From Defluviitaleaceae bacterium (lineage in GTDB: Bacteria > Bacillota > Clostridia > Lachnospirales > WQUN01), in contig WQZS01000014.1 of assembly GCA_009780585.1 (NCBI GenBank), forward strand, positions 227 to 64,226: 64,000 bases of DNA, given 5' to 3'. The notes beneath the pieces are model-generated. The model was not told where the DNA came from and ran no database searches. It was given only the letters and a program-made list of their open reading frames with translations. The position numbers and the translations under genes were made by a program. Shown in pieces: positions 1-64,000 of this stretch (positions are counted from its first letter, which is position 1; each line of letters begins with the position of its first letter).

Positions 1-1
1 C

Positions 2-1297
2 TGCGCGAAATGCCCCATAAACATCCACGGCGGAACCTGCCGCGGTTGCTTTTCGTCCGCGGTATCATCCATGGAAATTGTGCAATACTATGAAAACGGG
101 GAGGATTTCGCCCCGCGTCCGCGCGAAGGGTACGGCATCGCGCTGGACATCGGCACGACCACGCTGGCGTTTGAATTATTTGATTTAACCGACGGCAAAC
201 GCCTCGCGGCGTATTCATCGGCCAACAGCCAGCGGGAATACGGGGCCGACGTGATCACGCGCATCAAACGCGCCGCGCAGGGAGCGGCGGGTACGCTCCA
301 TACGTATATAATAGAAGATATCCGCAACGGGGTTGCGCGGTTGCTTGCGCAAACGGGCGTGCCCGCAAGCGAAGTACGCGATATGACCGCCGCGGGCAAC
401 ACCACCATGCTTCATTTGCTGCATGATTGGCCGTGCGATACGCTGGGCGTATACCCCTTTACCCCGGTAAAAATCGGGAGTCATAATACACGCTTCGCCT
501 TCCTGCCCAACTGCGGGGTGCTGACCCTGCCGGGTATTTCGGTTTTTGTGGGGGCGGATATCACGGCGGGTATATACTTCCTTGGCGGGATGAAGGACGA
601 AACCTGCCTTTTCATCGACCTCGGCACCAACGGCGAAATGGCGCTGGTACGCCAAGGTAAAATATTTACCGCGTCCGCGGCGGCGGGGCCTGCTTTCGAA
701 GCGGGCAATATTTCGCAGGGGGTCGCTTCGGTTGAAGGGGCGATCACTTGTGCCCTATTAGGGCACAAGTTAAATAAATTCGATTACAAGACCATCGGCG
801 GCGTGCCCCCCATCGGTATATGCGGTACGGGTGTGGTGGATATCATGGCGGAGCTTGTGCGCCGCGGAATGGTTGACGAAACGGGTCGGCTGTCAAGCGG
901 CTTCCCCGATAAACGCGTGGAAATCGCGCCCGATATATTCTTCACCCAAGGCGACGTACGCGAAGTACAATTGGCGAAGTCCGCCGTACGCGCGGGGATA
1001 GAAATACTCTTGCAATCGGCCGGTTGTACCCCCGATGATATCAACCGCGTATGCTTGGCCGGGGGGTTCGGCTACCGCATCAATATCGGCAACGCCGAAA
1101 CGATCGGGCTTTTGCCCAAAGGCTTGGCGGAAAAAACACATGCCGTGGGCAACGCGGCCCTCGGTGGCGCGGCCAAGTCGCTTTTAACCGCCGACCTTGC
1201 GGGTGCCGAAGCAATCGCCGCGCGGGCCGTTGAAGTCAACCTTGCCGCGCACCCCGCGTTCAACGATTTATTTATGGAATATATGATGTTTTCATAA
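2..1297 (+). CDS. ASKHA-fold ATPase domain protein (DUF4445 / corrinoid-activase C-terminal-like), 5' end cut by window edge
   Basis: ORF track 71..1297. Phosphate-loop-like motifs GIALDIGTTT and DLGTNGEM are present. The frame stays open from Met71 back to nt 2 and encodes a Cys-rich stretch (CAKCPINIHGGTCRGC), so the true start is probably off-window. Confidence 0.6.
   Translation, partial: CAKCPINIHGGTCRGCFSSAVSSMEIVQYYENGEDFAPRPREGYGIALDIGTTTLAFELFDLTDGKRLAAYSSANSQREYGADVITRIKRAAQGAAGTLHTYIIEDIRNGVARLLAQTGVPASEVRDMTAAGNTTMLHLLHDWPCDTLGVYPFTPVKIGSHNTRFAFLPNCGVLTLPGISVFVGADITAGIYFLGGMKDETCLFIDLGTNGEMALVRQGKIFTASAAAGPAFEAGNISQGVASVEGAITCALLGHKLNKFDYKTIGGVPPIGICGTGVVDIMAELVRRGMVDETGRLSSGFPDKRVEIAPDIFFTQGDVREVQLAKSAVRAGIEILLQSAGCTPDDINRVCLAGGFGYRINIGNAETIGLLPKGLAEKTHAVGNAALGGAAKSLLTADLAGAEAIAARAVEVNLAAHPAFNDLFMEYMMFS
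746..770. repeat. 25-nt perfect palindrome ACTTGTGCCCTA-T-TAGGGCACAAGT lying inside the CDS (copy P-1)
   Basis: Read directly from the sequence: 12+1+12 nt, translated in frame as TCALLGHK. A second copy lies at 20049-20075. Confidence 0.85.
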
Positions 1298-1311
1298 GGG
1301 AGGGTAAATCC

Positions 1312-1833
1312 ATGGCGGAAATCCGCGAAACGCTGGTTAATTTCACCAAAAACGCGAGCAAGACGACGGGTGACCTCATCAAAACCGCGAAGCTGAACAT
1401 TTCGTTGACGAGCGAGCAGGCGACCATCAAGAACCTCTATACCGAAATCGGTAAAAAAGTCCACGAAATCTACCAATACGGCGGTACGCTGGGTAAATTC
1501 TTCGACGAAAAGTACCTCGAACTGGAAGCCGCCGAACGCAAGATCGCGGAGATCAAGGAACAAATCGCCGTCATCAAGGGTATACGCGAATGTCCCAAAT
1601 GCGGCAAAAACGCGGAACGCGGCGCGGAATTCTGCCCCAAATGCGGCATACGGCTGGAAGCGGCGGCAATGGCGGAAGCCCCGCCCGCCGAGGCTTTTAT
1701 CCCGGATGCCCAATCCCCTGCCTCCAATTCAAAACCCCCCGCTCACGGCCCCCAACGCGCTTGCCGCGTATGCGGCGCGTCGAATGACGCGGACACTAAG
1801 TTTTGCCTTTTTTGCGGAAGAATAGTAGACTAA
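1312..1833 (+). CDS. zinc-ribbon domain protein with N-terminal coiled-coil region
   Basis: Two CxxC-N-CxxC ribbons (CPKCGKNAERGAEFCPKCG; CRVCGASNDADTKFCLFCG). A GGGAGGG RBS lies upstream. Confidence 0.65.
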   Translation: MAEIRETLVNFTKNASKTTGDLIKTAKLNISLTSEQATIKNLYTEIGKKVHEIYQYGGTLGKFFDEKYLELEAAERKIAEIKEQIAVIKGIRECPKCGKNAERGAEFCPKCGIRLEAAAMAEAPPAEAFIPDAQSPASNSKPPAHGPQRACRVCGASNDADTKFCLFCGRIVD

Positions 1834-1863
1834 AGGTATTCAAGTAAAAGCGAGGTTTTAACC

Positions 1864-2364
1864 ATGCTTTGTGAAAAATGCAAAAAGAACGCCGCCACGG
1901 TGCATATGCAGCAATTCATCGGCGGCAGTAAAACGGAGATACACCTCTGCCAGCAATGCTCGTTTAAAATGGAAATGCCCATTTCCTTCGAGAATATCTT
2001 CCAAGGCTTTCTTACTTCCTTGCAATCCATGACCGCCAACCGCCCGGCGCGAGTGCCCACCAACCCCTGCGAACGATGCGGCATGACCTACGAACAGTTC
2101 AAATCGGCGGGCAAATTGGGGTGCGAAGCCTGTTATCAAGTCTTCGCCAAGGAAATTGAGGCGCTTTTCAAGAACGTGCAAGGCTCGACCCGCCACGAGG
2201 GTAAGTTCCCGCAGCGGTTGGGCGCGGATTTGCGCGCGCGTCGTGAGGCCGACCAACTGCGCCGCCAACTCAAGGACGCCGTGGACGCCGAAAACTATGA
2301 GGACGCTGCCAAACTGCGGGACCAAATCCGCGCGCTGGAAGCCCCCAAGGAGGCCCGGGCATGA
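1864..2364 (+). CDS. mcsA: protein arginine kinase activator McsA
   Basis: N-terminal Cys pairs (CEKC..CQQC, CERC..CEAC) and a C-terminal UVR-like motif (ENYEDAAKLRDQI). It sits directly upstream of mcsB-clpC with a 4-nt overlap. Confidence 0.8.
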   Translation: MLCEKCKKNAATVHMQQFIGGSKTEIHLCQQCSFKMEMPISFENIFQGFLTSLQSMTANRPARVPTNPCERCGMTYEQFKSAGKLGCEACYQVFAKEIEALFKNVQGSTRHEGKFPQRLGADLRARREADQLRRQLKDAVDAENYEDAAKLRDQIRALEAPKEARA

Positions 2365-3368
2365 ATCATCCCTGGTTCACCTCGGAGCAAACCGACGTCA
2401 ACCCCATCCTATCCTCGCGCATACGGCTCGCCCGCAACCTGCGCAAATACCCCTTCCAACAAAAATTAAACGCCCCCAACGCCGCCTACATGATACAGGA
2501 AATGCAGGAGGCGATTTCCGTATTTCACAAGCTGGACATGCAAAACCTGAGCGAAGCCGAACAAAAGGTCTTTTTGGAAAAGCATATCATTTCGCCCGAA
2601 TTCCTGCGCGGCACGCTGCCCCGCGGTTTAATGATCAGCGACGATCAGAACCTCTCCGTCATGCTTAACGAGGAGGACCATATCCGCATCCAATCCATGC
2701 AGGCGGGCGACGCGCTGGCCGAAGCGTTGTCGGCGGCCAACAAATTGGACGACCTCATTGAGGAACGCATGGAATACGCCTTCCACCCCGAATACGGCTA
2801 CTTGACCGCTTGCCCCACCAATACCGGTACGGGCTTGCGCGCTTCCTATATGATCCACCTCCCCTTTTTGGAGCGGACGGACCAGTTCAAATCCCTGCTG
2901 CCGATCATTTCGAAGTTCGGCATTACCCTGCGCGGCATCTACGGCGAAGGGACGGAGTCGATGGGCGGTATTTATCAGATTTCCAACCAAACCACCATGG
3001 GTAAAACCGAGGAGGAAATTATCCAGGTCTTGCAAAATATGACCATCAAGGTCATGGAACACGAAGCGCAGGCGCGGGACAAAATGCTGGGCACGCACCG
3101 CGCCGACCAGGAGAATATGGTGTACCGCGCGTACGGCGTATTGGCTTACAGCCGTAAAATCACCGCCAAGGAAGCGATGGATTTGCTTTCCGAAGTCCGC
3201 CTGGGATATTTGTATAACCTGCTGGACAAACCCAAGCCCGCCAAGCAAATCTACCAAATTATGATGGAAATCCAACCCGGCCACCTGCAACGCATCGCCG
3301 GACGGGAAATGGACGAAACCGACCGCGATTACGCGCGGGCGGAATATTTGAGAGAAATATTCAATTAG
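2361..3368 (+). CDS. mcsB: protein arginine kinase McsB (ATP:guanido phosphotransferase)
   Basis: Guanido-kinase signature CPTNTGTGLRASYMIHLP and the mcsA-mcsB-clpC gene order. Confidence 0.9.
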   Translation: MNHPWFTSEQTDVNPILSSRIRLARNLRKYPFQQKLNAPNAAYMIQEMQEAISVFHKLDMQNLSEAEQKVFLEKHIISPEFLRGTLPRGLMISDDQNLSVMLNEEDHIRIQSMQAGDALAEALSAANKLDDLIEERMEYAFHPEYGYLTACPTNTGTGLRASYMIHLPFLERTDQFKSLLPIISKFGITLRGIYGEGTESMGGIYQISNQTTMGKTEEEIIQVLQNMTIKVMEHEAQARDKMLGTHRADQENMVYRAYGVLAYSRKITAKEAMDLLSEVRLGYLYNLLDKPKPAKQIYQIMMEIQPGHLQRIAGREMDETDRDYARAEYLREIFN

Positions 3369-3377
3369 GAGGAACCA

Positions 3378-5846
3378 ATGAAAGGACCTTTTACAGAGAA
3401 GGCACGCCGTGCTATCCAAAACGCGCAGGATTCCGCCGCCGCGATGGGGCAGTCCTATGTGGGCACCGAGCATATATTACTGGGCCTGGCGCAGACCCAC
3501 GACGGCGTCGCCGCCAAGGCGTTGCAAAACCAAGGCGTTTCGCCCGACGATATCAAGAAACGCATCGAAGGGGCGGGCATCGCCCAGCAGGGTATGCCCG
3601 GTGCCGTGCCGCAGGACTTCACCCCCCGCGCCAAACGTATTTTTGAATTAAGCAAGCAGGAATCCGCGCGGATGCATACGAATTATATCGGTACGGAGCA
3701 TCTGCTTATTTCTTTGTTAAAGGAGCATGAGGGCGCGGCACTCCGCATCCTCGCTGACCTTTCGTGCAATATACAAAAATTGTACGACGATATGATGCTG
3801 ATGCTGGGCGGCAACCAACCGGCCCACCAAGGGCATCCGCATCCCGGTCAACCCTTCCCCATGAACCCCAACGTCTTGAAGCAAACCAAGAACAACACGC
3901 CCACGCTCGACCGCTTTAGCCGCGACTTTACGCAAATGGCGCGGGAAGGTAAGTTCGACCCCATCGTGGGGCGCGCGAAGGAAACCGAGCGCGTGATCCA
4001 AATCCTGACCCGCCGCACGAAGAATAACCCCTGCCTGGTGGGCGACCCCGGTGTGGGCAAAACCGCCATCGCCGAAGGGCTTGCCCAGCGGATCGTGTCG
4101 GGTGACGTACCCGAACCCGTGAAGGACAAGCGCGTCGTTCAACTGGATTTACCGGGCATGGTGGCGGGGACGAAATACCGCGGCGAATTCGAGGAGCGCA
4201 TCAAGCGCGTCGTGCAGGAAGTCACCACCAACCCGAACGTAATGCTGTTCATCGACGAGTTGCACACGCTCATCGGCGCGGGGGGCGCGGAGGGTGCGCT
4301 GGACGCGGCGAATATCTTAAAACCGTCGCTCGCGCGGGGCGAAATGCAGGTCATCGGCGCGACTACGCTGGACGAATACCGTAAGCACATCGAAAAGGAC
4401 GCGGCGTTGGAAAGGCGCTTCCAACCCGTGATGGTGGACGAGCCTACGGAAGAAGAAGCCATCGAAATCCTGCGCGGTATCCGCGATAAATATGAAGCGC
4501 ACCACAGCGTAAAGATAACGGACGAAGCACTTGAAGCGTCGGTGCGGTTATCGGCGCGTTACGTTTCCGACCGATTCCTGCCGGACAAGGCGATCGATTT
4601 GCTGGACGAAACCTGCTCAAAGGTACGCTTGCGTTCCTATACCGCGCCGCCCAACATCAAGTCGTTGCAAGAGCAAATCACGGAATTGGACGCGGAAAAG
4701 GAAGCCGCGATTAAAACAGAGGAATTCGAAAAAGCGGGTTTGCTCAAACAAAAGCAAAACGCCGTCAAGAAGCAATTGGAGGACGCGCAATCCGATTGGA
4801 AAGCGGCCAACACCAAGTCCCACCACGAAGTCAACGCGGACGAAATCGCGGACGTCTTAGCCGCCACCACAGGCATCCCCGTCAAACGCTTGCAACAGGA
4901 GGAAGGCAAACGCCTGATGGAAATGGAGGCCACGATACACAAGCGTATCATCGGCCAGGACGCGGCCGTTACCACCGTTTCCAAGGCGATACGGCGGGGG
5001 CGCGTGGGCTTGAAGAACCCGGCGCGGCCCATCGGTTCGTTCCTTTTCCTCGGCCCCACGGGCGTAGGCAAAACGCACTTGTGCCGCGCGTTGGCGGAAA
5101 TCCTTTTCGGCGACGAAAACGCCATCATCCGCGTGGATATGTCGGAGTTTATGGAAAAACACAACGTTTCGCGGCTGATCGGCTCCCCCCCGGGGTACAT
5201 CGGCTACGACGAGGGCGGGCAATTTACCGACCGCGTACGCCGCAAGCCCTACTCCGTCATCCTATTCGACGAGGTGGAGAAAGCGCACCCCGACGTATTT
5301 AACGTCTTGCTCCAAGTCCTGGACGAAGGCCACATCACCGACGCGCAGGGGCGTAAGATCAACTTCAAAAATACCGTGATCATCATGACCTCCAACGCGG
5401 GCGCGCGGCAAATCGTCTCCCCCAAGACGCTGGGGTTCGTGCAGTCGGACGACAAGAACCGCTCCTACGAGGACATGAAAAAGCGCGTAATGGACGAGGT
5501 GAAGAACCTTTTCCGCCCCGAATTCATCAATCGGATCGACGATATCATCGTCTTCCACCCGCTGGGAGAGGACGAGGTAAAAGCCATTACCCGGTTAATG
5601 CTGGACGAAACCGTACAGCGTTCCGCGGATAATTTGGGCGTCACGTTAACCTTCACCGACGCGCTGGTGGAATACATCGCCAAAGACGGCTACGACCAAG
5701 TGTACGGTGCCCGCCCGCTGCGCCGCGCGATACAGACCAAAATCGAGGACGAAATGGCCGAGGATATCCTGCGCGGGCGGTTTAAAGAGGGGGATGAAAT
5801 CACCGTCGATTACGCGGAGGAGAAGGTTGTATTTGTTATGGAATAG
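3378..5846 (+). CDS. clpC: ATP-dependent Clp protease ATP-binding subunit ClpC
   Basis: 822 aa with Clp_N repeats, two Walker A motifs ([16 protein letters not shown]) and a UVR-like linker ([13 protein letters not shown]). Confidence 0.95.
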
Positions 5847-5858
5847 GAGTGATTAGTA

Positions 5859-6116
5859 ATGTTGGTTGCAAATCCTGTCCAAGAAAGCTATGAAATGATT
5901 AGGGAAAAATACGATGGTTTTTGCGTTTTGGTTGTGGAGTGTGATAACGAAAAAATGAATTACGGCACGGGAAAGGTTATCGCCTACCACGAAGACCTGG
6001 CTACCTTGGTAGGGGAAACGATTGAACTTACCGACGGTGATGTGGGCATTTTCAGGTATGATGCGTATACCAATACCGAAAGCGGCGGACCGATTCAGGT
6101 GGTGCATCATGGTTAG
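5859..6116 (+). CDS. hypothetical small protein (85 aa)
   Basis: ORF in a visibly AT-richer block. Its stop overlaps the start of the next ORF by 8 nt (ATGGTTAG), suggesting translational coupling. I recognise no family. Confidence 0.45.
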   Translation: MLVANPVQESYEMIREKYDGFCVLVVECDNEKMNYGTGKVIAYHEDLATLVGETIELTDGDVGIFRYDAYTNTESGGPIQVVHHG

Positions 6117-6624
6117 TACCATCGTATTGCCCTTTGAAATGGATAAGTTAAAAATTTCAACCGAAGTAAAGCTCAAAATAGCGGGGCGAACCAAGCCCGC
6201 TTCCTTTCGCGTTCATTTGGACACGGGAAGCACGGATACCGTCATGTCTTCCCACTTGTTTAAAACGTTGGGCTTTAAAGAGCAAAGCCGCCTCAAAGTC
6301 ACCATAACAGGCATAAACGGTAAAAGCGAAGGGTTCAGCACCATTATCGACAATTTTATAATCGGCGGTGTGGATTTGGGCAAGACGCGGGTTACGGTAT
6401 CCGATGTTTCCCCGGAATTCAAGAATACAATCGTCATGGGTATGAATGTACTTGTGTGGTTTAATATGCTTATATCCTATACAAAAGGGGAAGTAACCCT
6501 CGCGGAACGTCAAATAAAGGAATTGGATAAATCCAGTCGGTTTTACAGGACAGACATTTTTTCCCGTAACGTTCTTGCCGGTATCATGAAGCATGAAAGG
6601 GGGGACGCATGGGCATCCCATTAA
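6109..6624 (+). CDS. retropepsin-like (clan AA) aspartic protease
   Basis: Contains the HLDTGSTDTVMS (DTG) active-site motif and a downstream IVMGMNVL motif typical of retroviral-type aspartyl proteases. I start it at Met30 of track ORF 6022..6624 because that ATG overlaps the upstream stop codon. Confidence 0.6.
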   Translation: MVSTIVLPFEMDKLKISTEVKLKIAGRTKPASFRVHLDTGSTDTVMSSHLFKTLGFKEQSRLKVTITGINGKSEGFSTIIDNFIIGGVDLGKTRVTVSDVSPEFKNTIVMGMNVLVWFNMLISYTKGEVTLAERQIKELDKSSRFYRTDIFSRNVLAGIMKHERGDAWASH

Positions 6625-7883
6625 TATTAAACGTCATTTTCATCATCGCGCCGTTCGTTATTCTAATTGCTTTACTTACGCGAAAGCAAAAATCGCCGCT
6701 TGGGGATATCGCGGAATTATTGAAGCGCGCGACTGACGAACAGCGCAATGAAATAGCGCGGCAAATCGCAGGCGGCGCGACCGAGCAGTTCAACCGCTTC
6801 GGGCTTATTCAAAAAAGTGTGACCGAAACGCTGCAGCTCAACCGGGAGGAAGTGAACAAACGCCTGCGCGAATTTTCCGAGCAGGTAGACACGCGCCTTT
6901 TTTCCATCCAACGCGGCAATACCGAAAATATGGAAAAGGTAACCACCACGCTTGAAAATAAAATGAAATCCTTGCAGGAAAGCAACGAAAAACGCCTGGA
7001 ACAAATGCAAAACGTCGTGGATGAAAAATTGCAAAAAACCCTGGAAACGCGCCTGTCGCAGTCCTTCGAGCTGGTCAGCAAACAGCTTGAAAACGTGCAG
7101 CAGGGCTTGGGCGAAATGAAGAACCTCGCCGCCGACGCTAAGAGCCTAAAAAACGCCCTAACCAACGTAAAGGAACGCGGCACCTACGGCGAAGTACGCT
7201 TGGAAAAACTCCTTTCCGACATCCTCGCGCCCGCGCAATATGAGGTCAACGCCGAAATCACGAGCGGCAGGCGCGTGGAATTCGCGATCAAGCTGCCCGG
7301 CAACGGCGACATACCGCTGCTGCTTCCCATCGATTCCAAGTTCCCTATCGAGGATTATAACCGCTTGCTGGACGCGGAAGACAAAACCGCCATCGACGAA
7401 GCGCGTAAGTCCTTGGCGCGGCAACTGCGCGAATCGGCGAAGATGATTCACGACAAGTACATCGCACCACCCAAGACGACGGACTTCGCGCTCATGTTCC
7501 TCCCAACGGAGGGGCTGTACGCCGAAGTGGTGCAGAACGCCGCGCTCTTTGAGGAGCTGCGCGACAAATACCGCGTGACGGCGGTGGGGGCGACGACCCT
7601 TTCCGCGTTCCTTTCATCGCTCCAAATGGGCTTCAAAACCCTCGCCATCGAGCAACGCTCACAGGAGGTTTGGGACACGCTGCGCGCGGTGAAGGCGGAG
7701 TTCGGCAAGTTCGGCGACATCCTCGACCGGGCGCAGAAGCAAATCCAAACGGCGGACAAAACGCTGGAGGAAATCGTCGGACGGCGCACGCGGGCGATAA
7801 ACAAGACCTTGCGGACGGTCGGGGATATGACCGGAAATATACCGTTATTGGAAGCATCGGAAGATGATGGGGATGAATGGTAG
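6609..7883 (+). CDS. rmuC: DNA recombination protein RmuC
   Basis: N-terminal TM helix, a long coiled coil, and a C-terminal block (GTYGEVRLEKLL...FALMFLPTEGLY) typical of RmuC. Confidence 0.8.
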   Translation: MGIPLILNVIFIIAPFVILIALLTRKQKSPLGDIAELLKRATDEQRNEIARQIAGGATEQFNRFGLIQKSVTETLQLNREEVNKRLREFSEQVDTRLFSIQRGNTENMEKVTTTLENKMKSLQESNEKRLEQMQNVVDEKLQKTLETRLSQSFELVSKQLENVQQGLGEMKNLAADAKSLKNALTNVKERGTYGEVRLEKLLSDILAPAQYEVNAEITSGRRVEFAIKLPGNGDIPLLLPIDSKFPIEDYNRLLDAEDKTAIDEARKSLARQLRESAKMIHDKYIAPPKTTDFALMFLPTEGLYAEVVQNAALFEELRDKYRVTAVGATTLSAFLSSLQMGFKTLAIEQRSQEVWDTLRAVKAEFGKFGDILDRAQKQIQTADKTLEEIVGRRTRAINKTLRTVGDMTGNIPLLEASEDDGDEW

Positions 7884-7964
7884 GTTATTAATAAATTTAT
7901 TATTAATTTGTCTAAATATATAAAAAAATGATTTAAAAAGGATTTGAAAAATCATGAAAGGTTT

Positions 7965-7993
7965 TTGACTGCACAAACCCCATTTGATATAGT
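7965..7993 (+). promoter_or_regulatory. sigma-70-type promoter candidate for pth
   Basis: TTGACT, 17-nt spacer, TATAGT, about 30 nt upstream of the pth start in an AT-rich intergenic region. Confidence 0.5.
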
Positions 7994-8022
7994 ATGCGCG
8001 AACATCCTATTATTCCCAAAGG

Positions 8023-8622
8023 ATGATGCCTTTGCGAATCATCGTAGGGCTGGGTAACCCCGGTCAAGCGTACGAAGGAACGAGGCATAACGTAGGCTTC
8101 GAATGTATTGACAAGCTGTGTTACGACTTCGAAGTAAAGACCAAGCAAAACCGCCGCTTCCGCGCCATTGTCGGCGAGGGGAAAATAGCGGGGACACAGG
8201 TACTGCTCGTTCAACCGCAAACTTATATGAACCTCAGCGGCGAAGCGGTGCAAGCCATTTTAAAATTCTATAAATTACCCCCAACGGAATTAATCGTCGT
8301 GTACGACGACGCCGCGCTTCCGGTGGGGGATATTCGCGTGCGCGAGCGGGGCAGTTCGGGCGGGCAAAAAGGCATGGAAAATATCATCGCGTTATTAAAA
8401 ACCGATGAAATTACCCGCGTACGCATCGGCGTGGGCGCGAAGCCCGAGGGATGGGACTTGGCTGATTATGTGCTGAGCCGCTTCAAGCGGGAAGAATGGG
8501 ATGGTTTTATCCAAGGCGTGACGCTGGCGGGGGACGCTGTCGCGTGTATATTAAAAGAGGGAACGCAAGCGGCGATGAACCAATTCAATAAAAAAACGAA
8601 ACGGGGAGAAGAAACGGAATGA
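8023..8622 (+). CDS. pth: peptidyl-tRNA hydrolase
   Basis: IVGLGNPGQAYEGTRHNVGF N-terminal signature; conserved position upstream of mfd. Confidence 0.92.
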   Translation: MMPLRIIVGLGNPGQAYEGTRHNVGFECIDKLCYDFEVKTKQNRRFRAIVGEGKIAGTQVLLVQPQTYMNLSGEAVQAILKFYKLPPTELIVVYDDAALPVGDIRVRERGSSGGQKGMENIIALLKTDEITRVRIGVGAKPEGWDLADYVLSRFKREEWDGFIQGVTLAGDAVACILKEGTQAAMNQFNKKTKRGEETE

Positions 8623-9701
8623 AAACAAGGATTTTGTTAACCGTATGCATCTTGCTATTTTTGGCGGGTTTCGGCGCGTGTTCACGCACACGGGAGGATC
8701 ATACCCCCGCATCTGTAAACCCGACCGCAACGCCTGCGGTGGTCGCTGTTACGCCGTCGGATTCCGGCGGAGACCCCTCCGAACCCCCCGCCATACCCGC
8801 AAATACGGGCAGCGGTATCCACGGCGCCATCCACCGCGTCACGTACGGCGAAAATACGGCGTACATCTTCGGCACCATCCACGGGGGTATGCCCGATTGG
8901 TTCCCGCTGGCGGACGCCGTGGAGGATGCCTTGCGCCGCGCGGACATCGTGCTTGTGGAGGTCGATGAAATCGGGCTTTCTCCCGAAGCCATGATGGATG
9001 CGGTAATGGGCGCGATATTTTTACCTGACGGCTTGACTTGGGTTGATTTTCTGCCGGAGGAACATTATAACCACATGGTGGAAATGATGGACGCCTGGGG
9101 CGTTTTCTATAGCGACGTGAATACCATGAACCCGTCATACCTCGTATGGCAATTGACCATGAGCATCGCGATAAGTCTGTCGAGCCTCGATGTAGGCATT
9201 GAGGCAAGCGTTGACAGTTATATCGCGTCCGTGGCGGCGCAGCGGGGCTTACCCGTCATCGGGCTGGAACCCATCGAACAGCAACTGGACATCCTGTACA
9301 ACCCACCCCTTGAGGTTGTGCTGGCGATGATTATGCACCTGCATCCGCCGGACGTTATGGTGGAGGATTTCCTGGAAAGCGGCGAGCTGACCCTTGACGA
9401 AATGGCGTATTACTATGCAGCCAACGATTTCGCACCCATTAACGAAAGTTTCGCTATTATCGTTGATTTTGACTGCCCTTATTTGGTGTATATGCGGGAA
9501 GTGGTCATGGATTGGCGTTCCACTTTCTACGCGAACGAAATTATTCGCTTGCTGCGCGAGACGGAGGAGCCGACGACGTTCTTCGCGGCGGTGGGATTGT
9601 CCCACGTCATCCGTTCGGGCGCGCACGAATTGTTCACGGACATCATCGAGCAATTGACCCTTGCGGGCTTCCATCCCGTGCCGATTTGGGAACAACGATG
9701 A
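8619..9701 (+). CDS. TraB/GumN family lipoprotein
   Basis: Lipobox LLFLAGFGAC and the FGTIHGG motif typical of TraB/GumN. ATGA overlaps with both pth and mfd. Confidence 0.6.
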   Translation: MKTRILLTVCILLFLAGFGACSRTREDHTPASVNPTATPAVVAVTPSDSGGDPSEPPAIPANTGSGIHGAIHRVTYGENTAYIFGTIHGGMPDWFPLADAVEDALRRADIVLVEVDEIGLSPEAMMDAVMGAIFLPDGLTWVDFLPEEHYNHMVEMMDAWGVFYSDVNTMNPSYLVWQLTMSIAISLSSLDVGIEASVDSYIASVAAQRGLPVIGLEPIEQQLDILYNPPLEVVLAMIMHLHPPDVMVEDFLESGELTLDEMAYYYAANDFAPINESFAIIVDFDCPYLVYMREVVMDWRSTFYANEIIRLLRETEEPTTFFAAVGLSHVIRSGAHELFTDIIEQLTLAGFHPVPIWEQR

Positions 9702-12700
9702 ACCACGCCTTACTCGCCCCCCTCGCGGAGTCGAAGGAATTTACCCGGGTACGCGCGGCGGTGCGCGGAAGGCAAACGGCGTGGTGTTCGGGCGTGGTAG
9801 GCGCGCAGAAGTGGCATTTGGCGGCGGGGTTGTTGCATGAACCGAACCGTCCGGCGTTGGTGATTGCGCCGTCGGAATTAAAAGCCAAGGAAATCCATCA
9901 GGACTTGTCGTATTTTTTCCCCGATTCCTGTCATTTTTACCCCGGGCGCGACATGATTTTTTACGCCGCCGACGTGAAGAGCGTGGATATTACGCGTCAG
10001 CGGTTGCAAGTGATTGATAAGTTAACGCGGACGGGGGAAGCCTCACCGATTGTCATCCTTTCCGCCGAAGCGCTGCTCGACAGGCTCGTGCCGCCGGAAA
10101 TATTCGCCACGTACAGCCAAGGGTTGAAGGTCGGCGACCGCGTCAAGCCCGAGGATTTGATCCGCAAGCTGGCGTCGATGGGGTATGAGCGCAGCGGCTT
10201 GGCGGAGGGAGCGGGGCAGTTCGCGCTGCGCGGGGGTATATTGGATATTTTCCCCGCGGTGGCGAGTTATGTGCCCCGGGACGGCGAAAAACAAACGCTT
10301 TACTTAAACCCGGCGCAGTCCCTGCGCATTGAATTTTTTGACGATGAAATCGACTCCATCCGCATCGTGGACGCGCTCTCCCAGCGTTCGGTCGAAAAGG
10401 CCGCGTCGTTTTTGGTATACCCCGTGCGGGAATTGGTTTTCGGGCCGAAGCGTCTGCGCCGCGCACGGGAACGGATCAACGCCGCGCGGGATATCCAAAC
10501 CGCCGCGCTTAAATCCAAAGGTAACCACAAGGAAGCGCAAACCCTCGCCGATACCATCGAAGAACAATTGATCCGCTGGTCGGACAGCCACGCTACGGGC
10601 GCGGACGCCTTCTTCCCGTTTTTCTACGAGGAGGAATGTAATTTATTGGATTATTTGCCCTCCGACACGGTGCTGTTCTTCGACGAACCGAACGCGGTTG
10701 CCATCCATATGGAAACCGTGCTGGCGGAATATACCGACAGTATTTCCCACCGTTTGATGGCGGGTCGGCTGCTGCCCGAGCAGGTGCATGTCACGCTCCC
10801 GTGGGCGCAGGTTTTACATAAGACGGCGGGGTTTGCGCGCGTGTTGTTCTCCTCCATGACGGGGACGCTAAGTGAATTTAACCCCGCTCCGCCGGAAATC
10901 CCCTTCCATGTGCGAAGCTCCTCTCCCTTACGGAAAAAACCAAGTGAATTAGCCGATGATCTGCGGGATTTACTTAAAAAATATAAGCGCGTGGTCATCC
11001 TCGCGGGTACGCGACGGCACGGGCAGCAATTGACGGACGCGATACGGGAATTGGACGTCCCCGCATACTTCGCGGGTGCGCTGGAGGGGTCGAAAGGGAT
11101 AGAACGTTCCGAAGGGGCGGCTTCGCTTTCAAGCGACTCGGAACGTTCCATCCCTTCGGGCATCCCCGCGGGCATCGTCACGGTCGCCCGCGGCGCGTTA
11201 TCGGAAGGTTTCGAATACCCGTCGCTTTCCCTCGCCGTAATTACCGACAAGGATTTATTTTCACAGGAAAAAACCCGCCGCCGTACGCGCCGCAAGCTCA
11301 AAAACGCGGAAAAGATCAACCACTTCACCGATTTGCGCATCGGCGACCATATCGTGCACGACAACCACGGCATCGGTGTTTTCCGCGGTATCGAGCAGGT
11401 GGTAAACGAAGGCTTGGCACGGGATTATTTAAAGCTGGAATACGCCGACGGCGGGCATTTGTACGTACAAACCTCGCAAATGGATTTGGTGCATAAATAC
11501 ATCGGCGGCACGCAGGAGGCGCGGCTCAACAAGCTGGGCGGCGCGGATTGGACGAAGGCGAAGGCTCGCGCGCGGCAAGCCGTGGAGATTATGGCGGCGG
11601 ATTTGATCGCGCTGTACGCCAAGCGGCGATCGAGCCAAGGGCATACCTTCGGCCCCGACACCGTGTGGCAAACGGAATTCGAAAGCCAGTTCCCCTATAC
11701 CGAAACCGACGACCAAGCCGCCGCCATCGAGGACGTAAAAGCGGATATGCAATCGCCGAAAGTGATGGACAGGCTCCTGTGCGGCGACGTGGGCTACGGC
11801 AAAACCGAAGTCGCCATCCGCGCCGCGTTTAAAGCCGTACAGGACGGCAAGCAAGTGGCGTACCTCGTACCCACAACGATCCTTGCGCAGCAGCATTACC
11901 AAACTTTCGCGAGCCGCATGAAGGACTACCCCGTTGCGGTCGAGCGGCTCTCCCGCTTCCAAACCCGCGGCGAGCAGCAAGCCACCCTTAAGAATTTGGC
12001 GAAGGGCGCGTCCGACATCGTTATCGGCACACACCGTTTGCTTTCAAAGGATGTACAATTCAAAAACCTCGGCCTAATCATCGTGGACGAGGAGCAACGC
12101 TTCGGCGTGGGCCATAAAGAAAAATTAAAGGAAATGCGCGCTGATGTGGACGTGTTGACGCTGACGGCGACGCCCATCCCGCGTACGCTGCATTTTTCCT
12201 TAACGGGTATCCGCGACATGTCCCTGTTGGACGAACCCCCCGAAGAACGCCAGCCCATCCAAACCTACGTGATGGAATCCAACAACGAATTCGTGCGCGA
12301 CGCGATCAACCGCGAGCTGGCGCGGGGCGGGCAGGTATATTATTTGCACAACCGCGTACGCTCGATCGCCGACGAAGCCATCCGCGTGGCCAACCTCGTA
12401 CCCCAAGCCAAGGTAGCCTTCGCCCACGGCCAAATGAGCGAGCACGAACTGGAAAACATCATGCACGACTTCGTTGCGGGGGACGTGGACGTGCTGGTAT
12501 GTACGACCATCGTGGAAACGGGGCTGGACATCCCCAACGTGAATACGATTATTATACAGAACGCCGATTTCATGGGACTCGCGCAACTTTACCAACTGCG
12601 CGGGCGGGTGGGGCGTTCGAGCCGTTTGGCCTACGCCTACCTCATGTACCGCCGCGATAAAATCCTGCGCGAGGACGCGGAAAAACGCTTGCAAACCATC

Positions 12701-13342
12701 CGCGAGTTTACCGAGTTCGGCGCGGGTTTTAAGATTGCCATGCGCGATTTGGAAATACGCGGCGCGGGCAACCTGCTCGGCGCGCAGCAACACGGCCACA
12801 TGGACGCCATCGGGTATGACATGTATTGCAAGCTCCTTGGCGACGCGGTGGCGGGTTTGAAAGGCGAAGCCCCGGCGGAAGCCTTCGAAACCACGATCGA
12901 CATCAGCGTGGACGCGTACATCCCCGACCGCTTCATCCCCGACGAACAGCAGAAGCTGGAAATCTATAAAAAGATCGCCCTAGTGGCAAACCGGCAGGAT
13001 TATTTCGACGTGCAGGAGGAAATCGAGGACCGCTTCGGCGAGCCGCCCCGCCCCGTGGTTAACCTGTTGGAAGTCGCGCTCATGAAGGCACACGCCCGCA
13101 ACATCGGCGTGATTTCCATTACGCAAAAAGGGCAGAATATCGTCATCGCCTTTAAAGCGGACGCGTCGGTCGATGTGGATAAACTGACCGCCATCGTCAC
13201 CAAGAACCCTTCGCGCTTGCTCTTTACCATGGCGCAAAACCCGTACCTCACCATTCGGGCGCACAAAGACGAAAAACCCCCGGAGGACGGGGGCCACAAA
13301 CGGATAAAAACGATACAGGCTTTATTGGAACGATTAAAATAA
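9698..13342 (+). CDS. mfd: transcription-repair coupling factor Mfd
   Basis: Helicase motifs (GDVGYGKTEV, DEEQRFG, TATPIPRTL) and a CarD-like region (GDHIVHDNHGIG). Start moved to ATG 9698, which overlaps the upstream stop; the track start at 9512 lies inside the previous gene. Confidence 0.95.
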   Translation: MNHALLAPLAESKEFTRVRAAVRGRQTAWCSGVVGAQKWHLAAGLLHEPNRPALVIAPSELKAKEIHQDLSYFFPDSCHFYPGRDMIFYAADVKSVDITRQRLQVIDKLTRTGEASPIVILSAEALLDRLVPPEIFATYSQGLKVGDRVKPEDLIRKLASMGYERSGLAEGAGQFALRGGILDIFPAVASYVPRDGEKQTLYLNPAQSLRIEFFDDEIDSIRIVDALSQRSVEKAASFLVYPVRELVFGPKRLRRARERINAARDIQTAALKSKGNHKEAQTLADTIEEQLIRWSDSHATGADAFFPFFYEEECNLLDYLPSDTVLFFDEPNAVAIHMETVLAEYTDSISHRLMAGRLLPEQVHVTLPWAQVLHKTAGFARVLFSSMTGTLSEFNPAPPEIPFHVRSSSPLRKKPSELADDLRDLLKKYKRVVILAGTRRHGQQLTDAIRELDVPAYFAGALEGSKGIERSEGAASLSSDSERSIPSGIPAGIVTVARGALSEGFEYPSLSLAVITDKDLFSQEKTRRRTRRKLKNAEKINHFTDLRIGDHIVHDNHGIGVFRGIEQVVNEGLARDYLKLEYADGGHLYVQTSQMDLVHKYIGGTQEARLNKLGGADWTKAKARARQAVEIMAADLIALYAKRRSSQGHTFGPDTVWQTEFESQFPYTETDDQAAAIEDVKADMQSPKVMDRLLCGDVGYGKTEVAIRAAFKAVQDGKQVAYLVPTTILAQQHYQTFASRMKDYPVAVERLSRFQTRGEQQATLKNLAKGASDIVIGTHRLLSKDVQFKNLGLIIVDEEQRFGVGHKEKLKEMRADVDVLTLTATPIPRTLHFSLTGIRDMSLLDEPPEERQPIQTYVMESNNEFVRDAINRELARGGQVYYLHNRVRSIADEAIRVANLVPQAKVAFAHGQMSEHELENIMHDFVAGDVDVLVCTTIVETGLDIPNVNTIIIQNADFMGLAQLYQLRGRVGRSSRLAYAYLMYRRDKILREDAEKRLQTIREFTEFGAGFKIAMRDLEIRGAGNLLGAQQHGHMDAIGYDMYCKLLGDAVAGLKGEAPAEAFETTIDISVDAYIPDRFIPDEQQKLEIYKKIALVANRQDYFDVQEEIEDRFGEPPRPVVNLLEVALMKAHARNIGVISITQKGQNIVIAFKADASVDVDKLTAIVTKNPSRLLFTMAQNPYLTIRAHKDEKPPEDGGHKRIKTIQALLERLK
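11091..11158. repeat. short hairpin element, diverged copy (SH-4), in frame inside mfd
   Basis: Arms CGAAAGGGATAGAACGTTCCGA and TCGGAACGTTCCATCCCTTCG (near-perfect inverted repeat) flank a 25-nt loop. The loop contains CGGCTTCGCTTTCAAGCGAC, 16/20 identical to the SH-1/2/3 core. Translated as GIERSEGAASLSSDSERSIPSG. Confidence 0.6.
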
Positions 13343-13354
13343 CGGGGTGTTTGT

Positions 13355-14113
13355 ATGTACAATGTCTTCTTTGCGTTATCCCTTACGCTGATCGCGGGTT
13401 TGGCGACGGGCGCGGGCGGTTTAATTGTTTTATTTTCAAATATAAATAATAAAAAATTCCTTTCTATTTGTTTAAGTTTTTCCGCAGGGGTTATGCTGTA
13501 CGTCGCCTTTGCGGAAATCCTGACCGAATCCATCGGTGTATTGGAAGACCTTCACAGCGAAAGGGGCTACTTCATCGCCACGCTGGCCTTTTTCGCGGGC
13601 ATCGGCATCATGGCCGTTATCGACCGGTTTATGCCCCACAGCGAGGACGAACTCAAGCGTACGGGCATCATGTCGGCGGTAGCGATCGCGATCCATAATT
13701 TCCCCGAGGGCATTATCACGTTTATGGCGGCGGTTTACGACCCGGTGATGGGCATCGCCATCGCCATCGCCATCATCATCCACAACATACCCGAAGCCCT
13801 CGCCATGGCGTCGCCCATCTATTATTCCACGCGCAGCAAGAAAAAAGCGTTCCTGATTTCCCTCGGGGCGGGGCTTGTGCAACCGCTGGGGGCGCTGGTC
13901 GCGTGGTTTTTTATGCAAAATATCTTTACCGATATGGGGATCGTGTTCGGCGTCGCGTTCGCCGCGGTGGCGGGGATCATGGTATTCGTAGCCGTGCACC
14001 AATTACTGCCCGCCGCGCATAAATTCGGCAAGCACCACTCGGTGATGAAGTGGCTGTTCGCGGGGATGGCGGTCATGGCCGCCAGCTTGGTTATTTTGGA
14101 ATACGTATTATGA
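13355..14113 (+). CDS. zupT: ZIP-family zinc transporter ZupT
   Basis: Multi-TM protein with HNFPEGI and HNIPEA motifs. Confidence 0.85.
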   Translation: MYNVFFALSLTLIAGLATGAGGLIVLFSNINNKKFLSICLSFSAGVMLYVAFAEILTESIGVLEDLHSERGYFIATLAFFAGIGIMAVIDRFMPHSEDELKRTGIMSAVAIAIHNFPEGIITFMAAVYDPVMGIAIAIAIIIHNIPEALAMASPIYYSTRSKKKAFLISLGAGLVQPLGALVAWFFMQNIFTDMGIVFGVAFAAVAGIMVFVAVHQLLPAAHKFGKHHSVMKWLFAGMAVMAASLVILEYVL

Positions 14114-15012
14114 AGCTCGACCGCCTGCTGGGCATCCTCACGACGCTTTTGCAAAACGGCCGCGTGACCGCGCCATCCCTCGCGGAGAAGTTCGAAGTAA
14201 ACCGCCGCACCATCGGACGCGACATCGACGCGCTTTGCCGCGCGGGCATCCCCGTCGTTACGCACCAAGGCAACGGCGGCGGGATTTCGATCGCCGAAGG
14301 CTTTAAGCTCGATAAAAATATCCTTACGAAAAACGAACTGTCCGAAATCATCGCCGCTTTGCGCGGGCTCGGCAGCGTATCCGAGCAATCAAGGATCGAA
14401 CGCACGCTGGACAAGCTGGGCGCGAACGCCGAAGCCGTCGTATCCCTTTCGGAGCCCGTGGTTATCGACCTCGCTTCGCATTACAAGGGAAGCCTGACCC
14501 AACGCATCGAGCAAATAAAAACCGCCGTGCGCGAAGCGCGGTATATCGAATTCGATTATTATTACGAAAAAGGCGAATCGCATCGGCGGATCGAGCCGTG
14601 CTTCGTAATCTTTCAATGGAGCTCGTGGTATGTATTCGGTTATTGCTTGGATCGCGAGGATTGGCGTTTGTTCAAATTGACACGCTTAAATAATTTGACG
14701 CTGTGCGATACATATTTCACCCCCCGCGCCATCCCGCCGGAGAAGCGCGACTTTAACGCGCACTACGCGGATAATATACTGCTCACCGCTTTGTTTGAAA
14801 AAAGCGAACGTTACCGCCTCATCGAGTCATACGGTTTTGATGCCTTTACCGAAACACCGGACGGCTTGCTGTTGGAGGTCGGCTTCACCAACCGCGCCTT
14901 TATGCTTTCGTGGCTGCTCGGTTTCGGCGCGAACGTTAAGGTGTTGGGGCCGCCGGAAATCGTTAATGAAATGAAATCCATCGCTAAAAATATTTTGTCG
15001 AACTACGAATAA
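14110..15012 (+). CDS. HTH + WYL domain transcriptional regulator (YafY-like)
   Basis: N-terminal wHTH (MKLDRLLGILTTLLQNGRVTAPSLAEKFEVNRRTIGRDI) and a WYL-type core (IEFDYYYEKGESHRRIEPCFVIFQWSSWYVFGYC). Start at ATG 14110 overlaps the zupT stop (ATGA). Confidence 0.8.
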   Translation: MKLDRLLGILTTLLQNGRVTAPSLAEKFEVNRRTIGRDIDALCRAGIPVVTHQGNGGGISIAEGFKLDKNILTKNELSEIIAALRGLGSVSEQSRIERTLDKLGANAEAVVSLSEPVVIDLASHYKGSLTQRIEQIKTAVREARYIEFDYYYEKGESHRRIEPCFVIFQWSSWYVFGYCLDREDWRLFKLTRLNNLTLCDTYFTPRAIPPEKRDFNAHYADNILLTALFEKSERYRLIESYGFDAFTETPDGLLLEVGFTNRAFMLSWLLGFGANVKVLGPPEIVNEMKSIAKNILSNYE

Positions 15013-15073
15013 ACACGGCACACAGATGTCGTGTTTATTATTATATGATTGATAAAAAACGGGAGGAATAAAA

Positions 15074-15487
15074 ATGGAAATCGTAAAAAAAGCAATCGAT
15101 CTGATGGGGCGTTGCCCCGATGTCACGCTCGCGTCGGTTAATGAAAACGGTTATCCGCGTATCTGCGTTATGTCCAAATGCAAAGCCGAAGGCGTCAAGA
15201 AAATCTATATGTCCACCGGAACCGAAAGCAAAAAAACCGCGCACTTCAAAGCCAACCCCAAGGCAAGCGTATGCGCGCGGCATGGCGGCGACTGCATGAC
15301 ATTGATCGGCACCATGGAGGTTACGCGCGACCCCGCCCTGCGAAAGGACTTATGGAAGGACGATTTTTTCGAGCATTTTCCCGGCGGCATCGATGACCCT
15401 ACTTATACCATATTGGTCTTCACTACCGAGGAGGCGACCCTTTGGATCGATCATGAATTCGTGACGGTGGGGAGCGACGTATTATGA
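15074..15487 (+). CDS. pyridoxamine 5'-phosphate oxidase-family (general stress protein 26-like) protein
   Basis: 137-aa split-barrel-like sequence (VTLASVNENGYPRICVM...KANPKASV). Confidence 0.6.
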   Translation: MEIVKKAIDLMGRCPDVTLASVNENGYPRICVMSKCKAEGVKKIYMSTGTESKKTAHFKANPKASVCARHGGDCMTLIGTMEVTRDPALRKDLWKDDFFEHFPGGIDDPTYTILVFTTEEATLWIDHEFVTVGSDVL

Positions 15488-16371
15488 TCGACTCACGATG
15501 CGGATTACCCTGCACCGGCTGCCCGTGGAAGGAATCCCACGGCTGCGGCGGATGTATCGAAACCAACGGCAACCCTTTCTACGGCGAATGTCCGATTGCC
15601 CAATGTTGCCAAGGCAAAGGGCTGACGCATTGCGGTGAATGTAACGTCATGCCTTGTGAAGAGCTGTACGAATATTCCTACCTCGACCCGGAACACGGCG
15701 ACAAGCCGCAAGGTAAGCGTGTGGAAAATACCCGCCGCTGGGCAGCGGAAAGCGGAAAACATAAATGGCGTAAGGTTCTGCTTACCGACAGCGGCTGGTA
15801 CAGCGACTACACCGAATTCAGCAAACGGACCGTAAAACAAGGTATCCTCGACCGCTTCTTATCCATGTTGGAAAAGCCCGCCGCGCAAACGCGTGTCCTT
15901 TTTATCCCCACGGCGGCGCACCGCTTCGAATACTACCCCGCCGCCGGTGCGTGCTTCGCCGAATTATTAAGCGCGGGGATTATGCCCAACAATATTAAAA
16001 TCCACGACATCGACGGCACGCTGACCTTGGAGGAAGCGATGGCCTTTGACGTTATCTACGTGACGGGTGGCAATACAAGGCACTTGCTTAACCGTATTAA
16101 AGAATTCAAATTCGACGAAATCATCAAACAAATGGTATACGCGAACAAGGTATACGTCGGCGCGAGTGCGGGCAGCCTGATCGCCACCCCCAACATCGGT
16201 GACCCGTACGATAAGGAAATATCGGGTTTGTGTTTAATCAACGCGTACATTACCGTCCATTGCGAAGAAGGTACGGAGGCAAAAACCGACCTGCCGTTGC
16301 CCCACATCCCGCTGACCGATAACCAAGCCGTGGAGGTACGCTGGGACGGGTATGAAATAATTGAGGGTTAA
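15484..16371 (+). CDS. fusion protein: Cys-rich DUF3795-like N-terminus + peptidase S51 (dipeptidase E-like) domain
   Basis: N-terminal CGLPCTGC..CGGC..CPIAQCC..CGECNVMPC pattern. C-terminal FIPTAA...VTGGNT..L...YVGASAGS motifs of the S51 / class I glutamine amidotransferase-like fold. Confidence 0.55.
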   Translation: MIDSRCGLPCTGCPWKESHGCGGCIETNGNPFYGECPIAQCCQGKGLTHCGECNVMPCEELYEYSYLDPEHGDKPQGKRVENTRRWAAESGKHKWRKVLLTDSGWYSDYTEFSKRTVKQGILDRFLSMLEKPAAQTRVLFIPTAAHRFEYYPAAGACFAELLSAGIMPNNIKIHDIDGTLTLEEAMAFDVIYVTGGNTRHLLNRIKEFKFDEIIKQMVYANKVYVGASAGSLIATPNIGDPYDKEISGLCLINAYITVHCEEGTEAKTDLPLPHIPLTDNQAVEVRWDGYEIIEG

Positions 16372-16437
16372 GCATTATGCGTTAGGAATTTATGGGTTAA
16401 GAATTAAGAATGAATAATTCGAAAGTAAAAGATAGGA

Positions 16438-17127
16438 ATGATAACAATGGATATAATCCGTAATTACAACGATTTCGTGGAGGCCCTGCTGCGTGCGGGG
16501 TTTTCCATGAGCTACGGCAACGCGGAGGGGGTTTTCTGCCTCATGCCGTGGAATTGGAACGATACGCCGCCCTATGATACGCCCGTGCGCTACCATACGG
16601 GCGACCCCGACACCGACCCCTGGGCGTGGCGCATCCGCGTACTGACGGAACGCGACGATATCGCCTACGGCAAGCTGTTCTTTAAAAAGAGCGGGTACAT
16701 CACGCGGGAATGGTATCCCTATTTCCTTGCGGCGCGGCGCGGGGGTATGGAATTCGCCGAGGCGTACGAAAGGGGAACGATTTCATACGCGGCGAAGCGG
16801 ATATACGACGCGGTTTCGGCGCACGGCACCCTTCCCTTGCCCGCCATTAAAAAAATCGGCGGCTTCGCCCCGTCGGACAAATCCGCTTTCGATTCCGCTC
16901 TTACAGAATTACAAATGAAAATGTACCTGACCATCTGTGGGGAACACGAGGAAGTAAACTGGCCTTCGAACGTGCTATGTACAACGGAGCGTTTTTTTGG
17001 TATAGATGTATTCGAAAAAGCCGCGTCGATCCCTCCCGAACAAGCCGTTGAAAAAATCCGGGACCGGATATTGGCGCTTAACCTTTCCGCCGCAAAAAAA
17101 AGAATCAATAAGTTTATCCGAGGATGA
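16438..17127 (+). CDS. AlkZ-related (winged-helix, YcaQ/AlkZ-like) protein
   Basis: HTGDPDTDPWAWRIRVLTERDDIAYGKLFFKKSGYITREWYPYF matches my memory of the short AlkZ-related family. Not verified. Confidence 0.4.
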   Translation: MITMDIIRNYNDFVEALLRAGFSMSYGNAEGVFCLMPWNWNDTPPYDTPVRYHTGDPDTDPWAWRIRVLTERDDIAYGKLFFKKSGYITREWYPYFLAARRGGMEFAEAYERGTISYAAKRIYDAVSAHGTLPLPAIKKIGGFAPSDKSAFDSALTELQMKMYLTICGEHEEVNWPSNVLCTTERFFGIDVFEKAASIPPEQAVEKIRDRILALNLSAAKKRINKFIRG

Positions 17128-17133
17128 GCATAT

Positions 17134-18099
17134 GTGAAGCAATGGTACGCAAGCGTCAATTATGGACTGGAGGATGCTTGCGCAAAAATCATCGGGCACC
17201 ACGGCGCGAAGGATATCAAAACCCTCGACAGCGCGTTGGTATTTTCATGCGAAAATGAAATAAATAATAAATGCGTTAATAATTTATTTTTAATCATGAC
17301 AAATTATTTTTGCGAGGACATTACCGCCGCCGCGAAGCAATTATTCAGGAAACGCTTCAACTTCCCCAAGTTAAACGGGCGCAGCTTCCGCGTCGTGGTG
17401 ATGGACTGCGGCAAATTATGCGCCATCCCTGCCAAGATTATGGACGAACTGGAAAAAATTATTTCTTACAAAGTTAACCTTTCCCCCAATCGCGCCAACC
17501 CCGACATTGAATTGTGGCTTAACCGCAGGAATGATTCCGCGGTTTTTTTCATGCTTCGGATGAAAAAACACGCCTCGTTTGATAAAACACTAAAAAAAGG
17601 CGAACTGCGTCCCGATATCGTAAACGTAATGTTACATGAAGCGACGCTTAATAAGGACTCCGTCGTGGTCGATTTATTCGGCGGTTGGGGAGCGATCGCC
17701 GCGGCGGTGGCCGAAAGCGGTAATTACAAGAAAATATATTCCGGCGACAATAACGACGCGTGCATAGCGCACCAAAAAAATAAATTAAAAAAGAATAAAA
17801 ATTGTTTTATTAATCATTGGGACGGGCGCAAGACCCCATTGGGGGACAAGTCCGCCGACGCAATCATCACCGATCCCCCTTGGGGGGAGTTTGAAAATAT
17901 TAATATAAATATATTTTATAATGAATTTATCAATGAAACCGCGCGTATTTTAAAACCGGACGGAAAACTCGTATTCCTAACCTCCGCGTTGGATGAAGCA
18001 CAACAGGCGCTTGACGCGAACGGGTTTACCCATTCGTATATCCCAACAAAAATAAACGGCAAAAATACATATTTATTTACCGCGAAAAATAATTTATAA
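17134..18099 (+). CDS. SAM-dependent methyltransferase with DPPW motif (THUMP/UPF0020-type RNA or N6/N2 methylase)
   Basis: Motif I DLFGGWGAIAAAVAESG and motif IV ITDPPWGEF. GTG start; partly AT-rich. Confidence 0.6.
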   Translation: MKQWYASVNYGLEDACAKIIGHHGAKDIKTLDSALVFSCENEINNKCVNNLFLIMTNYFCEDITAAAKQLFRKRFNFPKLNGRSFRVVVMDCGKLCAIPAKIMDELEKIISYKVNLSPNRANPDIELWLNRRNDSAVFFMLRMKKHASFDKTLKKGELRPDIVNVMLHEATLNKDSVVVDLFGGWGAIAAAVAESGNYKKIYSGDNNDACIAHQKNKLKKNKNCFINHWDGRKTPLGDKSADAIITDPPWGEFENININIFYNEFINETARILKPDGKLVFLTSALDEAQQALDANGFTHSYIPTKINGKNTYLFTAKNNL

Positions 18100-18107
18100 T
18101 TATTTTT

Positions 18108-18827
18108 ATGCATATCACTATTATCGCAAACGGGACAATTGAAAATTACGCGGCTACGCGCAAAAGAATAATCGGCTCCGATTATTTCATCGCTTGCGAC
18201 GGCGGGCTGCGGCATTTCCCGTTGTTGGGTTTTACGCCCGATTGCATTATCGGTGATTTTGATTCCGCCCCGCCGGAGTTGCTTGCCGATTACCGCACAC
18301 GGGGTGTTCCTGTTGTTTCCTTCCCTTCGGAAAAAGATGAAACGGATTTGGAACTCGCCGTAGCGCACGCGATTGCGCTTAGCCCCGGGGGCGAGGGGTT
18401 CGGCGGTTGCACTCCCTTGAAGGCGAAGTCGGTCGTCGCAACCGCCGAACCCCTCGCCCCCTGCTCGATCGTTATCGTAGGTGCGCTGGGCGGCCGCATT
18501 GACCATGCGCTGGCTAATTTGCATGTGTTGGCGCAATGCGGAAACATCCCCGCCGAAATATGGGATGAATCGACAAGTATTCGGCTAATAAAAAATCATA
18601 TTAAATTATTTAAAAATAATTATAATACTTTATCCCTCATCCCCCTCACTTCCGATGTCACGGGCATCACTACAAAGGGTTTGTATTATCCCTTGCAAAA
18701 CGGAACCCTCCGAGCGGGGGAAACCCGCGGGGTCAGTAATCAATTTACCAACGAAACTGCTGAAATATCCGTTAAAAACGGTTTATTGCTTGCTGTTTTG
18801 TGCAAAACAAATCCACAAGGGTCGTAA
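18108..18827 (+). CDS. thiN: thiamine diphosphokinase, carrying a 25-codon in-frame hairpin insertion
   Basis: Motifs IACDGG, IGDFDS, KDETDLELA and GALGGRIDHALANL. The segment PGGEGFGGCTPLKAKSVVATAEPLAP is encoded by repeat SH-1. Confidence 0.75.
   Translation: MHITIIANGTIENYAATRKRIIGSDYFIACDGGLRHFPLLGFTPDCIIGDFDSAPPELLADYRTRGVPVVSFPSEKDETDLELAVAHAIALSPGGEGFGGCTPLKAKSVVATAEPLAPCSIVIVGALGGRIDHALANLHVLAQCGNIPAEIWDESTSIRLIKNHIKLFKNNYNTLSLIPLTSDVTGITTKGLYYPLQNGTLRAGETRGVSNQFTNETAEISVKNGLLLAVLCKTNPQGS
18387..18461. repeat. short hairpin element SH-1 (24-bp perfect stem + conserved core), in frame inside thiN
   Basis: GGGGGCGAGGGGTTCGGCGGTTGC pairs perfectly with GCAACCGCCGAACCCCTCGCCCCC. The loop core ACTCCCTTGAAGGCGAAGTCGGTCGT is the exact reverse complement of the SH-2 core. 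75 nt long. Confidence 0.9.
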
Positions 18828-18877
18828 TATTTAATATTAAAATATTAAATAACCCAAAAAAAGGAGTATACAAGTTC

Positions 18878-20314
18878 ATGTTTTCTTCTCATATCTCCCC
18901 TTCCCATATCTCCCCCCAATCCCTCATCGAAGCCTACGGTTCACCCCTATACGTCTACGACGAACGCACCTTCCGTGAAAAATGCCGCGCGATGAAGGCT
19001 TTCTGCCCCTACCCACATTACACGGTCAATTACGCTATCAAAGCCAATTCCAACCTCACCCTGCTTAAAATCGCCCGCGAAGAGGGCCTGCGCACCGACG
19101 TAAGCAGCGTAGGCGAGGCGATAGCCGCGCTCGCCGCGGGCTTCGACCCCAAGGACATCTTTTTCATCGTAAACAACGCCGCCCCGGAAGAACTACGCTT
19201 CGCCATCGAAAAAGGCCTACCCGTAAGCGTAGACTCCCTTTCACAACTGGAAACATACGGACGGCTATACTTGGAAACCAGGGAGGAAGAAGGGTTGCAA
19301 CGACCGACTTCGCCTTCAAGGGAGTGCAACCCTTCTTCCTCCCGGGGCATCAGGGGCATTGGGGGTATTGGAGGCATCGGTGATATTAGCAACATCTGCG
19401 TCCGCTTCAACACAGGCATAGGCGCGGGCCACCACCGTAAAGTAGTAACCGGCGGCGACGACACAAAATTCGGCGTATTACCCGCGGATATCCCAAAGGT
19501 TAAAAAATTATTAATGAAATACAACCTGCGCCTTTCGGGCATTAACCACCATATCGGCTCCCAATACGCGCAGGAACTATACCTCGTCGGCGCAAAGGCA
19601 TTGATCGACATCGCCCGCAATTTCGACGGCTTGGACTTCCTCGACTTCGGCGGCGGCTTTTATATCCCCTACCACAAAATGGACGGAGAAAAGCCCTTCG
19701 ACCTAAAACCCGTAGGCGAAGAACTGGCGCGTATGATGCGTGAATTTTCCATTGAATACGGCAAGCCCCTCACCTGCATGGTCGAACCGGGACGGTACAT
19801 CGCCGCCGAATGTGGGGTACTGCTGGGTACGGTCACGTCCGTTAAACGAATCGGCGCGGCACGCTATGTAGGTTGCGATATCGGGTTTTCTGCGTTCGCG
19901 CGGCCTACGCTGTACGACGCGCACCACGATATCATGGTGTACCCTGCAGCGGCGGGTAAGGAAACGGTTACAACGACCGACATCGCCCTCAAGGGAGTGC
20001 AACCGCTTCCTTCCCCGCCGCGTCATAGCGGTACATCCAACTTGTACCCTAGTAGGGCACAAGTTACCCACCTCGTCGGCAACCAATGCGAAACAGGCGA
20101 TTACGTCGCCAAAAACCGCCCGCTTCCGCCGCTTACCGAAGGTGATATCATCGCCGTGCAGGACGCGGGGGCGTACGGTTATTCCATGGCGTCGCAATAC
20201 AACATGCGGCCGCGCCCTGCGGAGGTTTTGATTTGCGAGGACGGCACGGTTAAATTAATCCGCCGCCGTGACACCCACGAAGGAATGTTGGCGAACATGC
20301 AGGGCTTATGCTAA
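18878..20314 (+). CDS. lysA: diaminopimelate decarboxylase, carrying two in-frame repeat-derived insertions
   Basis: YAIKAN (PLP Lys), DFGGGF, EPGR and CETGD motifs are intact. Start moved to ATG 18878 behind an AAGGAG RBS. The extra segments are encoded by SH-2 plus a 9-nt tandem repeat, and by SH-3 plus palindrome P-2. Confidence 0.88.
   Translation: MFSSHISPSHISPQSLIEAYGSPLYVYDERTFREKCRAMKAFCPYPHYTVNYAIKANSNLTLLKIAREEGLRTDVSSVGEAIAALAAGFDPKDIFFIVNNAAPEELRFAIEKGLPVSVDSLSQLETYGRLYLETREEEGLQRPTSPSRECNPSSSRGIRGIGGIGGIGDISNICVRFNTGIGAGHHRKVVTGGDDTKFGVLPADIPKVKKLLMKYNLRLSGINHHIGSQYAQELYLVGAKALIDIARNFDGLDFLDFGGGFYIPYHKMDGEKPFDLKPVGEELARMMREFSIEYGKPLTCMVEPGRYIAAECGVLLGTVTSVKRIGAARYVGCDIGFSAFARPTLYDAHHDIMVYPAAAGKETVTTTDIALKGVQPLPSPPRHSGTSNLYPSRAQVTHLVGNQCETGDYVAKNRPLPPLTEGDIIAVQDAGAYGYSMASQYNMRPRPAEVLICEDGTVKLIRRRDTHEGMLANMQGLC
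19281..19343. repeat. short hairpin element SH-2 (19-bp perfect stem), in frame inside lysA
   Basis: GGGAGGAAGAAGGGTTGCA and TGCAACCCTTCTTCCTCCC flank the 25-nt loop ACGACCGACTTCGCCTTCAAGGGAG. 63 nt long. Confidence 0.9.
19346..19387 (+). repeat. 9-nt tandem repeat (GGCATYRGG-like, about 4.6 units) inside lysA
   Basis: ggcatcagg ggcattggg ggtattgga ggcatcggt gatatt, translated as GIRGIGGIGGIGDI, immediately 3' of SH-2. Confidence 0.8.
19961..20029. repeat. short hairpin element SH-3 (22-bp stem, 3 mismatches), in frame inside lysA
   Basis: Arms GGCGGGTAAGGAAACGGTTACA and TGCAACCGCTTCCTTCCCCGCC. Loop ACGACCGACATCGCCCTCAAGGGAG has 2 substitutions relative to SH-2. 69 nt long. Confidence 0.85.
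20049..20075. repeat. 27-nt palindrome AACTTGTACCCTA-G-TAGGGCACAAGTT inside lysA (copy P-2)
   Basis: Same sequence family as 746-770, with one arm mismatch; 19 nt downstream of SH-3. Confidence 0.8.
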
Positions 20315-20363
20315 TATCAGCGAAAATTCAAAACCATCAAACAATGGGAAGGGCGCGGATAAA

Positions 20364-21284
20364 ATGAACGATCCCGTGCAAATCATCAAAACCCTCGAAG
20401 CCGCGGGCTTTCGCGCCGCGTTTTTACCCTACGGCGCAATCGAGCGGATTACAACGGTATACGAAGGCATGGCGGAAACCGCGCCTTCCTACGCGCAAAA
20501 CGCCGCCAAGCATTTCCAAAAATTCCAACCGCCCGACATCTCTTTCACACCGCTGTCCTTTTTGGTCGTCGCTTGCCCCAGCCCGCCCGCCCGTTTAACG
20601 GTGCGCGTCGAAGGCAAGGATATAAGCATCCCCATACCCGCCATTTACATTGACAAGCCGTATATTGACAGTCACATGGAGGAATCGGTTGTTTCGGCAA
20701 CGCAGGGGTACCAAACGGCGCACACAAAGGGCATTTCGCAGAAGTTGCTGACGGTGATGAGCGGACTGGGTACATACGGGCGCAACAATTTGTGCTATAT
20801 AAAAGGTATCGGCAGCCATTGCCGCCTTGCGACCTTCTATACCGATGTTCCCTTCGACGGTGTTGTTCACGAACCGCTGACCTTCATGGCTTCCTGCTCT
20901 ACCTGCACCGTATGCCGCAAACGCTGCCCCACCCGCGCCATCACCGACGCGCCCGTTATCGACGCGGAACTATGCATTAACCAATACACCTATCGCTTGG
21001 ACCCCCTGCCCGCGCACATCCCCAAAACCGCTTTCAACGCGCTGATCGGCTGCTGTTTGTGCCAGGATAAATGCCCCGCCAACCCCCGACCCAAGGAGGA
21101 CGAATGGCAAACCCTCCCCCTCGACGAAGCGGAAACACGGGCGTTCCTCGCGTACGAAGACCCCATGCCGCCGGAGCTGGAAGCGAAGCTGCGTGATTTC
21201 TTCAAGAACGACCACTTTTTATCCGTAGCGGGCAGGAACGCCGCTTGGGTGCTGGAAGCCCAGCAAATTCAATTTATAAAATAA
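20364..21284 (+). CDS. 4Fe-4S protein of the epoxyqueuosine reductase (QueG)/reductive dehalogenase-like family
   Basis: SGLGTYGRNNL motif plus two ferredoxin-type clusters (CSTCTVCRKRCP; CCLCQDKCP). Start moved to ATG 20364, downstream of the lysA stop. Confidence 0.55.
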   Translation: MNDPVQIIKTLEAAGFRAAFLPYGAIERITTVYEGMAETAPSYAQNAAKHFQKFQPPDISFTPLSFLVVACPSPPARLTVRVEGKDISIPIPAIYIDKPYIDSHMEESVVSATQGYQTAHTKGISQKLLTVMSGLGTYGRNNLCYIKGIGSHCRLATFYTDVPFDGVVHEPLTFMASCSTCTVCRKRCPTRAITDAPVIDAELCINQYTYRLDPLPAHIPKTAFNALIGCCLCQDKCPANPRPKEDEWQTLPLDEAETRAFLAYEDPMPPELEAKLRDFFKNDHFLSVAGRNAAWVLEAQQIQFIK

Positions 21285-21306
21285 CCGTTTAATAAGGAGC
21301 GTCTCC

Positions 21307-23055
21307 ATGCAAAACGAAAAAAACCAAGATTTATTACCCCTGCGCCACACCACGGCGCACGTACTCGCCCAAGCGGTAAAGCGTTTATACCCGACCGTTA
21401 CGCTGGCCATCGGCCCGGCGATCGCGGACGGGTTTTATTATGACTTCGATACGGAAACGCCCTTCACCCCCGCCGACATTGAAAAAATCGAAAAGGAAAT
21501 GAAAAAAATCATCAAGGAAAGCCTGCCGCTGGAAGCCTTTACGTTAAGCGGCGACGAAGCGCTTGCGTATGTGGACGGGCAAAAAGAACCGTACAAGCGG
21601 GAGCTTATCGAGGATTTGTTAAACCCGAAGGACCCCGCAAAAACCCCCGCGACGGAATTTTCCTTTTACAAGCAAGGCGAATTCGTGGACCTGTGCGCGG
21701 GGCCCCATTTGGATAAAACGGGGCGCATCAAAGCGTTTAAGCTCACAAGCGTAGCGGGCGCGTATTGGCGCGGGGACGAAAAACGCCAAATGCTTTCACG
21801 TATTTACGGCACGGCGTTCCCCACCCGCGAGGAACTGGACGCGCACCTCGAACGCATCGAAGAAGCGAAAAAGCGCGACCACCGCAAACTGGGGCGCGAA
21901 ATGAAGTTGTTCGCTTTCATGGAGGACGCGCCGGGGATGCCGTTTTATCTGCCCAAGGGTTTAATTCTTAAGAACCGTCTAATCGAATATTGGCGCAAGA
22001 TTCACAAAAAATATAACTATTTGGAAATCCAAACCCCGCAAATCATGATGTCCAAACTGTGGGACCGCAGCGGCCACACGGGCTATTACATGGACGGCAT
22101 GTATTCGTCGCTAATCGACGAAACGACCTATTTTATCAAACCCATGAACTGCCCCGGCGGAATGTTGGCTTACGGCATCGACCTGCACAGCTATAAAGAA
22201 TTCCCCTTGCGCGTGGCGGAATTGGGGCTTGTCCACCGCAATGAGCTTTCGGGGGCGCTCCACGGTTTAATGCGCCTGCGCCAATTCACCCAGGACGACG
22301 CGCATATTTATATGATGGAATCGCAACTAAAGGATGAAATAAAATCTGTCATCCGACTGTACGAAGATATTTACGCCGCTTTTGGCTTAAATGAATTTTA
22401 CTTCGAGCTTTCCACCCGCCCGGAAAATTCCATCGGCTCCGACGAAGGCTGGGAAAAAGCGACGACGGCACTTAGGGAAGCTCTTGAAGAAATGGGGCGC
22501 CCCTACGAAATCAACGAAGGCGACGGTGCCTTCTACGGCCCCAAAATCGACTTCCAAATCCACGACAGTTTAGGGCGCAGTTGGCAATGCGGCACCATTC
22601 AATGCGACATGCAGTTGCCCGAACGCTTCGACCTCACCTACATCGGTGCCGACGGCGCGAAGCATCGCCCCGTAATGATCCACCGCACTTGCTTCGGTTC
22701 GCTGGACCGCTTCCTGGGCGTACTCACCGAGCATTGCGCGGGGTGGTTCCCCTTCTGGCTGACCCCTGTGCAGGCCATCGTCATCCCCATCGCCGAACGC
22801 CACCATTGTGCGGGTAAGGACGTACTGGCCCGTCTTGAAAGTGCCGGAATCCGCGCCGAATTAGACGACCGAAACGAAAAGATGGGCTTTAAAATACGCG
22901 AGGCTCAATTGCAAAAAATCCCCCGCATGTTGATAATCGGCGACAAGGAAGCGGAGGAAGGTACGGTTTCACTTAGGAGCCGCGAAAACGGGGATGAAGG
23001 TGCGCTGGTGTTGAAAGAATTAATTGAAAAGTGGAAGAACGAAGCGGATTTTTAA
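21307..23055 (+). CDS. thrS: threonine--tRNA ligase (short form without N-terminal TGS domain)
   Basis: HTTAHVLAQAV editing-domain start and class II core motifs (FRDRGRL-type region, HRTCFGS). 582 aa. Confidence 0.9.
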   Translation: MQNEKNQDLLPLRHTTAHVLAQAVKRLYPTVTLAIGPAIADGFYYDFDTETPFTPADIEKIEKEMKKIIKESLPLEAFTLSGDEALAYVDGQKEPYKRELIEDLLNPKDPAKTPATEFSFYKQGEFVDLCAGPHLDKTGRIKAFKLTSVAGAYWRGDEKRQMLSRIYGTAFPTREELDAHLERIEEAKKRDHRKLGREMKLFAFMEDAPGMPFYLPKGLILKNRLIEYWRKIHKKYNYLEIQTPQIMMSKLWDRSGHTGYYMDGMYSSLIDETTYFIKPMNCPGGMLAYGIDLHSYKEFPLRVAELGLVHRNELSGALHGLMRLRQFTQDDAHIYMMESQLKDEIKSVIRLYEDIYAAFGLNEFYFELSTRPENSIGSDEGWEKATTALREALEEMGRPYEINEGDGAFYGPKIDFQIHDSLGRSWQCGTIQCDMQLPERFDLTYIGADGAKHRPVMIHRTCFGSLDRFLGVLTEHCAGWFPFWLTPVQAIVIPIAERHHCAGKDVLARLESAGIRAELDDRNEKMGFKIREAQLQKIPRMLIIGDKEAEEGTVSLRSRENGDEGALVLKELIEKWKNEADF

Positions 23056-23142
23056 AAGGATAGGCTTGCCATCGGAAACATCGCCGTTGAGGCGCAACGC
23101 GCGGGTACGACTCAACAGCCGCGACCACGTTGAGGTGATGCA

Positions 23143-24363
23143 ATGAAAGGTACGCTTAAAACGATTGCTTTCTTGGTCTTTATTGATCAAGGTATAAAAA
23201 TCCTTATAGCGCTTACCGTCGGGGATAATATTATCGCCATAATTCCTGACAAATTATTTATCGAAATATATTTAAATGCCCATACGCAATACATTCCTAT
23301 TGATAATTATACAAACCTTAACAGAGTAATATATATTGTTCATATGACAATAATCGCTATTCCCTTCATAATTCTTTACCGGTTTACGCGGTATTTTTAT
23401 AATAAACACGAAGTTTGGGACGGTTATATTGTATTCATATTTTCTGCGTTGATATGCAGGATAATTGACACGATTGCCCGTGGAGGGGTTCTTGATTTTA
23501 TATCCCTTCAATTTAGACAATCTTACCGGACAACAGCATATATTTTTGATTTTGCTGATATATATTTAGCCATATTCGCAATAATGTTCGTCATTCGCAT
23601 AATTTTTATGATTACCGAAACCTATGAGAAAGAAAAGATAAATAAACAATCAAGCCATGGAATCGAAAAATGTACGCAGCAAAGAATACCAAATTTTGCA
23701 AATATAAAGAAATGGATTCGAACCGGATTGCCATATAAGAAGAATGATACCGTACAAAACAACCGTTTATTTATAGGCAGTGCCGTTTCAACAATATTCA
23801 TATGCATTGTAATAACGTATTTTATCGTTGTAGATATTTCTAAGGAAAATAATGACAATTACATAAGAATCAACGGCATGAATGTCAGCACATCAATAAC
23901 CGAACTCATTCTAAGTTACGATATGAATATCCATTCAAGCGTAGTGATATGGGAACCCTTAACAAACGCAGATATTGAACCTTTGAAATATATACCGGGG
24001 CTCCGGACGTTGTATCTAATGGGGCATACTATCAATAATATTGATGTTTTAGCTCATTTGACAGAATTGGAAGAATTATGGCTTACCGGAAACGACATTG
24101 CGGAAATTGATGTGTTAGTAAATTTACCTAAATTAAAAATACTGTATCTTGGGGGCAACCAAATAACTGACATAAGTCCACTAAAGAGATTAAAGGATTT
24201 AGAGGTTTTGGTTTTAATAAACAATAATATAACAGACGTCAGCAGTATAATGGGTTTAATCAATTTGCAAGATTTATGGTTAAACGGAAATCCGCTTTCT
24301 TATTATCAAATCAACGAGCTTAAAGCGGCATTGCCAAATGTAAATATACGATTTGATTCCTAA
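23143..24363 (+). CDS. membrane protein: divergent signal peptidase II (LspA)-like N-terminal domain fused to a C-terminal leucine-rich-repeat domain
   Basis: The N-terminus follows the LspA motif order (FIDQGIKILI; ICRIIDTIARGGVLDFISL; IFDFADIYL). The C-terminus has about six 22-aa LRRs (LxxLxLxGNxIxDIxxL). The gene is strongly AT-rich relative to its neighbours. Confidence 0.55.
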   Translation: MKGTLKTIAFLVFIDQGIKILIALTVGDNIIAIIPDKLFIEIYLNAHTQYIPIDNYTNLNRVIYIVHMTIIAIPFIILYRFTRYFYNKHEVWDGYIVFIFSALICRIIDTIARGGVLDFISLQFRQSYRTTAYIFDFADIYLAIFAIMFVIRIIFMITETYEKEKINKQSSHGIEKCTQQRIPNFANIKKWIRTGLPYKKNDTVQNNRLFIGSAVSTIFICIVITYFIVVDISKENNDNYIRINGMNVSTSITELILSYDMNIHSSVVIWEPLTNADIEPLKYIPGLRTLYLMGHTINNIDVLAHLTELEELWLTGNDIAEIDVLVNLPKLKILYLGGNQITDISPLKRLKDLEVLVLINNNITDVSSIMGLINLQDLWLNGNPLSYYQINELKAALPNVNIRFDS

Positions 24364-24460
24364 CCATGACATATATAGAATTGAAGTAAAATAAAATTTC
24401 GGGGTTGAGTACGCTGGATAAATATTTTCTTAAGCTCTTTAATAGAAAGCCATTAGTTTA

Positions 24461-25837
24461 ATGATGAAGCCTATGCAACTCCCCGAAACATTCCTTTCCC
24501 GTACGCGCGAGCAAATGCGTGCCGCGCACATAGCGGGGGAGGATTTTTCGGCGTTTCTTACCGCGTATGATGAGGAACCTTGGCGGGGGGTGCGAGTAAA
24601 TCAGTTAAAGATAACCGACGAAAACGCGTATCTTTTCGTAATCGGGGATGATCATCCATACACCCCCATCCCATGGTGCAAGGAAGGCTTCGCCTACCGC
24701 GAACCCCTCCCCCTCGGCCAATCCCTTGCGTATCTCCAAGGGCTTTTTTACATACAGGAGCCGTCGGCGATGTCCCCCGCGTCACTACTGGACGCCAAGC
24801 CCGGCGAGCGTATACTCGACCTGTGCGCCGCACCCGGGGGTAAAACCACGCAAATCGCGGGAACGATGCAAGGGGAAGGCTTGTTCGTCGCCAACGACGC
24901 ATCCCCCACCCGCGCGCAAGCCCTAGTGCGCAACATAGAACGCGCGGGTGTACGCAACGCAATCGTTTTGATGGAGCAGCCCCGTAAACTGGCTGAACGT
25001 TTTCCCGCGTTCTTCGACCGCGTTCTCGTAGACGCGCCCTGCTCCGGCGAAGGGATGTTCCGCCGTGACCCGGACGTGTTGAAGGCTTACACCGCAAACA
25101 AACCGGAAGCCTGCGCCGCCATCCAATCCGACATCCTGCGCTATGCCGCCGCAATGGTAAAACCCGGAGGACGGCTGGTCTATTCGACGTGTACCTTCAA
25201 CACAATTGAAAACGAGGAAGTCATTGATAAATTTTTATCCTCGCATAATAATTTTTCGTTAATCAAAACAAAACGCCTTTGGCCGCATAAAGACATCGGC
25301 GAAGGGCACTTCATGGCGGTTTTGCAAAAAACACGGGATACGGCGGATGGAGGGTATATCCGAAGACGCAACCTGTGTGAAGCAAATGGGGACGCTGGAA
25401 AACATTACCCCCTACCCGTGGCAAACCTTGAAATTTTTTCCGATTTTTGCCGCGCTTACTTAACCAAGGAAGCCTTATCCGGTCACCCCGTTATGCACAA
25501 CCATAACCTCTACCTCCAACCCGAACCGCTTACGTTAAACGGTTTGCGCGTTGCCCGCAGCGGTTGGCATGTCGGCGAAATTTCGAAGGAACGTTTCATT
25601 CCTTCACAGGCGTTGGCGATGGGATTACACATAACGGACGCCCGCTACGCCGTCGATTTGACCGAAGCGAACGCATGGCGGTATGTAAGAGGGGAATCCC
25701 TTGATTATAACAAAAACGACCTCCCCGATAAAAAACCGTGGGTATTCGTTTGCCATGACACGCACCCCCTCGGCTGGGCCCGCTTCGTACAGGGACGGTT
25801 AAAAAACCACCTGCCCGTCGGTTGGGTGCGCCCGTAG
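24461..25837 (+). CDS. NOL1/NOP2/Sun-family rRNA cytosine-C5 methyltransferase (RsmF/RsmB-like)
   Basis: SAM motif ILDLCAAPGGKTTQIA and catalytic-Cys regions DAPCSGEG and YSTCT. Confidence 0.8.
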   Translation: MMKPMQLPETFLSRTREQMRAAHIAGEDFSAFLTAYDEEPWRGVRVNQLKITDENAYLFVIGDDHPYTPIPWCKEGFAYREPLPLGQSLAYLQGLFYIQEPSAMSPASLLDAKPGERILDLCAAPGGKTTQIAGTMQGEGLFVANDASPTRAQALVRNIERAGVRNAIVLMEQPRKLAERFPAFFDRVLVDAPCSGEGMFRRDPDVLKAYTANKPEACAAIQSDILRYAAAMVKPGGRLVYSTCTFNTIENEEVIDKFLSSHNNFSLIKTKRLWPHKDIGEGHFMAVLQKTRDTADGGYIRRRNLCEANGDAGKHYPLPVANLEIFSDFCRAYLTKEALSGHPVMHNHNLYLQPEPLTLNGLRVARSGWHVGEISKERFIPSQALAMGLHITDARYAVDLTEANAWRYVRGESLDYNKNDLPDKKPWVFVCHDTHPLGWARFVQGRLKNHLPVGWVRP

Positions 25838-25863
25838 GCTTGTATATTTGGCATATTCCCCTT

Positions 25864-25907
25864 CCCCTTTACCATATATTTGATATAAACAGGTAAAGGG
25901 GATTTTT
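25864..25907 (+). terminator. intrinsic terminator-like hairpin abutting the next start codon
   Basis: CCCCTTTACC and GGTAAAGGGG (10 bp) followed by ATTTTT. The 3' arm doubles as the only purine-rich RBS-like sequence for ATG 25908. Confidence 0.5.
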
Positions 25908-26285
25908 ATGAGCGGTATAAACCATTCAATCAAACATTTAATCATTGGTGTGCTGATCGGCTTCGCCATCACGGCCATCGTATTCCTGGGGTACGCGATG
26001 CTGATTACGTACACGCAAATGAGCGAACGCAGCCTGCCCATGGTGGTGGCGATCACGACGCTTTTGTCCGTGCTGGTTGCGGGATTTGACGCGGCGCGGG
26101 GTGCGCATGTTAAGGGTTGGCTGTGGGGTATGGGAGCCGGATTCCTGTACATAGCGGTGTTGGCGATCATCATGATGGTGATGCTTCCCGACTTCGGCGT
26201 GGACGGGCGCACCGTTTTGGTTACGGTATTGGCTATCGTAGGCGGCGGACTTGGTGGTATACTGGGGATAAATGTAAGCAAATGA
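25908..26285 (+). CDS. small integral membrane protein (TIGR04086-like)
   Basis: 125 aa with four predicted TM helices; family assignment from memory only. Confidence 0.45.
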   Translation: MSGINHSIKHLIIGVLIGFAITAIVFLGYAMLITYTQMSERSLPMVVAITTLLSVLVAGFDAARGAHVKGWLWGMGAGFLYIAVLAIIMMVMLPDFGVDGRTVLVTVLAIVGGGLGGILGINVSK

Positions 26286-26298
26286 CCACGAAGGAGCC

Positions 26299-27123
26299 TT
26301 GTTCATGAGCGTGTGGCAAGCGATTATATTGGGTATTGTGCAGGGGATAACGGAATTCCTGCCCGTAAGCTCTTCGGGGCATTTGGTAGTGTTGCAGCGG
26401 GTTTTCGGCATGGAGGAACCCGCGCTCACCTTCGATATCGTCGTGCATTTGGGGTCGCTCGTTTCGATCTTCGCCTTCTTTTGGAAGGATATATGGGCGT
26501 TAATCAAAAAGCCCTTTACCAAGATGACGGGTTTATTGATCGTCGCGACTATCCCCGTGGTGCTCGTCGGCTTCTTCGCGCGCGACATAGTCGAAAACCA
26601 TCTGCGCAGTCCATGGATATTGGCGGTCGCGTTCACCGTTACGGGCATCCTCCTGATCGCCGCGGATTATTTTTCAAGCGGAAGCAGGAAAGGCGGGAGC
26701 ACCGTACGCAAGCGTGTAGACCGTGACATCACTTTTACCGACGCGGCGATCATCGGTTGTATGCAGGCCTTGGCCCTGCCGCCGGGTATTTCCCGTTCGG
26801 GCGCGACGCTCGCGGGCGCGCTGGGCCGCGGGCTCAACCGCGAAACGGCTACACGCTTTATCTTCTTCATGGCCATCATCGCGATCGCGGGGGCCGGCGC
26901 GTTGGAAGCGAGCGAATGGATGCGCGGCAACGTTACGGTCGATTCCATCGGGGTTTTGCCGCTGGTGATCGGATTCTTGGCGTCCGCCGCGGTGGGTTAT
27001 CTGGCCATCAGCCTTCTGCTCAAATTATTGAAGGCCGCGAAATTGCGGTACTTTTCGTTCTATGTATGGGCGTTGGCGGCGTTTATTTTGCTCGACATGC
27101 TATTCCTTAACCGATTCTTTTAA
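26299..27123 (+). CDS. uppP: undecaprenyl-diphosphate phosphatase
   Basis: IVQGITEFLPVSSSGH and PGISRSGATL motifs. Confidence 0.9.
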   Translation: MFMSVWQAIILGIVQGITEFLPVSSSGHLVVLQRVFGMEEPALTFDIVVHLGSLVSIFAFFWKDIWALIKKPFTKMTGLLIVATIPVVLVGFFARDIVENHLRSPWILAVAFTVTGILLIAADYFSSGSRKGGSTVRKRVDRDITFTDAAIIGCMQALALPPGISRSGATLAGALGRGLNRETATRFIFFMAIIAIAGAGALEASEWMRGNVTVDSIGVLPLVIGFLASAAVGYLAISLLLKLLKAAKLRYFSFYVWALAAFILLDMLFLNRFF

Positions 27124-27138
27124 GAAGGGCGAGTCCAT

Positions 27139-27402
27139 ATGGCGCGGATGTACGATTTACGCCAGAAGGAAATCATCAATACAAAGGACGGCGTACGCTT
27201 CGGCTTCGTCAGCGATTTGGTCATCGACGTGGAGGAAGGAAAAATCAATGCGCTCATCGTCCCCGGCCCGGGGCGCGTGCTGGGCGTCTTCGGCCGCGAC
27301 CAGGAATACCGCATCCCCTGGAAGGATATCACGAAGATCGGCGAGGATATCATCCTGGTGGATTGCGACAGCGATAAAACCCTGAAGGAAAGCGAAACAT
27401 AA
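27139..27402 (+). CDS. YlmC/YmxH-family sporulation protein (PRC-barrel)
   Basis: 87 aa; KEIINTKDGVRFGFVSDLVID...IPWKDITKIGEDIILV. Confidence 0.75.
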   Translation: MARMYDLRQKEIINTKDGVRFGFVSDLVIDVEEGKINALIVPGPGRVLGVFGRDQEYRIPWKDITKIGEDIILVDCDSDKTLKESET

Positions 27403-27410
27403 CCGCCCGA

Positions 27411-27457
27411 AAATAAAAAAATCCCCCGAACAGGCTTTCCGATCGGGGGTTTATTTT
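27411..27457. terminator. bidirectional intrinsic terminator
   Basis: CCCCCGA and TCGGGGG stem flanked by an A-tract (5') and a T-tract (3'), between ylmC-like (+) and tRNA-Tyr (-). Confidence 0.7.
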
Positions 27458-27539
27458 TGGGAGGAGAAGGATTTGAACCTTCGAAGTCTGAGACAGCGGA
27501 TTTACAGTCCGACCCCTTTGGCCACTTGGGTATCCTCCC
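27458..27539 (-). tRNA. tRNA-Tyr (anticodon GTA), long variable arm, no encoded CCA
   Basis: Reverse complement reads GGGAGGA TA CCCAAGTGGCCAAAGGGG .. CTGTAAA .. GAAGGTTCAAATCCTTC TCCTCCC A. The cloverleaf was folded by eye. Confidence 0.9.
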
Positions 27540-27588
27540 GAAACGGAGGAAATCCTACCACATTTATTATGGTAATGCAAGCATCCGT

Positions 27589-29679
27589 TTATTCGTTCCT
27601 CAACGCTTCCAATTCCGCTTTGCGCGCGGTGATGATCTTCGTCTGCACTTCACCGGGGGCTTCGTCATAACGTTCGAACGTCATGGAGAAGGAGCCCCTG
27701 CCTTGGGTCATGGAGCGCAGGTCGATGGGGTACTTAAGCATTTCGTTGTGGGGGGCTTCGGCGGAAATGATTTGATACTTGCCTTCCTTTTCCATGCCGA
27801 GGATACGCCCGCGGCGTTTGTTCATGTCACCCATGATGTCACCGGTGTAGTTATCGGGGATGATGACGGCGATTTTCATAACGGGCTCCAGGATCGTGGG
27901 TTTGGCCTGCATGAAGCCGTCCTTAAACGCGATTTGCGCCGCCATCTTGAAAGCAAGCTCCGAAGAATCCACGGCATGGTACTTACCGTCGTAGAGGATA
28001 GCTTTGACGCCGACTACGGGGTAAGCGGCCACGGGGCCGGCTTTCACGCTTTCGGCGAGGCCCTTATCCACGGCGGGGAAGTATTGCTTAGGTACGTTGC
28101 CGCCGACGACGACTTCTTCGAATATATAAGCCTTTTCCAAATCGCCCGAGGGTTCGAAGCGCATGTCCACGATGCCGTATTGGCCGCCGCCGCCGGTTTG
28201 CTTGACGTATTTACCCTTAACATCCGATTTGCCCTTGATGGTCTCACGGTAAGGCACGAGGGGGGTGATAAGCTCGACTTCCAATTTATAACGCGATTTT
28301 AGGCGGTTGACCATAACGTCCAGTTGGCTGTCGCCGATGCCTGAAATGACGACCTGTTTGGTTTCGCGGTTGACCTCGAAGATGAGGGTCTTGTCTTCTT
28401 CCAGGAGCTTCGAGAACGCGCCGGAGATTTTATCCTCGTCGCCCTTCTTCGTGGTGATGACGGCCATGGACAGCATGGATTCGGGGTATTTGATGGGCGG
28501 TGCCTTTACGATATTCGTCTTTACGCAAAGGGTATCCTGGGTGGCGGTGTCGGCCAGCTTTGCGATCGCGCCGATGTCACCCGCGCGGAGCTCGGAGACC
28601 TCGATTTGGTCCTTGCCCCGCATTACATACAGGAAGCCCACTTTTTCGGGCTTTTCGCTGGCGGCGTTATACAACGGCGTGTCGCGCTTGATCGTACCGG
28701 AAAATACGCGGAATAAACTCAAACGGCCCACAAACGGGTCCGCGATCGTTTTGAACACGAATGCGCACAACGGCCCGCTTGCCGTACAGGAAATATCTAC
28801 CGCTTCGCCCTTGTCATTAACGGTTTTAATTGTCTTCTTTAATTCGGCGGCGGAAGGGAGGATATTAACGAGGAAGTCCAGCAGGGGTGCGGCGCCTACG
28901 CCCGTTGTAGCCACACCGCACAACACGGGGGTAAGGCTGTCGGCGGCGATACCCGCTTTTAAGCCGTTCAGCATTTCCTCGGGGGTGAGGGCTTCGTCGC
29001 CGAAGAATTTTTCCATCAGCTCTTCGTCGGATTCGGCGATAATTTCGACGAGCATTGCGTGGTATTCTTCATATACATCAGCCATATCGGCTGGCACATC
29101 GCAGGGCGCGGTTGTGTTGCCGCTTAACTTGTACGCCTTGCCCGTAAGGTTGTCCACATAACCCGCGAGCTTGCCGCCTTCCTTGAAGGGGAGCATAAGC
29201 GGCACGATGGAATTACCCAATTGCGCGCGCATTTCACCGATAACGCGGTAGAAGTCCGCGTGTTCGTCATCCATGCCGTTTACGAACATGATGCGGGGCA
29301 TACCCTGGGTCTTTTCGCAGGCGATTTCGGTCCCGACCTCGATACCGGCCTTTGCGTTCGCGAAGATGAGCGCGGCGTCGGAGGCGGCAAGGGCTTCGGA
29401 TACCGCCCCGGCGAAGTCGAAATAACCGGGCGTATCGATGAAGTTGATCTTATTATCCAACCATTCTATGGGGATCATGGACGCGCTGACGGAGCCTCTG
29501 CGCCTCTTTTCTTCTTCATCGTAGTCGGATACGGTGTTGCCGTCCTCCACGCGGCCCATACGGCTGGTCACCTTGGTGAGGTGGAGCGCGGCTTCCATCA
29601 GGCTTGTCTTACCGCATCCGCTGTGACCCAGCACCGCCACGTTGCGGATTTCGTTCGCCGAATAAACTTTCATATACAA
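27589..29679 (-). CDS. elongation factor G paralog (EF-G2-type translational GTPase)
   Basis: G motifs GHSGCGKTS and DTPGYFDF, EF-G domains II-V, 696 aa. It is not in the rpsL-rpsG-fusA context, so it is probably not the primary EF-G. Confidence 0.8.
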   Translation of the reverse strand: MYMKVYSANEIRNVAVLGHSGCGKTSLMEAALHLTKVTSRMGRVEDGNTVSDYDEEEKRRRGSVSASMIPIEWLDNKINFIDTPGYFDFAGAVSEALAASDAALIFANAKAGIEVGTEIACEKTQGMPRIMFVNGMDDEHADFYRVIGEMRAQLGNSIVPLMLPFKEGGKLAGYVDNLTGKAYKLSGNTTAPCDVPADMADVYEEYHAMLVEIIAESDEELMEKFFGDEALTPEEMLNGLKAGIAADSLTPVLCGVATTGVGAAPLLDFLVNILPSAAELKKTIKTVNDKGEAVDISCTASGPLCAFVFKTIADPFVGRLSLFRVFSGTIKRDTPLYNAASEKPEKVGFLYVMRGKDQIEVSELRAGDIGAIAKLADTATQDTLCVKTNIVKAPPIKYPESMLSMAVITTKKGDEDKISGAFSKLLEEDKTLIFEVNRETKQVVISGIGDSQLDVMVNRLKSRYKLEVELITPLVPYRETIKGKSDVKGKYVKQTGGGGQYGIVDMRFEPSGDLEKAYIFEEVVVGGNVPKQYFPAVDKGLAESVKAGPVAAYPVVGVKAILYDGKYHAVDSSELAFKMAAQIAFKDGFMQAKPTILEPVMKIAVIIPDNYTGDIMGDMNKRRGRILGMEKEGKYQIISAEAPHNEMLKYPIDLRSMTQGRGSFSMTFERYDEAPGEVQTKIITARKAELEALRNE

Positions 29680-29951
29680 CCTCCGGTATGAAACCCCTTA
29701 GCGAAAGCGTAGGATTTCGTTTAGTTTTTGTTGAATCGTTTGTGTATTTTGCCTAAAGGGCATTATAAAGGGAATAAGTGGGATGTGTCTATATGCATCT
29801 TACGGGGATCATGAATTTATTTTTCGATAACATCGTACGCGGTTTTTTTACCATGCGATTTTATGATCATAACCCGCGCGAAATTATATAGCGCATTTCG
29901 GCGGATAATCCGTTATAATGCGGCGAAAATAAAAAAAAGGGACTGATTAAA

Positions 29952-30575
29952 ATGATGAAGCACATCCCCAACGCGTTGTCCATCGCGCGTATCCTGTTGG
30001 CATTGGCGCTTTTGCCCATTACCTACTTCACCGAAAGCGGAGCCTTGGGCTTGGCTTTTATGATCGTCTACATATCGGCGGGCCTTACCGATATGGTTGA
30101 CGGAAGGATCGCCCGCAAATTCGGCTGGACCTCCAAGATCGGCGCCAACCTCGACGGCAGCGCGGATTATTTCTTTATCGCGGTGGCCTTGGTCACGATC
30201 GTCCCCGCGCTCGATTTCAACCTCCTTTCGTACGGGATCATCATCGGCTTCGTCGCGCTTAAGGTCTTCGGCATGATCGTGGGGTACCTGCACTACGGCC
30301 AATTGATGATGATGCATACCCGCTTGTCGAAGTTCGGCGCGTTCGCGGCGTTTTTGTTCCCGATCGTCTATGTGCTGATCGACCATTTCGCGGCGGCGGG
30401 CGTAAACGAAAATACGGTCTTTATCTTCCTGGGCGCGTACGTTTATACCTTTTTGCTGGAGGAAATCGCGATCAACGTCACCATGCCCTACCCCAAGCGC
30501 GATATCAGCGGGATATTCGAGGCGCTGCGGTTAAGGAAGGAAGATAAGGAACGCAAGGAAAAGGACGCGAAGTAA
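29952..30575 (+). CDS. CDP-alcohol phosphatidyltransferase family protein
   Basis: DMVDGRIARKF...GANLDGSAD matches the D-x2-DG-x2-AR...G-x3-D-x3-D signature. Confidence 0.8.
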   Translation: MMKHIPNALSIARILLALALLPITYFTESGALGLAFMIVYISAGLTDMVDGRIARKFGWTSKIGANLDGSADYFFIAVALVTIVPALDFNLLSYGIIIGFVALKVFGMIVGYLHYGQLMMMHTRLSKFGAFAAFLFPIVYVLIDHFAAAGVNENTVFIFLGAYVYTFLLEEIAINVTMPYPKRDISGIFEALRLRKEDKERKEKDAK

Positions 30576-30650
30576 AATCCCCCGTTTGCGTACCATTGGA
30601 AGAATATGTTATACTTCCCGCCACACCATTAACCGAAAGCTGGTTATCAC

Positions 30651-31265
30651 ATGCACGATTTCGAACCCAAGACACCGCGTGACGTTATCGCTCTTGCCAC
30701 GGAAGGCGCGCCCGACCCGCCCCCCGACATAAAAAGGGAGCTTATCGCGGAGGCGTTGAGCTGGGCAAAGGTGATCGTATTCGCGGTGGCCTTCGCGCTG
30801 GCGATCAACTTCTTCGTGATCGTAAACGCGTCTGTCCCCACCGGCAGTATGGAAAGCACGATCCGCGTCAACGACCGCATCATCGCGTTTCGTCTGTCGT
30901 ATATGTTTAATGACCCGGAGCGTTATGACATCATCGTCTTCCGTGCGCCCGACGACGGCGTCAAGAACGTGAAGCGCATCATCGCCCTGCCCGGCGAACG
31001 GGTGAGCTTGGCGGACGGCATCGTGTACATCAACGGCGTCGCGCTCGAACGCGACGATTTTATTACGCCCGGGCCCTTCGGTTACCTCGGCCCCAATTTC
31101 GCGGAGCATGTCGTACCGGACGGGCATTTCTTCGTTATGGGTGACAGCCGCGGTAATTCGCGCGATTCACGCGATTGGGCGAACCCTTTCGTGGAGCAAA
31201 ACCGTATATTGGGCAAGGTGATATTCCGTTACTTCCCGGGGTTTAGGAACCTAACCAACAGTTAA
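30651..31265 (+). CDS. lepB: signal peptidase I
   Basis: SMESTI (catalytic Ser), RIIALPGE and GDSRGNSRDSR boxes. Confidence 0.88.
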   Translation: MHDFEPKTPRDVIALATEGAPDPPPDIKRELIAEALSWAKVIVFAVAFALAINFFVIVNASVPTGSMESTIRVNDRIIAFRLSYMFNDPERYDIIVFRAPDDGVKNVKRIIALPGERVSLADGIVYINGVALERDDFITPGPFGYLGPNFAEHVVPDGHFFVMGDSRGNSRDSRDWANPFVEQNRILGKVIFRYFPGFRNLTNS

Positions 31266-31302
31266 TAATTAAGGGACGGAGTCCCATAAGGAGAGGTACG
31301 CA

Positions 31303-31512
31303 ATGGCAAAAGCGACGAAAGACATGATTATCGCGGATATCTTAAAATTAGGGGAAGACCTCGCACCGATCTTCATGCGCGCGGGCTTGCGCTGCGCGGG
31401 ATGCCCTTCGGCCCAGCGCGAAACGCTGGAAGACGCGGGCGTGGGCCACGGCGTGGACGTGGACGCGCTGATAAACGAAATCAACGCCCATTTGGAGGCG
31501 CAAGGGGCATAA
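31303..31512 (+). CDS. DUF1858 (hybrid-cluster-protein-associated redox disulfide) domain protein
   Basis: 69 aa with the CAGCP motif (GLRCAGCPSAQRETLEDA). Confidence 0.65.
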   Translation: MAKATKDMIIADILKLGEDLAPIFMRAGLRCAGCPSAQRETLEDAGVGHGVDVDALINEINAHLEAQGA

Positions 31513-31518
31513 AAACGC

Positions 31519-32928
31519 ATGTATAGGATCATTGCCCTACTTATCGGCTACGCCTTCGGGTGTTTGCAGAACGGTTACTATTTGTCCAAAAAAACCGCGG
31601 GCATCGACATACGCGACTACGGCTCGGGTGGCGCGGGTATGACCAACGTTACGCGCATACTGGGCACAAAACTCGGCGCGATTGTGCTGGCCGCCGACAT
31701 GGCGAAAGCGGCGGCGGCTTTTCTGCTGGCCTCATGGATATTCAATGGGGCTTTATTTGGTTGGCAGGGGGATTTGCATCCCGGCTTGTACGCGGGCTTG
31801 GGGGTCGTGCTGGGGCATGACTTCCCTTTTTATATGCGCTTCCGCGGCGGGAAGGGCGTAGCCTCCACGCTGGGCCTTATTCTTATGTTGGATTGGCGGA
31901 TTGCGCTGATTGTTTACGCCGTCATCCTCGCCATTGCGTTGATTATCAAGTACATTTCCGTAGCTTCACTCCTTATGTCGCTGCTGATCCCCGCGTTACT
32001 CGCCGTTTTCGGGCACGGTTGGGAAGTTATAACCGTCACTTCCTTCCTGGGCGCGTTGGCGTGGTTTATGCACCGGGGTAATATTTCCCGATTGATTAAA
32101 GGCACGGAGAGTAAGTTTTCCTTTTCCGGCGGTAAGCGTATGCCCGCTTCCAAAACCGTTTTTCCGCCACCCTTAACCCTCGATGACGAACTCCCAACCC
32201 CAAACTCCGGTAAATCATTGGAAATCGAAGCTAACGGGCAAATCTACGCCCGCATCCCCATCCGCACCCACGTCATTACCCAAGACGACGACGCGGCGGA
32301 TGTTTTTATCCCTTACCTCGCACCCCACGTACGCGAAGGCGACATCGTCTTTATTTCCGAACGCGCGGTAGCCTGCACACAATCCCGCGCTATCCCCATG
32401 CGTGACATCAAACCCCGCCGCTTGGCGGTTTTCCTCTCCCGTTATGTACAAAAAACACCCCACGGAATCGGCCTCGGCATCCCCGAAACCATGGAGATGG
32501 CCCTGCGTGAATGTGGGGTTATTTGCATCCTTTTTGCGGCGTTTGTATCCGCTGTCGGCAAGCTGTTCGGCAGCAAGGGCTGGTTCTACCGTGTTGCGGG
32601 GCCCAAAGCGCGGGGTATTGACGGCCCTTGCGATAATACCCTCCCCCCATATAACGAATACGTCGTTCTTGCACCCGACAAACCCGTGCGGGTTACGCAA
32701 ACCATCGCCGAAAGTATTTGCGTACACGTCGCTATCGTGGATGCCAACGATTTGGGCGTAAACCTGTTGGGCGCGTCCGACCCTAAACTGCGCGAATCAT
32801 TTCTTGCGGCGGTATTGCGCGACAACCCTTTGGGACAGTCGTCGGAACAAACGCCGTGCGGGATTATACGGGTGTCGCCGCAGGGTGCGGGGGAAGGTTC
32901 CAACGCCGCGCTTAACGAAATCGGGTGA
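31519..32928 (+). CDS. plsY: fusion protein: glycerol-3-phosphate acyltransferase PlsY + C-terminal F420-0:gamma-glutamyl ligase-like (CofE-fold) domain
   Basis: N-terminal 200 aa carry PlsY motifs (GSGGAGMTNV, GHDFPFYMRFRGGKGVA). The C-terminal 260 aa carry REGDIVFISERAVACTQSRA and VDANDLG, resembling the F420_ligase family. The last ~17 codons and the stop codon lie inside hairpin repeat LH-A. Confidence 0.6.
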   Translation: MYRIIALLIGYAFGCLQNGYYLSKKTAGIDIRDYGSGGAGMTNVTRILGTKLGAIVLAADMAKAAAAFLLASWIFNGALFGWQGDLHPGLYAGLGVVLGHDFPFYMRFRGGKGVASTLGLILMLDWRIALIVYAVILAIALIIKYISVASLLMSLLIPALLAVFGHGWEVITVTSFLGALAWFMHRGNISRLIKGTESKFSFSGGKRMPASKTVFPPPLTLDDELPTPNSGKSLEIEANGQIYARIPIRTHVITQDDDAADVFIPYLAPHVREGDIVFISERAVACTQSRAIPMRDIKPRRLAVFLSRYVQKTPHGIGLGIPETMEMALRECGVICILFAAFVSAVGKLFGSKGWFYRVAGPKARGIDGPCDNTLPPYNEYVVLAPDKPVRVTQTIAESICVHVAIVDANDLGVNLLGASDPKLRESFLAAVLRDNPLGQSSEQTPCGIIRVSPQGAGEGSNAALNEIG

Positions 32929-33058
32929 TGATCGGCTCCGTTCGCGTAGTGCTTGCGTAGGTTGCAAGCACCCTACGCCAAGCACGTAACGCTCGCGTTC
33001 GCCGCTAATCATCCGATTTCGTAGGCGCGGTTTATGGAACTTCCCCCGCACTCTGCGG
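32878..33058 (-). repeat. long hairpin repeat LH-A (181 bp), inverted relative to LH-B/LH-C
   Basis: Terminal arms CCGCAGGGTGCGGGGGAAGGTTCCA and TGGAACTTCCCCCGCACTCTGCGG. Internal blocks CGAAATCGGGTGAT and ATCATCCGATTTCG, CGGCTCCG, and central GGTTGCAAGCACC. Orientation was set by the asymmetric GCGGCGAACG versus CGGAGCCGA blocks. Confidence 0.9.
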
Positions 33059-33144
33059 ACGCGCAACATAAAAATTCAACCAATCCGGAATTGTAAATAT
33101 TTAAGCATTCATGAATGCAAGTATTATTTATTAGAGGAAAAATC

Positions 33145-33771
33145 ATGAAAAAAATCAAACCCTCGAATGAAAATGAGATGGTTTATGAGTTTCTTAAAAT
33201 GGAATTCGATTCCGACCGATTCAAAAAACAAATAGAAACCGTATTGGAAAAAATGTGTATCACTAAGGATATTATTACGAATGGCAATATCATGTGTGAA
33301 AAAGAAAATACCTTAAGAATAAAAATATTAAAACGCTTCAGAGGGTACAAAGACGAAGAACTGTTTGAAAACTTCCCGACAAATGTTGAATGGATATGGA
33401 CTGAATTTGAAAGGGAAGACCTTCCGAAAATCATATATATAGAATACAGCTATTGGAATGAACTTTCCAATTATACGGGTTCGCCCCTCGAAGCGGCTAA
33501 GACGATTTTATCCGGGAAAACCATTTATGATGTACCGAACGACAGCGCGATTGAGGGCGCGAAAAAACTAAGGGAAGGGCATAAATTCCCTCCAATGATA
33601 TTTTTAATGGATGAAAGCGAAAAACGTTATTTAATCCTCGAAGGGCATGGCAGGATGACCGCATACGGGCTTGCATCCGATTTATTTCAAAATGTATCGG
33701 TTCTGCTTGGGTATTGCGATAGTGAAGAATTGGGTAAATGGTACGGTGAAATGCCGAAGCGCCCAAAATAA
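33145..33771 (+). CDS. hypothetical protein (208 aa) with a possible ParB/Srx-like motif near the C-terminus
   Basis: AT-rich ORF with an AGAGGA RBS before ATG 33145. I recognise no family. LILEGHGRMTAYG loosely resembles the ParB/sulfiredoxin (D/E)GxHR..A motif. Confidence 0.55.
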   Translation: MKKIKPSNENEMVYEFLKMEFDSDRFKKQIETVLEKMCITKDIITNGNIMCEKENTLRIKILKRFRGYKDEELFENFPTNVEWIWTEFEREDLPKIIYIEYSYWNELSNYTGSPLEAAKTILSGKTIYDVPNDSAIEGAKKLREGHKFPPMIFLMDESEKRYLILEGHGRMTAYGLASDLFQNVSVLLGYCDSEELGKWYGEMPKRPK

Positions 33772-33782
33772 AGAGGTGGTTT

Positions 33783-34619
33783 ATGGTTACGCAATATCTT
33801 GATGGAATAAAAATAAATTTAAAAAGTCCGTTTAATTTAGATTTTATTAATAATTATGGTCATGTTTTTAAAGTGTTTGACACACAATCTTCGGGAAATT
33901 TATGTTTCGGTGTGGAAAAAGCAGGAAAGCGATATTTTCTTAAATTCGCGGGCGCGGACACATTGGACTATTCCGACACACTCGTTATCGAAGATGCAAT
34001 AACAAGACTTAAATTTACGGTACCAAAATATAAGGATTTATATCACCCGTTGTTGATTAATCAAATAGACGCAGACGAAATCGGCGGTGGGTTCATAACC
34101 GTTTTTGATTGGTTTGATGGGGAAAGCTGCGGTTATCCTCAAAAAGAAGCGTGTAAAAGGTTTATGGCGCTTCCGGACAAAGAAAAACTGCGCGTATATG
34201 ACGGTATACTTGAATTCCATGCTCACGTAGCCGAACGCGGTTATGTGGCGATAGATTTTAACGACCAGGCTACATTATATAATTTTACCAACGGAAATTT
34301 CGCCATTTGTGATATCGATTTTTATGCAAAACAATGTTATATGTGCCACATGGGTGCGGTGTGGGGCGATCCTTCGCTTAAATCGCCCGAAGAAAACAGA
34401 ATCGGCGGCGTAATTGATGAAATAAGTAATGTTTATGCAATGGGAGCTACAGCGTTCGTATTTTTCGCAGAAGACGATAAAAATTCACGTACAAAGTGGT
34501 CTTTAAGTACCTATTCATATGAAGTCGCAAAAAAATCCGTTAGCGAACAGCGAAGTCAAAGACAACAATCAATCCGCAACTATATAAACGAGTGGAATAA
34601 TGCGAAAAGCTGCCGATAA
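33783..34619 (+). CDS. eukaryotic-like protein kinase-fold protein
   Basis: AGAGGTGG RBS. Motif order is YFLKFAG (VAIK-like Lys), HAHVAERGYVAIDFNDQATLYN (catalytic-loop-like), ICDIDF (DFG-like), KSPEE (APE-like) and DEISNVYAMGATAF. Confidence 0.55.
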   Translation: MVTQYLDGIKINLKSPFNLDFINNYGHVFKVFDTQSSGNLCFGVEKAGKRYFLKFAGADTLDYSDTLVIEDAITRLKFTVPKYKDLYHPLLINQIDADEIGGGFITVFDWFDGESCGYPQKEACKRFMALPDKEKLRVYDGILEFHAHVAERGYVAIDFNDQATLYNFTNGNFAICDIDFYAKQCYMCHMGAVWGDPSLKSPEENRIGGVIDEISNVYAMGATAFVFFAEDDKNSRTKWSLSTYSYEVAKKSVSEQRSQRQQSIRNYINEWNNAKSCR

Positions 34620-34645
34620 TAAACATTAATCGCAGGAGGAAAAGA

Positions 34646-35128
34646 ATGAACAGAATTGATATAGTGAGGGAAGCTATTACCGATTTGTTGTTTGAAAGAA
34701 TAAACATAAGGAACAGGTTAATCACGCATACTCATTTAACCGGCGTTGCCTTGCTGTGTGGGTTGATAGCTAAAAAAAGAGGAGCAAACATAGAACTGGC
34801 GGTAATGACAGGATTACTGCATGATTTATACAGCTTTATTACTGAAGGCGTTCAACCCCTTGAAGATAAGATTGCGAAGTCAAATAAAGATGCAGATGTA
34901 GCCCGCGAAATTTTAGACAGGCTCAATATTACAACAACCGATGAAACCGTTATTATTTGCAATGCTGTATGCTATAGAGGCACAGGCGAGTATTCGGAAT
35001 TAGGTCAAATTTTACTTGATGCAAATTTACTCCAACACGCCTATCACAACCCGCTTTTACCAATAAAGTATGGAGAAACAAGGGTTGTTGAACTGCTGGT
35101 TGAATTTGGAATCAGCAACACAGAGTAG
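34646..35128 (+). CDS. HD-domain phosphohydrolase (small, single domain)
   Basis: AGGAGG RBS. THTHLTGVALLCGLIA...LLHDLYSF provides the H...HD metal-binding signature. Confidence 0.6.
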   Translation: MNRIDIVREAITDLLFERINIRNRLITHTHLTGVALLCGLIAKKRGANIELAVMTGLLHDLYSFITEGVQPLEDKIAKSNKDADVAREILDRLNITTTDETVIICNAVCYRGTGEYSELGQILLDANLLQHAYHNPLLPIKYGETRVVELLVEFGISNTE

Positions 35129-35179
35129 GCACTATTTTCGTTACACAATATCACGCTATCCCCTGTCTTGCGGGCAGCA

Positions 35180-35364
35180 GTACGGGGAAGGTTCCATAAG
35201 CCGCGTCTACGAAATCGGGTGATTAGCGGCGAACGGCGGGCTTATGTGCTTGGCGTCGGGTGCTTGCAACCGACGCAAGCACTTGCCCGACGGAGCCGAT
35301 CATCACCCGATTTCGTTCAACGCGGCGTTGGAATCTTCCCCGTACGGGGCTCTTCCCCGTACGG
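35180..35364 (+). repeat. long hairpin repeat LH-B (166-bp hairpin + 19-bp duplicated terminal arm)
   Basis: GTACGGGGAAGGTTCCA and TGGAATCTTCCCCGTAC terminal stem. Blocks CTACGAAATCGGGTGAT and ATCACCCGATTTCGT, GCGGCGAACG and CGGAGCCGA. CTTCCCCGTACGG is repeated at the 3' end. Confidence 0.9.
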
Positions 35365-35428
35365 AGCGTGAACACGGACATTTGAAACGATCATACGGGG
35401 TTTAAATCATGTTTAACAGGAGCATCTT

Positions 35429-37273
35429 ATGTGCGGTTTTTGCGGCTTCACAGGAAACGAATACAACGACGACGATAACACAGTCATCCGAAAAATGGCG
35501 GAGCGCGTATCCCATCGCGGGCCCGACGGCGAAGGGTATTACGTGGACGGGGATATATCCCTGGGCTTCCGCCGCCTCTCCTTTTTTGATTTAAAGCGCG
35601 GCGCACAGCCCATGCGTTCTTCGGACGGCGTATATTCGCTGGTGTTTAACGGTGAAATCTATAACTTCATCGAGCTGCGGGCGGAGCTTGCGGTCAAGGG
35701 CCATGTCTTCGAAACCACAGCCGATACCGAGGTTCTCTTGCACATGTACGAAGAATACGGCGGAGGGATGCTCGACCGCTTGCGCGGAATGTTCGCTTTT
35801 GTCATTTATCATCACGCGTCGGGGGAGCTCTTCGCGGCGCGGGACTTCTTCGGGATCAAGCCCTTTTATTACGGCGTGTTCGGCGGGCAGTTATTGTTCG
35901 CTTCGGAGATAAAATCGTTTTTGGAATACCCCGCCTTCGTGCGCGAGCTCAACCCCCTTGCGCTGGAGGCGTATCTGTCCTTCCAGTATTCCGCGTTGGA
36001 CGAAACGTTCTTCAAAGGCGTTTACAAGCTCCCTCCCGCGCATTTTATGCGGTACAAGGGCGGCGAACTCACGCTCACGCGTTATTGGCAGGCGCGGTTT
36101 AACCCCGTGGAAAGCTACAAGGGCAAACGCGGACTTAACGACATCGTCGAGCAAATCGACGCGGCGGTGAAGGATTCCGTCGGCTACCACCAACGCGCGG
36201 ACGTGGAGCTGGGGACGTTCCTTTCCGGCGGATGGGATTCGAGTTATATCACGGCGGTGTCCAAGGTTGAAAAGTCTTTTTCCGTAGGCTTCGAATACGA
36301 AGGCTTTTCGGAAATCGAAAGCGCGAAATCGTTGGCGAAGGCTAAAGGTATCGAAAATATTTCGAAAAACATCACGACAACCGAATTTTGGGATGCGCTC
36401 CCGGCCATCCAATACCATATGGACGAACCCCTGGCGGACCCCGCGGCTATCGGGCTGTACTTCGTGTGCCGCATGGCCGGCGGCTATGTAAAGGGCGCGC
36501 TGACGGGCGAAGGCGCGGACGAGTTGTTCGGCGGGTACGAGCATTACCACCGTATGTACAACCTCAGCTTCACGAAGGTAATACCCCTTGCGCTGCGCCG
36601 CTTGATCGGCAAGTGGGCGGGTAAAATCCCCTTCGAATTTAAGGGTAAGCGGTTTTTGCAATCGGCGGGCAAACCGCCGGAGGAACGTTATATCGGTAAT
36701 TTCCATACGTTCACCGACGAGGACCGCGCGGAAATCTTGCAACCCGAAATGCTGCACAATCTGCGTACCATTGATATTACGCGTCCCTACTACGACCAAG
36801 CCCGCGAAATGGGCTACGACGATATCACCAAGATGCAATACCTTGACCTGCACCTGTGGATGGTGGGCGATATCTTGTTGAAAGCGGATAAGATGTCCAT
36901 GGCCAATTCTTTTGAAATCCGCGTACCGTTTTTGGACCGCGAGGTGTTTTCCGTTGCCGCGTCCATCCCCACGCGCTACCGCGTCAACCGTAAGGGCGCG
37001 AAATACGCCCTGCGCCAAGCGGCGTTGCGCAACTTCCCCGACGGTAAAGGCAAAATGCGCCGCGGCTTCCCCGTACCCACGCGGTTGTGGCTGCGCGAGG
37101 AAAAATATTACGCGGTCGTACGCGAGGCGTTTGAAAAGGAATTCGTCGGGCGTATCTTCCGAAGGGACAAGCTCTTGCAATTACTAGACAGGCACAAATT
37201 AGGCAAGGCGGACCATTCCCGCATGATTTGGACGATATATATGTTTATTTTGTGGCACGAACGCTTTTTTTAG
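35429..37273 (+). CDS. asnB: asparagine synthase (glutamine-hydrolysing)
   Basis: MCGF N-terminal nucleophile Cys and the SGGWDSS PP-loop. Confidence 0.92.
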   Translation: MCGFCGFTGNEYNDDDNTVIRKMAERVSHRGPDGEGYYVDGDISLGFRRLSFFDLKRGAQPMRSSDGVYSLVFNGEIYNFIELRAELAVKGHVFETTADTEVLLHMYEEYGGGMLDRLRGMFAFVIYHHASGELFAARDFFGIKPFYYGVFGGQLLFASEIKSFLEYPAFVRELNPLALEAYLSFQYSALDETFFKGVYKLPPAHFMRYKGGELTLTRYWQARFNPVESYKGKRGLNDIVEQIDAAVKDSVGYHQRADVELGTFLSGGWDSSYITAVSKVEKSFSVGFEYEGFSEIESAKSLAKAKGIENISKNITTTEFWDALPAIQYHMDEPLADPAAIGLYFVCRMAGGYVKGALTGEGADELFGGYEHYHRMYNLSFTKVIPLALRRLIGKWAGKIPFEFKGKRFLQSAGKPPEERYIGNFHTFTDEDRAEILQPEMLHNLRTIDITRPYYDQAREMGYDDITKMQYLDLHLWMVGDILLKADKMSMANSFEIRVPFLDREVFSVAASIPTRYRVNRKGAKYALRQAALRNFPDGKGKMRRGFPVPTRLWLREEKYYAVVREAFEKEFVGRIFRRDKLLQLLDRHKLGKADHSRMIWTIYMFILWHERFF

Positions 37274-37304
37274 TATATAATGACGGGCGAAAGGAGAATT
37301 CCGG

Positions 37305-38672
37305 ATGCCCTCCCCCATGCTCTTTGTAACAATCGTCAATTATTTACTCATCGCGTACGTAATCTTTGTGCAACGCCGCAATACCGCCGCCACATGGGCT
37401 TGGATCGTGGCTATGGCGTTCCTTCCCATATTCGGATTTATTTTGTACCTCATGGGCGGGCAGGATATCCGCAAGCAACGCGTCTTTTTACAAAAATATA
37501 ACGACGACTCCCTGATGCACCGCGTATACCGTGAAATGGGGTTGGGCGCGGACGAAGGCGATACCACCCACGACAACCGAATTACCCTGTTTTATGACGG
37601 TAAAACGAAGTTTGACGCGCTGCTGGAGGACATTGCCAAGGCGCGCGAATATATCTACATACAATATTATATCTTCCGCGGGGACGAAATCGGCCGTCGG
37701 TTGGTGCGCAAGCTGGCCGAACGCGCCATGGACGGGCTGGACGTACGCCTGCTGGTGGACGGTACGGGCTGTTATTTTACGGCGAAGGATACGTTTAAGC
37801 CCCTAACCAACGCGCGGGGCAAGCTGGGGCTGTTCTTGCCCCCTTTTTTAATGCGACTCAACTACCGCAACCACAGGAAATTGGCGGTCATCGACGGGGA
37901 AATCGCCTATCTCGGCGGTTCGAACATCGGTAAGGAATACCTCGGCATGTCGGAACGCTTCGGCTTTTGGCGCGATTCGCACATGCGGCTGACGGGCGGC
38001 GCGGTCAATCCGCTTATCCTGCGTTTTATCATGGACTGGAACTTCAGCGTAAAAAATAAATCGGACAAGCTGGATGTGCATCCCCGTTTGTTTAAAGCAC
38101 CCGCCGTTTCGGATACGGTCGGGGGATCGAGCATCCAAATCCTGTCTTCGGGGCCGGACACGACCGACCCGCATGTACTCCACGGCTTTTGCACCATGAT
38201 TATGAACGCGAAAAAATCCATTTACATCCAAACGCCTTACTTCGTACCCGACGACGCGTTGTTTACGTGCCTTCGCATCGCCGCGCTCCGCGGGGTGGAC
38301 GTACGCATCATGTACCCCGGCAAGCCCGACCACCCCTTCGTGTATTGGGCCAGCTCCAGCTACATGGGCGAATTGATGTGCGCGGGCGTACGGGGCTACG
38401 AATACACCGAGGGCTTCATCCATTGCAAGACCGTAATGGTCGATTCGGAAATCTGCGCCATCGGCACGGCGAACATGGACGTGCGCAGTTTTAAGATAAA
38501 TTTCGAGACCCATGCATTTATCGCCGATGTTTGGGCAACGATCGAATTGGAGAAATCGTTCCTCACCGACATGAAGGACTGCCGTGAACTGACGTTGGAG
38601 GCGTATAACAAACGCCGGCGTATGATAAAGGTAAAGGAATCGATATCACGGTTATTTTCACCGCTTTTATAA
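37305..38672 (+). CDS. cls: cardiolipin synthase
   Basis: Two PLD HKD motifs (HRKLAVIDG; HCKTVMVD) and N-terminal TM helices. Confidence 0.9.
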   Translation: MPSPMLFVTIVNYLLIAYVIFVQRRNTAATWAWIVAMAFLPIFGFILYLMGGQDIRKQRVFLQKYNDDSLMHRVYREMGLGADEGDTTHDNRITLFYDGKTKFDALLEDIAKAREYIYIQYYIFRGDEIGRRLVRKLAERAMDGLDVRLLVDGTGCYFTAKDTFKPLTNARGKLGLFLPPFLMRLNYRNHRKLAVIDGEIAYLGGSNIGKEYLGMSERFGFWRDSHMRLTGGAVNPLILRFIMDWNFSVKNKSDKLDVHPRLFKAPAVSDTVGGSSIQILSSGPDTTDPHVLHGFCTMIMNAKKSIYIQTPYFVPDDALFTCLRIAALRGVDVRIMYPGKPDHPFVYWASSSYMGELMCAGVRGYEYTEGFIHCKTVMVDSEICAIGTANMDVRSFKINFETHAFIADVWATIELEKSFLTDMKDCRELTLEAYNKRRRMIKVKESISRLFSPLL

Positions 38673-38695
38673 ACGAAAGGGGAATATTACGTAAA

Positions 38696-39079
38696 ATGAA
38701 GTTAATTTATATCGCGGACGATGATTTGCACATACGGGAGGCGTTGAAGGCTTTTTTGGAAAACGCCGGATACACCGTTGAAGCGTTTGAAAGCGGGGAT
38801 TTATTGCTGGCTGCCTTTGGGGACAAGGCTGCGGATTTGGTCGTGTTGGACGTGATGATGCCAGGGTCGAACGGCTTCGCCGTGTGTAAGGAGCTTCGGC
38901 GCGTAAGCCATGTGCCGATCTTTATGCTGACGGCACGCGACAGCGATTTGGATTACCAAACGGGGCTTGATTTGGGCGCGGACGATTTCTTTACCAAGCC
39001 CGTGAGCCCGATGACGTTTGTCATGCGGGTTAAGGCTTTGTTCCGGCGGATCGCTTACGAGCGGGGCGACGTTGTTTAA
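38696..39079 (+). CDS. response regulator, receiver domain only (no output domain)
   Basis: DDD...DLVVLDVMMPG...MLTAR...K receiver motifs. It ends 10 aa after the KALFRR helix, where OmpR-type regulators continue into a wHTH. Confidence 0.8.
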   Translation: MKLIYIADDDLHIREALKAFLENAGYTVEAFESGDLLLAAFGDKAADLVVLDVMMPGSNGFAVCKELRRVSHVPIFMLTARDSDLDYQTGLDLGADDFFTKPVSPMTFVMRVKALFRRIAYERGDVV

Positions 39080-40400
39080 CCGTTTAAGGCGTAATTTGCG
39101 GGGCAGTATCCTTACTGCCTTTTCTTTGTTGCTGTTTTTATCGTTCGCCTTGGTGTTCGTCATCTTTAACGTAGCGGTCAGACAATACATCCGCCACCAC
39201 GCCGTTACGGAATTGTCCGAAACGCAGGAGCTGTACGATTATTTCGGCGGGTTTACCATGATCGTGCGTTCGGGGTTGTTCGGACAGCGTATCAATCATT
39301 TTTACTTTAGCGATAGGTTCGAATTGGTTTACGGCTACGCCGCCCCCACTACCGACACGATCGCGGGGGCGTTGCGCGAACGGGACCTGCCCCCTTCGCA
39401 AATCAATAATTTACGCTTGCCCACGGACGGCGGCACCTTTTACATAACCACGCAGCCCGTCAACGTTTTCGGCGAAGGCTGGCACGCTGTTTTTTATGTT
39501 GACATAACCGATATTTCGCGCTTTTCCAACCAGGTCAATATGCTATTGTTGCTGGTGGTGATGGTGATATGGTCGATGGCGATGATCATCGCAACCTTCC
39601 TTTCGAGTTCGCTCGCGCATCCGCTCTTTGTGCTTAACAATTTCGCGCGGCAAATCGGGCGGGGTGACTTCACGCAGAACGCGGAGTCCTTTAATAACGA
39701 GGAATTCGAAACGCTTAACCAAAGCCTAAACAACACCGCCAAGCAATTGGCCAAATACGACAACGACCAAAAGACCTTCTTCCAAAACGTTTCCCACGAA
39801 TTACGCACGCCGCTCATGTCCATTAAGAGTTATGCCGAGGGCATAAAGTACGGCATCATGGACGCGCAAAAGGCCAGCGATACGATACTTGAAGCCACCA
39901 ACCGCCTTACGGGTATGGTGGGCGAAATTCTGTACGTTTCGCGTATCGATAACATAACGACGCCCAACGAAGAGGACGTCGATTTGCGTGAGCTGATCGC
40001 CGAACGCATCCGCATCCACGAAAACCCGACGCAAAAGATAAAAATCAACCTAAACCACGATACCGAACCCGTGACTATCCCCTGCATCAAAGCCTATATC
40101 GAACGCGCGATCGACAACTTGATTTCAAACGCCTTGCGTTACGCGCGGACGGAAATCCACATCGAATGTTACGGCATCGGCCCCAAGGCCGTTATCCGCG
40201 TGATGGACGACGGCCCCGGCTTTGAGCCGGGCGCGCTGCCCCATGTATTCGAACGGTTTTACCGCGGCAAGAGCGGTTTGACGGGTATCGGTTTGTCCAT
40301 CGTAAAATCCATCGTCGAGCAGCACAACGGCACGGCATCGGCCGAAAACAATAAAAACGACGGCGCGGTATTGACCATTACGATACCGCGCAACCGCTAG
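39072..40400 (+). CDS. sensor histidine kinase (HisKA + HATPase_c, two TM + HAMP-like)
   Basis: H-box FFQNVSHELRTPL, N-box LISNALRYA and G-boxes DDGPGF and GLTGIGLSIV. Start placed at TTG 39072, which overlaps the regulator stop; the track start at 39018 lies inside the upstream gene. Confidence 0.85.
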   Translation: MFNRLRRNLRGSILTAFSLLLFLSFALVFVIFNVAVRQYIRHHAVTELSETQELYDYFGGFTMIVRSGLFGQRINHFYFSDRFELVYGYAAPTTDTIAGALRERDLPPSQINNLRLPTDGGTFYITTQPVNVFGEGWHAVFYVDITDISRFSNQVNMLLLLVVMVIWSMAMIIATFLSSSLAHPLFVLNNFARQIGRGDFTQNAESFNNEEFETLNQSLNNTAKQLAKYDNDQKTFFQNVSHELRTPLMSIKSYAEGIKYGIMDAQKASDTILEATNRLTGMVGEILYVSRIDNITTPNEEDVDLRELIAERIRIHENPTQKIKINLNHDTEPVTIPCIKAYIERAIDNLISNALRYARTEIHIECYGIGPKAVIRVMDDGPGFEPGALPHVFERFYRGKSGLTGIGLSIVKSIVEQHNGTASAENNKNDGAVLTITIPRNR

Positions 40401-40418
40401 AAAGCGAGGCAACCGATC

Positions 40419-41045
40419 ATGCCCATCCTCTTCCCCCCCAATGAATTCATCAAAGTCAAGGAATTACTCGTTTTGTACCGCTGCGCCCTTAGGAATATGG
40501 AGACGCGCATGGACATCCTGCTGGAGGACTTTGACAATTTGCAAAACCACAACCCCATCGAACATATCAAACGCCGCTTAAAATCCTACGAGAGCATCGC
40601 GCAGAAGCTGCACCGCTTGGGGCATCCCATCACAAGCGATTCAGCCCGCAAAAACCTGACCGACATCGCGGGTTTGCGGTGTATCTGCTCCTACGCGAAG
40701 GACATCACGTACATCGCGGACGTATTCAAGAACCAACCCGACATGAAGGTCATCAGCGAAAAGAACTACGTCACCAAGCCCAAGCCCTCGGGCTACCGCA
40801 GCCACCACATTATATTGGAAGTGCCGATCTACCTCACCGACACCGTACACCGTTTGCCCGTGGAGATCCAAATCCGCACGCAAGCCATGGACTTTTGGGC
40901 GTCGCTGGAGCATAAAATCCGTTACAAGTATAAAACGGGAATGCCCCCGCACCTGGCCGAAGGCTTGCGTGAATGTGCCGCGCAAATTTCCGACCTGGAC
41001 GAACGGATGTATAAGATACAGGAGCTCATTGATATCGCGTATTAA
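40419..41045 (+). CDS. small alarmone synthetase (RelQ/RelP-type GTP pyrophosphokinase)
   Basis: RelA/SpoT synthetase motifs DIAGLRCI, GYRSHHIILEV and EIQIRTQAMDFWASLEHK. 208 aa. Confidence 0.85.
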   Translation: MPILFPPNEFIKVKELLVLYRCALRNMETRMDILLEDFDNLQNHNPIEHIKRRLKSYESIAQKLHRLGHPITSDSARKNLTDIAGLRCICSYAKDITYIADVFKNQPDMKVISEKNYVTKPKPSGYRSHHIILEVPIYLTDTVHRLPVEIQIRTQAMDFWASLEHKIRYKYKTGMPPHLAEGLRECAAQISDLDERMYKIQELIDIAY

Positions 41046-41076
41046 TACTTTATATTTAAGCGAAGGGGATGAAACC

Positions 41077-42531
41077 ATGGTATACAAAATCCACATGGGA
41101 CCCGCAAAGTGCGCGGTCGATTTGGGTGACGGCAGCGAACGCGGCGAATACGTGAACCAGGACTATATCTTACACACCTTAGGGCGGCCGCACCGCGCCA
41201 TTAATCTGATGTATTGCTATTACCCCCTCGACGAAGGCTGGCCCGCGCGCGCAAGCACCCTCCCCACCAAGGGCGAGGTGTCCTATCAATGGGATTACGC
41301 GTACGACGACTACTTCCCCTATGGCGGCGGGTTGGAAGGCAATACGCTGGGCGAGCCCTTTACTTGTATGCGCGACATCCGCCAACACGGGCAGGACGTT
41401 ATCCTTACGCTGACGGTGGACTGCGGCGTTTCGGACGAACAGCTAAAACGCATCGCGGAAGATTTGCGCCTGTTCGGAAGATTGCAATTACGCATCAACC
41501 ACGAAGCCACGGGCAGTTGGTTCGCGTTCAGCAAGCGGTATTCCTACCAAGAGGTGGCGGACTTTTACGTGCGCTTCCATAAGATAATCAAACAAATCGC
41601 GCCCAACATACAAACGATCCTTTGCATCGGCGGCGCGCACACCTTACCCGACGGTAAAATGAAATACGAGGACGAATTCGCCGAGGCGATACGCGTCGCG
41701 GACATATGGTCGGCGGACGCGTACCTGTCCCTGCATTGGGGTTGGCCCTACGATGTAGCCGAACCCGGCGGAAACAGCCACAAGCGCGAGCTTAACGAAA
41801 AAACCATCCGCGAATTGAACGCGGAATTCGCGCGCTTTATGGAACGCGGGGAACATAAGAAGCGTCCTTTCTTGTTATCCGAAACCAATGCCGATGGCGA
41901 CGTCAACGGCCCATACGAGCAAGCCGAGCAGGTAAAGGACTTCTATGACCGCATCCCCGCCGAGCTGCCTAACCTTACCGGAATCACGATGTACCAGTTC
42001 CGCGACCGCGGGCGGTTGGGGCTGGAAATCGAGGACCCCAACAACCATCACGCGGGTATCCCGCAACCGCTGTTGGAAACATATAAAGAAATCATTGCGC
42101 AGCCCTACTTCTCCCCCGAGCTCACGAAGTGCGGCGAAGCGCAATTACCCCTCCCTCTCCGCTTACGCTGGGGCGGCAGCGAGGACGCCGAGGGCTTAGC
42201 CATCCCCATAACATTCGAAGCCAACCCGGTTTTTTGTGAAATCCTTTTTGAAAATAACTTAAAGGATTTATCCTTTATGGTGAAAATCAACGGTCAATGG
42301 TTCTACAAAAAGCCCGGGGTAACTACCGTTGATTTGATGTCCGCGTTTTATAAAAAACCGCCCCCGTGCGGGGGTGAATCCCCGACGGGAACGGTTATAG
42401 ATGTCCTGTTATTCGCCACGCCCCCCGAGGGTGTGAATGACCCCGCCCAAGGAGACGATTGGGACGTAAATCATTATACGCAAATCGAAACGCTTCCAAC
42501 GTTCCGCATAAGGTACAAGCCTACGCTGTAA
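41077..42531 (+). CDS. hypothetical protein, possibly a clan GH-A (TIM-barrel) glycoside hydrolase-like fold
   Basis: RINHEATGSW (NE) and LLSETNADG (SE) are spaced like the GH-A acid/base and nucleophile strands. Weak call from memory only. Start moved to ATG 41077. Confidence 0.35.
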   Translation: MVYKIHMGPAKCAVDLGDGSERGEYVNQDYILHTLGRPHRAINLMYCYYPLDEGWPARASTLPTKGEVSYQWDYAYDDYFPYGGGLEGNTLGEPFTCMRDIRQHGQDVILTLTVDCGVSDEQLKRIAEDLRLFGRLQLRINHEATGSWFAFSKRYSYQEVADFYVRFHKIIKQIAPNIQTILCIGGAHTLPDGKMKYEDEFAEAIRVADIWSADAYLSLHWGWPYDVAEPGGNSHKRELNEKTIRELNAEFARFMERGEHKKRPFLLSETNADGDVNGPYEQAEQVKDFYDRIPAELPNLTGITMYQFRDRGRLGLEIEDPNNHHAGIPQPLLETYKEIIAQPYFSPELTKCGEAQLPLPLRLRWGGSEDAEGLAIPITFEANPVFCEILFENNLKDLSFMVKINGQWFYKKPGVTTVDLMSAFYKKPPPCGGESPTGTVIDVLLFATPPEGVNDPAQGDDWDVNHYTQIETLPTFRIRYKPTL

Positions 42532-43249
42532 CGCTCCGCTTCGGCGGTTCAAAGGGCTGCTGCCAGTCGGTTATCACGGGATATTCGACGGGTGCGGCCC
42601 ATTTTATTGCGTTGGTGATGATGCGCTGCACCTCGGGCATGTAATAAATCGGGAAGGTTTCGTGGCCGGGGGAGAAGAAGAAGATCCTTCCCGCGCCGCG
42701 CTTGAAGGTACAGCCGCTGCGGAATACCTCGCCCCCCTCGTACCAACTGATGAACAGCAGCTCGTCGGGCGCGGGAATACAAAAATGCTCGCCGTACATT
42801 TCGGAGTTGGGGACGTCGAAATATTCGGGTACGCCTGCCGTAATGGGATGGTTATGTTCGATTTTCCATACGCGCTCGCGCTCGCCTACGTCGCGCCAGC
42901 GCAGTTTCCAAGGCTCCGCGCCCACCAGGCGTTGGAAGATTTTGCTGGCATGTGCCGAATGGAGCAGTATCAAGCCCATCCCCTTGATAACCCGCTGGCG
43001 TATACGCTCCACGATGCCGTCCTCTACCTTATGGTGGTAGCTGTGCGCCCAATACACCAATACGTCGGTATCGTTAAGCAACTCTTCCGTTAACCCATGC
43101 TCAGGCTGGGGCTGCAGCGCGACGCGCACCTCGCCGAACATTCCGCTTGCCTTTATAAAGTCTGCGATGGCGGTGTATATCCCTTGCGGATACGGACCGA
43201 TGGCACCCTCGGCTTCGTCCCAAACGGTTACGTTGATTTTTTGATTCAT
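42521..43249 (-). CDS. ThuA-domain protein
   Basis: INVTVWDE...DVLVYWAHSYHHKV...LILLHSAH pattern of the ThuA family. Confidence 0.7.
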   Translation of the reverse strand: MNQKINVTVWDEAEGAIGPYPQGIYTAIADFIKASGMFGEVRVALQPQPEHGLTEELLNDTDVLVYWAHSYHHKVEDGIVERIRQRVIKGMGLILLHSAHASKIFQRLVGAEPWKLRWRDVGERERVWKIEHNHPITAGVPEYFDVPNSEMYGEHFCIPAPDELLFISWYEGGEVFRSGCTFKRGAGRIFFFSPGHETFPIYYMPEVQRIITNAIKWAAPVEYPVITDWQQPFEPPKRSVTA

Positions 43250-43287
43250 GGCTGCCGCTCCTTTAATAAAAAGATACGGCGATTATA

Positions 43288-43917
43288 TCATATCATCCGC
43301 AGGTATTGCTCGCGGGTAAGGGCAAATTTCATCCGTTCCCGCAGCTTGCCGTCCAGGAATAACGCCTTCGGGTTCGCTTCTTCTTCGATAAAACCCGCTT
43401 TCGCCATGACCCTTTGCGTGGGGATGTTTTCCTTGAAGCAACCCGTGATTACGCGTTCGCAATTATCCTCTAAAAAAGCGAACGCCAAGACCCGCTTCAC
43501 CGCTTCGGTCATGTAGCCCTTATTTTGGTATTCAGGCATGATGAACCACCCCATGGGGTCGGCGGTTTTGCCTCCCATTGCTGTTACTTCGTAACCTGTT
43601 TTTATTATTCCGCAATCCGTTTTATTTAATTTGCAATCTGTTTCATTTATTTTATAACCCGGTATGATTATTTCATAACCACATGCTCCAATAATTTTAT
43701 CGCACCCTTTCAACGTCATGGCGAAGCGGCGTGCCGTCCCCGCCGCGTTTACGGCGATGGCGTTGCGCAGGCTTTCATGCGATTCCTCAAGGGAGCGGGT
43801 GACGATATCCCATAAATAATACATATTTTCCGCGTCGGACATCATGCGGTGGTACTCCGGCAAGTCAGCCTCCCGATAACCGCGCAGGATAAGCCGTTCG
43901 GTTTCCAGCGGCTTCAC
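43288..43917 (-). CDS. GNAT N-acetyltransferase (RimJ/RimL-like) with an AT-rich in-frame insertion
   Basis: ETERLILRGY N-terminus and the QNKGYMTEAVKRVLAFAF acetyl-CoA region. The segment PGYKINETDCKLNKTDCGIIKTGYEV is encoded by AT-rich DNA containing a 21-nt tandem duplication. Confidence 0.7.
   Translation of the reverse strand: MKPLETERLILRGYREADLPEYHRMMSDAENMYYLWDIVTRSLEESHESLRNAIAVNAAGTARRFAMTLKGCDKIIGACGYEIIIPGYKINETDCKLNKTDCGIIKTGYEVTAMGGKTADPMGWFIMPEYQNKGYMTEAVKRVLAFAFLEDNCERVITGCFKENIPTQRVMAKAGFIEEEANPKALFLDGKLRERMKFALTREQYLRMI
43606..43647. repeat. 2 x 21-nt imperfect tandem repeat inside the GNAT gene
   Basis: tattccgcaatccgttttatt and taatttgcaatctgtttcatt, encoding NKTDCGI and NETDCKL on the minus strand. 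Confidence 0.75.
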
Positions 43918-44726
43918 AGCGGCTTCCTCGCAAACAGCCGGTTAAACGCGTGCCCGTTCTCCGGGCGCTTTTCGTCAATAAATTCCGTAAAATCCTCCAC
44001 CCGCCAATCGTGGTAGTACATCAGGAGCTCACCCGATCGCCAGGGATATGACGGTATCCCGATATCGGGTACGGGTGCGGTGAAGGGCTTGGCCACACCC
44101 ACCGTAAAGGCGTTGAGCCCGCCCGCGTTCGTGTGCTTGCGGTAGTCTTCGATGATTTCGTCGCGCAGCTCGGGCTTGATGAAATGGAACACGCCGCGGG
44201 AATAAATGATGTCGTACTTACAGTCCAGCCTGTAATCAAATATATCCGACCGAAAGGCGTTGACGGGGACGCGTGCCTTTTCCGCCAGCCTCTTTGTCTT
44301 TTCGATGCCGTTAACGGAAAGGTCGGTCGCGCTCACCTCATACCCGCACCGCGCGAAGAAAACGGCGTCCCGCCCTTCGCCGCAAGCGATTTCCAACAGC
44401 TTTAGTCGCTTGCTCGGCGGCATAAGGGCAATGACCCGCAGACATTCCGGCGAAGGGTCCACCCCGCCGAAATATTCCTCCTTGCCGTACATTTCATCGA
44501 TAAAACTTACGGGCGGGTCAAACGCCCGGTACCCCAGCAGCTTATCCACGCTTATGCGCAGAATTTCCGCCAAGCGGGGCAGCAGGGTGATGTCGGGCAT
44601 GGCTTGCCCTGTTTCCCATTTGCTGACGGCTTGGAAGGTGACGTCAAGCATCTTACCCAGTTCCTCCTGGGTGAGCTTAAGCTCCTTGCGGTAGCGCGCG
44701 ATATTGCCCGCGATTAAATTCTTCAT
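43914..44726 (-). CDS. XRE-type HTH domain fused to a class I SAM-dependent methyltransferase (TehB-like)
   Basis: LKLTQEELGKMLDVTFQAVSKWETGQ HTH and LLEIACGEGRDAVFFARCGYEVSATDLS SAM motif. Start moved to ATG 44726. Confidence 0.7.
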   Translation of the reverse strand: MKNLIAGNIARYRKELKLTQEELGKMLDVTFQAVSKWETGQAMPDITLLPRLAEILRISVDKLLGYRAFDPPVSFIDEMYGKEEYFGGVDPSPECLRVIALMPPSKRLKLLEIACGEGRDAVFFARCGYEVSATDLSVNGIEKTKRLAEKARVPVNAFRSDIFDYRLDCKYDIIYSRGVFHFIKPELRDEIIEDYRKHTNAGGLNAFTVGVAKPFTAPVPDIGIPSYPWRSGELLMYYHDWRVEDFTEFIDEKRPENGHAFNRLFARKPL

Positions 44727-44733
44727 ATAAAAA

Positions 44734-44770
44734 CCCCCGAATGTGATAACGCGATTATCACATTCGGGGG
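44734..44770 (-). terminator. 16-bp perfect hairpin + T-tract (minus strand) immediately upstream of the HTH-methyltransferase start
   Basis: CCCCCGAATGTGATAA, cgcga, TTATCACATTCGGGGG. On the minus strand it is followed by TTTTTAT ATG. It may act as a terminator for 44829..45290, as an RBS-sequestering structure, or as a palindromic operator. Confidence 0.55.
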
Positions 44771-44828
44771 TGTATTTAATCAATAACGTATTTTTTGAGT
44801 TTTTATCAGATTCAACTTTTATGCGAGT

Positions 44829-45290
44829 TTAATTCGCAAACGCCGTAAACGCCTCACCGAAGGATAGAACCGGTTCATCATTCTGTGAATTCTCTTCGGA
44901 GCGTTCACGGCTTACGGTAGTGGACGTACCGCCCGACACGTATACGCGGCCACATTCCGCGCATTGGCTGGTGTGGAGTTGGATATGGTTTTGGATAACT
45001 TCCCGTCCCCTTGATTCGGCATCCACGCGGTCGCGGAATTGGTGCTCCATTTCGTGGTTACGCACTTCGGCGGCGGCGTTATCGGGGTGGATGTGCGTGG
45101 GCGACTGCATACTGACCCCGCCGTCGGAGGATTGGTCTTGGTACCTGCGGGAACTGCATGTCACACATTCGACGGCTTCGGCTTGGTGCGTTTGGATTTC
45201 CTCAAATTCCGCCGGGATTTCCGCTTTGTCGGGCTGGACCGCCGCGGAATATTCCGGCATGTATACGGGCATTGCGGGCATGATACGCAT
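44829..45290 (-). CDS. putative metalloprotease-like protein (HExxH; CJM1_0395-like family)
   Basis: HEMEH motif and CxxC pairs (CVTCSS, CAECG). AAGGAG RBS 7 nt before ATG 45290. Confidence 0.4.
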   Translation of the reverse strand: MRIMPAMPVYMPEYSAAVQPDKAEIPAEFEEIQTHQAEAVECVTCSSRRYQDQSSDGGVSMQSPTHIHPDNAAAEVRNHEMEHQFRDRVDAESRGREVIQNHIQLHTSQCAECGRVYVSGGTSTTVSRERSEENSQNDEPVLSFGEAFTAFAN

Positions 45291-45347
45291 GGGACGCTCC
45301 TTTATGTTATTATGATTGCACGTATTATACATTTCCAAGGGGGAAGC

Positions 45348-46301
45348 ATGAAACTTTTATCCTTGTTCCTGTTATCTTTATCGGCGATTTTTCTTTTTTC
45401 CGCTTGCGGACGTACGCAAGACCCGTCGGACGATATCACCGTCCGCGTCGCCGCGTTGCGCGGGCCTACAGCTTTGGGCCTCCTTCACATGATGGAAACG
45501 ACCGGACACGAATTCAAATTGCTGGGCGCACCGATTGAGGTTGCGCCCCTTTTGGCGCGGGGCGAAGTGGATATCGCCGCCGTGCCGTCGCACCTCGCGT
45601 CGGTGTTCTACAGCCAAATGGAAGGCGCGGTACAAGCGTTGGCCGTCGTCACGTTGGGGGTATTGCACATCGTGGATACCACGGGTGAAATATACGCCAT
45701 CGCCGATTTAACCGGACGCACAATCCATTCCATCGAAGGCGCGACACCGGAATTCGCGCTCAACTATGTGCTTAGGCGTAACGGTCTAATCCCCGGGGAG
45801 GATGTTTTCGTCGAGTTCTACTCCGAGCCGACGATGGTAGCCGCCGCACTCGAAACGGGTCAGGCGGAAATCGCGCTCCTGCCCGAGCCCTTCGTCAGTA
45901 CGGTGCTGGCCCGCATCGAAGGCTTACGCCCCGCGCTGGATTTGACCGAGGAATGGAACCGCGTACAACCCGATTACGGCTTGATCATGAGCGTGGTGGT
46001 CGCGCAGCGCGAATTCCTGGAGGAACATCCCGCCGCGGTTGCCGCTTTCATGGAGGAATACGCCCGCAGCATCGCGTACATGACGGGCGGTACGGCGGAA
46101 GCCGCGCAACTGGCCGTAGATTACGGCTTGATCCCCAACATCAACGTCGCGCGGCAAGCCCTGCCCCGCACGCATATGGTCTTCCTAAACGGCGAAACCA
46201 TGAAGCGTAACCTTTTAGGTTTTTACCGCGTGCTGTACGACGAAAACCCCGCATCCATAGGAGGCAGGTTACCCGATGAAGATTTCTTCTTCATACCGTA
46301 G
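45348..46301 (+). CDS. ABC transporter substrate-binding lipoprotein (NitT/TauT family)
   Basis: Lipobox LFSACG, followed by cognate permease and ATPase genes. Start moved to ATG 45348. Confidence 0.7.
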   Translation: MKLLSLFLLSLSAIFLFSACGRTQDPSDDITVRVAALRGPTALGLLHMMETTGHEFKLLGAPIEVAPLLARGEVDIAAVPSHLASVFYSQMEGAVQALAVVTLGVLHIVDTTGEIYAIADLTGRTIHSIEGATPEFALNYVLRRNGLIPGEDVFVEFYSEPTMVAAALETGQAEIALLPEPFVSTVLARIEGLRPALDLTEEWNRVQPDYGLIMSVVVAQREFLEEHPAAVAAFMEEYARSIAYMTGGTAEAAQLAVDYGLIPNINVARQALPRTHMVFLNGETMKRNLLGFYRVLYDENPASIGGRLPDEDFFFIP

Positions 46302-47040
46302 ACCCTTGGTATATACGCTTCTTGCCGTCCTGTTTTGGCTGCTGGTATGGGAAGCCGCCGCCGCTTGGGTCGGCAGCACGGTCATCCTCGTACCGCCGCG
46401 CTTGGCGTTCGCCCGGTTATTCGCGCTGGCGCAAACGGGGGGATTTTGGCTGAGCATCGGCACGAGTATGCGGCGGATCATGCTCGGGTTCCTGCTCGCG
46501 CTTGGCGCGGGTGTATTGATCGCCGTAGGCGCGTCGGTCAGCAGGATATTCAAGCACCTCATGCTTCCCTTCATTAACGTACTTAACGCGATGCCGCTGG
46601 CGTCGTTCGCTTTGCTTGTCCTGTTCCTCTTTGGGAGCCGCAACCTTTCCGTTGTGGTGCCTTTTATTATGGTTATGCCGATCGTATTCCATAACGTATA
46701 CAAGGGTATAACCAATACCGACCCCAAACTGTTGGAAATGGCGCGCGTATTCGAAGTTCCCCTTTGGAAGCGCGTTTTTTATATTTATGCCAAGTCCCTT
46801 ATGCCCTATCTGCTTTCCGCCGCCAGCATTGGTATCGGCTTCGCGTGGAAGTCGGGCATTTCGGCGGAACTTATCGGCAACGTGTCGGGTACCATCGGGC
46901 GGGAGCTGCACAGCGCGCGTAACTTTTTCCTCATGGTTGACCTGTACGCGTGGACGATCGCCATCGTTTTACTAAGCTATACCATTGATCGTGTTTTCCG
47001 TTTTATTTATGAAAAATGGAAGGGGCATACGCCGTCATGA
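46276..47040 (+). CDS. ABC transporter permease (NitT/TauT family)
   Basis: Six-TM BPD-type permease; overlaps both neighbouring genes. Confidence 0.75.
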   Translation: MKISSSYRRPLVYTLLAVLFWLLVWEAAAAWVGSTVILVPPRLAFARLFALAQTGGFWLSIGTSMRRIMLGFLLALGAGVLIAVGASVSRIFKHLMLPFINVLNAMPLASFALLVLFLFGSRNLSVVVPFIMVMPIVFHNVYKGITNTDPKLLEMARVFEVPLWKRVFYIYAKSLMPYLLSAASIGIGFAWKSGISAELIGNVSGTIGRELHSARNFFLMVDLYAWTIAIVLLSYTIDRVFRFIYEKWKGHTPS

Positions 47041-47627
47041 CCCCCATCGTGTTAAATAATATCCATAAATCCTACGGCACCCCGCCCAAGCCCGTATTGG
47101 AAAACATATCCCTTACCCTCCACCCCGGTATCACCTGCCTGATGGGCCCGTCGGGCATCGGCAAAACGACCCTTGCTAACATCGCGGCAGGGCTTCTATC
47201 CCCCGACGGCGGCACGGTTACGGGCCGCGAAGGTAAAAAAATCGCTTTCTTGTTTCAGGAAGACCGCTTGCTCGAATGGGAAACCGCGTTGTCCAACGTC
47301 CTTTTCGTCACGCCAAACGCGAAGGAATTTACCGCCCAAGCCCGGACGCTTCTTACACGAGCCGGATTGGCCGATGCCGTAAATCAAAAAACCGCCGAAC
47401 TTTCCGGCGGTATGAAACGCCGCGTCGCTCTTTGCCGTACATTGATCACAGACCGCGATTTCCTCATCCTCGACGAGCCTTTTAAGGGACTGGACGATGA
47501 AACCAAGCCCGCCATCATTGAAATGGTAAAATCCCATATTTCCCTTGAAAACCCCAAGATCATACTTTGTATAACGCATGACCATGCGGAAGCGGAGGCA
47601 CTTAGCGGGCAGTTGATACGAATGTAA
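47037..47627 (+). CDS. ABC transporter ATP-binding protein
   Basis: Walker A GPSGIGKTT, signature LSGGMKRR and Walker B FLILDEP. The ATG overlaps the permease stop. Confidence 0.85.
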   Translation: MTPIVLNNIHKSYGTPPKPVLENISLTLHPGITCLMGPSGIGKTTLANIAAGLLSPDGGTVTGREGKKIAFLFQEDRLLEWETALSNVLFVTPNAKEFTAQARTLLTRAGLADAVNQKTAELSGGMKRRVALCRTLITDRDFLILDEPFKGLDDETKPAIIEMVKSHISLENPKIILCITHDHAEAEALSGQLIRM

Positions 47628-47686
47628 TCCCGGGGGACGACGGTGCGGAGGGATGTGACGTGCGCTTATTGGAATCGGGTGATATG

Positions 47687-48075
47687 CTATTGATTTACAT
47701 ATTTCAAAGTCCATGGGCAAGCTATCATACATTTTAACGCACAACAACATTTTGATACATCAATTAATGATTCTCGTTCACCGCCAATATCCCATGTGTT
47801 TCCATGTATGGCTTTAGCCGGACAATTTTTAACACATTCGTCACAAGTGCCGCATTGAGGGATAATGACAGGATGATTTTCAATTGTAACAGGCATGTTT
47901 GTTAATACAGAACACATACAAAAAGCACAACCATATTCTTTTGTTATGAATAAATTATTTTTGCCAATAAACCCCATTCCGGCAATGCGAGCTATTGATT
48001 TTTGCGGTAGAATACTAACGCCTTGTGTTAAATTCGGGTTAATATATGCAATTGTACCGTTAATAAAGGGTTTGT
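47687..48075 (-). pseudogene. 5'-truncated remnant of a QueG/RdhA-like 4Fe-4S protein
   Basis: Track ORF 47687..47977 begins in mid-family (GMGFIGKNNLFITKEYG) and carries CGTCDECVKNCP. The frame stays open upstream (..NPNLTQGVSILPQKSIARIAG) with no usable start codon and runs into brnA. A full-length paralog architecture is seen at 20364..21284. Confidence 0.5.
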
Positions 48076-48093
48076 GAAAACAAGTCCTTAAAA

Positions 48094-48330
48094 TTATGTC
48101 GGTATGGATTCCCTCTCCTTTTGGAGCGTTCTAAGGAACTCGGTAACGAAAGCGCGTTCATCGGGAGGGAGAGCCGCCAACTTGGCTTCCTTATTTGGAA
48201 TATCCAAAGGACTCATCAATACAACTTCGCCCCGTGATACCTTTTCACGAAGCGGGTGTCCTTTGCGTTTCATAGTGCTTAGGTCATATTCAGCTTTCAC
48301 AAAATCACCTCTTCCAAAGTTTATGCTCAA
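48094..48330 (-). CDS. brnA: BrnA-type antitoxin
   Basis: 78 aa located downstream of, and overlapping, brnT. Contains the AEYDLSTMKRKG motif typical of DUF497-partner antitoxins. Confidence 0.6.
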   Translation of the reverse strand: MSINFGRGDFVKAEYDLSTMKRKGHPLREKVSRGEVVLMSPLDIPNKEAKLAALPPDERAFVTEFLRTLQKERESIPT

Positions 48331-48631
48331 TCTGCGTAGCTTTTCTGGCAGAAATTATGCGTATAACCATATCATCTTCGCGCCAGCAATGAACAACCGT
48401 AAGAATACGCGATTCTTTGCTTAACCCTATTACAATAAGCCTTTCTTCATCATCGGAGTGGCTGTCATCTTCAAACTCTTCAGCACCGCCAATGATAAAA
48501 ACAGAGGCAGCCTCTTCAAATGATATGCCATGCTTCGTTTTATTGCTCTCGGCTTTAATTTTATCCCAAACAAAAAGCTGACCGTCAAGTTCGTATGCAA
48601 CATCACGTTCGGAGGTTTCCATAAAAATCAC
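48305..48631 (-). CDS. brnT: BrnT-family (DUF497) toxin
   Basis: FVWDKIKAESNKTKHGISFEEAASVF...HSDDEERLIVIG...IRIISARKAT matches the BrnT pattern. Confidence 0.75.
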   Translation of the reverse strand: MIFMETSERDVAYELDGQLFVWDKIKAESNKTKHGISFEEAASVFIIGGAEEFEDDSHSDDEERLIVIGLSKESRILTVVHCWREDDMVIRIISARKATQIEHKLWKR

Positions 48632-48767
48632 TTCCTCATAGTATTCAAGGGGCGCACTTATACACTCGCAGAGCCGGTGCAGTGCGGCTTGCGGGGGCTT
48701 CCCTGCCTATCGGCAGGGGAATGAAGGCGAAGTTATACAAGCTACAAGCGTTAGCTAAAGAAAACGC

Positions 48768-49145
48768 TTATTTTTTGTATGCAACCGCATCAATCTGAAC
48801 TTGCAAACCACCTTCGCCACCATTGTGAGCAAAATCGGTAGATAAGGTTTTACGTGCAGGGTAAACGCCCTTGAATCGCTCCTTAAACACCTTTTCCATT
48901 GTTGGAATGTTCCAAGGGTCTTTCATCAACACGTCAACCTTAACAACTGATTCAAGGGTTAAGCCGACTTTGGACAATCTTTGCTCCATATCATCAAGCG
49001 CACCATTGACCTGTGCTTCAACAGATTGCCCCACATTCCCGACGCAAAAAGACAAGAATAAAAAGTCACCTGCCTCGACAATCTCCGAATAAGCATTTCT
49101 TTCAGCAGTGTCGTTATCAATACTATATCTTCTAATTTCGCTCAT
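48768..49145 (-). CDS. RidA/YjgF-family protein
   Basis: 125 aa, chorismate-mutase-like YjgF fold pattern (FLFLSFCVGN...VKVDVLMKD...PARKTLS). Confidence 0.65.
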   Translation of the reverse strand: MSEIRRYSIDNDTAERNAYSEIVEAGDFLFLSFCVGNVGQSVEAQVNGALDDMEQRLSKVGLTLESVVKVDVLMKDPWNIPTMEKVFKERFKGVYPARKTLSTDFAHNGGEGGLQVQIDAVAYKK

Positions 49146-49486
49146 ATAAATCTTCCCTTTCTGCGCATTGTTCAGTTATTTTTGCTATTGTGATTATAGC
49201 ACGTGCGTAATCATTCTCAAAATAATATCTTTCTCAAGATACTTGACAACCCTCCAACCACTCCAATTACATAAAATTATTGTTTTTTTGTAATTCTTTT
49301 AAGCGATTTATATGGGAATTTTAAACCGCCATCTTATTCTTGTGGACATACAATACAAGACGGACAACATTTTTGCCCTAACTACGGAACGGCAAACCCA
49401 TCATAAAATATATTAAACGATAAAAAATAAAAAAGACCTTATTCTTTTATGTAACTTTTTTTTACATCCATTACGTCGTACGGTAA

Positions 49487-49658
49487 CGTGAACGGGGGAA
49501 GGAACCCATGCCGCGCCTACGAAATCGGGTGTCGGGCGGCGAACGCGAGGGTTATGTTACGCCGTCGGGCATTTATGACCGACGGCGTAACTTCCCGAGC
49601 GGAGCCGACCGGCGCCCGATTTCGATGAGCGCGGCGGGGGTTCCTTCCCCCGTTCACG
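49487..49658 (+). repeat. long hairpin repeat LH-C (172 bp)
   Basis: 21-bp perfect terminal stem CGTGAACGGGGGAAGGAACCC and GGGTTCCTTCCCCCGTTCACG. Blocks CTACGAAATCGGGTG and CGCCCGATTTCG, GCGGCGAACG and CGGAGCCGA. Unique 13-bp central stem GTTACGCCGTCGG and CCGACGGCGTAAC. Confidence 0.9.
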
Positions 49659-49678
49659 GGGCGGGGGGCGGGAGCATG

Positions 49679-49710
49679 AAAAAACCGCCTTCAACCGAAA
49701 GCGGTTTTCC
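49679..49710 (-). terminator. weak intrinsic terminator candidate downstream of the deacetylase gene
   Basis: AAAACCGC and GCGGTTTT stem with a T-run on the minus strand, about 155 nt after the stop at 49865. Confidence 0.35.
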
Positions 49711-49864
49711 TATGTAGGCAAGCCAGACCAAAAGGCCGGGGGTGTTGGCTTGCCAATGCCAAACATGAAGGGTACTGAGGGGGCGACCCTTCACAGGCGG
49801 GGTAAGGGTACAGCAGTATGTACAAGCCGTCAACGCCTTTTGCAAATTGTGTAAATATGATGGG

Positions 49865-51274
49865 TCAGCGTATGCGCACCCCCCGGTATATCCTGCCCGG
49901 CACCAAATCGTCGTAATGATCAGCCACCAATTCCGACGCCGTCACCAACTCAAACCCGTCGGCAATCAAACGCGGGATCACCTTTTCCATGGCCTGCACC
50001 GTGCTGAGGTATATGTCATGCAGCACAACAACGGAACCGTCACGGGCTTGGTTCATGATCCATCTGTAAATAAAATCGGGGCATTGATGGTTTTCGCGCC
50101 AATCCTGCGGGTCGATGGACCACATAAGGATACCGTGGCCGAGTTCCGCCGCTACGGATTCCAATTGGCTGTTTATATCGCCGAAGGGGGGCCTGAATAG
50201 AGGCGTACGCGTACCCGTGACGGCGTAAATCGCATCATCGGTATTGCGTATCGCATCGACTACGCTTGCGCGGTTTTGGGTGGTCATATTGGTATGGTTC
50301 CAAGAATGGCCGATAATTTCGTTCCCCCCCGCAACCGCGCGGAGTATCGTATTTTCCCAATTCTTTACTTTGTTACCCAATACGCAAAACGTCGCGCGCG
50401 CGTTGTGCTGTTCCAATATATCCAAAATCATCCCGGTAAAGACGCTGGGGCCGTCGTCGAAGGTCAGCGCGATCATAGGGCGGCGCGGGGTGGGTTCGGG
50501 AACGGGTCTGTTTTCGGGGATATGATTGCGGATGAAATATTCGGGCATGGGCGGAACCGGGGTATTCGGCACAGGGGGAAGATCGGGTGCGACCGCCTTT
50601 TGATATGGGGGGAAGTCCGCGGTTCCCGCAAGCAGGAAGGCTTCGCCCAGCGTTTCGAAAGGCAGAATAAATTCCATATCTCCGCCGATGACGGGCAGAT
50701 ATCGCTTCGTATTGATGGGTACCGCCAAGCCTTCGTCTGTAAGGTAAATGCCGGTAAGCCACGAAGGGTTCATGTCAAACAGGAACATTTCCGCTTGCGG
50801 CGCTTCCTCCGTGATGCGGTCCCTCAGCATCGCGAGTACCGGTTCAACCCGGTCGAAATCGATGATTTCCCACGGCGCGGCGAACGAACCCGTCTCCATG
50901 TCAATGTTTAGGCTTTCTGTCAGAACCAAACCGCCGAACGTACCCCGCATGACAACCCCGATAAACCTTTCGCCTTCAAATTCCTTTGAAAACGTAAGCC
51001 GCATTTCACCGCTTGCCGTTTCGTTAAGCGTCCCGTTATACGCCAGCATCGGCATATACACGTTGTTCACCCAATCGCGCAGCATGGCGCTTACGGTATC
51101 ATTCGTTTCGGGGATACGGATATCGACAAAAAGCGTCCCCGCCGCCATGCCTTCGGCTTGCGTGTCCGCGATGGCACACGTAGTCAACAATACCATTAAA
51201 AGAAGGGCAGAAACGATACACATTAAAAATTGTTTCATCGCACGCCCCCCTTTATTAAATTCTATGTAGCGCAA
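49865..51274 (-). CDS. secreted polysaccharide deacetylase (NodB homology domain) with an N-terminal DUF3298/RsiV-like domain
   Basis: Signal/TM N-terminus, ALTFDDGPS and HSWNH NodB motifs, and a Pro-rich linker. Confidence 0.8.
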   Translation of the reverse strand: MRYIEFNKGGRAMKQFLMCIVSALLLMVLLTTCAIADTQAEGMAAGTLFVDIRIPETNDTVSAMLRDWVNNVYMPMLAYNGTLNETASGEMRLTFSKEFEGERFIGVVMRGTFGGLVLTESLNIDMETGSFAAPWEIIDFDRVEPVLAMLRDRITEEAPQAEMFLFDMNPSWLTGIYLTDEGLAVPINTKRYLPVIGGDMEFILPFETLGEAFLLAGTADFPPYQKAVAPDLPPVPNTPVPPMPEYFIRNHIPENRPVPEPTPRRPMIALTFDDGPSVFTGMILDILEQHNARATFCVLGNKVKNWENTILRAVAGGNEIIGHSWNHTNMTTQNRASVVDAIRNTDDAIYAVTGTRTPLFRPPFGDINSQLESVAAELGHGILMWSIDPQDWRENHQCPDFIYRWIMNQARDGSVVVLHDIYLSTVQAMEKVIPRLIADGFELVTASELVADHYDDLVPGRIYRGVRIR

Positions 51275-51330
51275 ATAAAATGATTCCCGTTTAATTTGCC
51301 TTTCTTACCGAAAAGTATACTCCGTACGAC

Positions 51331-51368
51331 AAAAAAGGACAAGCCCCAAAATTCGGGAATTGCCCTTG
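51331..51368 (-). terminator. intrinsic terminator candidate for rpmE
   Basis: Minus-strand hairpin AAGGGCAA..TTGTCCTT followed by TTTTTT. Confidence 0.45.
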
Positions 51369-51389
51369 ATTCGTCATGTTTTAACGTCG

Positions 51390-51593
51390 TTAATCCATTT
51401 TGTACTTTTTCTTGAAACGTTCCACGCGCCCGCCTGCCTCGATCAGCAATTTTTGACTGCCCGTGTAGAAGGGATGGCACTTGGAACAGACTTCCACGTG
51501 GATGTTTTCCTTGGTAGAGCCCGTAACGAACTCATTGCCGCAGTTGCATCGCACTTTTGCCTGAAAATAGTTGGGATGGATAGCCGCTTTCAT
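51390..51593 (-). CDS. rpmE: 50S ribosomal protein L31 (Zn-ribbon type A)
   Basis: [23 protein letters not shown]. Confidence 0.92.
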
Positions 51594-51647
51594 TCTTTTC
51601 ACCATCCTTTCTTTGAAAAAGTCGTCCTTTCGGAAGCGCGAGGCGTA

Positions 51648-52352
51648 CTATAGCACAGGAAGGTGTTGCAATGCAAATGCTGCCGCGTTTTCGATGAATC
51701 CCTTGATTTGCGCAAAGGTGATGAAGCGGTTCCGCGATGTATCCGCGGGGGGTTGGTTTTTATACCGGGTATAAATGCCGCCGCTTTCATACAGGATGCT
51801 TGCGCGGATGGCTTCGGCTTCTTCCGCCGCTATCCGTCCGTCAAATCCGCGGGTTTCGGCTTGAGGCAATAACCGTATGACGCGTTCGGTTTCCGGTTCC
51901 TGATAGAGTTGCAAGTCCAGCGCACCCATTTCGCGGTAATAATCGCTTGTGTAGACATTCTCGGCTTCCTCGGGGTATCCGGCGCAAAAATTTTTCCATA
52001 AAGTCAGATTATTATAGACATCCGTCAGCACATGGACTACGTATCCGGCAACGAAGGGATCGGTCAAGTGATTGGCCCCTTTCGGGATGGACGACCAAAC
52101 CCGGTTGATTTCAACAAGCCATCCGTCGTTATCGGTTATTTTCCCCCAAGGTTCGCTGCTTTCGTGACAAAGATGCGTATGCTTTTTTTCCGCGCCGATC
52201 ACATGCTGCGGCGCACCTTCCAATCCCGCACGGTAATGCACGCCGTCGGGCGCAAGACTGCCCAATAAAAAAGAAGCGGTTTCACCGTCGGAAAGGCATA
52301 ACGCCCGTGCGATCTTTTCCGCTACACGCAGGTGTACGACGGGAAAGGGCAT
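51648..52352 (-). CDS. hypothetical metal-dependent hydrolase (zinc-dependent phospholipase C-like?)
   Basis: N-terminal PVVHLRVAEK...GSLAPDGVHY pattern; family recalled only loosely. Confidence 0.35.
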   Translation of the reverse strand: MPFPVVHLRVAEKIARALCLSDGETASFLLGSLAPDGVHYRAGLEGAPQHVIGAEKKHTHLCHESSEPWGKITDNDGWLVEINRVWSSIPKGANHLTDPFVAGYVVHVLTDVYNNLTLWKNFCAGYPEEAENVYTSDYYREMGALDLQLYQEPETERVIRLLPQAETRGFDGRIAAEEAEAIRASILYESGGIYTRYKNQPPADTSRNRFITFAQIKGFIENAAAFALQHLPVL

Positions 52353-52453
52353 TATAAATCTCCGCCCACATGCACCATTTGCATAACAAAACCTGCCGCG
52401 ATTACTGCGGCTATATTTTTAAATATAAACATTTAATGCCTCCATTCGTTTGT

Positions 52454-52482
52454 TTGACGGGTACGCTTAACAACGTTACAAT
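52454..52482 (+). promoter_or_regulatory. sigma-70-type promoter candidate for the isomerase-araD operon
   Basis: TTGACG, 17 nt, TACAAT, about 80 nt upstream of ATG 52563. Confidence 0.55.
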
Positions 52483-52562
52483 AGAATGTGCTTTACAAAA
52501 TGTCAAATCTATGTTAATGCGGGGCGATTTCGCGCCGCCAAACAATCCCAGGAGGGCGATTT

Positions 52563-54047
52563 ATGAAAAACGCACCCATCGTTAAGCTCGGCATCGTGGC
52601 CGTGAGCCGTGACTGCTTCCCCATGAGCCTGTCGGAAAGGCGCCGCAAAGCCGTCGTCGCCGAGCTTGTAAAAAAAGGCATCGAAAGCGTGGAAATCACT
52701 ACAATCGTTGAAAATGAAAAGGACACGATGCTGGCGCTGGACGGATTGAAAAAAGCCGGTTGCAACGCGCTGTGCGTCTACCTCGGCAACTTCGGCCCCG
52801 AAGGGCCCGAAACGCTGCTGGCGCAGAAGTTCTGCGGGCCGGTCATGTTCGCCGCCGCCGCCGAGGAAACGGGCGAGGATTTGATCAACAGCCGCGGCGA
52901 CGCGTACTGCGGTATGCTCAACGCTTCCTATAACTTGGGCCTGCGCGGGGTCAACGCCTACATACCGGAATACCCGGTAGGCACCGCCGCCGAAGTGGCG
53001 TGCATGATCGCCGACTTCCTGCCCGTGGCTAAGGTGAAGGTTGCGTTATCCAAGTTGAAGATATTCGCCTTCGGGCCGCGCCCCTTCGATTTCCTGGCTT
53101 GCAACGCGCCGATCGCACCGCTCTTTAAACTGGGTGTGGAAATCCAGGAAAACTCCGAACTCGACCTCTTCGCCGCGTACAACGCGCGCAAGGGCGACCC
53201 CCGTATCGAAAAAGTCGCCGCCGAAATGGCCGCCGAACTCGGTAGGGGCAACAAGCACGAAGGCATCCTCACCCGCCTGGCGCAATTCGAAATCACCCTG
53301 CTCGATTGGGCGGAGGAAAATAAGGGCGCGAGCGAATATTTCGTATTCGCCAACAAGTGCTGGCCCGCGTTCCAAACGCAGTTCGGCATGGTACCTTGCT
53401 ATGTAAACAGCCGCTTAACCGCGCGCGGCATCCCCGTAAGTTGCGAAACGGATATCTACGGCGCCCTTTCCGAATACATCCTGTACCTCGTGACCGAAAA
53501 CGCCCCCACCCTCCTCGACATTAATAATACCGTCCCCGCCGACATGTACGAAGCGAATAAAAATAAAGTGGGCGGATACAAACCCAACGACCTGTTCATG
53601 GGCTTCCATTGCGGAAACACGCCCATCTGCCATTTGAAGGACGACGCCGAAATGAAGTACCAGCTTATCATGAAGCGCGCCCTCGAACCCGACGGCGAAC
53701 CCGACATCACCCGCGGCACACTCGAAGGAACGATCAAAGCCGGGCAAATCACCCTGTTCCGCTTGCAATCCACCGCCGATTGCGTCCTGCGTTCCTACAT
53801 CGCGCAAGGGGAAACCCTTGATATCGACCACAAATCCTTCGGCGGCATCGGGATTATCGCCGTGGATGAAATGGCACGCTTCTACCGCCACGTCCTCGTC
53901 GGCAAACGGTATCCCCACCACGCGGGCATGGGCTTCGGCCATGTAGGCAAGACGTTGTTCTCCGCCATGAAGATGCTGGGCGTTTGCGATGTGGCGTACA
54001 ACCAACCCGCCAGCCTGCCTTATTGCGGGGAGAATCCTTTTAAATAA
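52563..54047 (+). CDS. L-fucose/L-arabinose isomerase-family protein
   Basis: 494 aa. The family call comes from overall sequence pattern and linkage to araD. Specific substrate unknown. Confidence 0.65.
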   Translation: MKNAPIVKLGIVAVSRDCFPMSLSERRRKAVVAELVKKGIESVEITTIVENEKDTMLALDGLKKAGCNALCVYLGNFGPEGPETLLAQKFCGPVMFAAAAEETGEDLINSRGDAYCGMLNASYNLGLRGVNAYIPEYPVGTAAEVACMIADFLPVAKVKVALSKLKIFAFGPRPFDFLACNAPIAPLFKLGVEIQENSELDLFAAYNARKGDPRIEKVAAEMAAELGRGNKHEGILTRLAQFEITLLDWAEENKGASEYFVFANKCWPAFQTQFGMVPCYVNSRLTARGIPVSCETDIYGALSEYILYLVTENAPTLLDINNTVPADMYEANKNKVGGYKPNDLFMGFHCGNTPICHLKDDAEMKYQLIMKRALEPDGEPDITRGTLEGTIKAGQITLFRLQSTADCVLRSYIAQGETLDIDHKSFGGIGIIAVDEMARFYRHVLVGKRYPHHAGMGFGHVGKTLFSAMKMLGVCDVAYNQPASLPYCGENPFK

Positions 54048-54094
54048 TCCGGGATGCGGAATCTAACGTTCGGAATAAAAGATAGGGTGGGAAT

Positions 54095-54799
54095 ATGTTA
54101 AAGAATTTGAGAAAACTGGTTTGCGCCGCCAACAAGGAGCTTCCCCGCTTGGGGTTGGTTTCCTTTACCTGGGGGAACGTGAGCGGCATCGACCGCAAAC
54201 GCGGGCTGGTCGTGATCAAGCCCAGCGGCGTTCCGTATAAGGATTTGACCCCCGAAAACATGGTCGTCGTGGATTTGACGGGCAAGGTCGTCGAAGGGAA
54301 GAACCCCTCCAGCGACACGCCCACGCACCTGCGCCTGTACGAAGCCTTCCCGGAAATCGGCGGCGTTGTGCATACCCATTCCACGTGGGCAACAATTTTC
54401 GCCCAAGCGGGTAAACCCATCGAACCCTACGGCACCACCCACGCGGATCATTTTTACGGCCCCGTCCCCTGTACCCGCGCGCTCACCGAAGCGGAAATCA
54501 ACAACCAATACGAATGGGAAACGGGCAACGTCATCGCCGAAGCCTTCACCGCACTCGACTATACAGCCACCCCCGCGGTACTGGTTAAGAACCACGGCCC
54601 CTTCACCTGGGGCGCAACCCCCGACGAAGCCGTGCATAATTCCGCCGTGTTGGACACCGTCGCCCAATTGGCTTTATTTTCGAAAAAGCTGAACGCGAAA
54701 ATGCCCGCGATCCCGCAAGCGCTGTTGGATAAACACTATAAAAGGAAGCACGGGCCCGACGCGTATTACGGGCAGGTAAGCAAAGAAGAAGAACAATAA
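54095..54799 (+). CDS. araD: L-ribulose-5-phosphate 4-epimerase
   Basis: Near-collinear with E. coli AraD from memory (TWGNVSGIDR..VIKPSGV..SSDTPTH..HTHS..GTTHADHFYG). Confidence 0.9.
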   Translation: MLKNLRKLVCAANKELPRLGLVSFTWGNVSGIDRKRGLVVIKPSGVPYKDLTPENMVVVDLTGKVVEGKNPSSDTPTHLRLYEAFPEIGGVVHTHSTWATIFAQAGKPIEPYGTTHADHFYGPVPCTRALTEAEINNQYEWETGNVIAEAFTALDYTATPAVLVKNHGPFTWGATPDEAVHNSAVLDTVAQLALFSKKLNAKMPAIPQALLDKHYKRKHGPDAYYGQVSKEEEQ

Positions 54800-54824
54800 A
54801 ATTTAACGAGCACCCATAAGAAGG

Positions 54825-54855
54825 CCCTTGCGAACGATTCCGCAGGGGTTTTTTT
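54825..54855 (+). terminator. intrinsic terminator after araD
   Basis: CCCTTGCG..CGCAGGGG stem followed by TTTTTTT. Confidence 0.7.
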
Positions 54856-54884
54856 GCGCCCGTAAAAATAATTTATTAAACCTA

Positions 54885-54934
54885 TTGACAATACATGACT
54901 ACTGCATTAGTATTATATCAACTATTGCAATAGT
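54885..54934 (+). promoter_or_regulatory. promoter with two palindromic BlaI/MecI-type operator candidates
   Basis: TTGACA, 17 nt, TAGTAT. O1 is ACTACTGCATTAGT (54898-54911, overlapping the spacer and -10). O2 is ACTATTGCAATAGT (54921-54934, a perfect 14-bp palindrome). Centres are 23 bp apart. Confidence 0.55.
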
Positions 54935-54947
54935 CGGAGGTGCACCT

Positions 54948-55307
54948 ATGGGTATTAAGGTGTTTGATTCGGAATTAAAGGTCATGGAAACTTTGTGGAA
55001 AGAAGGTGATTTAACGGCGGGACAGCTTGCCAAAATCCTAAAGGAGCAAGTCGGTTGGAACCGTAACACCACCTACACCGTTATCGGGAAGCTGGTTGAC
55101 AAGGGCGCGGTGGAACGTTATGGGGAAAACTTTTCCTGCAGGGCGATAATCACGAAGGAACAGGTACAAGCGTATGAAGCTACGGAACTGGTCGGCAAAC
55201 TATTCAACGGTTCCGCGGAATTGTTCCTTTCGGCGTTCATAAACGGCAAGGAACTGCCCGAAGATGAAATAACACGCTTAAAGCAACTTGTTGAAAGATT
55301 AAAATAG
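54948..55307 (+). CDS. BlaI/MecI/CopY-family transcriptional repressor
   Basis: SELKVMETLWKEGDLTAGQLAKIL...NTTYTVIGKLVDKGAV winged-helix pattern, upstream of an M56 sensor gene. Confidence 0.85.
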   Translation: MGIKVFDSELKVMETLWKEGDLTAGQLAKILKEQVGWNRNTTYTVIGKLVDKGAVERYGENFSCRAIITKEQVQAYEATELVGKLFNGSAELFLSAFINGKELPEDEITRLKQLVERLK

Positions 55308-56528
55308 GTGTGCCACATGAACCTTTTGCAAATGAGCGTAACCGCCGGATTGTTAATCATAGCCGTTTTCATCATTCGAGCGGTTGCCTTAAACAAGCTG
55401 CCGAAAAAAATGTTCCTTGTATTATGGGGCGTTGCGGTTCTTCGCTTGTTGGTGCCCGTTTCAATCTCGTTGCCGTTCCATGTCCCGAATGTTTTCGATG
55501 TATTCGCTCTCGCGACGGTCGAACAGCTTGCACTGGAAATCCCGGCCGGCACAAGTGTTACATTTACGGTAATCACGGCAATGCCGGAAGCAATCGGGCA
55601 AACAATCGAAGCAGCACAACCTTATGGCATAGTACCGTCAACCTTCATGCGGGTCGTTTGGATAAGCGGTATGCTTGCGGTGTTCATCCTCTTTGCGGTT
55701 ATTTATTACAAGAACCACAGGGAACTACGCTTCGCGACGCGTATCCGCGGCAATGGTTATTTGGGTGAATGGCTTATAAAGCATAAAACGAAACGCTCCC
55801 TTTCCATATGGCAATCGGACAGGATCACGACGCCGATCGCGGTCGGGATCATCAAACCCCGCATCATTTTGCCCCTGTCCTTAGCCTTGGACGATACGCG
55901 GCTTTTGGATTACGTGCTTGCCCATGAATATTTTCACATCAAACGTTATGACGCGCTTTGGAAGATACTTTTGGCAGTTGCGTTATGCGTCCATTGGTTT
56001 AACCCGTTGGTATGGGGTATGTTCCTATTGGCAAACCGCGATTTGGAACTGTCATGCGACGAAGGGGTGATTAACCGCTTCGGCGCGGAAACAAAAACCG
56101 CCTACGCCTATACGTTAATCGGCTTGGCAGAAAAGCGGAATCAATTTACGCCGCTGTTCAGCGGGTTCAGCAAAAACGCGACCCAAGAAAGAATCATATC
56201 AATCATGAAGACTAAAAAAACCTCACTTACGGGCTTATTGGCGGCATGTTTAACGGTGTTTGCTTTAGTTGTCGGTGCCTTTGCGGTATCGGCCGCCGAC
56301 CATATACCGGAGCCTTCCATGCCGCCCGTTACCGAGTCAAATGTTCTTCCGCTTCCCGAGCTGCCGTGTTTGCAAAATAATTGCTTAACCATACATCCGG
56401 ATTATGAGCGTATCAGAGCGGCTATTGAAAACGGCGAACTCCAACCGCTTGATATTCCGGATTTGCCGGAAGGCGTAAAAGTATTTTCTTACAACGGGGA
56501 AAACATCATAAAAATAACGATAAATTAA
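55308..56528 (+). CDS. BlaR1-like M56 family metallopeptidase / anti-repressor
   Basis: Multi-TM N-terminus and the HEYFHIKRYD (HExxH) motif. GTG 55308 or ATG 55317 start. Confidence 0.8.
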   Translation: MCHMNLLQMSVTAGLLIIAVFIIRAVALNKLPKKMFLVLWGVAVLRLLVPVSISLPFHVPNVFDVFALATVEQLALEIPAGTSVTFTVITAMPEAIGQTIEAAQPYGIVPSTFMRVVWISGMLAVFILFAVIYYKNHRELRFATRIRGNGYLGEWLIKHKTKRSLSIWQSDRITTPIAVGIIKPRIILPLSLALDDTRLLDYVLAHEYFHIKRYDALWKILLAVALCVHWFNPLVWGMFLLANRDLELSCDEGVINRFGAETKTAYAYTLIGLAEKRNQFTPLFSGFSKNATQERIISIMKTKKTSLTGLLAACLTVFALVVGAFAVSAADHIPEPSMPPVTESNVLPLPELPCLQNNCLTIHPDYERIRAAIENGELQPLDIPDLPEGVKVFSYNGENIIKITIN

Positions 56529-56582
56529 TCGCACACCATGAACGGGGGGCGGATAACCCCCCGTTTTAAAAAGGAGAAAAAT

Positions 56583-58007
56583 ATGAAAATAAGAATGGTT
56601 GCTGTACTAACAGTATTGTTTATTTTAATTGTAAACGCTTTCGCTTCCTGCAATGCAAACGATCCCCGCGAACCGGATTCCCACGAACCGGAAGCTAGAA
56701 TCAATCACGTTACCGATGCCGATCCGGTATCAATGCCGCAAGAAACAGCAGGAACCGACCCCATCCATCCGCCCAAAACGGAACCTTTACGGGATAACTT
56801 CTCCAAAATCCGTTTCGGCGAAACGGAGGGTATCCTGTTACTCGACGTTGAATGGTATACCTTTGAGGAATACATCGAGGAAGTGGTGGAATCGCTGCGG
56901 GAAAGGCTCAGCGAAAGTGAAATTCAAAAAATGTACGGTCCCCTCATGGAAAGGATGCGGGCAGGTGAGACATATGCGCCGAAAACGATAAACGGTAGGC
57001 CTGTGGGGGAATTGCGTTTTTCCTTTTTCAGCGCAAGCAAATCGATTAACATGTGGAACTCGTACCCCGGGCAGCAGGCGGACCCCGACGGTTATTTCAT
57101 TTATAACATATATCCGATGGATATATTCGGTTTTAGGGTCGGTTGCGAACGTGAATATGCCTTTTACTTGGACGATATCATCGCGCACTTCCATGGGTTC
57201 CTAATCGAAGGTATGATAAATCAAGAGGACTTTGACATGCTTTCTTCGTTTAAAACGCCGCTTGAATTTATCGTCCGGTGGGGTGGTTGGTTTGATGAAG
57301 CCGATTTAATCAATTACCCGCCGTCCGAGTTTACATTCCCGACGATACCCGAACCGATAACGGGGCAGAACGCGTTTAACATCCTGTTTATCGGCAACAG
57401 TTTTACGTTCTTCGGCGATGTGCCCGGTCAATTGGCTGCTATCGCATTGGCATACGGGATAACGGTCACCTATGATGAAATCACGGCCCCCGGTGCGACG
57501 ATTGCCGAGCTTACGCCGCGCGCGTTGGAAGCGATCAAAAATAACCGATACGATTACGTGGTTATGCAAGACCACAGCAAACGCTTGGTGTACCATAGAA
57601 CGGAATTTATCTCCGATGTGGAGTTGCTAAGCAACGCAGCCGCGGCAACCGGTGCAATCCCCGTGATTTACAACACGCCGTGGGCCGAAATTGGCGGCGT
57701 ACCGGACAGGATCATGCAGGAAGTTATATTGACACCTGTATACCGCATTGCCGCGATATTTAACGGCGCGATCATGGTAAACGCCGCCGATGCGTGGATT
57801 TACGCTTATGACATGCATCCGCATATCAGCCTTTACATCGAAAACGATTATCACGCGAACGACGCGGGTGCGTTCCTTACGGCTTGCGTGTTTGCTTCAA
57901 CGCTGTTCGGCATCCGCGTGGATACGTTTATAGAGGGTAACCGTTATACAGGTGAAGACGCGTTGATCCTCGGGCAAGCGGCGTGGGAGTTCGTAACGGG
58001 TTCCTGA
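56583..58007 (+). CDS. lipoprotein with a C-terminal DUF4886 (SGNH-like) domain
   Basis: Lipobox NAFASC. The FNILFIGNSFTFF...VVMQDHS pattern appears in the C-terminal half. Start moved to ATG 56583. Confidence 0.5.
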   Translation: MKIRMVAVLTVLFILIVNAFASCNANDPREPDSHEPEARINHVTDADPVSMPQETAGTDPIHPPKTEPLRDNFSKIRFGETEGILLLDVEWYTFEEYIEEVVESLRERLSESEIQKMYGPLMERMRAGETYAPKTINGRPVGELRFSFFSASKSINMWNSYPGQQADPDGYFIYNIYPMDIFGFRVGCEREYAFYLDDIIAHFHGFLIEGMINQEDFDMLSSFKTPLEFIVRWGGWFDEADLINYPPSEFTFPTIPEPITGQNAFNILFIGNSFTFFGDVPGQLAAIALAYGITVTYDEITAPGATIAELTPRALEAIKNNRYDYVVMQDHSKRLVYHRTEFISDVELLSNAAAATGAIPVIYNTPWAEIGGVPDRIMQEVILTPVYRIAAIFNGAIMVNAADAWIYAYDMHPHISLYIENDYHANDAGAFLTACVFASTLFGIRVDTFIEGNRYTGEDALILGQAAWEFVTGS

Positions 58008-58025
58008 TTAATTGAGAATGAGTTT

Positions 58026-58063
58026 AAAAGGGTTGTCCTGCTGTAAAAGCAGTCAACCCTTTT
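58026..58063. terminator. bidirectional intrinsic terminator between convergent genes
   Basis: AAAAGGGTTGTCCTGC tgtaaaa GCAGTCAACCCTTTT. Confidence 0.7.
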
Positions 58064-58091
58064 ATAATTTTAATTAAATGTTGATTGGTTG

Positions 58092-59027
58092 TTACCCCTG
58101 CATCGCCTTCGAAACTTCCTCGGCGAAGTTTTCTTCCTTCTTTTCGATGCCTTCGCCTTTTTCGTAGCGCACGAAGCGTACGATGCTGTGCTTGCAATTC
58201 TTATCCTTGCTGATGGATTTGAGGTATTCCGCCACGGTTATGCCGTCTTCGCGGACATATTCCTGCTCCATCAGGCAGATTTCTTTGAAGGTCTTAGCCA
58301 TGCGTCCGGTCGCCATCTTTTCGGCAATGTTGGCGGGTTTGCCTTCGGCGAGGGCTTGCTTGGTGTGGAAGTCGATTTCCTTGGCGATATATTCCGGGTC
58401 CACGCAATTTTGGCACACGTATTGGGGGGACATGGCGGCGATTTGCATACAGATGTTGCGCCCTGCCTCGATGCAGGGACCGCTGCACGCTTCGTCGTCG
58501 CACCCGTTGAAGTCCATTACCAACATGACGGCCACGCGCCCGCCGCCGTGCACGTATTCGATTACCGCGCCGGTCGGGGGTACGTACCGTTCAAAACGGC
58601 GGATGCCGATGTTTTCGCCGATGACGGCGATTTGGTGGGTCAGTACGTCCTTGACGGTTTGCGAAGGATCGCCTATCCATTTTTCTTCAAGTAAGGCATC
58701 GACCGATTCCGCTTCGGAGTGAAGAACCTGTTGGTTCACTTGCTTTACGAAGTTGATAAAACCTTCGTTCTTGGCCACGAAGTCGGTTTCGGAGTTGACC
58801 TCCACGATCGCGCCCCTTTTGCCGTTTTTCGTTACGGCGGCGAGTACGAGCCCTTCAGCGGCTACGCGTCCGGCTTTCTTGGCGGCGGCGGCGAGGCCCT
58901 TCTCCCGCAGGATTTCACCAGCGCGCTTCAAATCGCCTTCGGCCTCCACGAGCGCGTTCTTACAAGCGGACATACCCGCACCGCTGATGTCGCGCAGTTC
59001 CTTTACCATTGCTGCTGTGATTTGCAT
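58092..59027 (-). CDS. tsf: elongation factor Ts
   Basis: ITAAMVKELRDISGAGMSACKNALVEAEGDLKRA N-terminus, downstream of rpsB. Confidence 0.95.
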   Translation of the reverse strand: MQITAAMVKELRDISGAGMSACKNALVEAEGDLKRAGEILREKGLAAAAKKAGRVAAEGLVLAAVTKNGKRGAIVEVNSETDFVAKNEGFINFVKQVNQQVLHSEAESVDALLEEKWIGDPSQTVKDVLTHQIAVIGENIGIRRFERYVPPTGAVIEYVHGGGRVAVMLVMDFNGCDDEACSGPCIEAGRNICMQIAAMSPQYVCQNCVDPEYIAKEIDFHTKQALAEGKPANIAEKMATGRMAKTFKEICLMEQEYVREDGITVAEYLKSISKDKNCKHSIVRFVRYEKGEGIEKKEENFAEEVSKAMQG

Positions 59028-59051
59028 ATGGGTTTCTTCCTCTCGGTTTCT

Positions 59052-59837
59052 TTATTCTTCGATGATTTCTTCGCTTGCGTCGGGTGCTTCGTATTCATCC
59101 GCTTCGTCATCGTATTCCGCGGGGGCTTCGGCTTCGCCGGGGTCTTCGTCCTGTTCGCCTTGGCGGGCTTCCAGCACCGCGTCGGCCAATTTGCCCGCGA
59201 TGAGCTTGACGGCGCGGATGGCGTCGTCGTTGCCGGGGATCACGAAATCCACTTCGTCGGGGTCGCAGTTGGTATCCACGATGCCCACGATGGGGATGCC
59301 CAAATTGCGGGCTTCCTGTATGGCGATGTGCTCCTTGCGCGCGTCAACGATGAAGATAACGTTGGGCAAGCGCTTCATGCCCTTTACGCCGCCGAGGTTC
59401 TTTTGGAGCTTTTCCATTTCGTGTTCGAGCTTGGCGACTTCCTTCTTGGGGAGCATCGCCATGGTGCCGTCGGACTGCATCCGTTCCAGGTCACGCAGGC
59501 GTGCCACGCGGCCCTGCATCGTCTTAAAGTTGGTGAGCATACCGCCCAGCCAGCGTTCGTTGACGTAGAACATGCCGCAACGGATCGCTTCCTCTTTAAT
59601 GGATTCCTGCGCTTGCTTCTTGGTGCCTACGAAGAGCATCTCCCCGCCGTCGGCGATGATCGACGCCACGGCCCTGTATGCCTCGTCCATCTTGCGCACG
59701 GTCTTTTGCAAGTCGATGATGTAAATCCCGTTGCGCTCGGCGTAGATGTATTCCGCCATCTTGGGGTTCCACCGCCGGGTTTGGTGGCCGAAATGCACGC
59801 CCGCTTCCAGCAGTTGCTTCATGGATACGACTGCCAT
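59052..59837 (-). CDS. rpsB: 30S ribosomal protein S2
   Basis: [22 protein letters not shown] signature and an acidic C-terminal tail. Confidence 0.95.
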
Positions 59838-59954
59838 ACTTACCTCCTAAGGTTTGTCCTCCACGATCCGTTGTATTCGCACCCTAGCGCGGACCGTGTG
59901 CGTAGTTTTCTACAGCTTGCGCATTATAGCGCAGGGGTTTTTGATGCGCAAGGG

Positions 59955-61094
59955 TTAAGATAGGATTTTATCCTTGATATGTCCGCAGCGTTCCATAACC
60001 GCCGATGCGATGGCGGTTCGGCGTTTATCATCCGCTTCTTCGGACTTGGACAAGATTTCCATGATTTCGTCAAGCAAGCCGACAAGCGTGCCGGAATCGA
60101 ACCACGATAAATCCTCCGCGAGTTTAATCTGTTCGATGTGGCTTGAACGGAAGGGCTTACATTCGACGGGGGAACCGACGCGCCGCGTGTTGTACCAAAG
60201 GGACGTACCGCTGTCGAAAATCGGTGCCGCGCCCAACCATTCCAACGTTTCCGCGTTGCGTATAAAACCGAAATTGTTGTAATGCCTATCCTCGTTGGCA
60301 ATGATGTAATCCAACACAAGCATTTTATCCAACGCCTCACGGATGCCGGGTATACCAAGGGTTTCACAACCGCGCAGCAGGTGTTTAATATTGGAATCTC
60401 GGTTATCTTTTTTATAATGACCGTGGACGCGCCAAGCGGGTACAAGTTCGGTATCGGGTGTTACGAAATTTTCGCATAAGCTATACGGTTTATCGCTGTC
60501 AAAGGTAAGGGTATAAGGTACATGGGGGATATTCAACCGACGCATAACCGCACTTGCGATGACTTCATTGAAAGGTTCCTGTTGGAAAACACCGCTGCCG
60601 CCCTTCATTAAATAACGTTTACCGTCTGCGATTATCCATTTTTTGCGAAGCCAACCGTCCGATGTGTTGTCAGGCGACATGAAGTTGATTTGCTTGGGGT
60701 CATTGGGTTCAAACCCGAACAGGATTTCCCCGATATCCTTTGAAAAGTCATTGGTAAAAAAATTGACGGCCTCCCAACGCAAGCCGCTGTCCTTGGGGCA
60801 TACCCAATAATGATCGGACAAACTTAACCCGCAGCATTTGGTAAGCAACCGCGCGGTATTGTGAATTTCCAACCTTTCAAGTGCTTCCCGTATACCGTCC
60901 CGGCTTGCGGGGATACAACGGCCCGTCCACCAATCGTTAAGTGCTTTACGGTCAATGCTTGTGTTTTGGATTTTTATTCCCAAGGGAAGATGCCGGATGT
61001 CGTGTACAGCTTCTATTTTACTAATCGTGCCTGTCGCCTCGTCTATTTGCATATCCACGACCGGGATATTCTTGTGCATCAGCGTGTATTTCAA
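59955..61094 (-). CDS. HipA-like kinase-fold protein (HipA_C-type), solitary
   Basis: LSLSDHYWV, DGWLRKKWI, and a catalytic-loop-like LDYIIANEDRHYNNFGF followed by APIFDSG. Start placed at TTG 61094 (MKYTLMHKNIPV), 9 nt after GGAAGGAGG; the track GTG 61142 has no RBS. Confidence 0.6.
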   Translation of the reverse strand: MKYTLMHKNIPVVDMQIDEATGTISKIEAVHDIRHLPLGIKIQNTSIDRKALNDWWTGRCIPASRDGIREALERLEIHNTARLLTKCCGLSLSDHYWVCPKDSGLRWEAVNFFTNDFSKDIGEILFGFEPNDPKQINFMSPDNTSDGWLRKKWIIADGKRYLMKGGSGVFQQEPFNEVIASAVMRRLNIPHVPYTLTFDSDKPYSLCENFVTPDTELVPAWRVHGHYKKDNRDSNIKHLLRGCETLGIPGIREALDKMLVLDYIIANEDRHYNNFGFIRNAETLEWLGAAPIFDSGTSLWYNTRRVGSPVECKPFRSSHIEQIKLAEDLSWFDSGTLVGLLDEIMEILSKSEEADDKRRTAIASAVMERCGHIKDKILS

Positions 61095-61229
61095 CAGTTG
61101 CCGCCTCCTTCCCGCACAATGATATGTCAATGGTTGTATCACATATGGGGGTTAAATTCAATGAAACAAACAAAAACCCCATGCGGGAAACTCAAGCATC
61201 ACAAGATGCTCCCGCACAGGGTTTTCACC

Positions 61230-61270
61230 CGCCTCCCGACGTCACTTGGGAGGCGTTCTTATTTATTTTT
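61230..61270 (+). terminator. plus-strand intrinsic-terminator-like hairpin inside the hipA-like leader region (no plus-strand gene upstream)
   Basis: CGCCTCCC gacgtcactt GGGAGGCG followed by TTCTTATTTATTTTT. It is preceded by a second long hairpin, AAAACCCCATGCGGGA..TCCCGCACAGGGTTTT (61173-61225). Confidence 0.45.
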
Positions 61271-61500
61271 GCTCTTTTTCCGTTTTTTGCTATGTCGTAG
61301 AAAAGGTCAGGCGGATATCCATTACATGCATACCTGTGACTCGGCTGCGCAGCCTTTTATGAGTCGGTTGTAAGCCTCGGCGAAGTTGAAAATCGGGAGC
61401 ATAAGCATCAGGGACGATTGTACGCAGAAATCGGGATGACCGTGTGCAGTCAGGGTCGTATGGATGCCGTCCGTCAATAAGATGGCCTCGGCTTAAAGCG

Positions 61501-61528
61501 ATTATACCCAATAGGTGTACCATGTCAA
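61501..61528 (-). promoter_or_regulatory. strong sigma-70-type promoter candidate pointing toward the hipA-like gene
   Basis: Minus strand: TTGACA, 16 nt, TATAAT. This implies a leader of about 400 nt before TTG 61094. Confidence 0.55.
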
Positions 61529-61674
61529 TATGTTTATGTAATGAACGTTTGTTTGTAATATAATTGTAACATTCGCACACCCTTCATCGACCCCTTGCGC
61601 TTGTCTTGCGGGATATGCTATATTACTTGCGCGCATTGCGAAGGCAAGGGTATCGGTGCGCTTGGGGGCGAAAT

Positions 61675-62079
61675 ATGGCACATTATACATGGAGCGCGGA
61701 GCTTGAAATCGGTGAAGCGACTATCGACGCCCAGCATAAATGGCTTGTCGATACGTACAACGCCCTTATGCGCAACTACAATGAAGAACACGGCATCAGC
61801 GAACTGCTCACGGCACTCACCCACCTGTACGATTATACGGAAAAACACTTCAATTATGAAGAATCGGTACAATTGAACATCGGCTTTCCCGATTACGACC
61901 GGCACAAACTCTTGCATGAAAATTTTAAAAAGTCGGCGTTAAACCTCGTCGAAAAGGTGAAAGCGGAAGGCCCCTCCAAGGAATACGCGAAACTATTAAA
62001 CGCAACAATCGGGGCATGGCTGATCAAGCACGTAAAAATGGAAGATTTAAAAATTAAAAATTATATACGGAGAAGATAG
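61675..62079 (+). CDS. bacteriohemerythrin
   Basis: WSAELEIGEATIDAQHKWLV..HF..EE..H..H ligand pattern. Start moved to ATG 61675. Confidence 0.8.
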   Translation: MAHYTWSAELEIGEATIDAQHKWLVDTYNALMRNYNEEHGISELLTALTHLYDYTEKHFNYEESVQLNIGFPDYDRHKLLHENFKKSALNLVEKVKAEGPSKEYAKLLNATIGAWLIKHVKMEDLKIKNYIRRR

Positions 62080-62094
62080 CCAAGAACACAACAC

Positions 62095-62167
62095 GGGGAA
62101 TTGGCGCAGTTGGGAGCGCGCTTGAATGGCATTCAAGAGGTCACGGGTTCGAATCCCGTATTCTCCA
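62095..62167 (+). tRNA. tRNA-Ala (anticodon GGC), no encoded CCA
   Basis: GGGGAAT TG GCGC AGTTGGGA GCGC G CTTGA ATGGCAT TCAAG AGGTC ACGGG TTCGAAT CCCGT ATTCTCC A. The G3:U70 identity pair is present. Confidence 0.92.
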
Positions 62168-62253
62168 CTTTAAAAACATAGCCGTACCATTCATTACGAG
62201 GTTAAACTCGGTAGCGGGTGGTTCGGCTATTTTCGAAGAGTGGTGCATGTGCC

Positions 62254-62811
62254 ATGCGCGTAATCGCGGGTACGGCAAGGCGGACGGTACTGACCGCGCC
62301 TTCGGGCACGGATACGCGCCCCACAAGCGACCGCGCGAAGGAAGGGCTGTTTAACATCATCGGCCCCCTGATCGTCGGCGCGCGGTTTTTGGATTTATTC
62401 AGCGGGAGCGGTGCTATCGGTATCGAAGCGTTGAGCCGCGGCGCAAGTGAAGCCGTATTCGCTGAGCAAGCCAAACCCGCGCTGGAAGCGTTAAGAAAAA
62501 ACCTGGCGTCCGTAAAAATGGAAGCCGCCGGCATAATAATACCGGCGTCCGCGCTTAACGCGATCGGGCAATTGGAACGCGAGGGACGGGAATTCGATAT
62601 CGTTTTTATGGACCCGCCATACGATAAAGGTTTAATTGAAGGGACGATATCGGGCTTGCTTAATTCATCCGTCCTGACAAAAGACGGCCTCGTTATCGCC
62701 GAAACGGAAACGGGCCTCCCCCTCCCCCAAGCGGATGGTTTTACGCTTGAACGGCAGCGGGATTACGGACGCACACGGTTCTTATTTTACCGCAAAGGAG
62801 ACGCGGAATGA
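62254..62811 (+). CDS. rsmD: 16S rRNA (guanine966-N2)-methyltransferase RsmD
   Basis: MRVIAGTARR, LDLFSGSGAIGIEALSRGA and the DPPY motif. rsmD-coaD gene order. Confidence 0.88.
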   Translation: MRVIAGTARRTVLTAPSGTDTRPTSDRAKEGLFNIIGPLIVGARFLDLFSGSGAIGIEALSRGASEAVFAEQAKPALEALRKNLASVKMEAAGIIIPASALNAIGQLEREGREFDIVFMDPPYDKGLIEGTISGLLNSSVLTKDGLVIAETETGLPLPQADGFTLERQRDYGRTRFLFYRKGDAE

Positions 62812-63317
62812 TCCTTTTATACCCCGGCAGCTTCGACCCGGTTACGCTGGGGCATATCGACATCATCCGCCGCGCGGCGGGTTTGTCGGGGCGGTTGATC
62901 GTCGCCGTACTGGACAATCCGCACAAGGTACCCCTGTTTACGGCGGAAGAACGGATGGCGTTCCTTCGGGAAGCCTTGCGCGGCGAAACGGGGATTGAGG
63001 TCGCGGCTTTTTCCGGCTTGCTGGCGGAATACGCCCAAAAACGCGGCGTGACGGCGATCATACGCGGCGTACGCGGCACGGAGGATTTAACAAGCGAAGC
63101 GCAATACGCGTGGCACAACCGCTTATTCGGCGGGACGGAGACCCTGTTCATTCCCTCCGACCCGGCACTTTCACATATTTCCGGCCGCATCGTACGCGAG
63201 GCGGCGGCACATATTTGTCCGAATATTCAGACGGGGTTTGACGATTCCGTCCTGCGGCAACTGGTAACGGACAATGTCCGTACGGCTCTACGGCAAAAAT
63301 TTATCACAAAGGGGTAA
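62808..63317 (+). CDS. coaD: phosphopantetheine adenylyltransferase
   Basis: LYPGSFDPVTLGHIDII (HxGH-type) and SSEAQ/ISGR regions. Confidence 0.92.
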   Translation: MILLYPGSFDPVTLGHIDIIRRAAGLSGRLIVAVLDNPHKVPLFTAEERMAFLREALRGETGIEVAAFSGLLAEYAQKRGVTAIIRGVRGTEDLTSEAQYAWHNRLFGGTETLFIPSDPALSHISGRIVREAAAHICPNIQTGFDDSVLRQLVTDNVRTALRQKFITKG

Positions 63318-63323
63318 TTCCAC

Positions 63324-63824
63324 ATGGATGCATTGCTGTTCTACTTGGCCGAAATGGAAGAAGTATTGGAAACGAGCAAGAAATCGATGATCTTCTCCGA
63401 CAAGGTTTCCGTTGACAAAAATAAGCTGATGGAGATCATCACCGAGCTGCGCTTGAACATGCCCGACGATATCCGCATGGCGCAGCGGCTCTTGGGCGAC
63501 CACGACAAGGTGCTGGACGACGCGCAAAACAAAGCGAAGGTCATCCTGGAAGACGCGGAAATCGAAGCCAAAAAAATGGTGCGGGACGACGAAATCACCC
63601 GCCGCGCCCAAGCCGAAGCGGTCGATATTATCGACGCGGCTAAAAAAGAAGTACGCGACATGCGCATGGGTTCGATGGAATACGCCGACGAAATGCTGGA
63701 GAAAGCCGAATCAAAAATCCGCGAAATCATGAACAATCTGGACAAACAACATAAAACCGTTATGGAATACTTCGCCCAAACCATCGATGTGCTGTACACC
63801 AACCGCCAGCAGCTTAGGGGGTAG
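63324..63824 (+). CDS. hypothetical coiled-coil protein (ATPase subunit-H/b-like heptad region)
   Basis: 166 aa, charged heptad-rich (KAKVILEDAEIEAKKMVRDDE...). Conserved-looking position after coaD. Function unknown. Confidence 0.5.
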   Translation: MDALLFYLAEMEEVLETSKKSMIFSDKVSVDKNKLMEIITELRLNMPDDIRMAQRLLGDHDKVLDDAQNKAKVILEDAEIEAKKMVRDDEITRRAQAEAVDIIDAAKKEVRDMRMGSMEYADEMLEKAESKIREIMNNLDKQHKTVMEYFAQTIDVLYTNRQQLRG

Positions 63825-64000
63825 CGATCCCCCCTTCGCGGAAATTGAGTTAAACGATACCTCCGGCGCACAATCGGTTGCCGCTCCGCTCCCGCAAGCG
63901 CAAACCATCCCTACCCGCGCGTACGACCCTTTACGCGCGCGGTTCCGCGACATGCGTATGATCGCCGACTACGCGCCATACGCCTATCAAAACGACGGCT

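Follow-up and report, generated by a model that had tools for sequence, protein, structure and literature searches.

Two housekeeping genes in a 64,000-nt stretch of Defluviitaleaceae DNA (contig WQZS01000014.1, below called the window) contain short hairpins within intact reading frames, raising the question of what these hairpins are, what exactly was inserted and how the host genes accommodate it. The window comes from a termite-gut Defluviitaleaceae MAG. On the evidence below we consider it probable (roughly 60%) that the hairpins, designated SH-1 to SH-4, represent a previously undescribed, low-copy, non-autonomous palindromic DNA repeat family of termite-gut Defluviitaleaceae, similar in behaviour to the Rickettsia palindromic elements (RPEs) and to REP sequences.

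Hairpin elements within thiN, lysA and mfd

The hairpins and their host genes are located in the window as follows.

9698-13342, plus strand: mfd (transcription-repair coupling factor), host of SH-4; equivalent to L057 821-4465 (offset 8877)
11092-11158, plus strand: SH-4, diverged copy, in frame in mfd; 57 bits, E 5e-10
18108-18827, plus strand: thiN (thiamine pyrophosphokinase, TPK), host of SH-1; ORF intact
18387-18461, minus strand: SH-1, 75-nt hairpin element in thiN; covariance-model score 87 bits
18411-18436, minus strand: SH-1 core, 0 mismatches
18878-20314, plus strand: lysA (diaminopimelate decarboxylase), host of SH-2, SH-3 and P2; ORF intact
19278-19346, plus strand: SH-2, hairpin in lysA insertion site 1; 85.5 bits
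19300-19325, plus strand: SH-2 core, 0 mismatches
19949-20021, plus strand: SH-3, decaying hairpin in lysA insertion site 2; 76 bits
19973-19998, plus strand: SH-3 core, 2 mismatches
20040-20064, no strand assigned: P2, 25-nt perfect-type palindrome ACTTGTACCCTAGTAGGGCACAAGT, 18 nt 3' of SH-3, inside lysA

The 26-nt core that the initial annotation had noticed in SH-1, SH-2 and SH-3 occurs three times in the window, with 0 occurrences expected (100 shuffles), and the mismatch counts reproduced both the reverse-complement orientation of the SH-1 core and the two substitutions of the SH-3 core. The three copies described in thiN and lysA are real but not the full set: a covariance model recovered exactly 4 copies in the window, the fourth being the diverged copy in mfd, and 30 or more matches in related loci, showing that the similarity is not confined to this locus. 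Re-measurement of the inverted repeats agreed with the perfect arms described for SH-1 and SH-2. SH-1 has 24-bp arms (18387-18410 and 18438-18461) around a 27-nt loop, folds as DNA with -36.6 kcal/mol (z -9.0) and encodes the peptide PGGEGFGGCTPLKAKSVVATAEPLA; SH-2 pairs over 19 perfect bp (19281-19343), or over 22 bp with one mismatch (19278-19346), around a 25-nt loop. The three arm mismatches reported for SH-3 were also found, but the coordinates given for it, 19961-20029, are about 10 nt too high and do not fold (z +0.6), and the hairpin is properly laid out as 24+25+24 nt (-21.9 kcal/mol, z -4.4). The loop of SH-4 is identical to the core at 18/25 positions, and its stem of about 20 bp has one mismatch (folding z -5.0). 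P2 is a member of a second, separate palindrome family, with further copies at window 746-770 and at 669-693 of the related locus L036.

Both host enzymes retain intact Pfam domains, together with the GDFDS and KDETD motifs of TPK and the invariant PLP and active-site residues of LysA, in agreement with the earlier statement that the catalytic motifs are preserved; the ORFs likewise stay open through every genic copy, as had been claimed for the three in thiN and lysA. Alignment with orthologs identified the segments as the lineage-specific insertions that had been supposed. In TPK, an insertion of exactly 25 aa corresponds to the whole of SH-1, is absent from 11 TPK orthologs and is present only in the two sister lineages; in LysA, sites 1 and 2 are hypervariable loops whose lengths differ among orthologs, site 1 (the SH-2 site) being missing in most of them. 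An AlphaFold model, otherwise confident, shows both LysA sites as coil at pLDDT values under 50, and the peptides encoded by the elements are linker-like, Gly/Glu/Arg-rich for G-rich arms and Pro/Ser-rich for C-rich arms. In L059, the same LysA site holds a hairpin of 100 nt, which was discarded as a homologue, its covariance-model score not being significant. The divisibility of the element lengths by three, which the initial annotation had put forward, holds for the net insertion of copies surviving in genes but not for the family hairpins, which measure 59-81 nt and are mostly non-multiples. Genic copies persist only with a frame-keeping net insertion, without a stop codon and in a permissive, disordered surface loop.

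A dispersed family with a conserved apex and paired stems

Collection scans yielded about 25 distinct hairpins built on this core, all of them in sequence from termite-gut Defluviitaleaceae. Core matches were bimodal, with stems of 19-29 bp in contigs of the termite-gut metagenomes Ga0123353, Ga0123352, Ga0136643 and Ga0131853 and in the NCBI sister MAG WRDO01, and of at most 8 bp in all other samples. A third lineage contains only element remnants. A phage origin was rejected, no match being found in the viral contigs scanned. An Rfam scan returned no family match: the top scores, 28 bits where the gathering scores are 78-90, belonged to miRNA-precursor-like hairpins and were generic and below threshold, so that no known RNA family was recognised. 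Within about 270 kb of the SH-carrying lineages, SH elements make up 24/28 of the perfect stems that reach 14 bp or more (counting one loop-variant SH copy missed by the initial automatic tagging), and G-rich hairpins lacking the core were not encountered. With some 25 copies, no Rfam match and in-frame genic copies, the idea of a distinct dispersed family in a Firmicute, comparable to the RPEs, is upheld.

About half of the copies are genic and about half intergenic: 11 loci fall in verified genes whose frames are open, while some 11 lie between genes. The host genes are mutually unrelated, encoding ThiN, LysA (two copies), Mfd, CinA, AddB (two copies), TrmD, RqcH, MiaB and a polyol dehydrogenase. 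Copies cluster: a 9-kb part of the window holds 4 of them, and a 5-kb part of L003 another 4. Insertion occurs in either orientation, in genes and between them, and often near an existing copy. The genic copies use all five stop-free frames, in both orientations (PLKAKSV, RSLEGEV, DRLRLQG, QRPTSPSRE and TTDIALKGV), from which it follows that the unit is nucleotide-level and not protein-level, and that a selected peptide module is excluded. An artefactual origin by assembly chimera or adapter read-through is equally far-fetched. A conserved centre between inverted repeats is the expected look of hairpin-adapter read-through, but an independent JGI assembly is 100% identical to the window locus over 6.3 kb spanning SH-1, SH-2 and SH-3, allaying the concern that the arms were assembly artefacts; moreover, about 25 loci are distributed over four metagenome datasets and the sister MAG, orthologous copies differ by compensatory changes, and genic copies leave the ORFs open.

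In every SH element, a G/A-rich 5' arm leads into a conserved inner stem (GGTTGCRRC-like) and a 25-nt apex, and a complementary C/T-rich 3' arm follows. The apex is nearly invariant and non-palindromic (rC-GAnCGACTTCGCCTTCAAGnGAG), and 21/23 of its positions are almost invariant among copies whose outer arms cannot be aligned. The stems (19-29 bp) differ between copies, only the inner 7-9 bp being common and the outer arms copy-specific. Simple copying followed by divergence is insufficient here because the apices are near-identical while the outer arms are unalignable. Contrary to the original description of the arm sequences as unrelated, however, all arms are G/A-rich on the 5' side and have a GGTTGCRRC / YGCAACC-like inner base in common. 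Recurring flank words (CCGTCAAC..CCGTT-like and ACAACA-like) were seen near many copies, but the ends of the element cannot be defined from them because the same words occur in element-free alleles and elsewhere.

Covariation in the stem is complete, with double changes in 24/24 pairs and 90.7% paired cells versus 40-52% when the partner was slid as a control. Stem mismatches have no strand bias (G.T 6 versus A.C/C.A 5). Since all stem pairs covary without strand-biased wobble, a DNA-level palindrome is indicated, and stem complementarity is kept at the DNA level, on both strands. The earlier proposal that the hairpin itself is what is maintained is supported by this covariation and by the compensatory changes between orthologs, but its premise that the arms vary freely does not stand, as the arms are homologous and slow-evolving.

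Gain, loss and rate of change in sister lineages

Orthologous loci were compared among close lineages. SH-1 has an ortholog at L039 1341-1446, and in the ortholog of SH-2 (L004 1052-1136) a G:C pair has become C:G, a compensatory change. At the SH-3 locus, the sister lineage has lost 96 nt (window 19961-20056), which reduces the left arm to 12 nt and P2 to its right arm; because only one arm of the independent P2 palindrome remains, this lysA allele derives from a deletion and is no empty site. The copies L003c and L003d have no counterpart in L052 despite one 97%-identical flank, and a copy in L002 has none in L036, its arms almost matching those of the next copy, which sits in the same gene at a distance of 600 nt. 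In the AddB pair, the copy-less ortholog is without both arms. Copies are thus gained, decayed and deleted between close lineages. Junction repeats are only 2-3 nt long (ACC, AAT and CCC at three junctions) and are explained equally well by microhomology-mediated deletion, some of the comparison alleles being deletion derivatives. A clear target-site duplication was not seen at these junctions.

The same alleles bear on what was inserted. The sister lysA has GCGGCGGGGAAA exactly at the position of the SH-3 left arm (GCGGCGGGTAAG), without the remainder, as might be expected if snap-back synthesis during insertion had copied the target flank in inverted form to give the copy-specific arms. We reject this origin as barely credible: the allele in question is the 96-nt deletion derivative that keeps only the right arm of P2, the copy-less AddB ortholog misses both arms, both SH-1 arms are extra relative to the 11 TPK orthologs, and the arms of different copies are homologous. 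The inserted unit is the whole element, arms included.

Could only the apex move, the core and short inner stem being copied into existing hairpin tips or spread by short-patch gene conversion or template switching, giving old arms with a young loop? Identical apices on unalignable outer arms would suit such a process, as would the AC...TGCAACC closing variant common to the three window copies and the structure of SH-1, which resembles an L007-type arm (GGGGTTCGGC) enclosing a further GGTTGCGAC-core unit. In addition, two sister-lineage copies, one of them the SH-1 ortholog, have unrelated hairpins of 25-26 nt in place of the 4-5 nt after GACTTCGC, and the shared loop position marks the apex as a replacement hot spot. 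We nevertheless judge apex-only movement to be rather improbable. The lack of core-less recipient hairpins in the 270 kb led us to reject insertion of the core into pre-existing hairpins, the whole 75-nt SH-1 hairpin is an insertion relative to the TPK orthologs, the nested hairpin sequences were not met elsewhere in the sequence examined, and neither a split core nor a full-length parent was seen there.

Substitution in the elements is slow. The SH-1 arms and SH-2 differ from the sister lineage at 4/117 sites (3.4%), compared with 281/1620 sites (17%) in the flanks and 175/540 (32%) at third codon positions (p 1e-5 and 5e-13), a rate 5-10 times lower than that of flanking codons and third positions, calculated from two copies found by synteny and not by their own sequence. 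As an inert selfish insertion should evolve at least at the synonymous rate, some in-situ constraint or correction is suggested. Apex conservation across orthologous pairs was discounted as evidence, most pairs having been found through an intact core, so that part of the apparent conservation is ascertainment bias.

This slow change, the strict compensatory changes in orthologous pairs, the near-perfect stem that SH-4 keeps despite its drifted loop, and the almost invariant apex on outer arms beyond alignment also fit a hairpin with a function at the level of the host (or of a long-term, REPIN-like symbiosis), in which the apex on single-stranded DNA, a cruciform or RNA is bound by a specific protein and is selected even in essential genes. 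We regard such a function as possible but unlikely. The copies follow no positional logic, lying in either orientation and in unrelated genes; SH-3 is deleted, the loop of the SH-1 ortholog is interrupted and other copies have decayed in close relatives that keep the host genes; related Defluviitaleaceae lineages, L056 and L059 among them, lack the family; and the apex conservation is inflated by the bias noted above. If true, a functional hairpin would amount to a REPIN-RAYT-like partnership or a domesticated site, and would account for the slow copy-specific stems.

Relation to known repeats and possible mode of copying

RPE-1 to RPE-10, reportedly described by Ogata et al. in 2000, are palindromic elements of about 100-150 bp in Rickettsia (Alphaproteobacteria), some of which end in a CGTC tag, and to our knowledge no transposase is associated with them. 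The SH elements share their defining behaviour, being dispersed palindromes found between genes and in frame within functional housekeeping genes, adding a short peptide at permissive positions and being conserved between related species. They are set apart from the RPE description by their length (59-81 nt), host (Clostridia), long near-perfect G-rich stem, 25-nt apex and lack of a consistent tag.

RPEs are discussed in PMC3733652, which also describes REP sequences as having stems of 5-13 bp, loops of 2-20 nt, terminal GTAG or CGTC, a conserved stem and a variable spacer. GTAG- and CGTC-tagged families are associated with RAYT (Y1 HUH) transposases, and REPINs (REP dimers) form hairpins of 70-110 nt (PMC3733652). 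Such repeats form hairpins, are proposed to be read as folded single strands, occasionally lie in genes and persist vertically for long periods, traits in which SH elements resemble or may resemble them; SH elements differ in their 19-29-bp stems, conserved 25-nt loop, variable outer stems and non-palindromic arms. GTAG/CTAC was not found at the hairpin foot in any copy, and CGTC within 8 nt of the 3' foot occurred in about 4/25. BIME-1 and RIP (RIB) of enterobacteria, with inverted palindromic arms around a conserved non-palindromic centre (an IHF site in BIME-1), offer by description the closest architectural match. They are, however, extragenic with conserved REP units as arms, whereas SH elements are also genic and have variable arms.

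Bacterial MITEs (Correia, ERIC, Coxiella QMITE1/2) are small, non-coding, dispersed and hairpin-forming, may overlap ORFs and show conservation among strains; in QMITE1 there are direct repeats of 2-3 nt, and MITE terminal inverted repeats are conserved and match a parent IS, the interior being variable (PMC5896051, PMC10969869). SH elements are likewise small, dispersed and hairpin-forming but much shorter, have the opposite pattern of conservation in place of conserved terminal repeats, and no parent IS was found. A conserved apex with variable outer arms is the reverse of both the classical MITE and the REP. Integron attC sites have conserved R''/L'' and L'/R' boxes at the base and a variable centre, and mark gene-cassette boundaries next to intI; SH elements are instead conserved in the centre and lie inside housekeeping genes, with no integrase in the neighbourhood. 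HUH origins and nick sites (geminivirus, circovirus, plasmid single-strand origins) present an invariant loop on a covarying stem, which by description resembles SH, and occur once per replicon with short loops. Mitochondrial GC-cluster or 'byp' elements are mobile GC-rich hairpins in coding regions, 'byp' being skipped by ribosomes. Ribosome bypass is not needed for SH because genic copies are in frame and stop-free.

Pfam scans of genes next to clustered copies gave housekeeping proteins only (neighbours include Peptidase_S51, AcrB, GrpB and a histidine kinase), so a transposase adjoining these copies was rejected, and no RAYT/Y1 gene was present beside them. A tblastn search with an approximate IS608 TnpA query found nothing credible, RAYT/Y1 genes included, in 465 kb (a fraction of either genome), and a weak match beside the L027 copy was traced to a MazEF-type module that lies between dnaK and dnaJ. 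Neither a transposase nor a nuclease candidate turned up in this fraction. A split-core, full-length parent IS was also rejected, none being found in the sequence searched. Against the reading that we favour stand this negative search, the missing clear target-site duplication, the reversed architecture, the slow substitution and the uniform apices on diverged arms.

If SH is a non-autonomous repeat family, as we favour, its copying would depend on a trans-acting enzyme encoded elsewhere. By analogy with HUH/Y1-type enzymes and their REP and IS200/IS605 hairpins, this putative enzyme may read the folded single strand, namely the inner stem and apex. Selection against mismatched stems, templated correction from one arm to the other, or the two together could keep the arms paired.

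What is new is the SH family, in which the preservation of the stems is unusual; the general kind, in-frame palindromic repeats, is best known from Rickettsia. Free-living gut Clostridia now show the same in-frame behaviour in repeats of a different architecture. The SH copies provide a clean natural data set for DNA-level compensatory evolution within protein-coding genes and mark permissive loops in LysA, TPK, Mfd, AddB, TrmD and MiaB. For annotation they are a warning that a 'lineage-specific insert' of 20-40 aa in a MAG protein can turn out to be a repeat element. Should the slow change of the stems be borne out, SH could point to an undiscovered hairpin-reading enzyme.

Hairpin copies and their host genes

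The 26-nt core ACGACCGACTTCGCCTTCAAGGGAGT of the SH hairpin elements was found three times in the window, with none expected in shuffled sequence, and a diverged fourth copy was recovered by a relaxed scan, an inverted-repeat scan and a covariance model.

SH copies and host genes in the window
11092-11158: SH-4, diverged copy in mfd
18108-18827: thiamine pyrophosphokinase (TPK, thiN), open frame hosting SH-1, Pfam domain complete
18411-18436, minus strand: core in SH-1, exact
18878-20314: diaminopimelate decarboxylase (LysA), open frame hosting SH-2 and SH-3, Pfam domain complete
19300-19325: core in SH-2, exact
19973-19998: core in SH-3, 2 substitutions

The shared core and perfect arms described in the initial annotation were confirmed: the SH-1 arms (18387-18410 and 18438-18461) form 24 perfect bp, and SH-2 pairs over 19 perfect bp, or 22 bp if one mismatch is allowed. 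Folded as single-stranded DNA, SH-1 yields -36.6 kcal/mol (z -9.0) and SH-2 -25.5 kcal/mol (z -6.8). The SH-3 hairpin spans 19949-20021, with 24-bp arms carrying 3 mismatches (z -4.4); the interval originally assigned to it, 19961-20029, lies 10 nt too high and does not fold (z +0.6). SH-4 has a near-perfect stem and a loop identical to the core at 18 of 25 positions.

LysA and TPK match proteins from a MAG of the Defluviitaleaceae at 100% identity; this is a family in Lachnospirales, Clostridia; such MAGs originate from higher-termite guts (PMC7024585). The window is located on a 78-kb ENA contig, and a 6.3-kb stretch spanning SH-1, SH-2 and SH-3 recurs at 100% identity in an independent JGI assembly, which speaks against the arms being assembly artefacts.

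As first proposed, the three copies are in frame, with both host frames open throughout and all invariant catalytic residues of LysA and TPK present. Between AHAxxLS and PxSIxIxGALGG, TPK possesses 25 extra residues in the window, corresponding to the 75-nt SH-1 hairpin, and 32 in the sister lineage (MAG Lab288P3bin217, WRDO01), versus none in 11 other orthologs (205-220 aa; a PDB alignment was also made). Both LysA sites coincide with positions of ortholog length variation, the first reading LNPGG in most orthologs, and the alignments bear out the claim of lineage-specific insertions. In the AlphaFold model of LysA the fold is confident (pLDDT ~90), and 146-169 and 360-391 are coil with pLDDT <50; in-frame SH copies are tolerated only in disordered loops.

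Directly 3′ of SH-2, a GGCATT-like short repeat (19347-19395, encoding GIRGIGGIGGIGDI) exceeds its counterpart in sister lysA by 27 nt and is a local tandem expansion within the same permissive loop. The lysA 5′ end carries a 15-nt tandem duplication, CTTCTCATATCTCCC / CTTCCCATATCTCCC (18885-18914, SHISPSHISP), absent from orthologs. The SH-hosting LysA loop holds other long insertions in two further lineages: at L056 10380-10480, a tandem duplication of 24 nt, AT-rich and bordered by remnants resembling outer SH-2 arms, and at L059 10465-10564 (another Defluviitaleaceae lineage), an imperfect hairpin of ~100 nt that has G-rich arms, contains the nested palindrome AACGCGAAGCGTT and did not score significantly as an SH element in the covariance model.

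A dispersed family with a covarying stem

Representative genomes and metagenomes were each scanned once for the core, and the matches were bimodal, with 19-29-bp stems in termite-gut metagenomes (Ga0123353, Ga0123352, Ga0136643 and Ga0131853) and the sister MAG, and stems of <=8 bp in soil and other samples, which are chance matches. Removal of duplicates left 25 distinct copies of 59-81 nt, so the similarity extends well beyond the window locus, and the supposed divisibility of element length by three fails for the majority. No SH core was found in viral contigs and no matching family in Rfam. Among perfect hairpins with stems >=14 bp in ~270 kb of SH-carrying lineages, 24 of 28 were SH elements (including one loop-variant copy), and the other four were short-looped and terminator-like.

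Eleven loci lie inside verified genes (ThiN, LysA (x2), Mfd, CinA, AddB (x2), TrmD, RqcH/FbpA, MiaB and polyol dehydrogenase), and about 11 are intergenic, in 5′ leaders or immediately past stop codons. Since genic copies occur in both orientations, use all five stop-free frames (the sixth contains TGA) and encode five unrelated peptides, length and reading frame are survival filters, not element properties; SH is a nucleotide-level element. At locus L027, a MazEF/PemK-like toxin-antitoxin pair (3368-3983) lies between dnaK and dnaJ, directly after an SH copy (3269-3353).

A gapless alignment of 26 copies overturned the view that arm sequences are unrelated: the 5′ side is G/A-rich in all, and the inner stem base is of GGTTGCRRC, GGATTCCGGC or GGTTCGGC type. 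Every one of the 24 stem pairs has changed at both of its positions, pairing holds in 90.7% of cells versus 40-52% with the partner slid, and the observed covariation was reached in 0 of 500 shuffles. With the closing pair left out, mismatches comprise six G.T and five A.C/C.A, favouring RNA of neither strand, and the stem symmetry is therefore that of DNA. Pairing is maintained on both DNA strands.

Slow change in place and turnover between lineages

Synteny identified sister orthologs of SH-1 (L039 1341-1446) and SH-2 (L004 1052-1136), the only difference in the latter being a G:C pair turned into C:G, a compensatory change. Together, the SH-1 arms and SH-2 differ at 4/117 sites, lower than flanking genes (281/1620, p 1e-5) and third codon positions (175/540, p 5e-13). 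Further orthologous pairs follow the same trend; they are not relied on for the apex because they were found through an intact core. Neither this slow in-situ stem evolution nor the uniform apices on unalignable outer arms fit a purely inert selfish element, which keeps two rivals alive: that SH is a selected nucleic-acid signal, a reading we consider unlikely, and, distinctly less probable still, that the apex alone is homogenised or replaced.

Closely related lineages have gained and lost SH elements. The window's SH-3 is in decay, and the sister lineage has a 96-nt in-frame deletion in its place; copies L003c and L003d are missing from closely related L052; an AddB copy in L002, whose arms are nearly the same as those of a second copy in that gene at a distance of 600 nt, is missing from L036; and lysA and mfd of a third lineage, L056, hold decayed remnants only. 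The loop of the SH-1 ortholog contains a 26-nt hairpin in place of 5 nt, and the copy at L045 5856-5961 a different 25-nt hairpin in place of 4 nt at the same position. These unrelated nested hairpins follow GACTTCGC, add a net 21 nt each and were not found elsewhere.

A second palindrome family, P2 (ACTTGTGCCCTAnTAGGGCACAAGT, 12+1+12 nt), occurs at these positions:
746-770: inside a corrinoid-activase-like ORF (71-1297) and in frame with it, where the ORF's match to its family is interrupted
20040-20064: in lysA, next to SH-3
L036 669-693: with compensatory changes (ACTTCTGACCTAtTAGGTCAGAAGT)

The sister lysA allele retains 12 nt from the outer end of SH-3's left arm, which had prompted the idea that SH arms are inverted target copies. 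Because the independent repeat P2 also keeps only its right arm there, the allele is a deletion from SH-3 into P2, and the idea was ruled out; TPK and AddB alleles without the element have neither arm.

thiN and lysA are not neighbours in the sister lineage, where two small genes extra to the window (L004 1998-2534 and 3549-4112; by eye, a membrane-protein-like 178-aa and a P-loop-kinase-like 187-aa ORF) flank the Fer4 gene downstream of lysA.

Known elements and mode of insertion

The initial comparison with Rickettsia palindromic elements, as similar but distinct, holds: these and REPs inside genes (PMC3733652) are closest in behaviour, and BIME-1/RIP in architecture. SH lacks the defining features of REPs (tag, stem size, loop size), MITEs (conserved termini, parent IS) and attC sites. 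Genes adjoining clustered copies are ordinary, without a transposase; no Y1 transposase was detected within 465 kb, a fraction of either genome, and a search for a parent element found none. Elsewhere in the window, ~110-126-nt inverted repeats (32877-33002 and 35229-35339), with a further match at the end of L005, lie on either side of a 2.3-kb AT-rich island (33115-35128) with three ORFs (by eye, one of unknown product, one kinase-like and one HD-domain-like) and no transposase seen.

SH is a dispersed DNA palindrome inserted together with its arms, with junction repeats of only 2-3 nt. Hairpin-reading HUH enzymes elsewhere produce covarying stems capped by a conserved apex, the pattern seen in SH; by analogy, we infer a trans-acting enzyme that would read its folded single strand.

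Follow-up and report, generated by a model that had tools for sequence, protein, structure and literature searches.

Long polar hairpin repeats bordering AT-rich cassettes in an uncultured termite-gut Clostridia genome

Introduction

The closest relatives in design to the repeats described here are the mobile insertion cassettes (MICs), for example MIC231 of Bacillus cereus, and MITE-flanked composite units such as integron mobilisation units and TIME composites. In these units, as in ours, inverted terminal modules surround passenger genes and the transposase is not inside; they are non-autonomous, and "empty", MITE-like versions stand beside cargo-bearing ones. Eukaryotic foldback elements offer a further likeness in architecture. 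REP and REPIN sequences, which RAYTs (Y1 HUH transposases) mobilise, and the ends of IS200/IS605 share with our repeats a high copy number, an extragenic position, long palindromic hairpins, the conservation of structure rather than sequence, and a presumed recognition in the form of folded single-stranded DNA. Integron attC sites, too, are imperfect palindromes: certain unpaired bases are conserved, the stems vary while remaining complementary, and the sites border small cassettes of diverse accessory genes. The pdif modules of Acinetobacter plasmids are bounded by inverted sites, as here. Finally, ERIC, YPAL and Correia (NEMIS) sequences are dispersed palindromic repeats of 100-170 bp, which are also able to form long hairpins.

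Here we describe a family of GC-rich hairpin repeats of an uncultured termite-gut Clostridia. The window, meaning the whole 64-kb stretch of DNA analysed, belongs to a draft MAG that is 95% complete; its ORFs were called naively.

Results

Three polar hairpins in the window

A sequence-only reading of this DNA had pointed to three copies of a long hairpin repeat. A sequence check and a covariance model, which was built here from the repeat and used to scan the window, both put all three where that reading had them; the model placed LH-A at 32882-33051 (minus strand), LH-B at 35180-35349 (plus) and LH-C at 49491-49658 (plus). The window copies score 154-180 bits in one sense against 57-70 bits in the other, and thus each has a clear polarity. 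The features are the following.

32878-33058, minus strand: LH-A hairpin repeat, left end of the cassette (fold z = -9.65; 166.7 bits on the minus strand against 57 on the plus strand)
33059-35179, plus strand: AT-rich cargo, 37-40% GC, with three same-strand ORFs (composition, ORF list, Pfam)
33115-33771, 33783-34619 and 34646-35128, plus strand: the cargo ORFs between LH-A and LH-B (ORF list)
35180-35364, plus strand: LH-B hairpin repeat, right end of the cassette (fold z = -10.6; 180.2 bits)
35365-35428, plus strand: spacer from LH-B to the asnB start codon (sequence; comparison with genus relatives)
47493-49486, no strand: AT-rich islet, about 41% GC, on the 5' (inner) side of LH-C (islet delimitation, composition)
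49487-49658, plus strand: LH-C solo hairpin repeat, right border of the AT-rich islet (fold z = -13.35; 153.9 bits)

The first ~50 bp of LH-A are the last 17 codons and the stop of a plsY-fusion ORF (31519-32928). The third cargo ORF encodes an HD-domain protein according to Pfam, which matched no family in the first two. The palindrome proper of LH-B covers 35180-35349, and a 17-bp tandem duplication (TCTTCCCCGTACGG(G/A)GC, twice) lies at 35334-35367. The spacer behind it holds a new ribosome-binding site (AGGAG) for asnB; in the insert-free relatives, asnB starts 10-20 bp past the plsY stop. The islet of LH-C was delimited at C14:47719-49719, from which 226 is subtracted to give window coordinates, and the covariance-model scan of the window detected no partner hairpin at its far end.

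Fold, conserved blocks and covariation

The earlier description of each copy as one long imperfect hairpin is borne out. Fold energies of the window copies lie between -117 and -147 kcal/mol, whereas dinucleotide shuffles reach -73 to -85 (z from -9.6 to -13.4); none of 200 shuffles folds as well. The conserved blocks quoted before, CTACGAAATCGG(G/A)TG, C(A/G)CCCGATTTCG, GCGGCGAACG and CGGAGCCGA, are present, and the central and terminal stems are indeed copy-specific yet complementary. Across the family, the hairpins are 165-215 bp long, palindromic over the whole element and without an ORF of their own; 94% of cells in the alignment of copies are paired, and the asymmetric internal loop CGGCGAA/GAGCCG is invariant.

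The co-variation of the stems is also real. Of the 50 stem pairs, 44 carry double compensatory changes, and G-U intermediates are nearly absent; the double-change cells number 263 against 71 +/- 7 in shuffles, and the covariation score is 0.561 against 0.06-0.10 in slid controls. One-sided (G-U-type) changes account for only about 37 cells. This ratio of double to G-U-type single changes, about 7:1, is the pattern of a DNA palindrome and no proof of an RNA. It carries a general caution: massive "covariation" in a palindromic repeat is no evidence for RNA.

A dispersed family in one genus

Three copies is the count for the window only; a genome-wide search found about 79 in the 3.1-Mb draft genome, and the roughly 80 hairpins make up about 0.4% of it. 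Besides all five genomes of the genus, here G000 (the present genome) to G004, 3 of 35 others from the same taxonomic family carry the repeat, and the copies per genus genome vary widely (at least 68, at least 50, at least 67, 17 and 1). A hairpin copy lies within 300 bp of 20 of the 106 contig ends, and roughly one in five assembly breaks of this MAG is explained by the repeat, which also marks rearrangement break-points between sister species.

No match to the family was obtained in plasmid and phage collections, and our literature searches found no account of it. The view that it belongs to no named RNA family holds: over the window, Rfam at gathering threshold returned two tRNAs only, and over 32700-35500 at E <= 10 it gave only chance-level matches elsewhere, leaving the hairpins without a match. 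Neisseria-type repeats were ruled out, as the genome contains no DUS. The loose pattern GGCGAACG-N45-75-ACGGAGCCG, searched across genome contigs, gave chance matches in GC-rich genomes only. A tighter pattern, searched across metagenome contigs, matched in four JGI samples only (Ga0123352, Ga0123353, Ga0131853 and Ga0136643), at least two of which seem to be where G000 and G002 come from; no autonomous element was among its matches.

Polarity towards AT-rich DNA

Every copy had been described as sitting where GC-rich DNA meets AT-rich DNA. This is true of all three window copies and, statistically, of the whole genome: among copies, 63% have flanks that differ in GC by more than 0.10 (800-bp windows), while among random positions only 9% do. 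The converse fails, since hairpin-free AT-rich blocks exist in the window at about 17-19, 23-25, 55-57 and 60-62 kb. The 5' side is turned toward the AT-rich DNA in 48 of 57 copies, with 43.0% GC on the inner against 52.3% on the outer side (p = 1e-7; the copies are phylogenetically non-independent, and thus our p-values are optimistic). The sister species G002 has the same polarity in 15 of 16 copies (inner 41%, outer 52.6% GC). The nearest genes point toward and away from the hairpin in 28 and 23 cases on the inner side, and in 40 and 28 on the outer side; this unbiased orientation argues against a cis-RNA role.

Fixed polarity, inward-facing pairing and conserved cassette arms are all points absent from the sequence-only reading.

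Inward-facing pairs and their cargo

Close pairs of hairpins face inward (-,+) in 13 of 20 cases, the orientations being distributed 13:4:3, and such pairs recur in G002 and G004. Ten of the 13 have 0.5-3 kb between the hairpins. Overall, the inner segment ranges from a spacer of 64-270 bp up to 7 kb of AT-rich accessory genes; gaps of at least about 0.9 kb have 36-44% GC, and the spacer-only (-,+) form, which is MITE/foldback-like, is the usual one in one sister species. More than half of the hairpin copies are without a detectable partner. Pair partners share 75% identity and random pairs 65% (p = 0.03), with one pair of partners at 49%, and thus the pairs are not fresh copies of one end; often the two partners come from different sub-families.

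The cargo is diverse, including a TA pair, GNAT, ANT(6), APH, MBL, NUDIX, methyltransferase, SLFN/AlbA_2, YhcG nuclease and a Cass2-type domain, among others. Among the 40 largest ORFs in the AT-rich islets, there is no recombinase or transposase. In one sub-family, the inner segment lies between conserved arms with a promoter-like block and a terminator-like hairpin; the same arms enclose cargo that differs, and two loci have the inner segment in opposite orientations. The promoter-like block is found 220-231 bp inside four hairpins and reads inward. Hairpins of sub-families 1 and 2 pair recurrently, each with its own distinct conserved arms. At three loci (L015, L024 and L027), G000 and G002 keep the same hairpins around different cargo.

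Two candidate leads were discarded. The short hairpin-flanked contigs C47, C49, C50 and C52, considered as possible IS, carry ordinary core genes, and a phage-type integrase 311 bp inside one hairpin (C41) is a single case that is not conserved in G002.

Presence, absence and footprints between relatives

A whole unit, hairpins and cargo together, is inserted between plsY and asnB. G000 and G002 have the junction occupied, whereas in G001 and G004 it is empty; two genus relatives lack the entire cargo block between the two genes, and a third has ORF1 only.

At four sites, LH-B, LH-C, C9:76636 and C1:311166, a hairpin present in G000 is missing in G002 within otherwise collinear DNA. The remnant at the orthologous LH-B site is CAGTACGGG, the 5' outer-stem arm, and that at the LH-C site is GTGAACGGGG, again the 5' outer-stem arm, joined to a G-run. 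Altogether, five sites retain one outer-stem arm, which is joined to a G-run at four of them. G-runs flank three single hairpins in the comparison with G002, and no exact direct repeat is definable there. No target-site duplication is visible at the outer flanks of pairs, and no paralogous empty sites were found within the genome.

We considered that the outer stems might be copied from the target at insertion and set this aside; deletion is more economical, because the retained arm is the sole conserved sequence beside otherwise different cargo in G002. All presence/absence cases except plsY|asnB can be read as deletion, and thus the mobility of the unit rests on this one locus together with the copy-number differences.

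Candidate enzymes

Y1_Tnp (PF01797; RAYT) gave no match in G000-G004, while a control search was positive in 6 of 14 reference genomes. The IS110/IS1111 DEDD transposase (PF01548) gave none in the five genus genomes; across the taxonomic family, 17 of 40 genomes carry it, and its presence does not track the hairpin repeat. TnpB (PF07282) had no match in the genus. For the integron integrase, the best TIGR02249 score among the tyrosine recombinases of G000, a genome 95% complete, was 62.7 bits, the cut-off being 265. All five genus genomes, the one with a single hairpin included, share a conserved Xer-like recombinase, which thus does not track the repeat.

An IS630-like IS at contig ends was rejected as the cognate element, its termini TATAATMACATAAAT being unrelated to the hairpins. 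A non-exhaustive search, covering the 40 largest islet ORFs and this IS, revealed no cognate IS with hairpin ends.

Discussion

The repeat had been suggested to be a mobile palindrome, a recombination hotspot or a structured RNA. The two DNA-level readings are favoured, because the family is dispersed at high copy number, breaks the assembly, has strictly Watson-Crick stems and shows presence/absence and footprints between species, and because its polarity is tied to AT-rich cargo and not to gene direction. The RNA reading is disfavoured by the ratio of double to G-U-type single changes. We propose, at roughly even confidence, that the hairpins are DNA-level terminal modules of non-autonomous, cassette-carrying foldback or MIC-like elements, which are recognised by an enzyme through their structure and lost by deletion between G-runs.

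The proposed elements would work as follows. A complete unit would consist of a hairpin (-), an inner segment and a hairpin (+), with both 5' sides inward, and the AT-rich accessory genes of the inner segment were probably acquired horizontally. An enzyme encoded elsewhere would act in trans, recognising the folded hairpin, either cruciform or single-stranded, via the invariant asymmetric loops, and would then move or exchange the whole unit. The stems may be kept Watson-Crick by selection on the fold, by template-switch correction between the arms, or by both. Through the inverted hairpins, the inner segment may also be flipped and larger rearrangements may arise. At the same time, slippage between G-runs at the stem base would frequently remove a hairpin, thus leaving "solo" copies and short footprints.

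The family shares traits with MICs (13 inverted pairs around passenger genes; the 40 largest islet ORFs include no transposase), with MITEs (terminal inverted repeats, no coding capacity, about 79 copies) and with REPs or REPINs (a high-copy extragenic palindrome folding into a hairpin; about 79 copies, z <= -9.6). Unlike in MICs, however, the terminal module is a near-perfect palindrome of 165-215 bp with conserved asymmetric loops and fixed polarity, the two ends are often of different sub-families, and no cognate IS with the same ends and no target-site duplication were found. REPINs are shorter, about 70-110 bp against 165-215 bp; the association with AT-rich cargo is polar here, and Y1_Tnp and TnpB were not found in the five genus genomes. 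ERIC, YPAL and Correia belong to Proteobacteria, whereas our repeat is from a different phylum, and we know of no description of them as polar borders of AT-rich cassettes. As for attC, the length here lies outside its range of 57-141 bp, the sites are dispersed with close pairs mostly inverted whereas attC sites are direct and arrayed, and the integron integrase was not found. Inspected by eye for the attC core R''/R' (RYYYAAC/GTTRRRY), most copies have GTTGGAA (6 of 7 positions) on the 3' arm, and the 5' partner is interrupted (TTCCATAAGC). The pdif modules use 28-bp Xer sites, against hairpins of 170 bp here.

Three other explanations were weighed. First, the hairpin, or an empty (-,+) double hairpin, could be a structure-specific attachment site, with AT-rich cassettes being inserted, removed or exchanged next to its 5' side by a site-specific recombinase, in the manner of integron attC, folded CTX-phage attP or pdif modules yet outside those families. 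We regard this as possible, if unlikely. Empty pairs with 64-270 bp between the hairpins do exist, the cargo between conserved hairpins differs between G000 and G002 at three loci, cargo also differs between conserved arms, the conserved unpaired bases of the asymmetric loops resemble the extrahelical bases by which attC strands are selected, and the cargo spectrum with its Cass2-type domain is like that of integron cassettes. However, the best integron integrase score falls far below the cut-off, and the sites flanking a cassette are inverted rather than direct, thus simple site-specific recombination would invert the cassette and not release it. Moreover, the outgroup plsY|asnB site has no pre-existing hairpin, and a fixed insertion point inside the spacer could not be shown.

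Second, the single hairpin itself could be the mobile unit, a self-contained MITE/REPIN-like palindrome whose link to AT-rich islets is secondary, owing to shared permissive intergenic sites or to a target preference for islet borders, with pairs arising from independent insertions. MITE-like palindromes are well known from families such as ERIC, YPAL and Correia, many copies are solo, four hairpins are individually present in G000 and missing in collinear G002, and pair partners are often of different sub-families. Nevertheless, we consider it quite improbable: neither the strict polarity (48/57 and 15/16) nor the inward-facing excess (13:4:3) nor the recurrent pairing of sub-families 1 and 2 with distinct arms would be expected from random co-accumulation. 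The "empty" sites all keep an outer-stem arm and thus have the appearance of deletions rather than virgin targets, and neither target-site duplication nor cognate IS was found.

Third, a structured RNA, whether a 3'-end terminator, insulator, stabiliser or processing site of islet transcripts or a free-standing sRNA of about 170 nt, is very unlikely. In its favour, the covariation is very strong, the geometry of (-,+) pairs gives the (+) sense to transcripts leaving the islet through either hairpin, and this sense is the more stable by 6.5 kcal/mol in 42 of 55 copies. Against it, Rfam has no match, G-U pairs are equally rare in both senses (90 vs 90), one-sided changes are about sevenfold rarer than double changes, neighbouring genes are unbiased in direction, the T-run (U-tract) of an intrinsic terminator is absent directly after the stem (some copies have T-rich stretches, but at about 30 nt farther outward), the hairpin-adjacent promoter-like block reads away from the hairpin in several cassettes, and some 80 copies with copy-specific stems, 0.4% of the genome, are atypical for an RNA gene.

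A more far-reaching reading may be put forward tentatively, with a rather small chance of being right: the hairpins could be the recognition sites of a new, structure-specific cassette-mobility system of Clostridia, whose enzyme is none of IntI, Y1/RAYT, IS110 and TnpB. Such a system would be functionally analogous to integrons and pdif modules, while built on polar hairpins of about 170 bp in inverted pairs. If so, the accessory DNA attributable to it in this genome would amount to about 110 kb (3.5%).

Should the terminal-module reading be right, a considerable share of the accessory genome in these uncultured gut Clostridia would consist of small cassettes, with a structured DNA signal at their borders and with genes of resistance-like, toxin-antitoxin, nuclease and regulator type inside. 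Such cassettes can be sought in metagenomes with the help of the covariance model and the polarity rule. To our knowledge, integrons are reported as rare or absent in this phylum, and the hairpins open the question of how gene cassettes move in it.

A family of long palindromic DNA repeats

The three window copies of the long hairpin lie where the sequence-only reading had placed them, as is seen when the sequence of each is read:

32878-33058, minus strand: LH-A, one end of a cassette with three cargo genes
35180-35364, plus strand: LH-B, the other end of that cassette
49487-49658, plus strand: LH-C, a solo copy bordering an AT-rich islet

Each forms one long imperfect hairpin, as had been proposed, far above the stability of dinucleotide shuffles (LH-A, -117 kcal/mol, z = -9.65; LH-B, -126.7 kcal/mol, z = -10.6; LH-C, -147 kcal/mol, z = -13.35), and the conserved blocks and copy-specific complementary stems described there are all seen in a three-way alignment. 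Rfam gives no match at gathering thresholds or at E <= 10, which agrees with the statement that this is no named RNA family.

In the source genome G000 (a draft of 3.12 Mb, 53 contigs, 51.7% GC, with the window at C14:227-64226), iterated nhmmer recovers about 79 copies; together they make up 11.96 kb, or 0.38% of the sequence. Of the 106 contig ends, 20 have a copy no more than 300 bp away; thus, the repeat breaks the assembly. A covariance model from 27 diverse copies was run on 40 genomes of the same GTDB family. With E-values that are rough and at most 70 candidates scored per genome, it places the hairpin in each of the five genus genomes (at least 68, at least 50, at least 67, 17 and 1 copies) and, outside the genus, in three genomes of two other genera (14, 3 and 2 copies). 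Only four JGI metagenome samples hold the repeat, and the plasmid and phage collections searched gave no match. Weak matches of 21-22 bits at window positions 11095-11159, 18386-18466 and 19282-19346 were rejected as family members, being short intragenic hairpins that the model matches generically.

Family copies are 165-215 bp long, with four helices each. In the alignment of the 27 sequences, standard pairs fill 94% of cells, 44 of 50 pairs show at least one double compensatory change, and double-change cells number 263, where shuffles give 71 +/- 7. The covariation score reaches 0.561; sliding the partners by 1-3 columns lowers it to 0.06-0.10. For each one-sided (G-U-type) change there are about 7 double changes, and G-U pairs are equally scarce in both strands (90 vs 90). 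In a DNA palindrome, G-T on one strand is A-C on the other; scarce G-U intermediates are the mark of a DNA palindrome or of arm-to-arm templated correction, not of a typical RNA.

An invariant asymmetric element sets 5'-CGGCGAA(C/G)G on the 5' arm against C(G/C)GAGCCG on the 3' arm, with GAA and GA unpaired and a neighbouring C-G pair that swaps to G-C; a second asymmetric loop, ATAAGC / GCGTTGG, is kept in most copies. Because palindromes tend to become perfect, the retained asymmetry implies selection. The element also gives each copy a clear polarity, and the covariance model scores the window copies at 154-180 bits in one sense vs 57-70 in the other. Copies are mosaics in which central tips (GCTTG, ATTTA, TGCTTCCCA and others) and stem modules recur in different combinations. 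We conclude that the hairpins form a real family of long palindromic DNA repeats, not annotated before, with their fold under constraint.

Polar borders of AT-rich cassettes

Copies were oriented by the asymmetric loop and their flanks compared in windows of 800 bp. In G000, mean GC is 43.0% on the 5' side and 52.3%, the genome mean, on the 3' side; the 5' flank is the AT-richer at 48 of 57 copies (Wilcoxon p = 1e-7, a test that overstates independence because the copies are related). The sister species, G002, has the same polarity (41.1% vs 52.6% GC, 15 of 16 copies). The claim that every copy sits at a GC-rich/AT-rich boundary holds for the three window copies and, as a statistical trend, across the genome: a GC difference above 0.10 between the two flanks is seen at 63% of copies vs 9% of random positions. 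The converse does not hold, several AT-rich blocks of the window having no copy. Polarity is defined here by the central asymmetry, which could flip by intra-palindrome recombination, and the flanks in a further genome of the genus, G004, suggest such a flip between species.

Thirteen of the 20 G000 pairs closer than 6 kb are in (-,+) arrangement, with 5' sides facing, LH-A/LH-B among them. Three of the 13 enclose just 64-86 bp; in the eight whose hairpins stand about 0.9 kb or further apart, the enclosed DNA has 36-44% GC, against mostly 50-58% outside. Three (-,+) pairs in G000 are 'empty'. The arrangement recurs in G002, and the commonest form in G004 is a (-,+) double hairpin with 135-270 bp between and no cargo. 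Pair partners are 75% alike vs 65% for random copies, a modest excess (p = 0.03, with the same reservation on independence). Family members are thus polar border elements of AT-rich accessory cassettes, often as inward-facing pairs.

At G004 loci L180-L189, the double hairpins are units of ~500-750 bp, and several copies have AT-rich inverted termini of type TTAATTTAATTYRC beyond the hairpins, a hint that the element is a larger composite with an AT-rich (TTAA-like) target. In G000, the short motif ACATGTAACCTCCCCGCGGGG(T/A) recurs just outer to several hairpins of the 'GATTGGCGGAATCGGG' sub-family (C4:55300-55340, C2:165450-165530, C4:152380-152420).

Cargo and conserved arms

Hairpin-adjoining AT-rich islets total ~110 kb in G000. 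Their ORFs, called mechanically in a draft MAG, have typical accessory functions, and many are without a Pfam family.

Islet cargo
RelB/YafQ-like toxin-antitoxin pair (read by eye from translations)
GNAT, deaminase-like and histidine-phosphatase-like proteins (read by eye from translations)
ANT(6) streptomycin adenylyltransferase, APH and metallo-beta-lactamase-fold proteins
NUDIX and methyltransferase proteins
DUF4143 ATPase, SLFN/AlbA_2 proteins and YhcG PD-(D/E)XK nuclease
MerR/Cass2, TetR and HD-domain proteins

None of the 40 largest islet ORFs is a transposase or recombinase. Resistance-type genes occupy hairpin-bounded islets at C11:64984-67286, C42:6372-9073 and C32:392-1351; the cargo there is ANT(6) (E = 1e-80), an APH-family kinase, metallo-beta-lactamase-fold and GNAT proteins, together with a MerR regulator bearing a Cass2 'integron-associated effector-binding' domain.

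A recurrent cassette sub-type has a sub-family-1 hairpin at one end and a sub-family-2 hairpin at the other. The first end carries a ~90-bp leader with a small covarying palindrome and the promoter-like block TTGAYYYTGATACAACGAAATGYTAKGAT, which is directed inward and sits 220-231 bp in from the hairpin; the second carries an arm with a terminator-like hairpin. The same arms frame different cargo genes, and the inner segment as a whole runs in opposite directions at C5:144717-146283 and C10:2-1138. Another palindrome family, small and REP-like (AACTTCTGNCC...GGNCAGAAGTT), has covarying stems and ~116 pattern matches genome-wide; its members, often in tandem, lie directly inside the long hairpins, as part of the leader (for example, outside the window, G000 C2:246892-246985 and C13:61299-61392).

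Gain, probable loss and rearrangement within the genus

In G001 and G004, the plsY-fusion adjoins asnB, which starts 10-20 bp past the plsY stop; translation of asnB is coupled to that of plsY in relatives. In G000, the entire unit of LH-A, three genes and LH-B stands between the two. It replaces the last plsY codons, so that the fusion ORF (31519-32928) ends within LH-A and its C-terminal 17 residues, ...SPQGAGEGSNAALNEIG, are repeat-encoded. From the insert asnB gained a new RBS (window 35365-35431) and possibly also a promoter. The same site in G002 has half of LH-A and the first cargo gene only; LH-B is absent.

Five single-hairpin differences separate G000 from G002: G000 alone has LH-B, LH-C, C9:76636 and C1:311166, and a full hairpin at G002 C13:369-531 corresponds to a remnant at G000 C4:36780. 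All five 'empty' alleles keep one outer-stem arm, which abuts a G-run in four of them and a CCGCC-type repeat at C1:311166; at the LH-C site, this arm, GTGAACGGGG, is the sole conserved sequence beside otherwise unrelated cargo. Given the retained arms, we read these alleles not as virgin targets but as deletions by slippage between G-runs that meet at the hairpin base. Cargo differs in the orthologous hairpin-bounded slots L015, L024 and L027. In G000, the flanks joined at G002 loci L017 and L026 are separated by 81 kb or fall on separate contigs (C4:15796, C4:97305, C19:9282, C24:33982); thus, hairpins coincide with rearrangement break-points.

Candidate mobilising enzymes

Searches of G000 and the genus found no known mobiliser of long hairpins, and no target-site duplication is definable. 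Y1_Tnp (RAYT/IS200) is absent from all five genus genomes, with positive controls; IS110 and TnpB, though they occur elsewhere in the family, are missing throughout the genus. Seven tyrosine-recombinase matches occur in G000: one is a Xer-like gene kept in all five genus genomes, and among the others are four phage-type integrases (one a partial duplicate) and a small invertase-like protein. None of the five that were scored, a set outside which the duplicate partial copy and its C48 paralogue fall, reaches the cut-off for an integron integrase. The 3' part of a phage-type tyrosine integrase opens two contigs, in copies that are 92% identical (C41:1-1050, C48:1-741). The C41 gene ends 311 bp inward of a long hairpin, on the hairpin's AT-rich flank; a full copy, 74% identical, is at C41:6958-7524.

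An IS630-like IS and another IS occupy many G000 contig ends; both were rejected as mobilisers, their termini being unrelated to the hairpins. The former (termini TATAATMACATAAAT; transposase N-terminus MAYDAKFRGRVLKYIDKGHTVQEA, C-terminus ...LNPIEKFWAWLK) accounts for ~16 contig ends, and the latter, with ends TGTACTGCACCAG...ACGGACGGGGAAAGAA, is found at others.

IS-associated contig ends in G000
C1, C5, C7, C16, C24, C28, C36, C39, C40, C52; C2, C10, C14 (right end), C23, C36, C44

Interpretation

The defining enzymes of integrons, REPIN-RAYT, IS110 and IS200/IS605 failed to appear in the test for each; therefore, the hairpin family is placed outside all four. The units are alike in some respects to attC and REPIN systems, and they work like MICs and foldback elements. 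We consider the chances about even that the hairpins are end modules of non-autonomous, cassette-carrying foldback/MIC-like elements. A landing pad, or site-specific recombination system, is an unlikely account, and less likely again are single-hairpin MITEs, for which the association with AT-rich islets would be secondary. A structured RNA is highly improbable: geometry does give islet-leaving transcripts the (+) sense at their 3' end, and that sense is more stable by 6.5 kcal/mol on average, but nearest-gene orientation is unbiased on both sides (28/23 and 40/28), promoter-like blocks beside the hairpins point away from them, no U-tract follows the stem, G-U pairs are few, and the behaviour is that of a multi-copy, assembly-breaking, deletion-prone repeat.

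If the hairpins are end modules of cassette elements, an enzyme acting in trans would recognise the hairpins by their structure, inverted copies would recombine and so reshuffle the units, and palindrome deletion would erode them.
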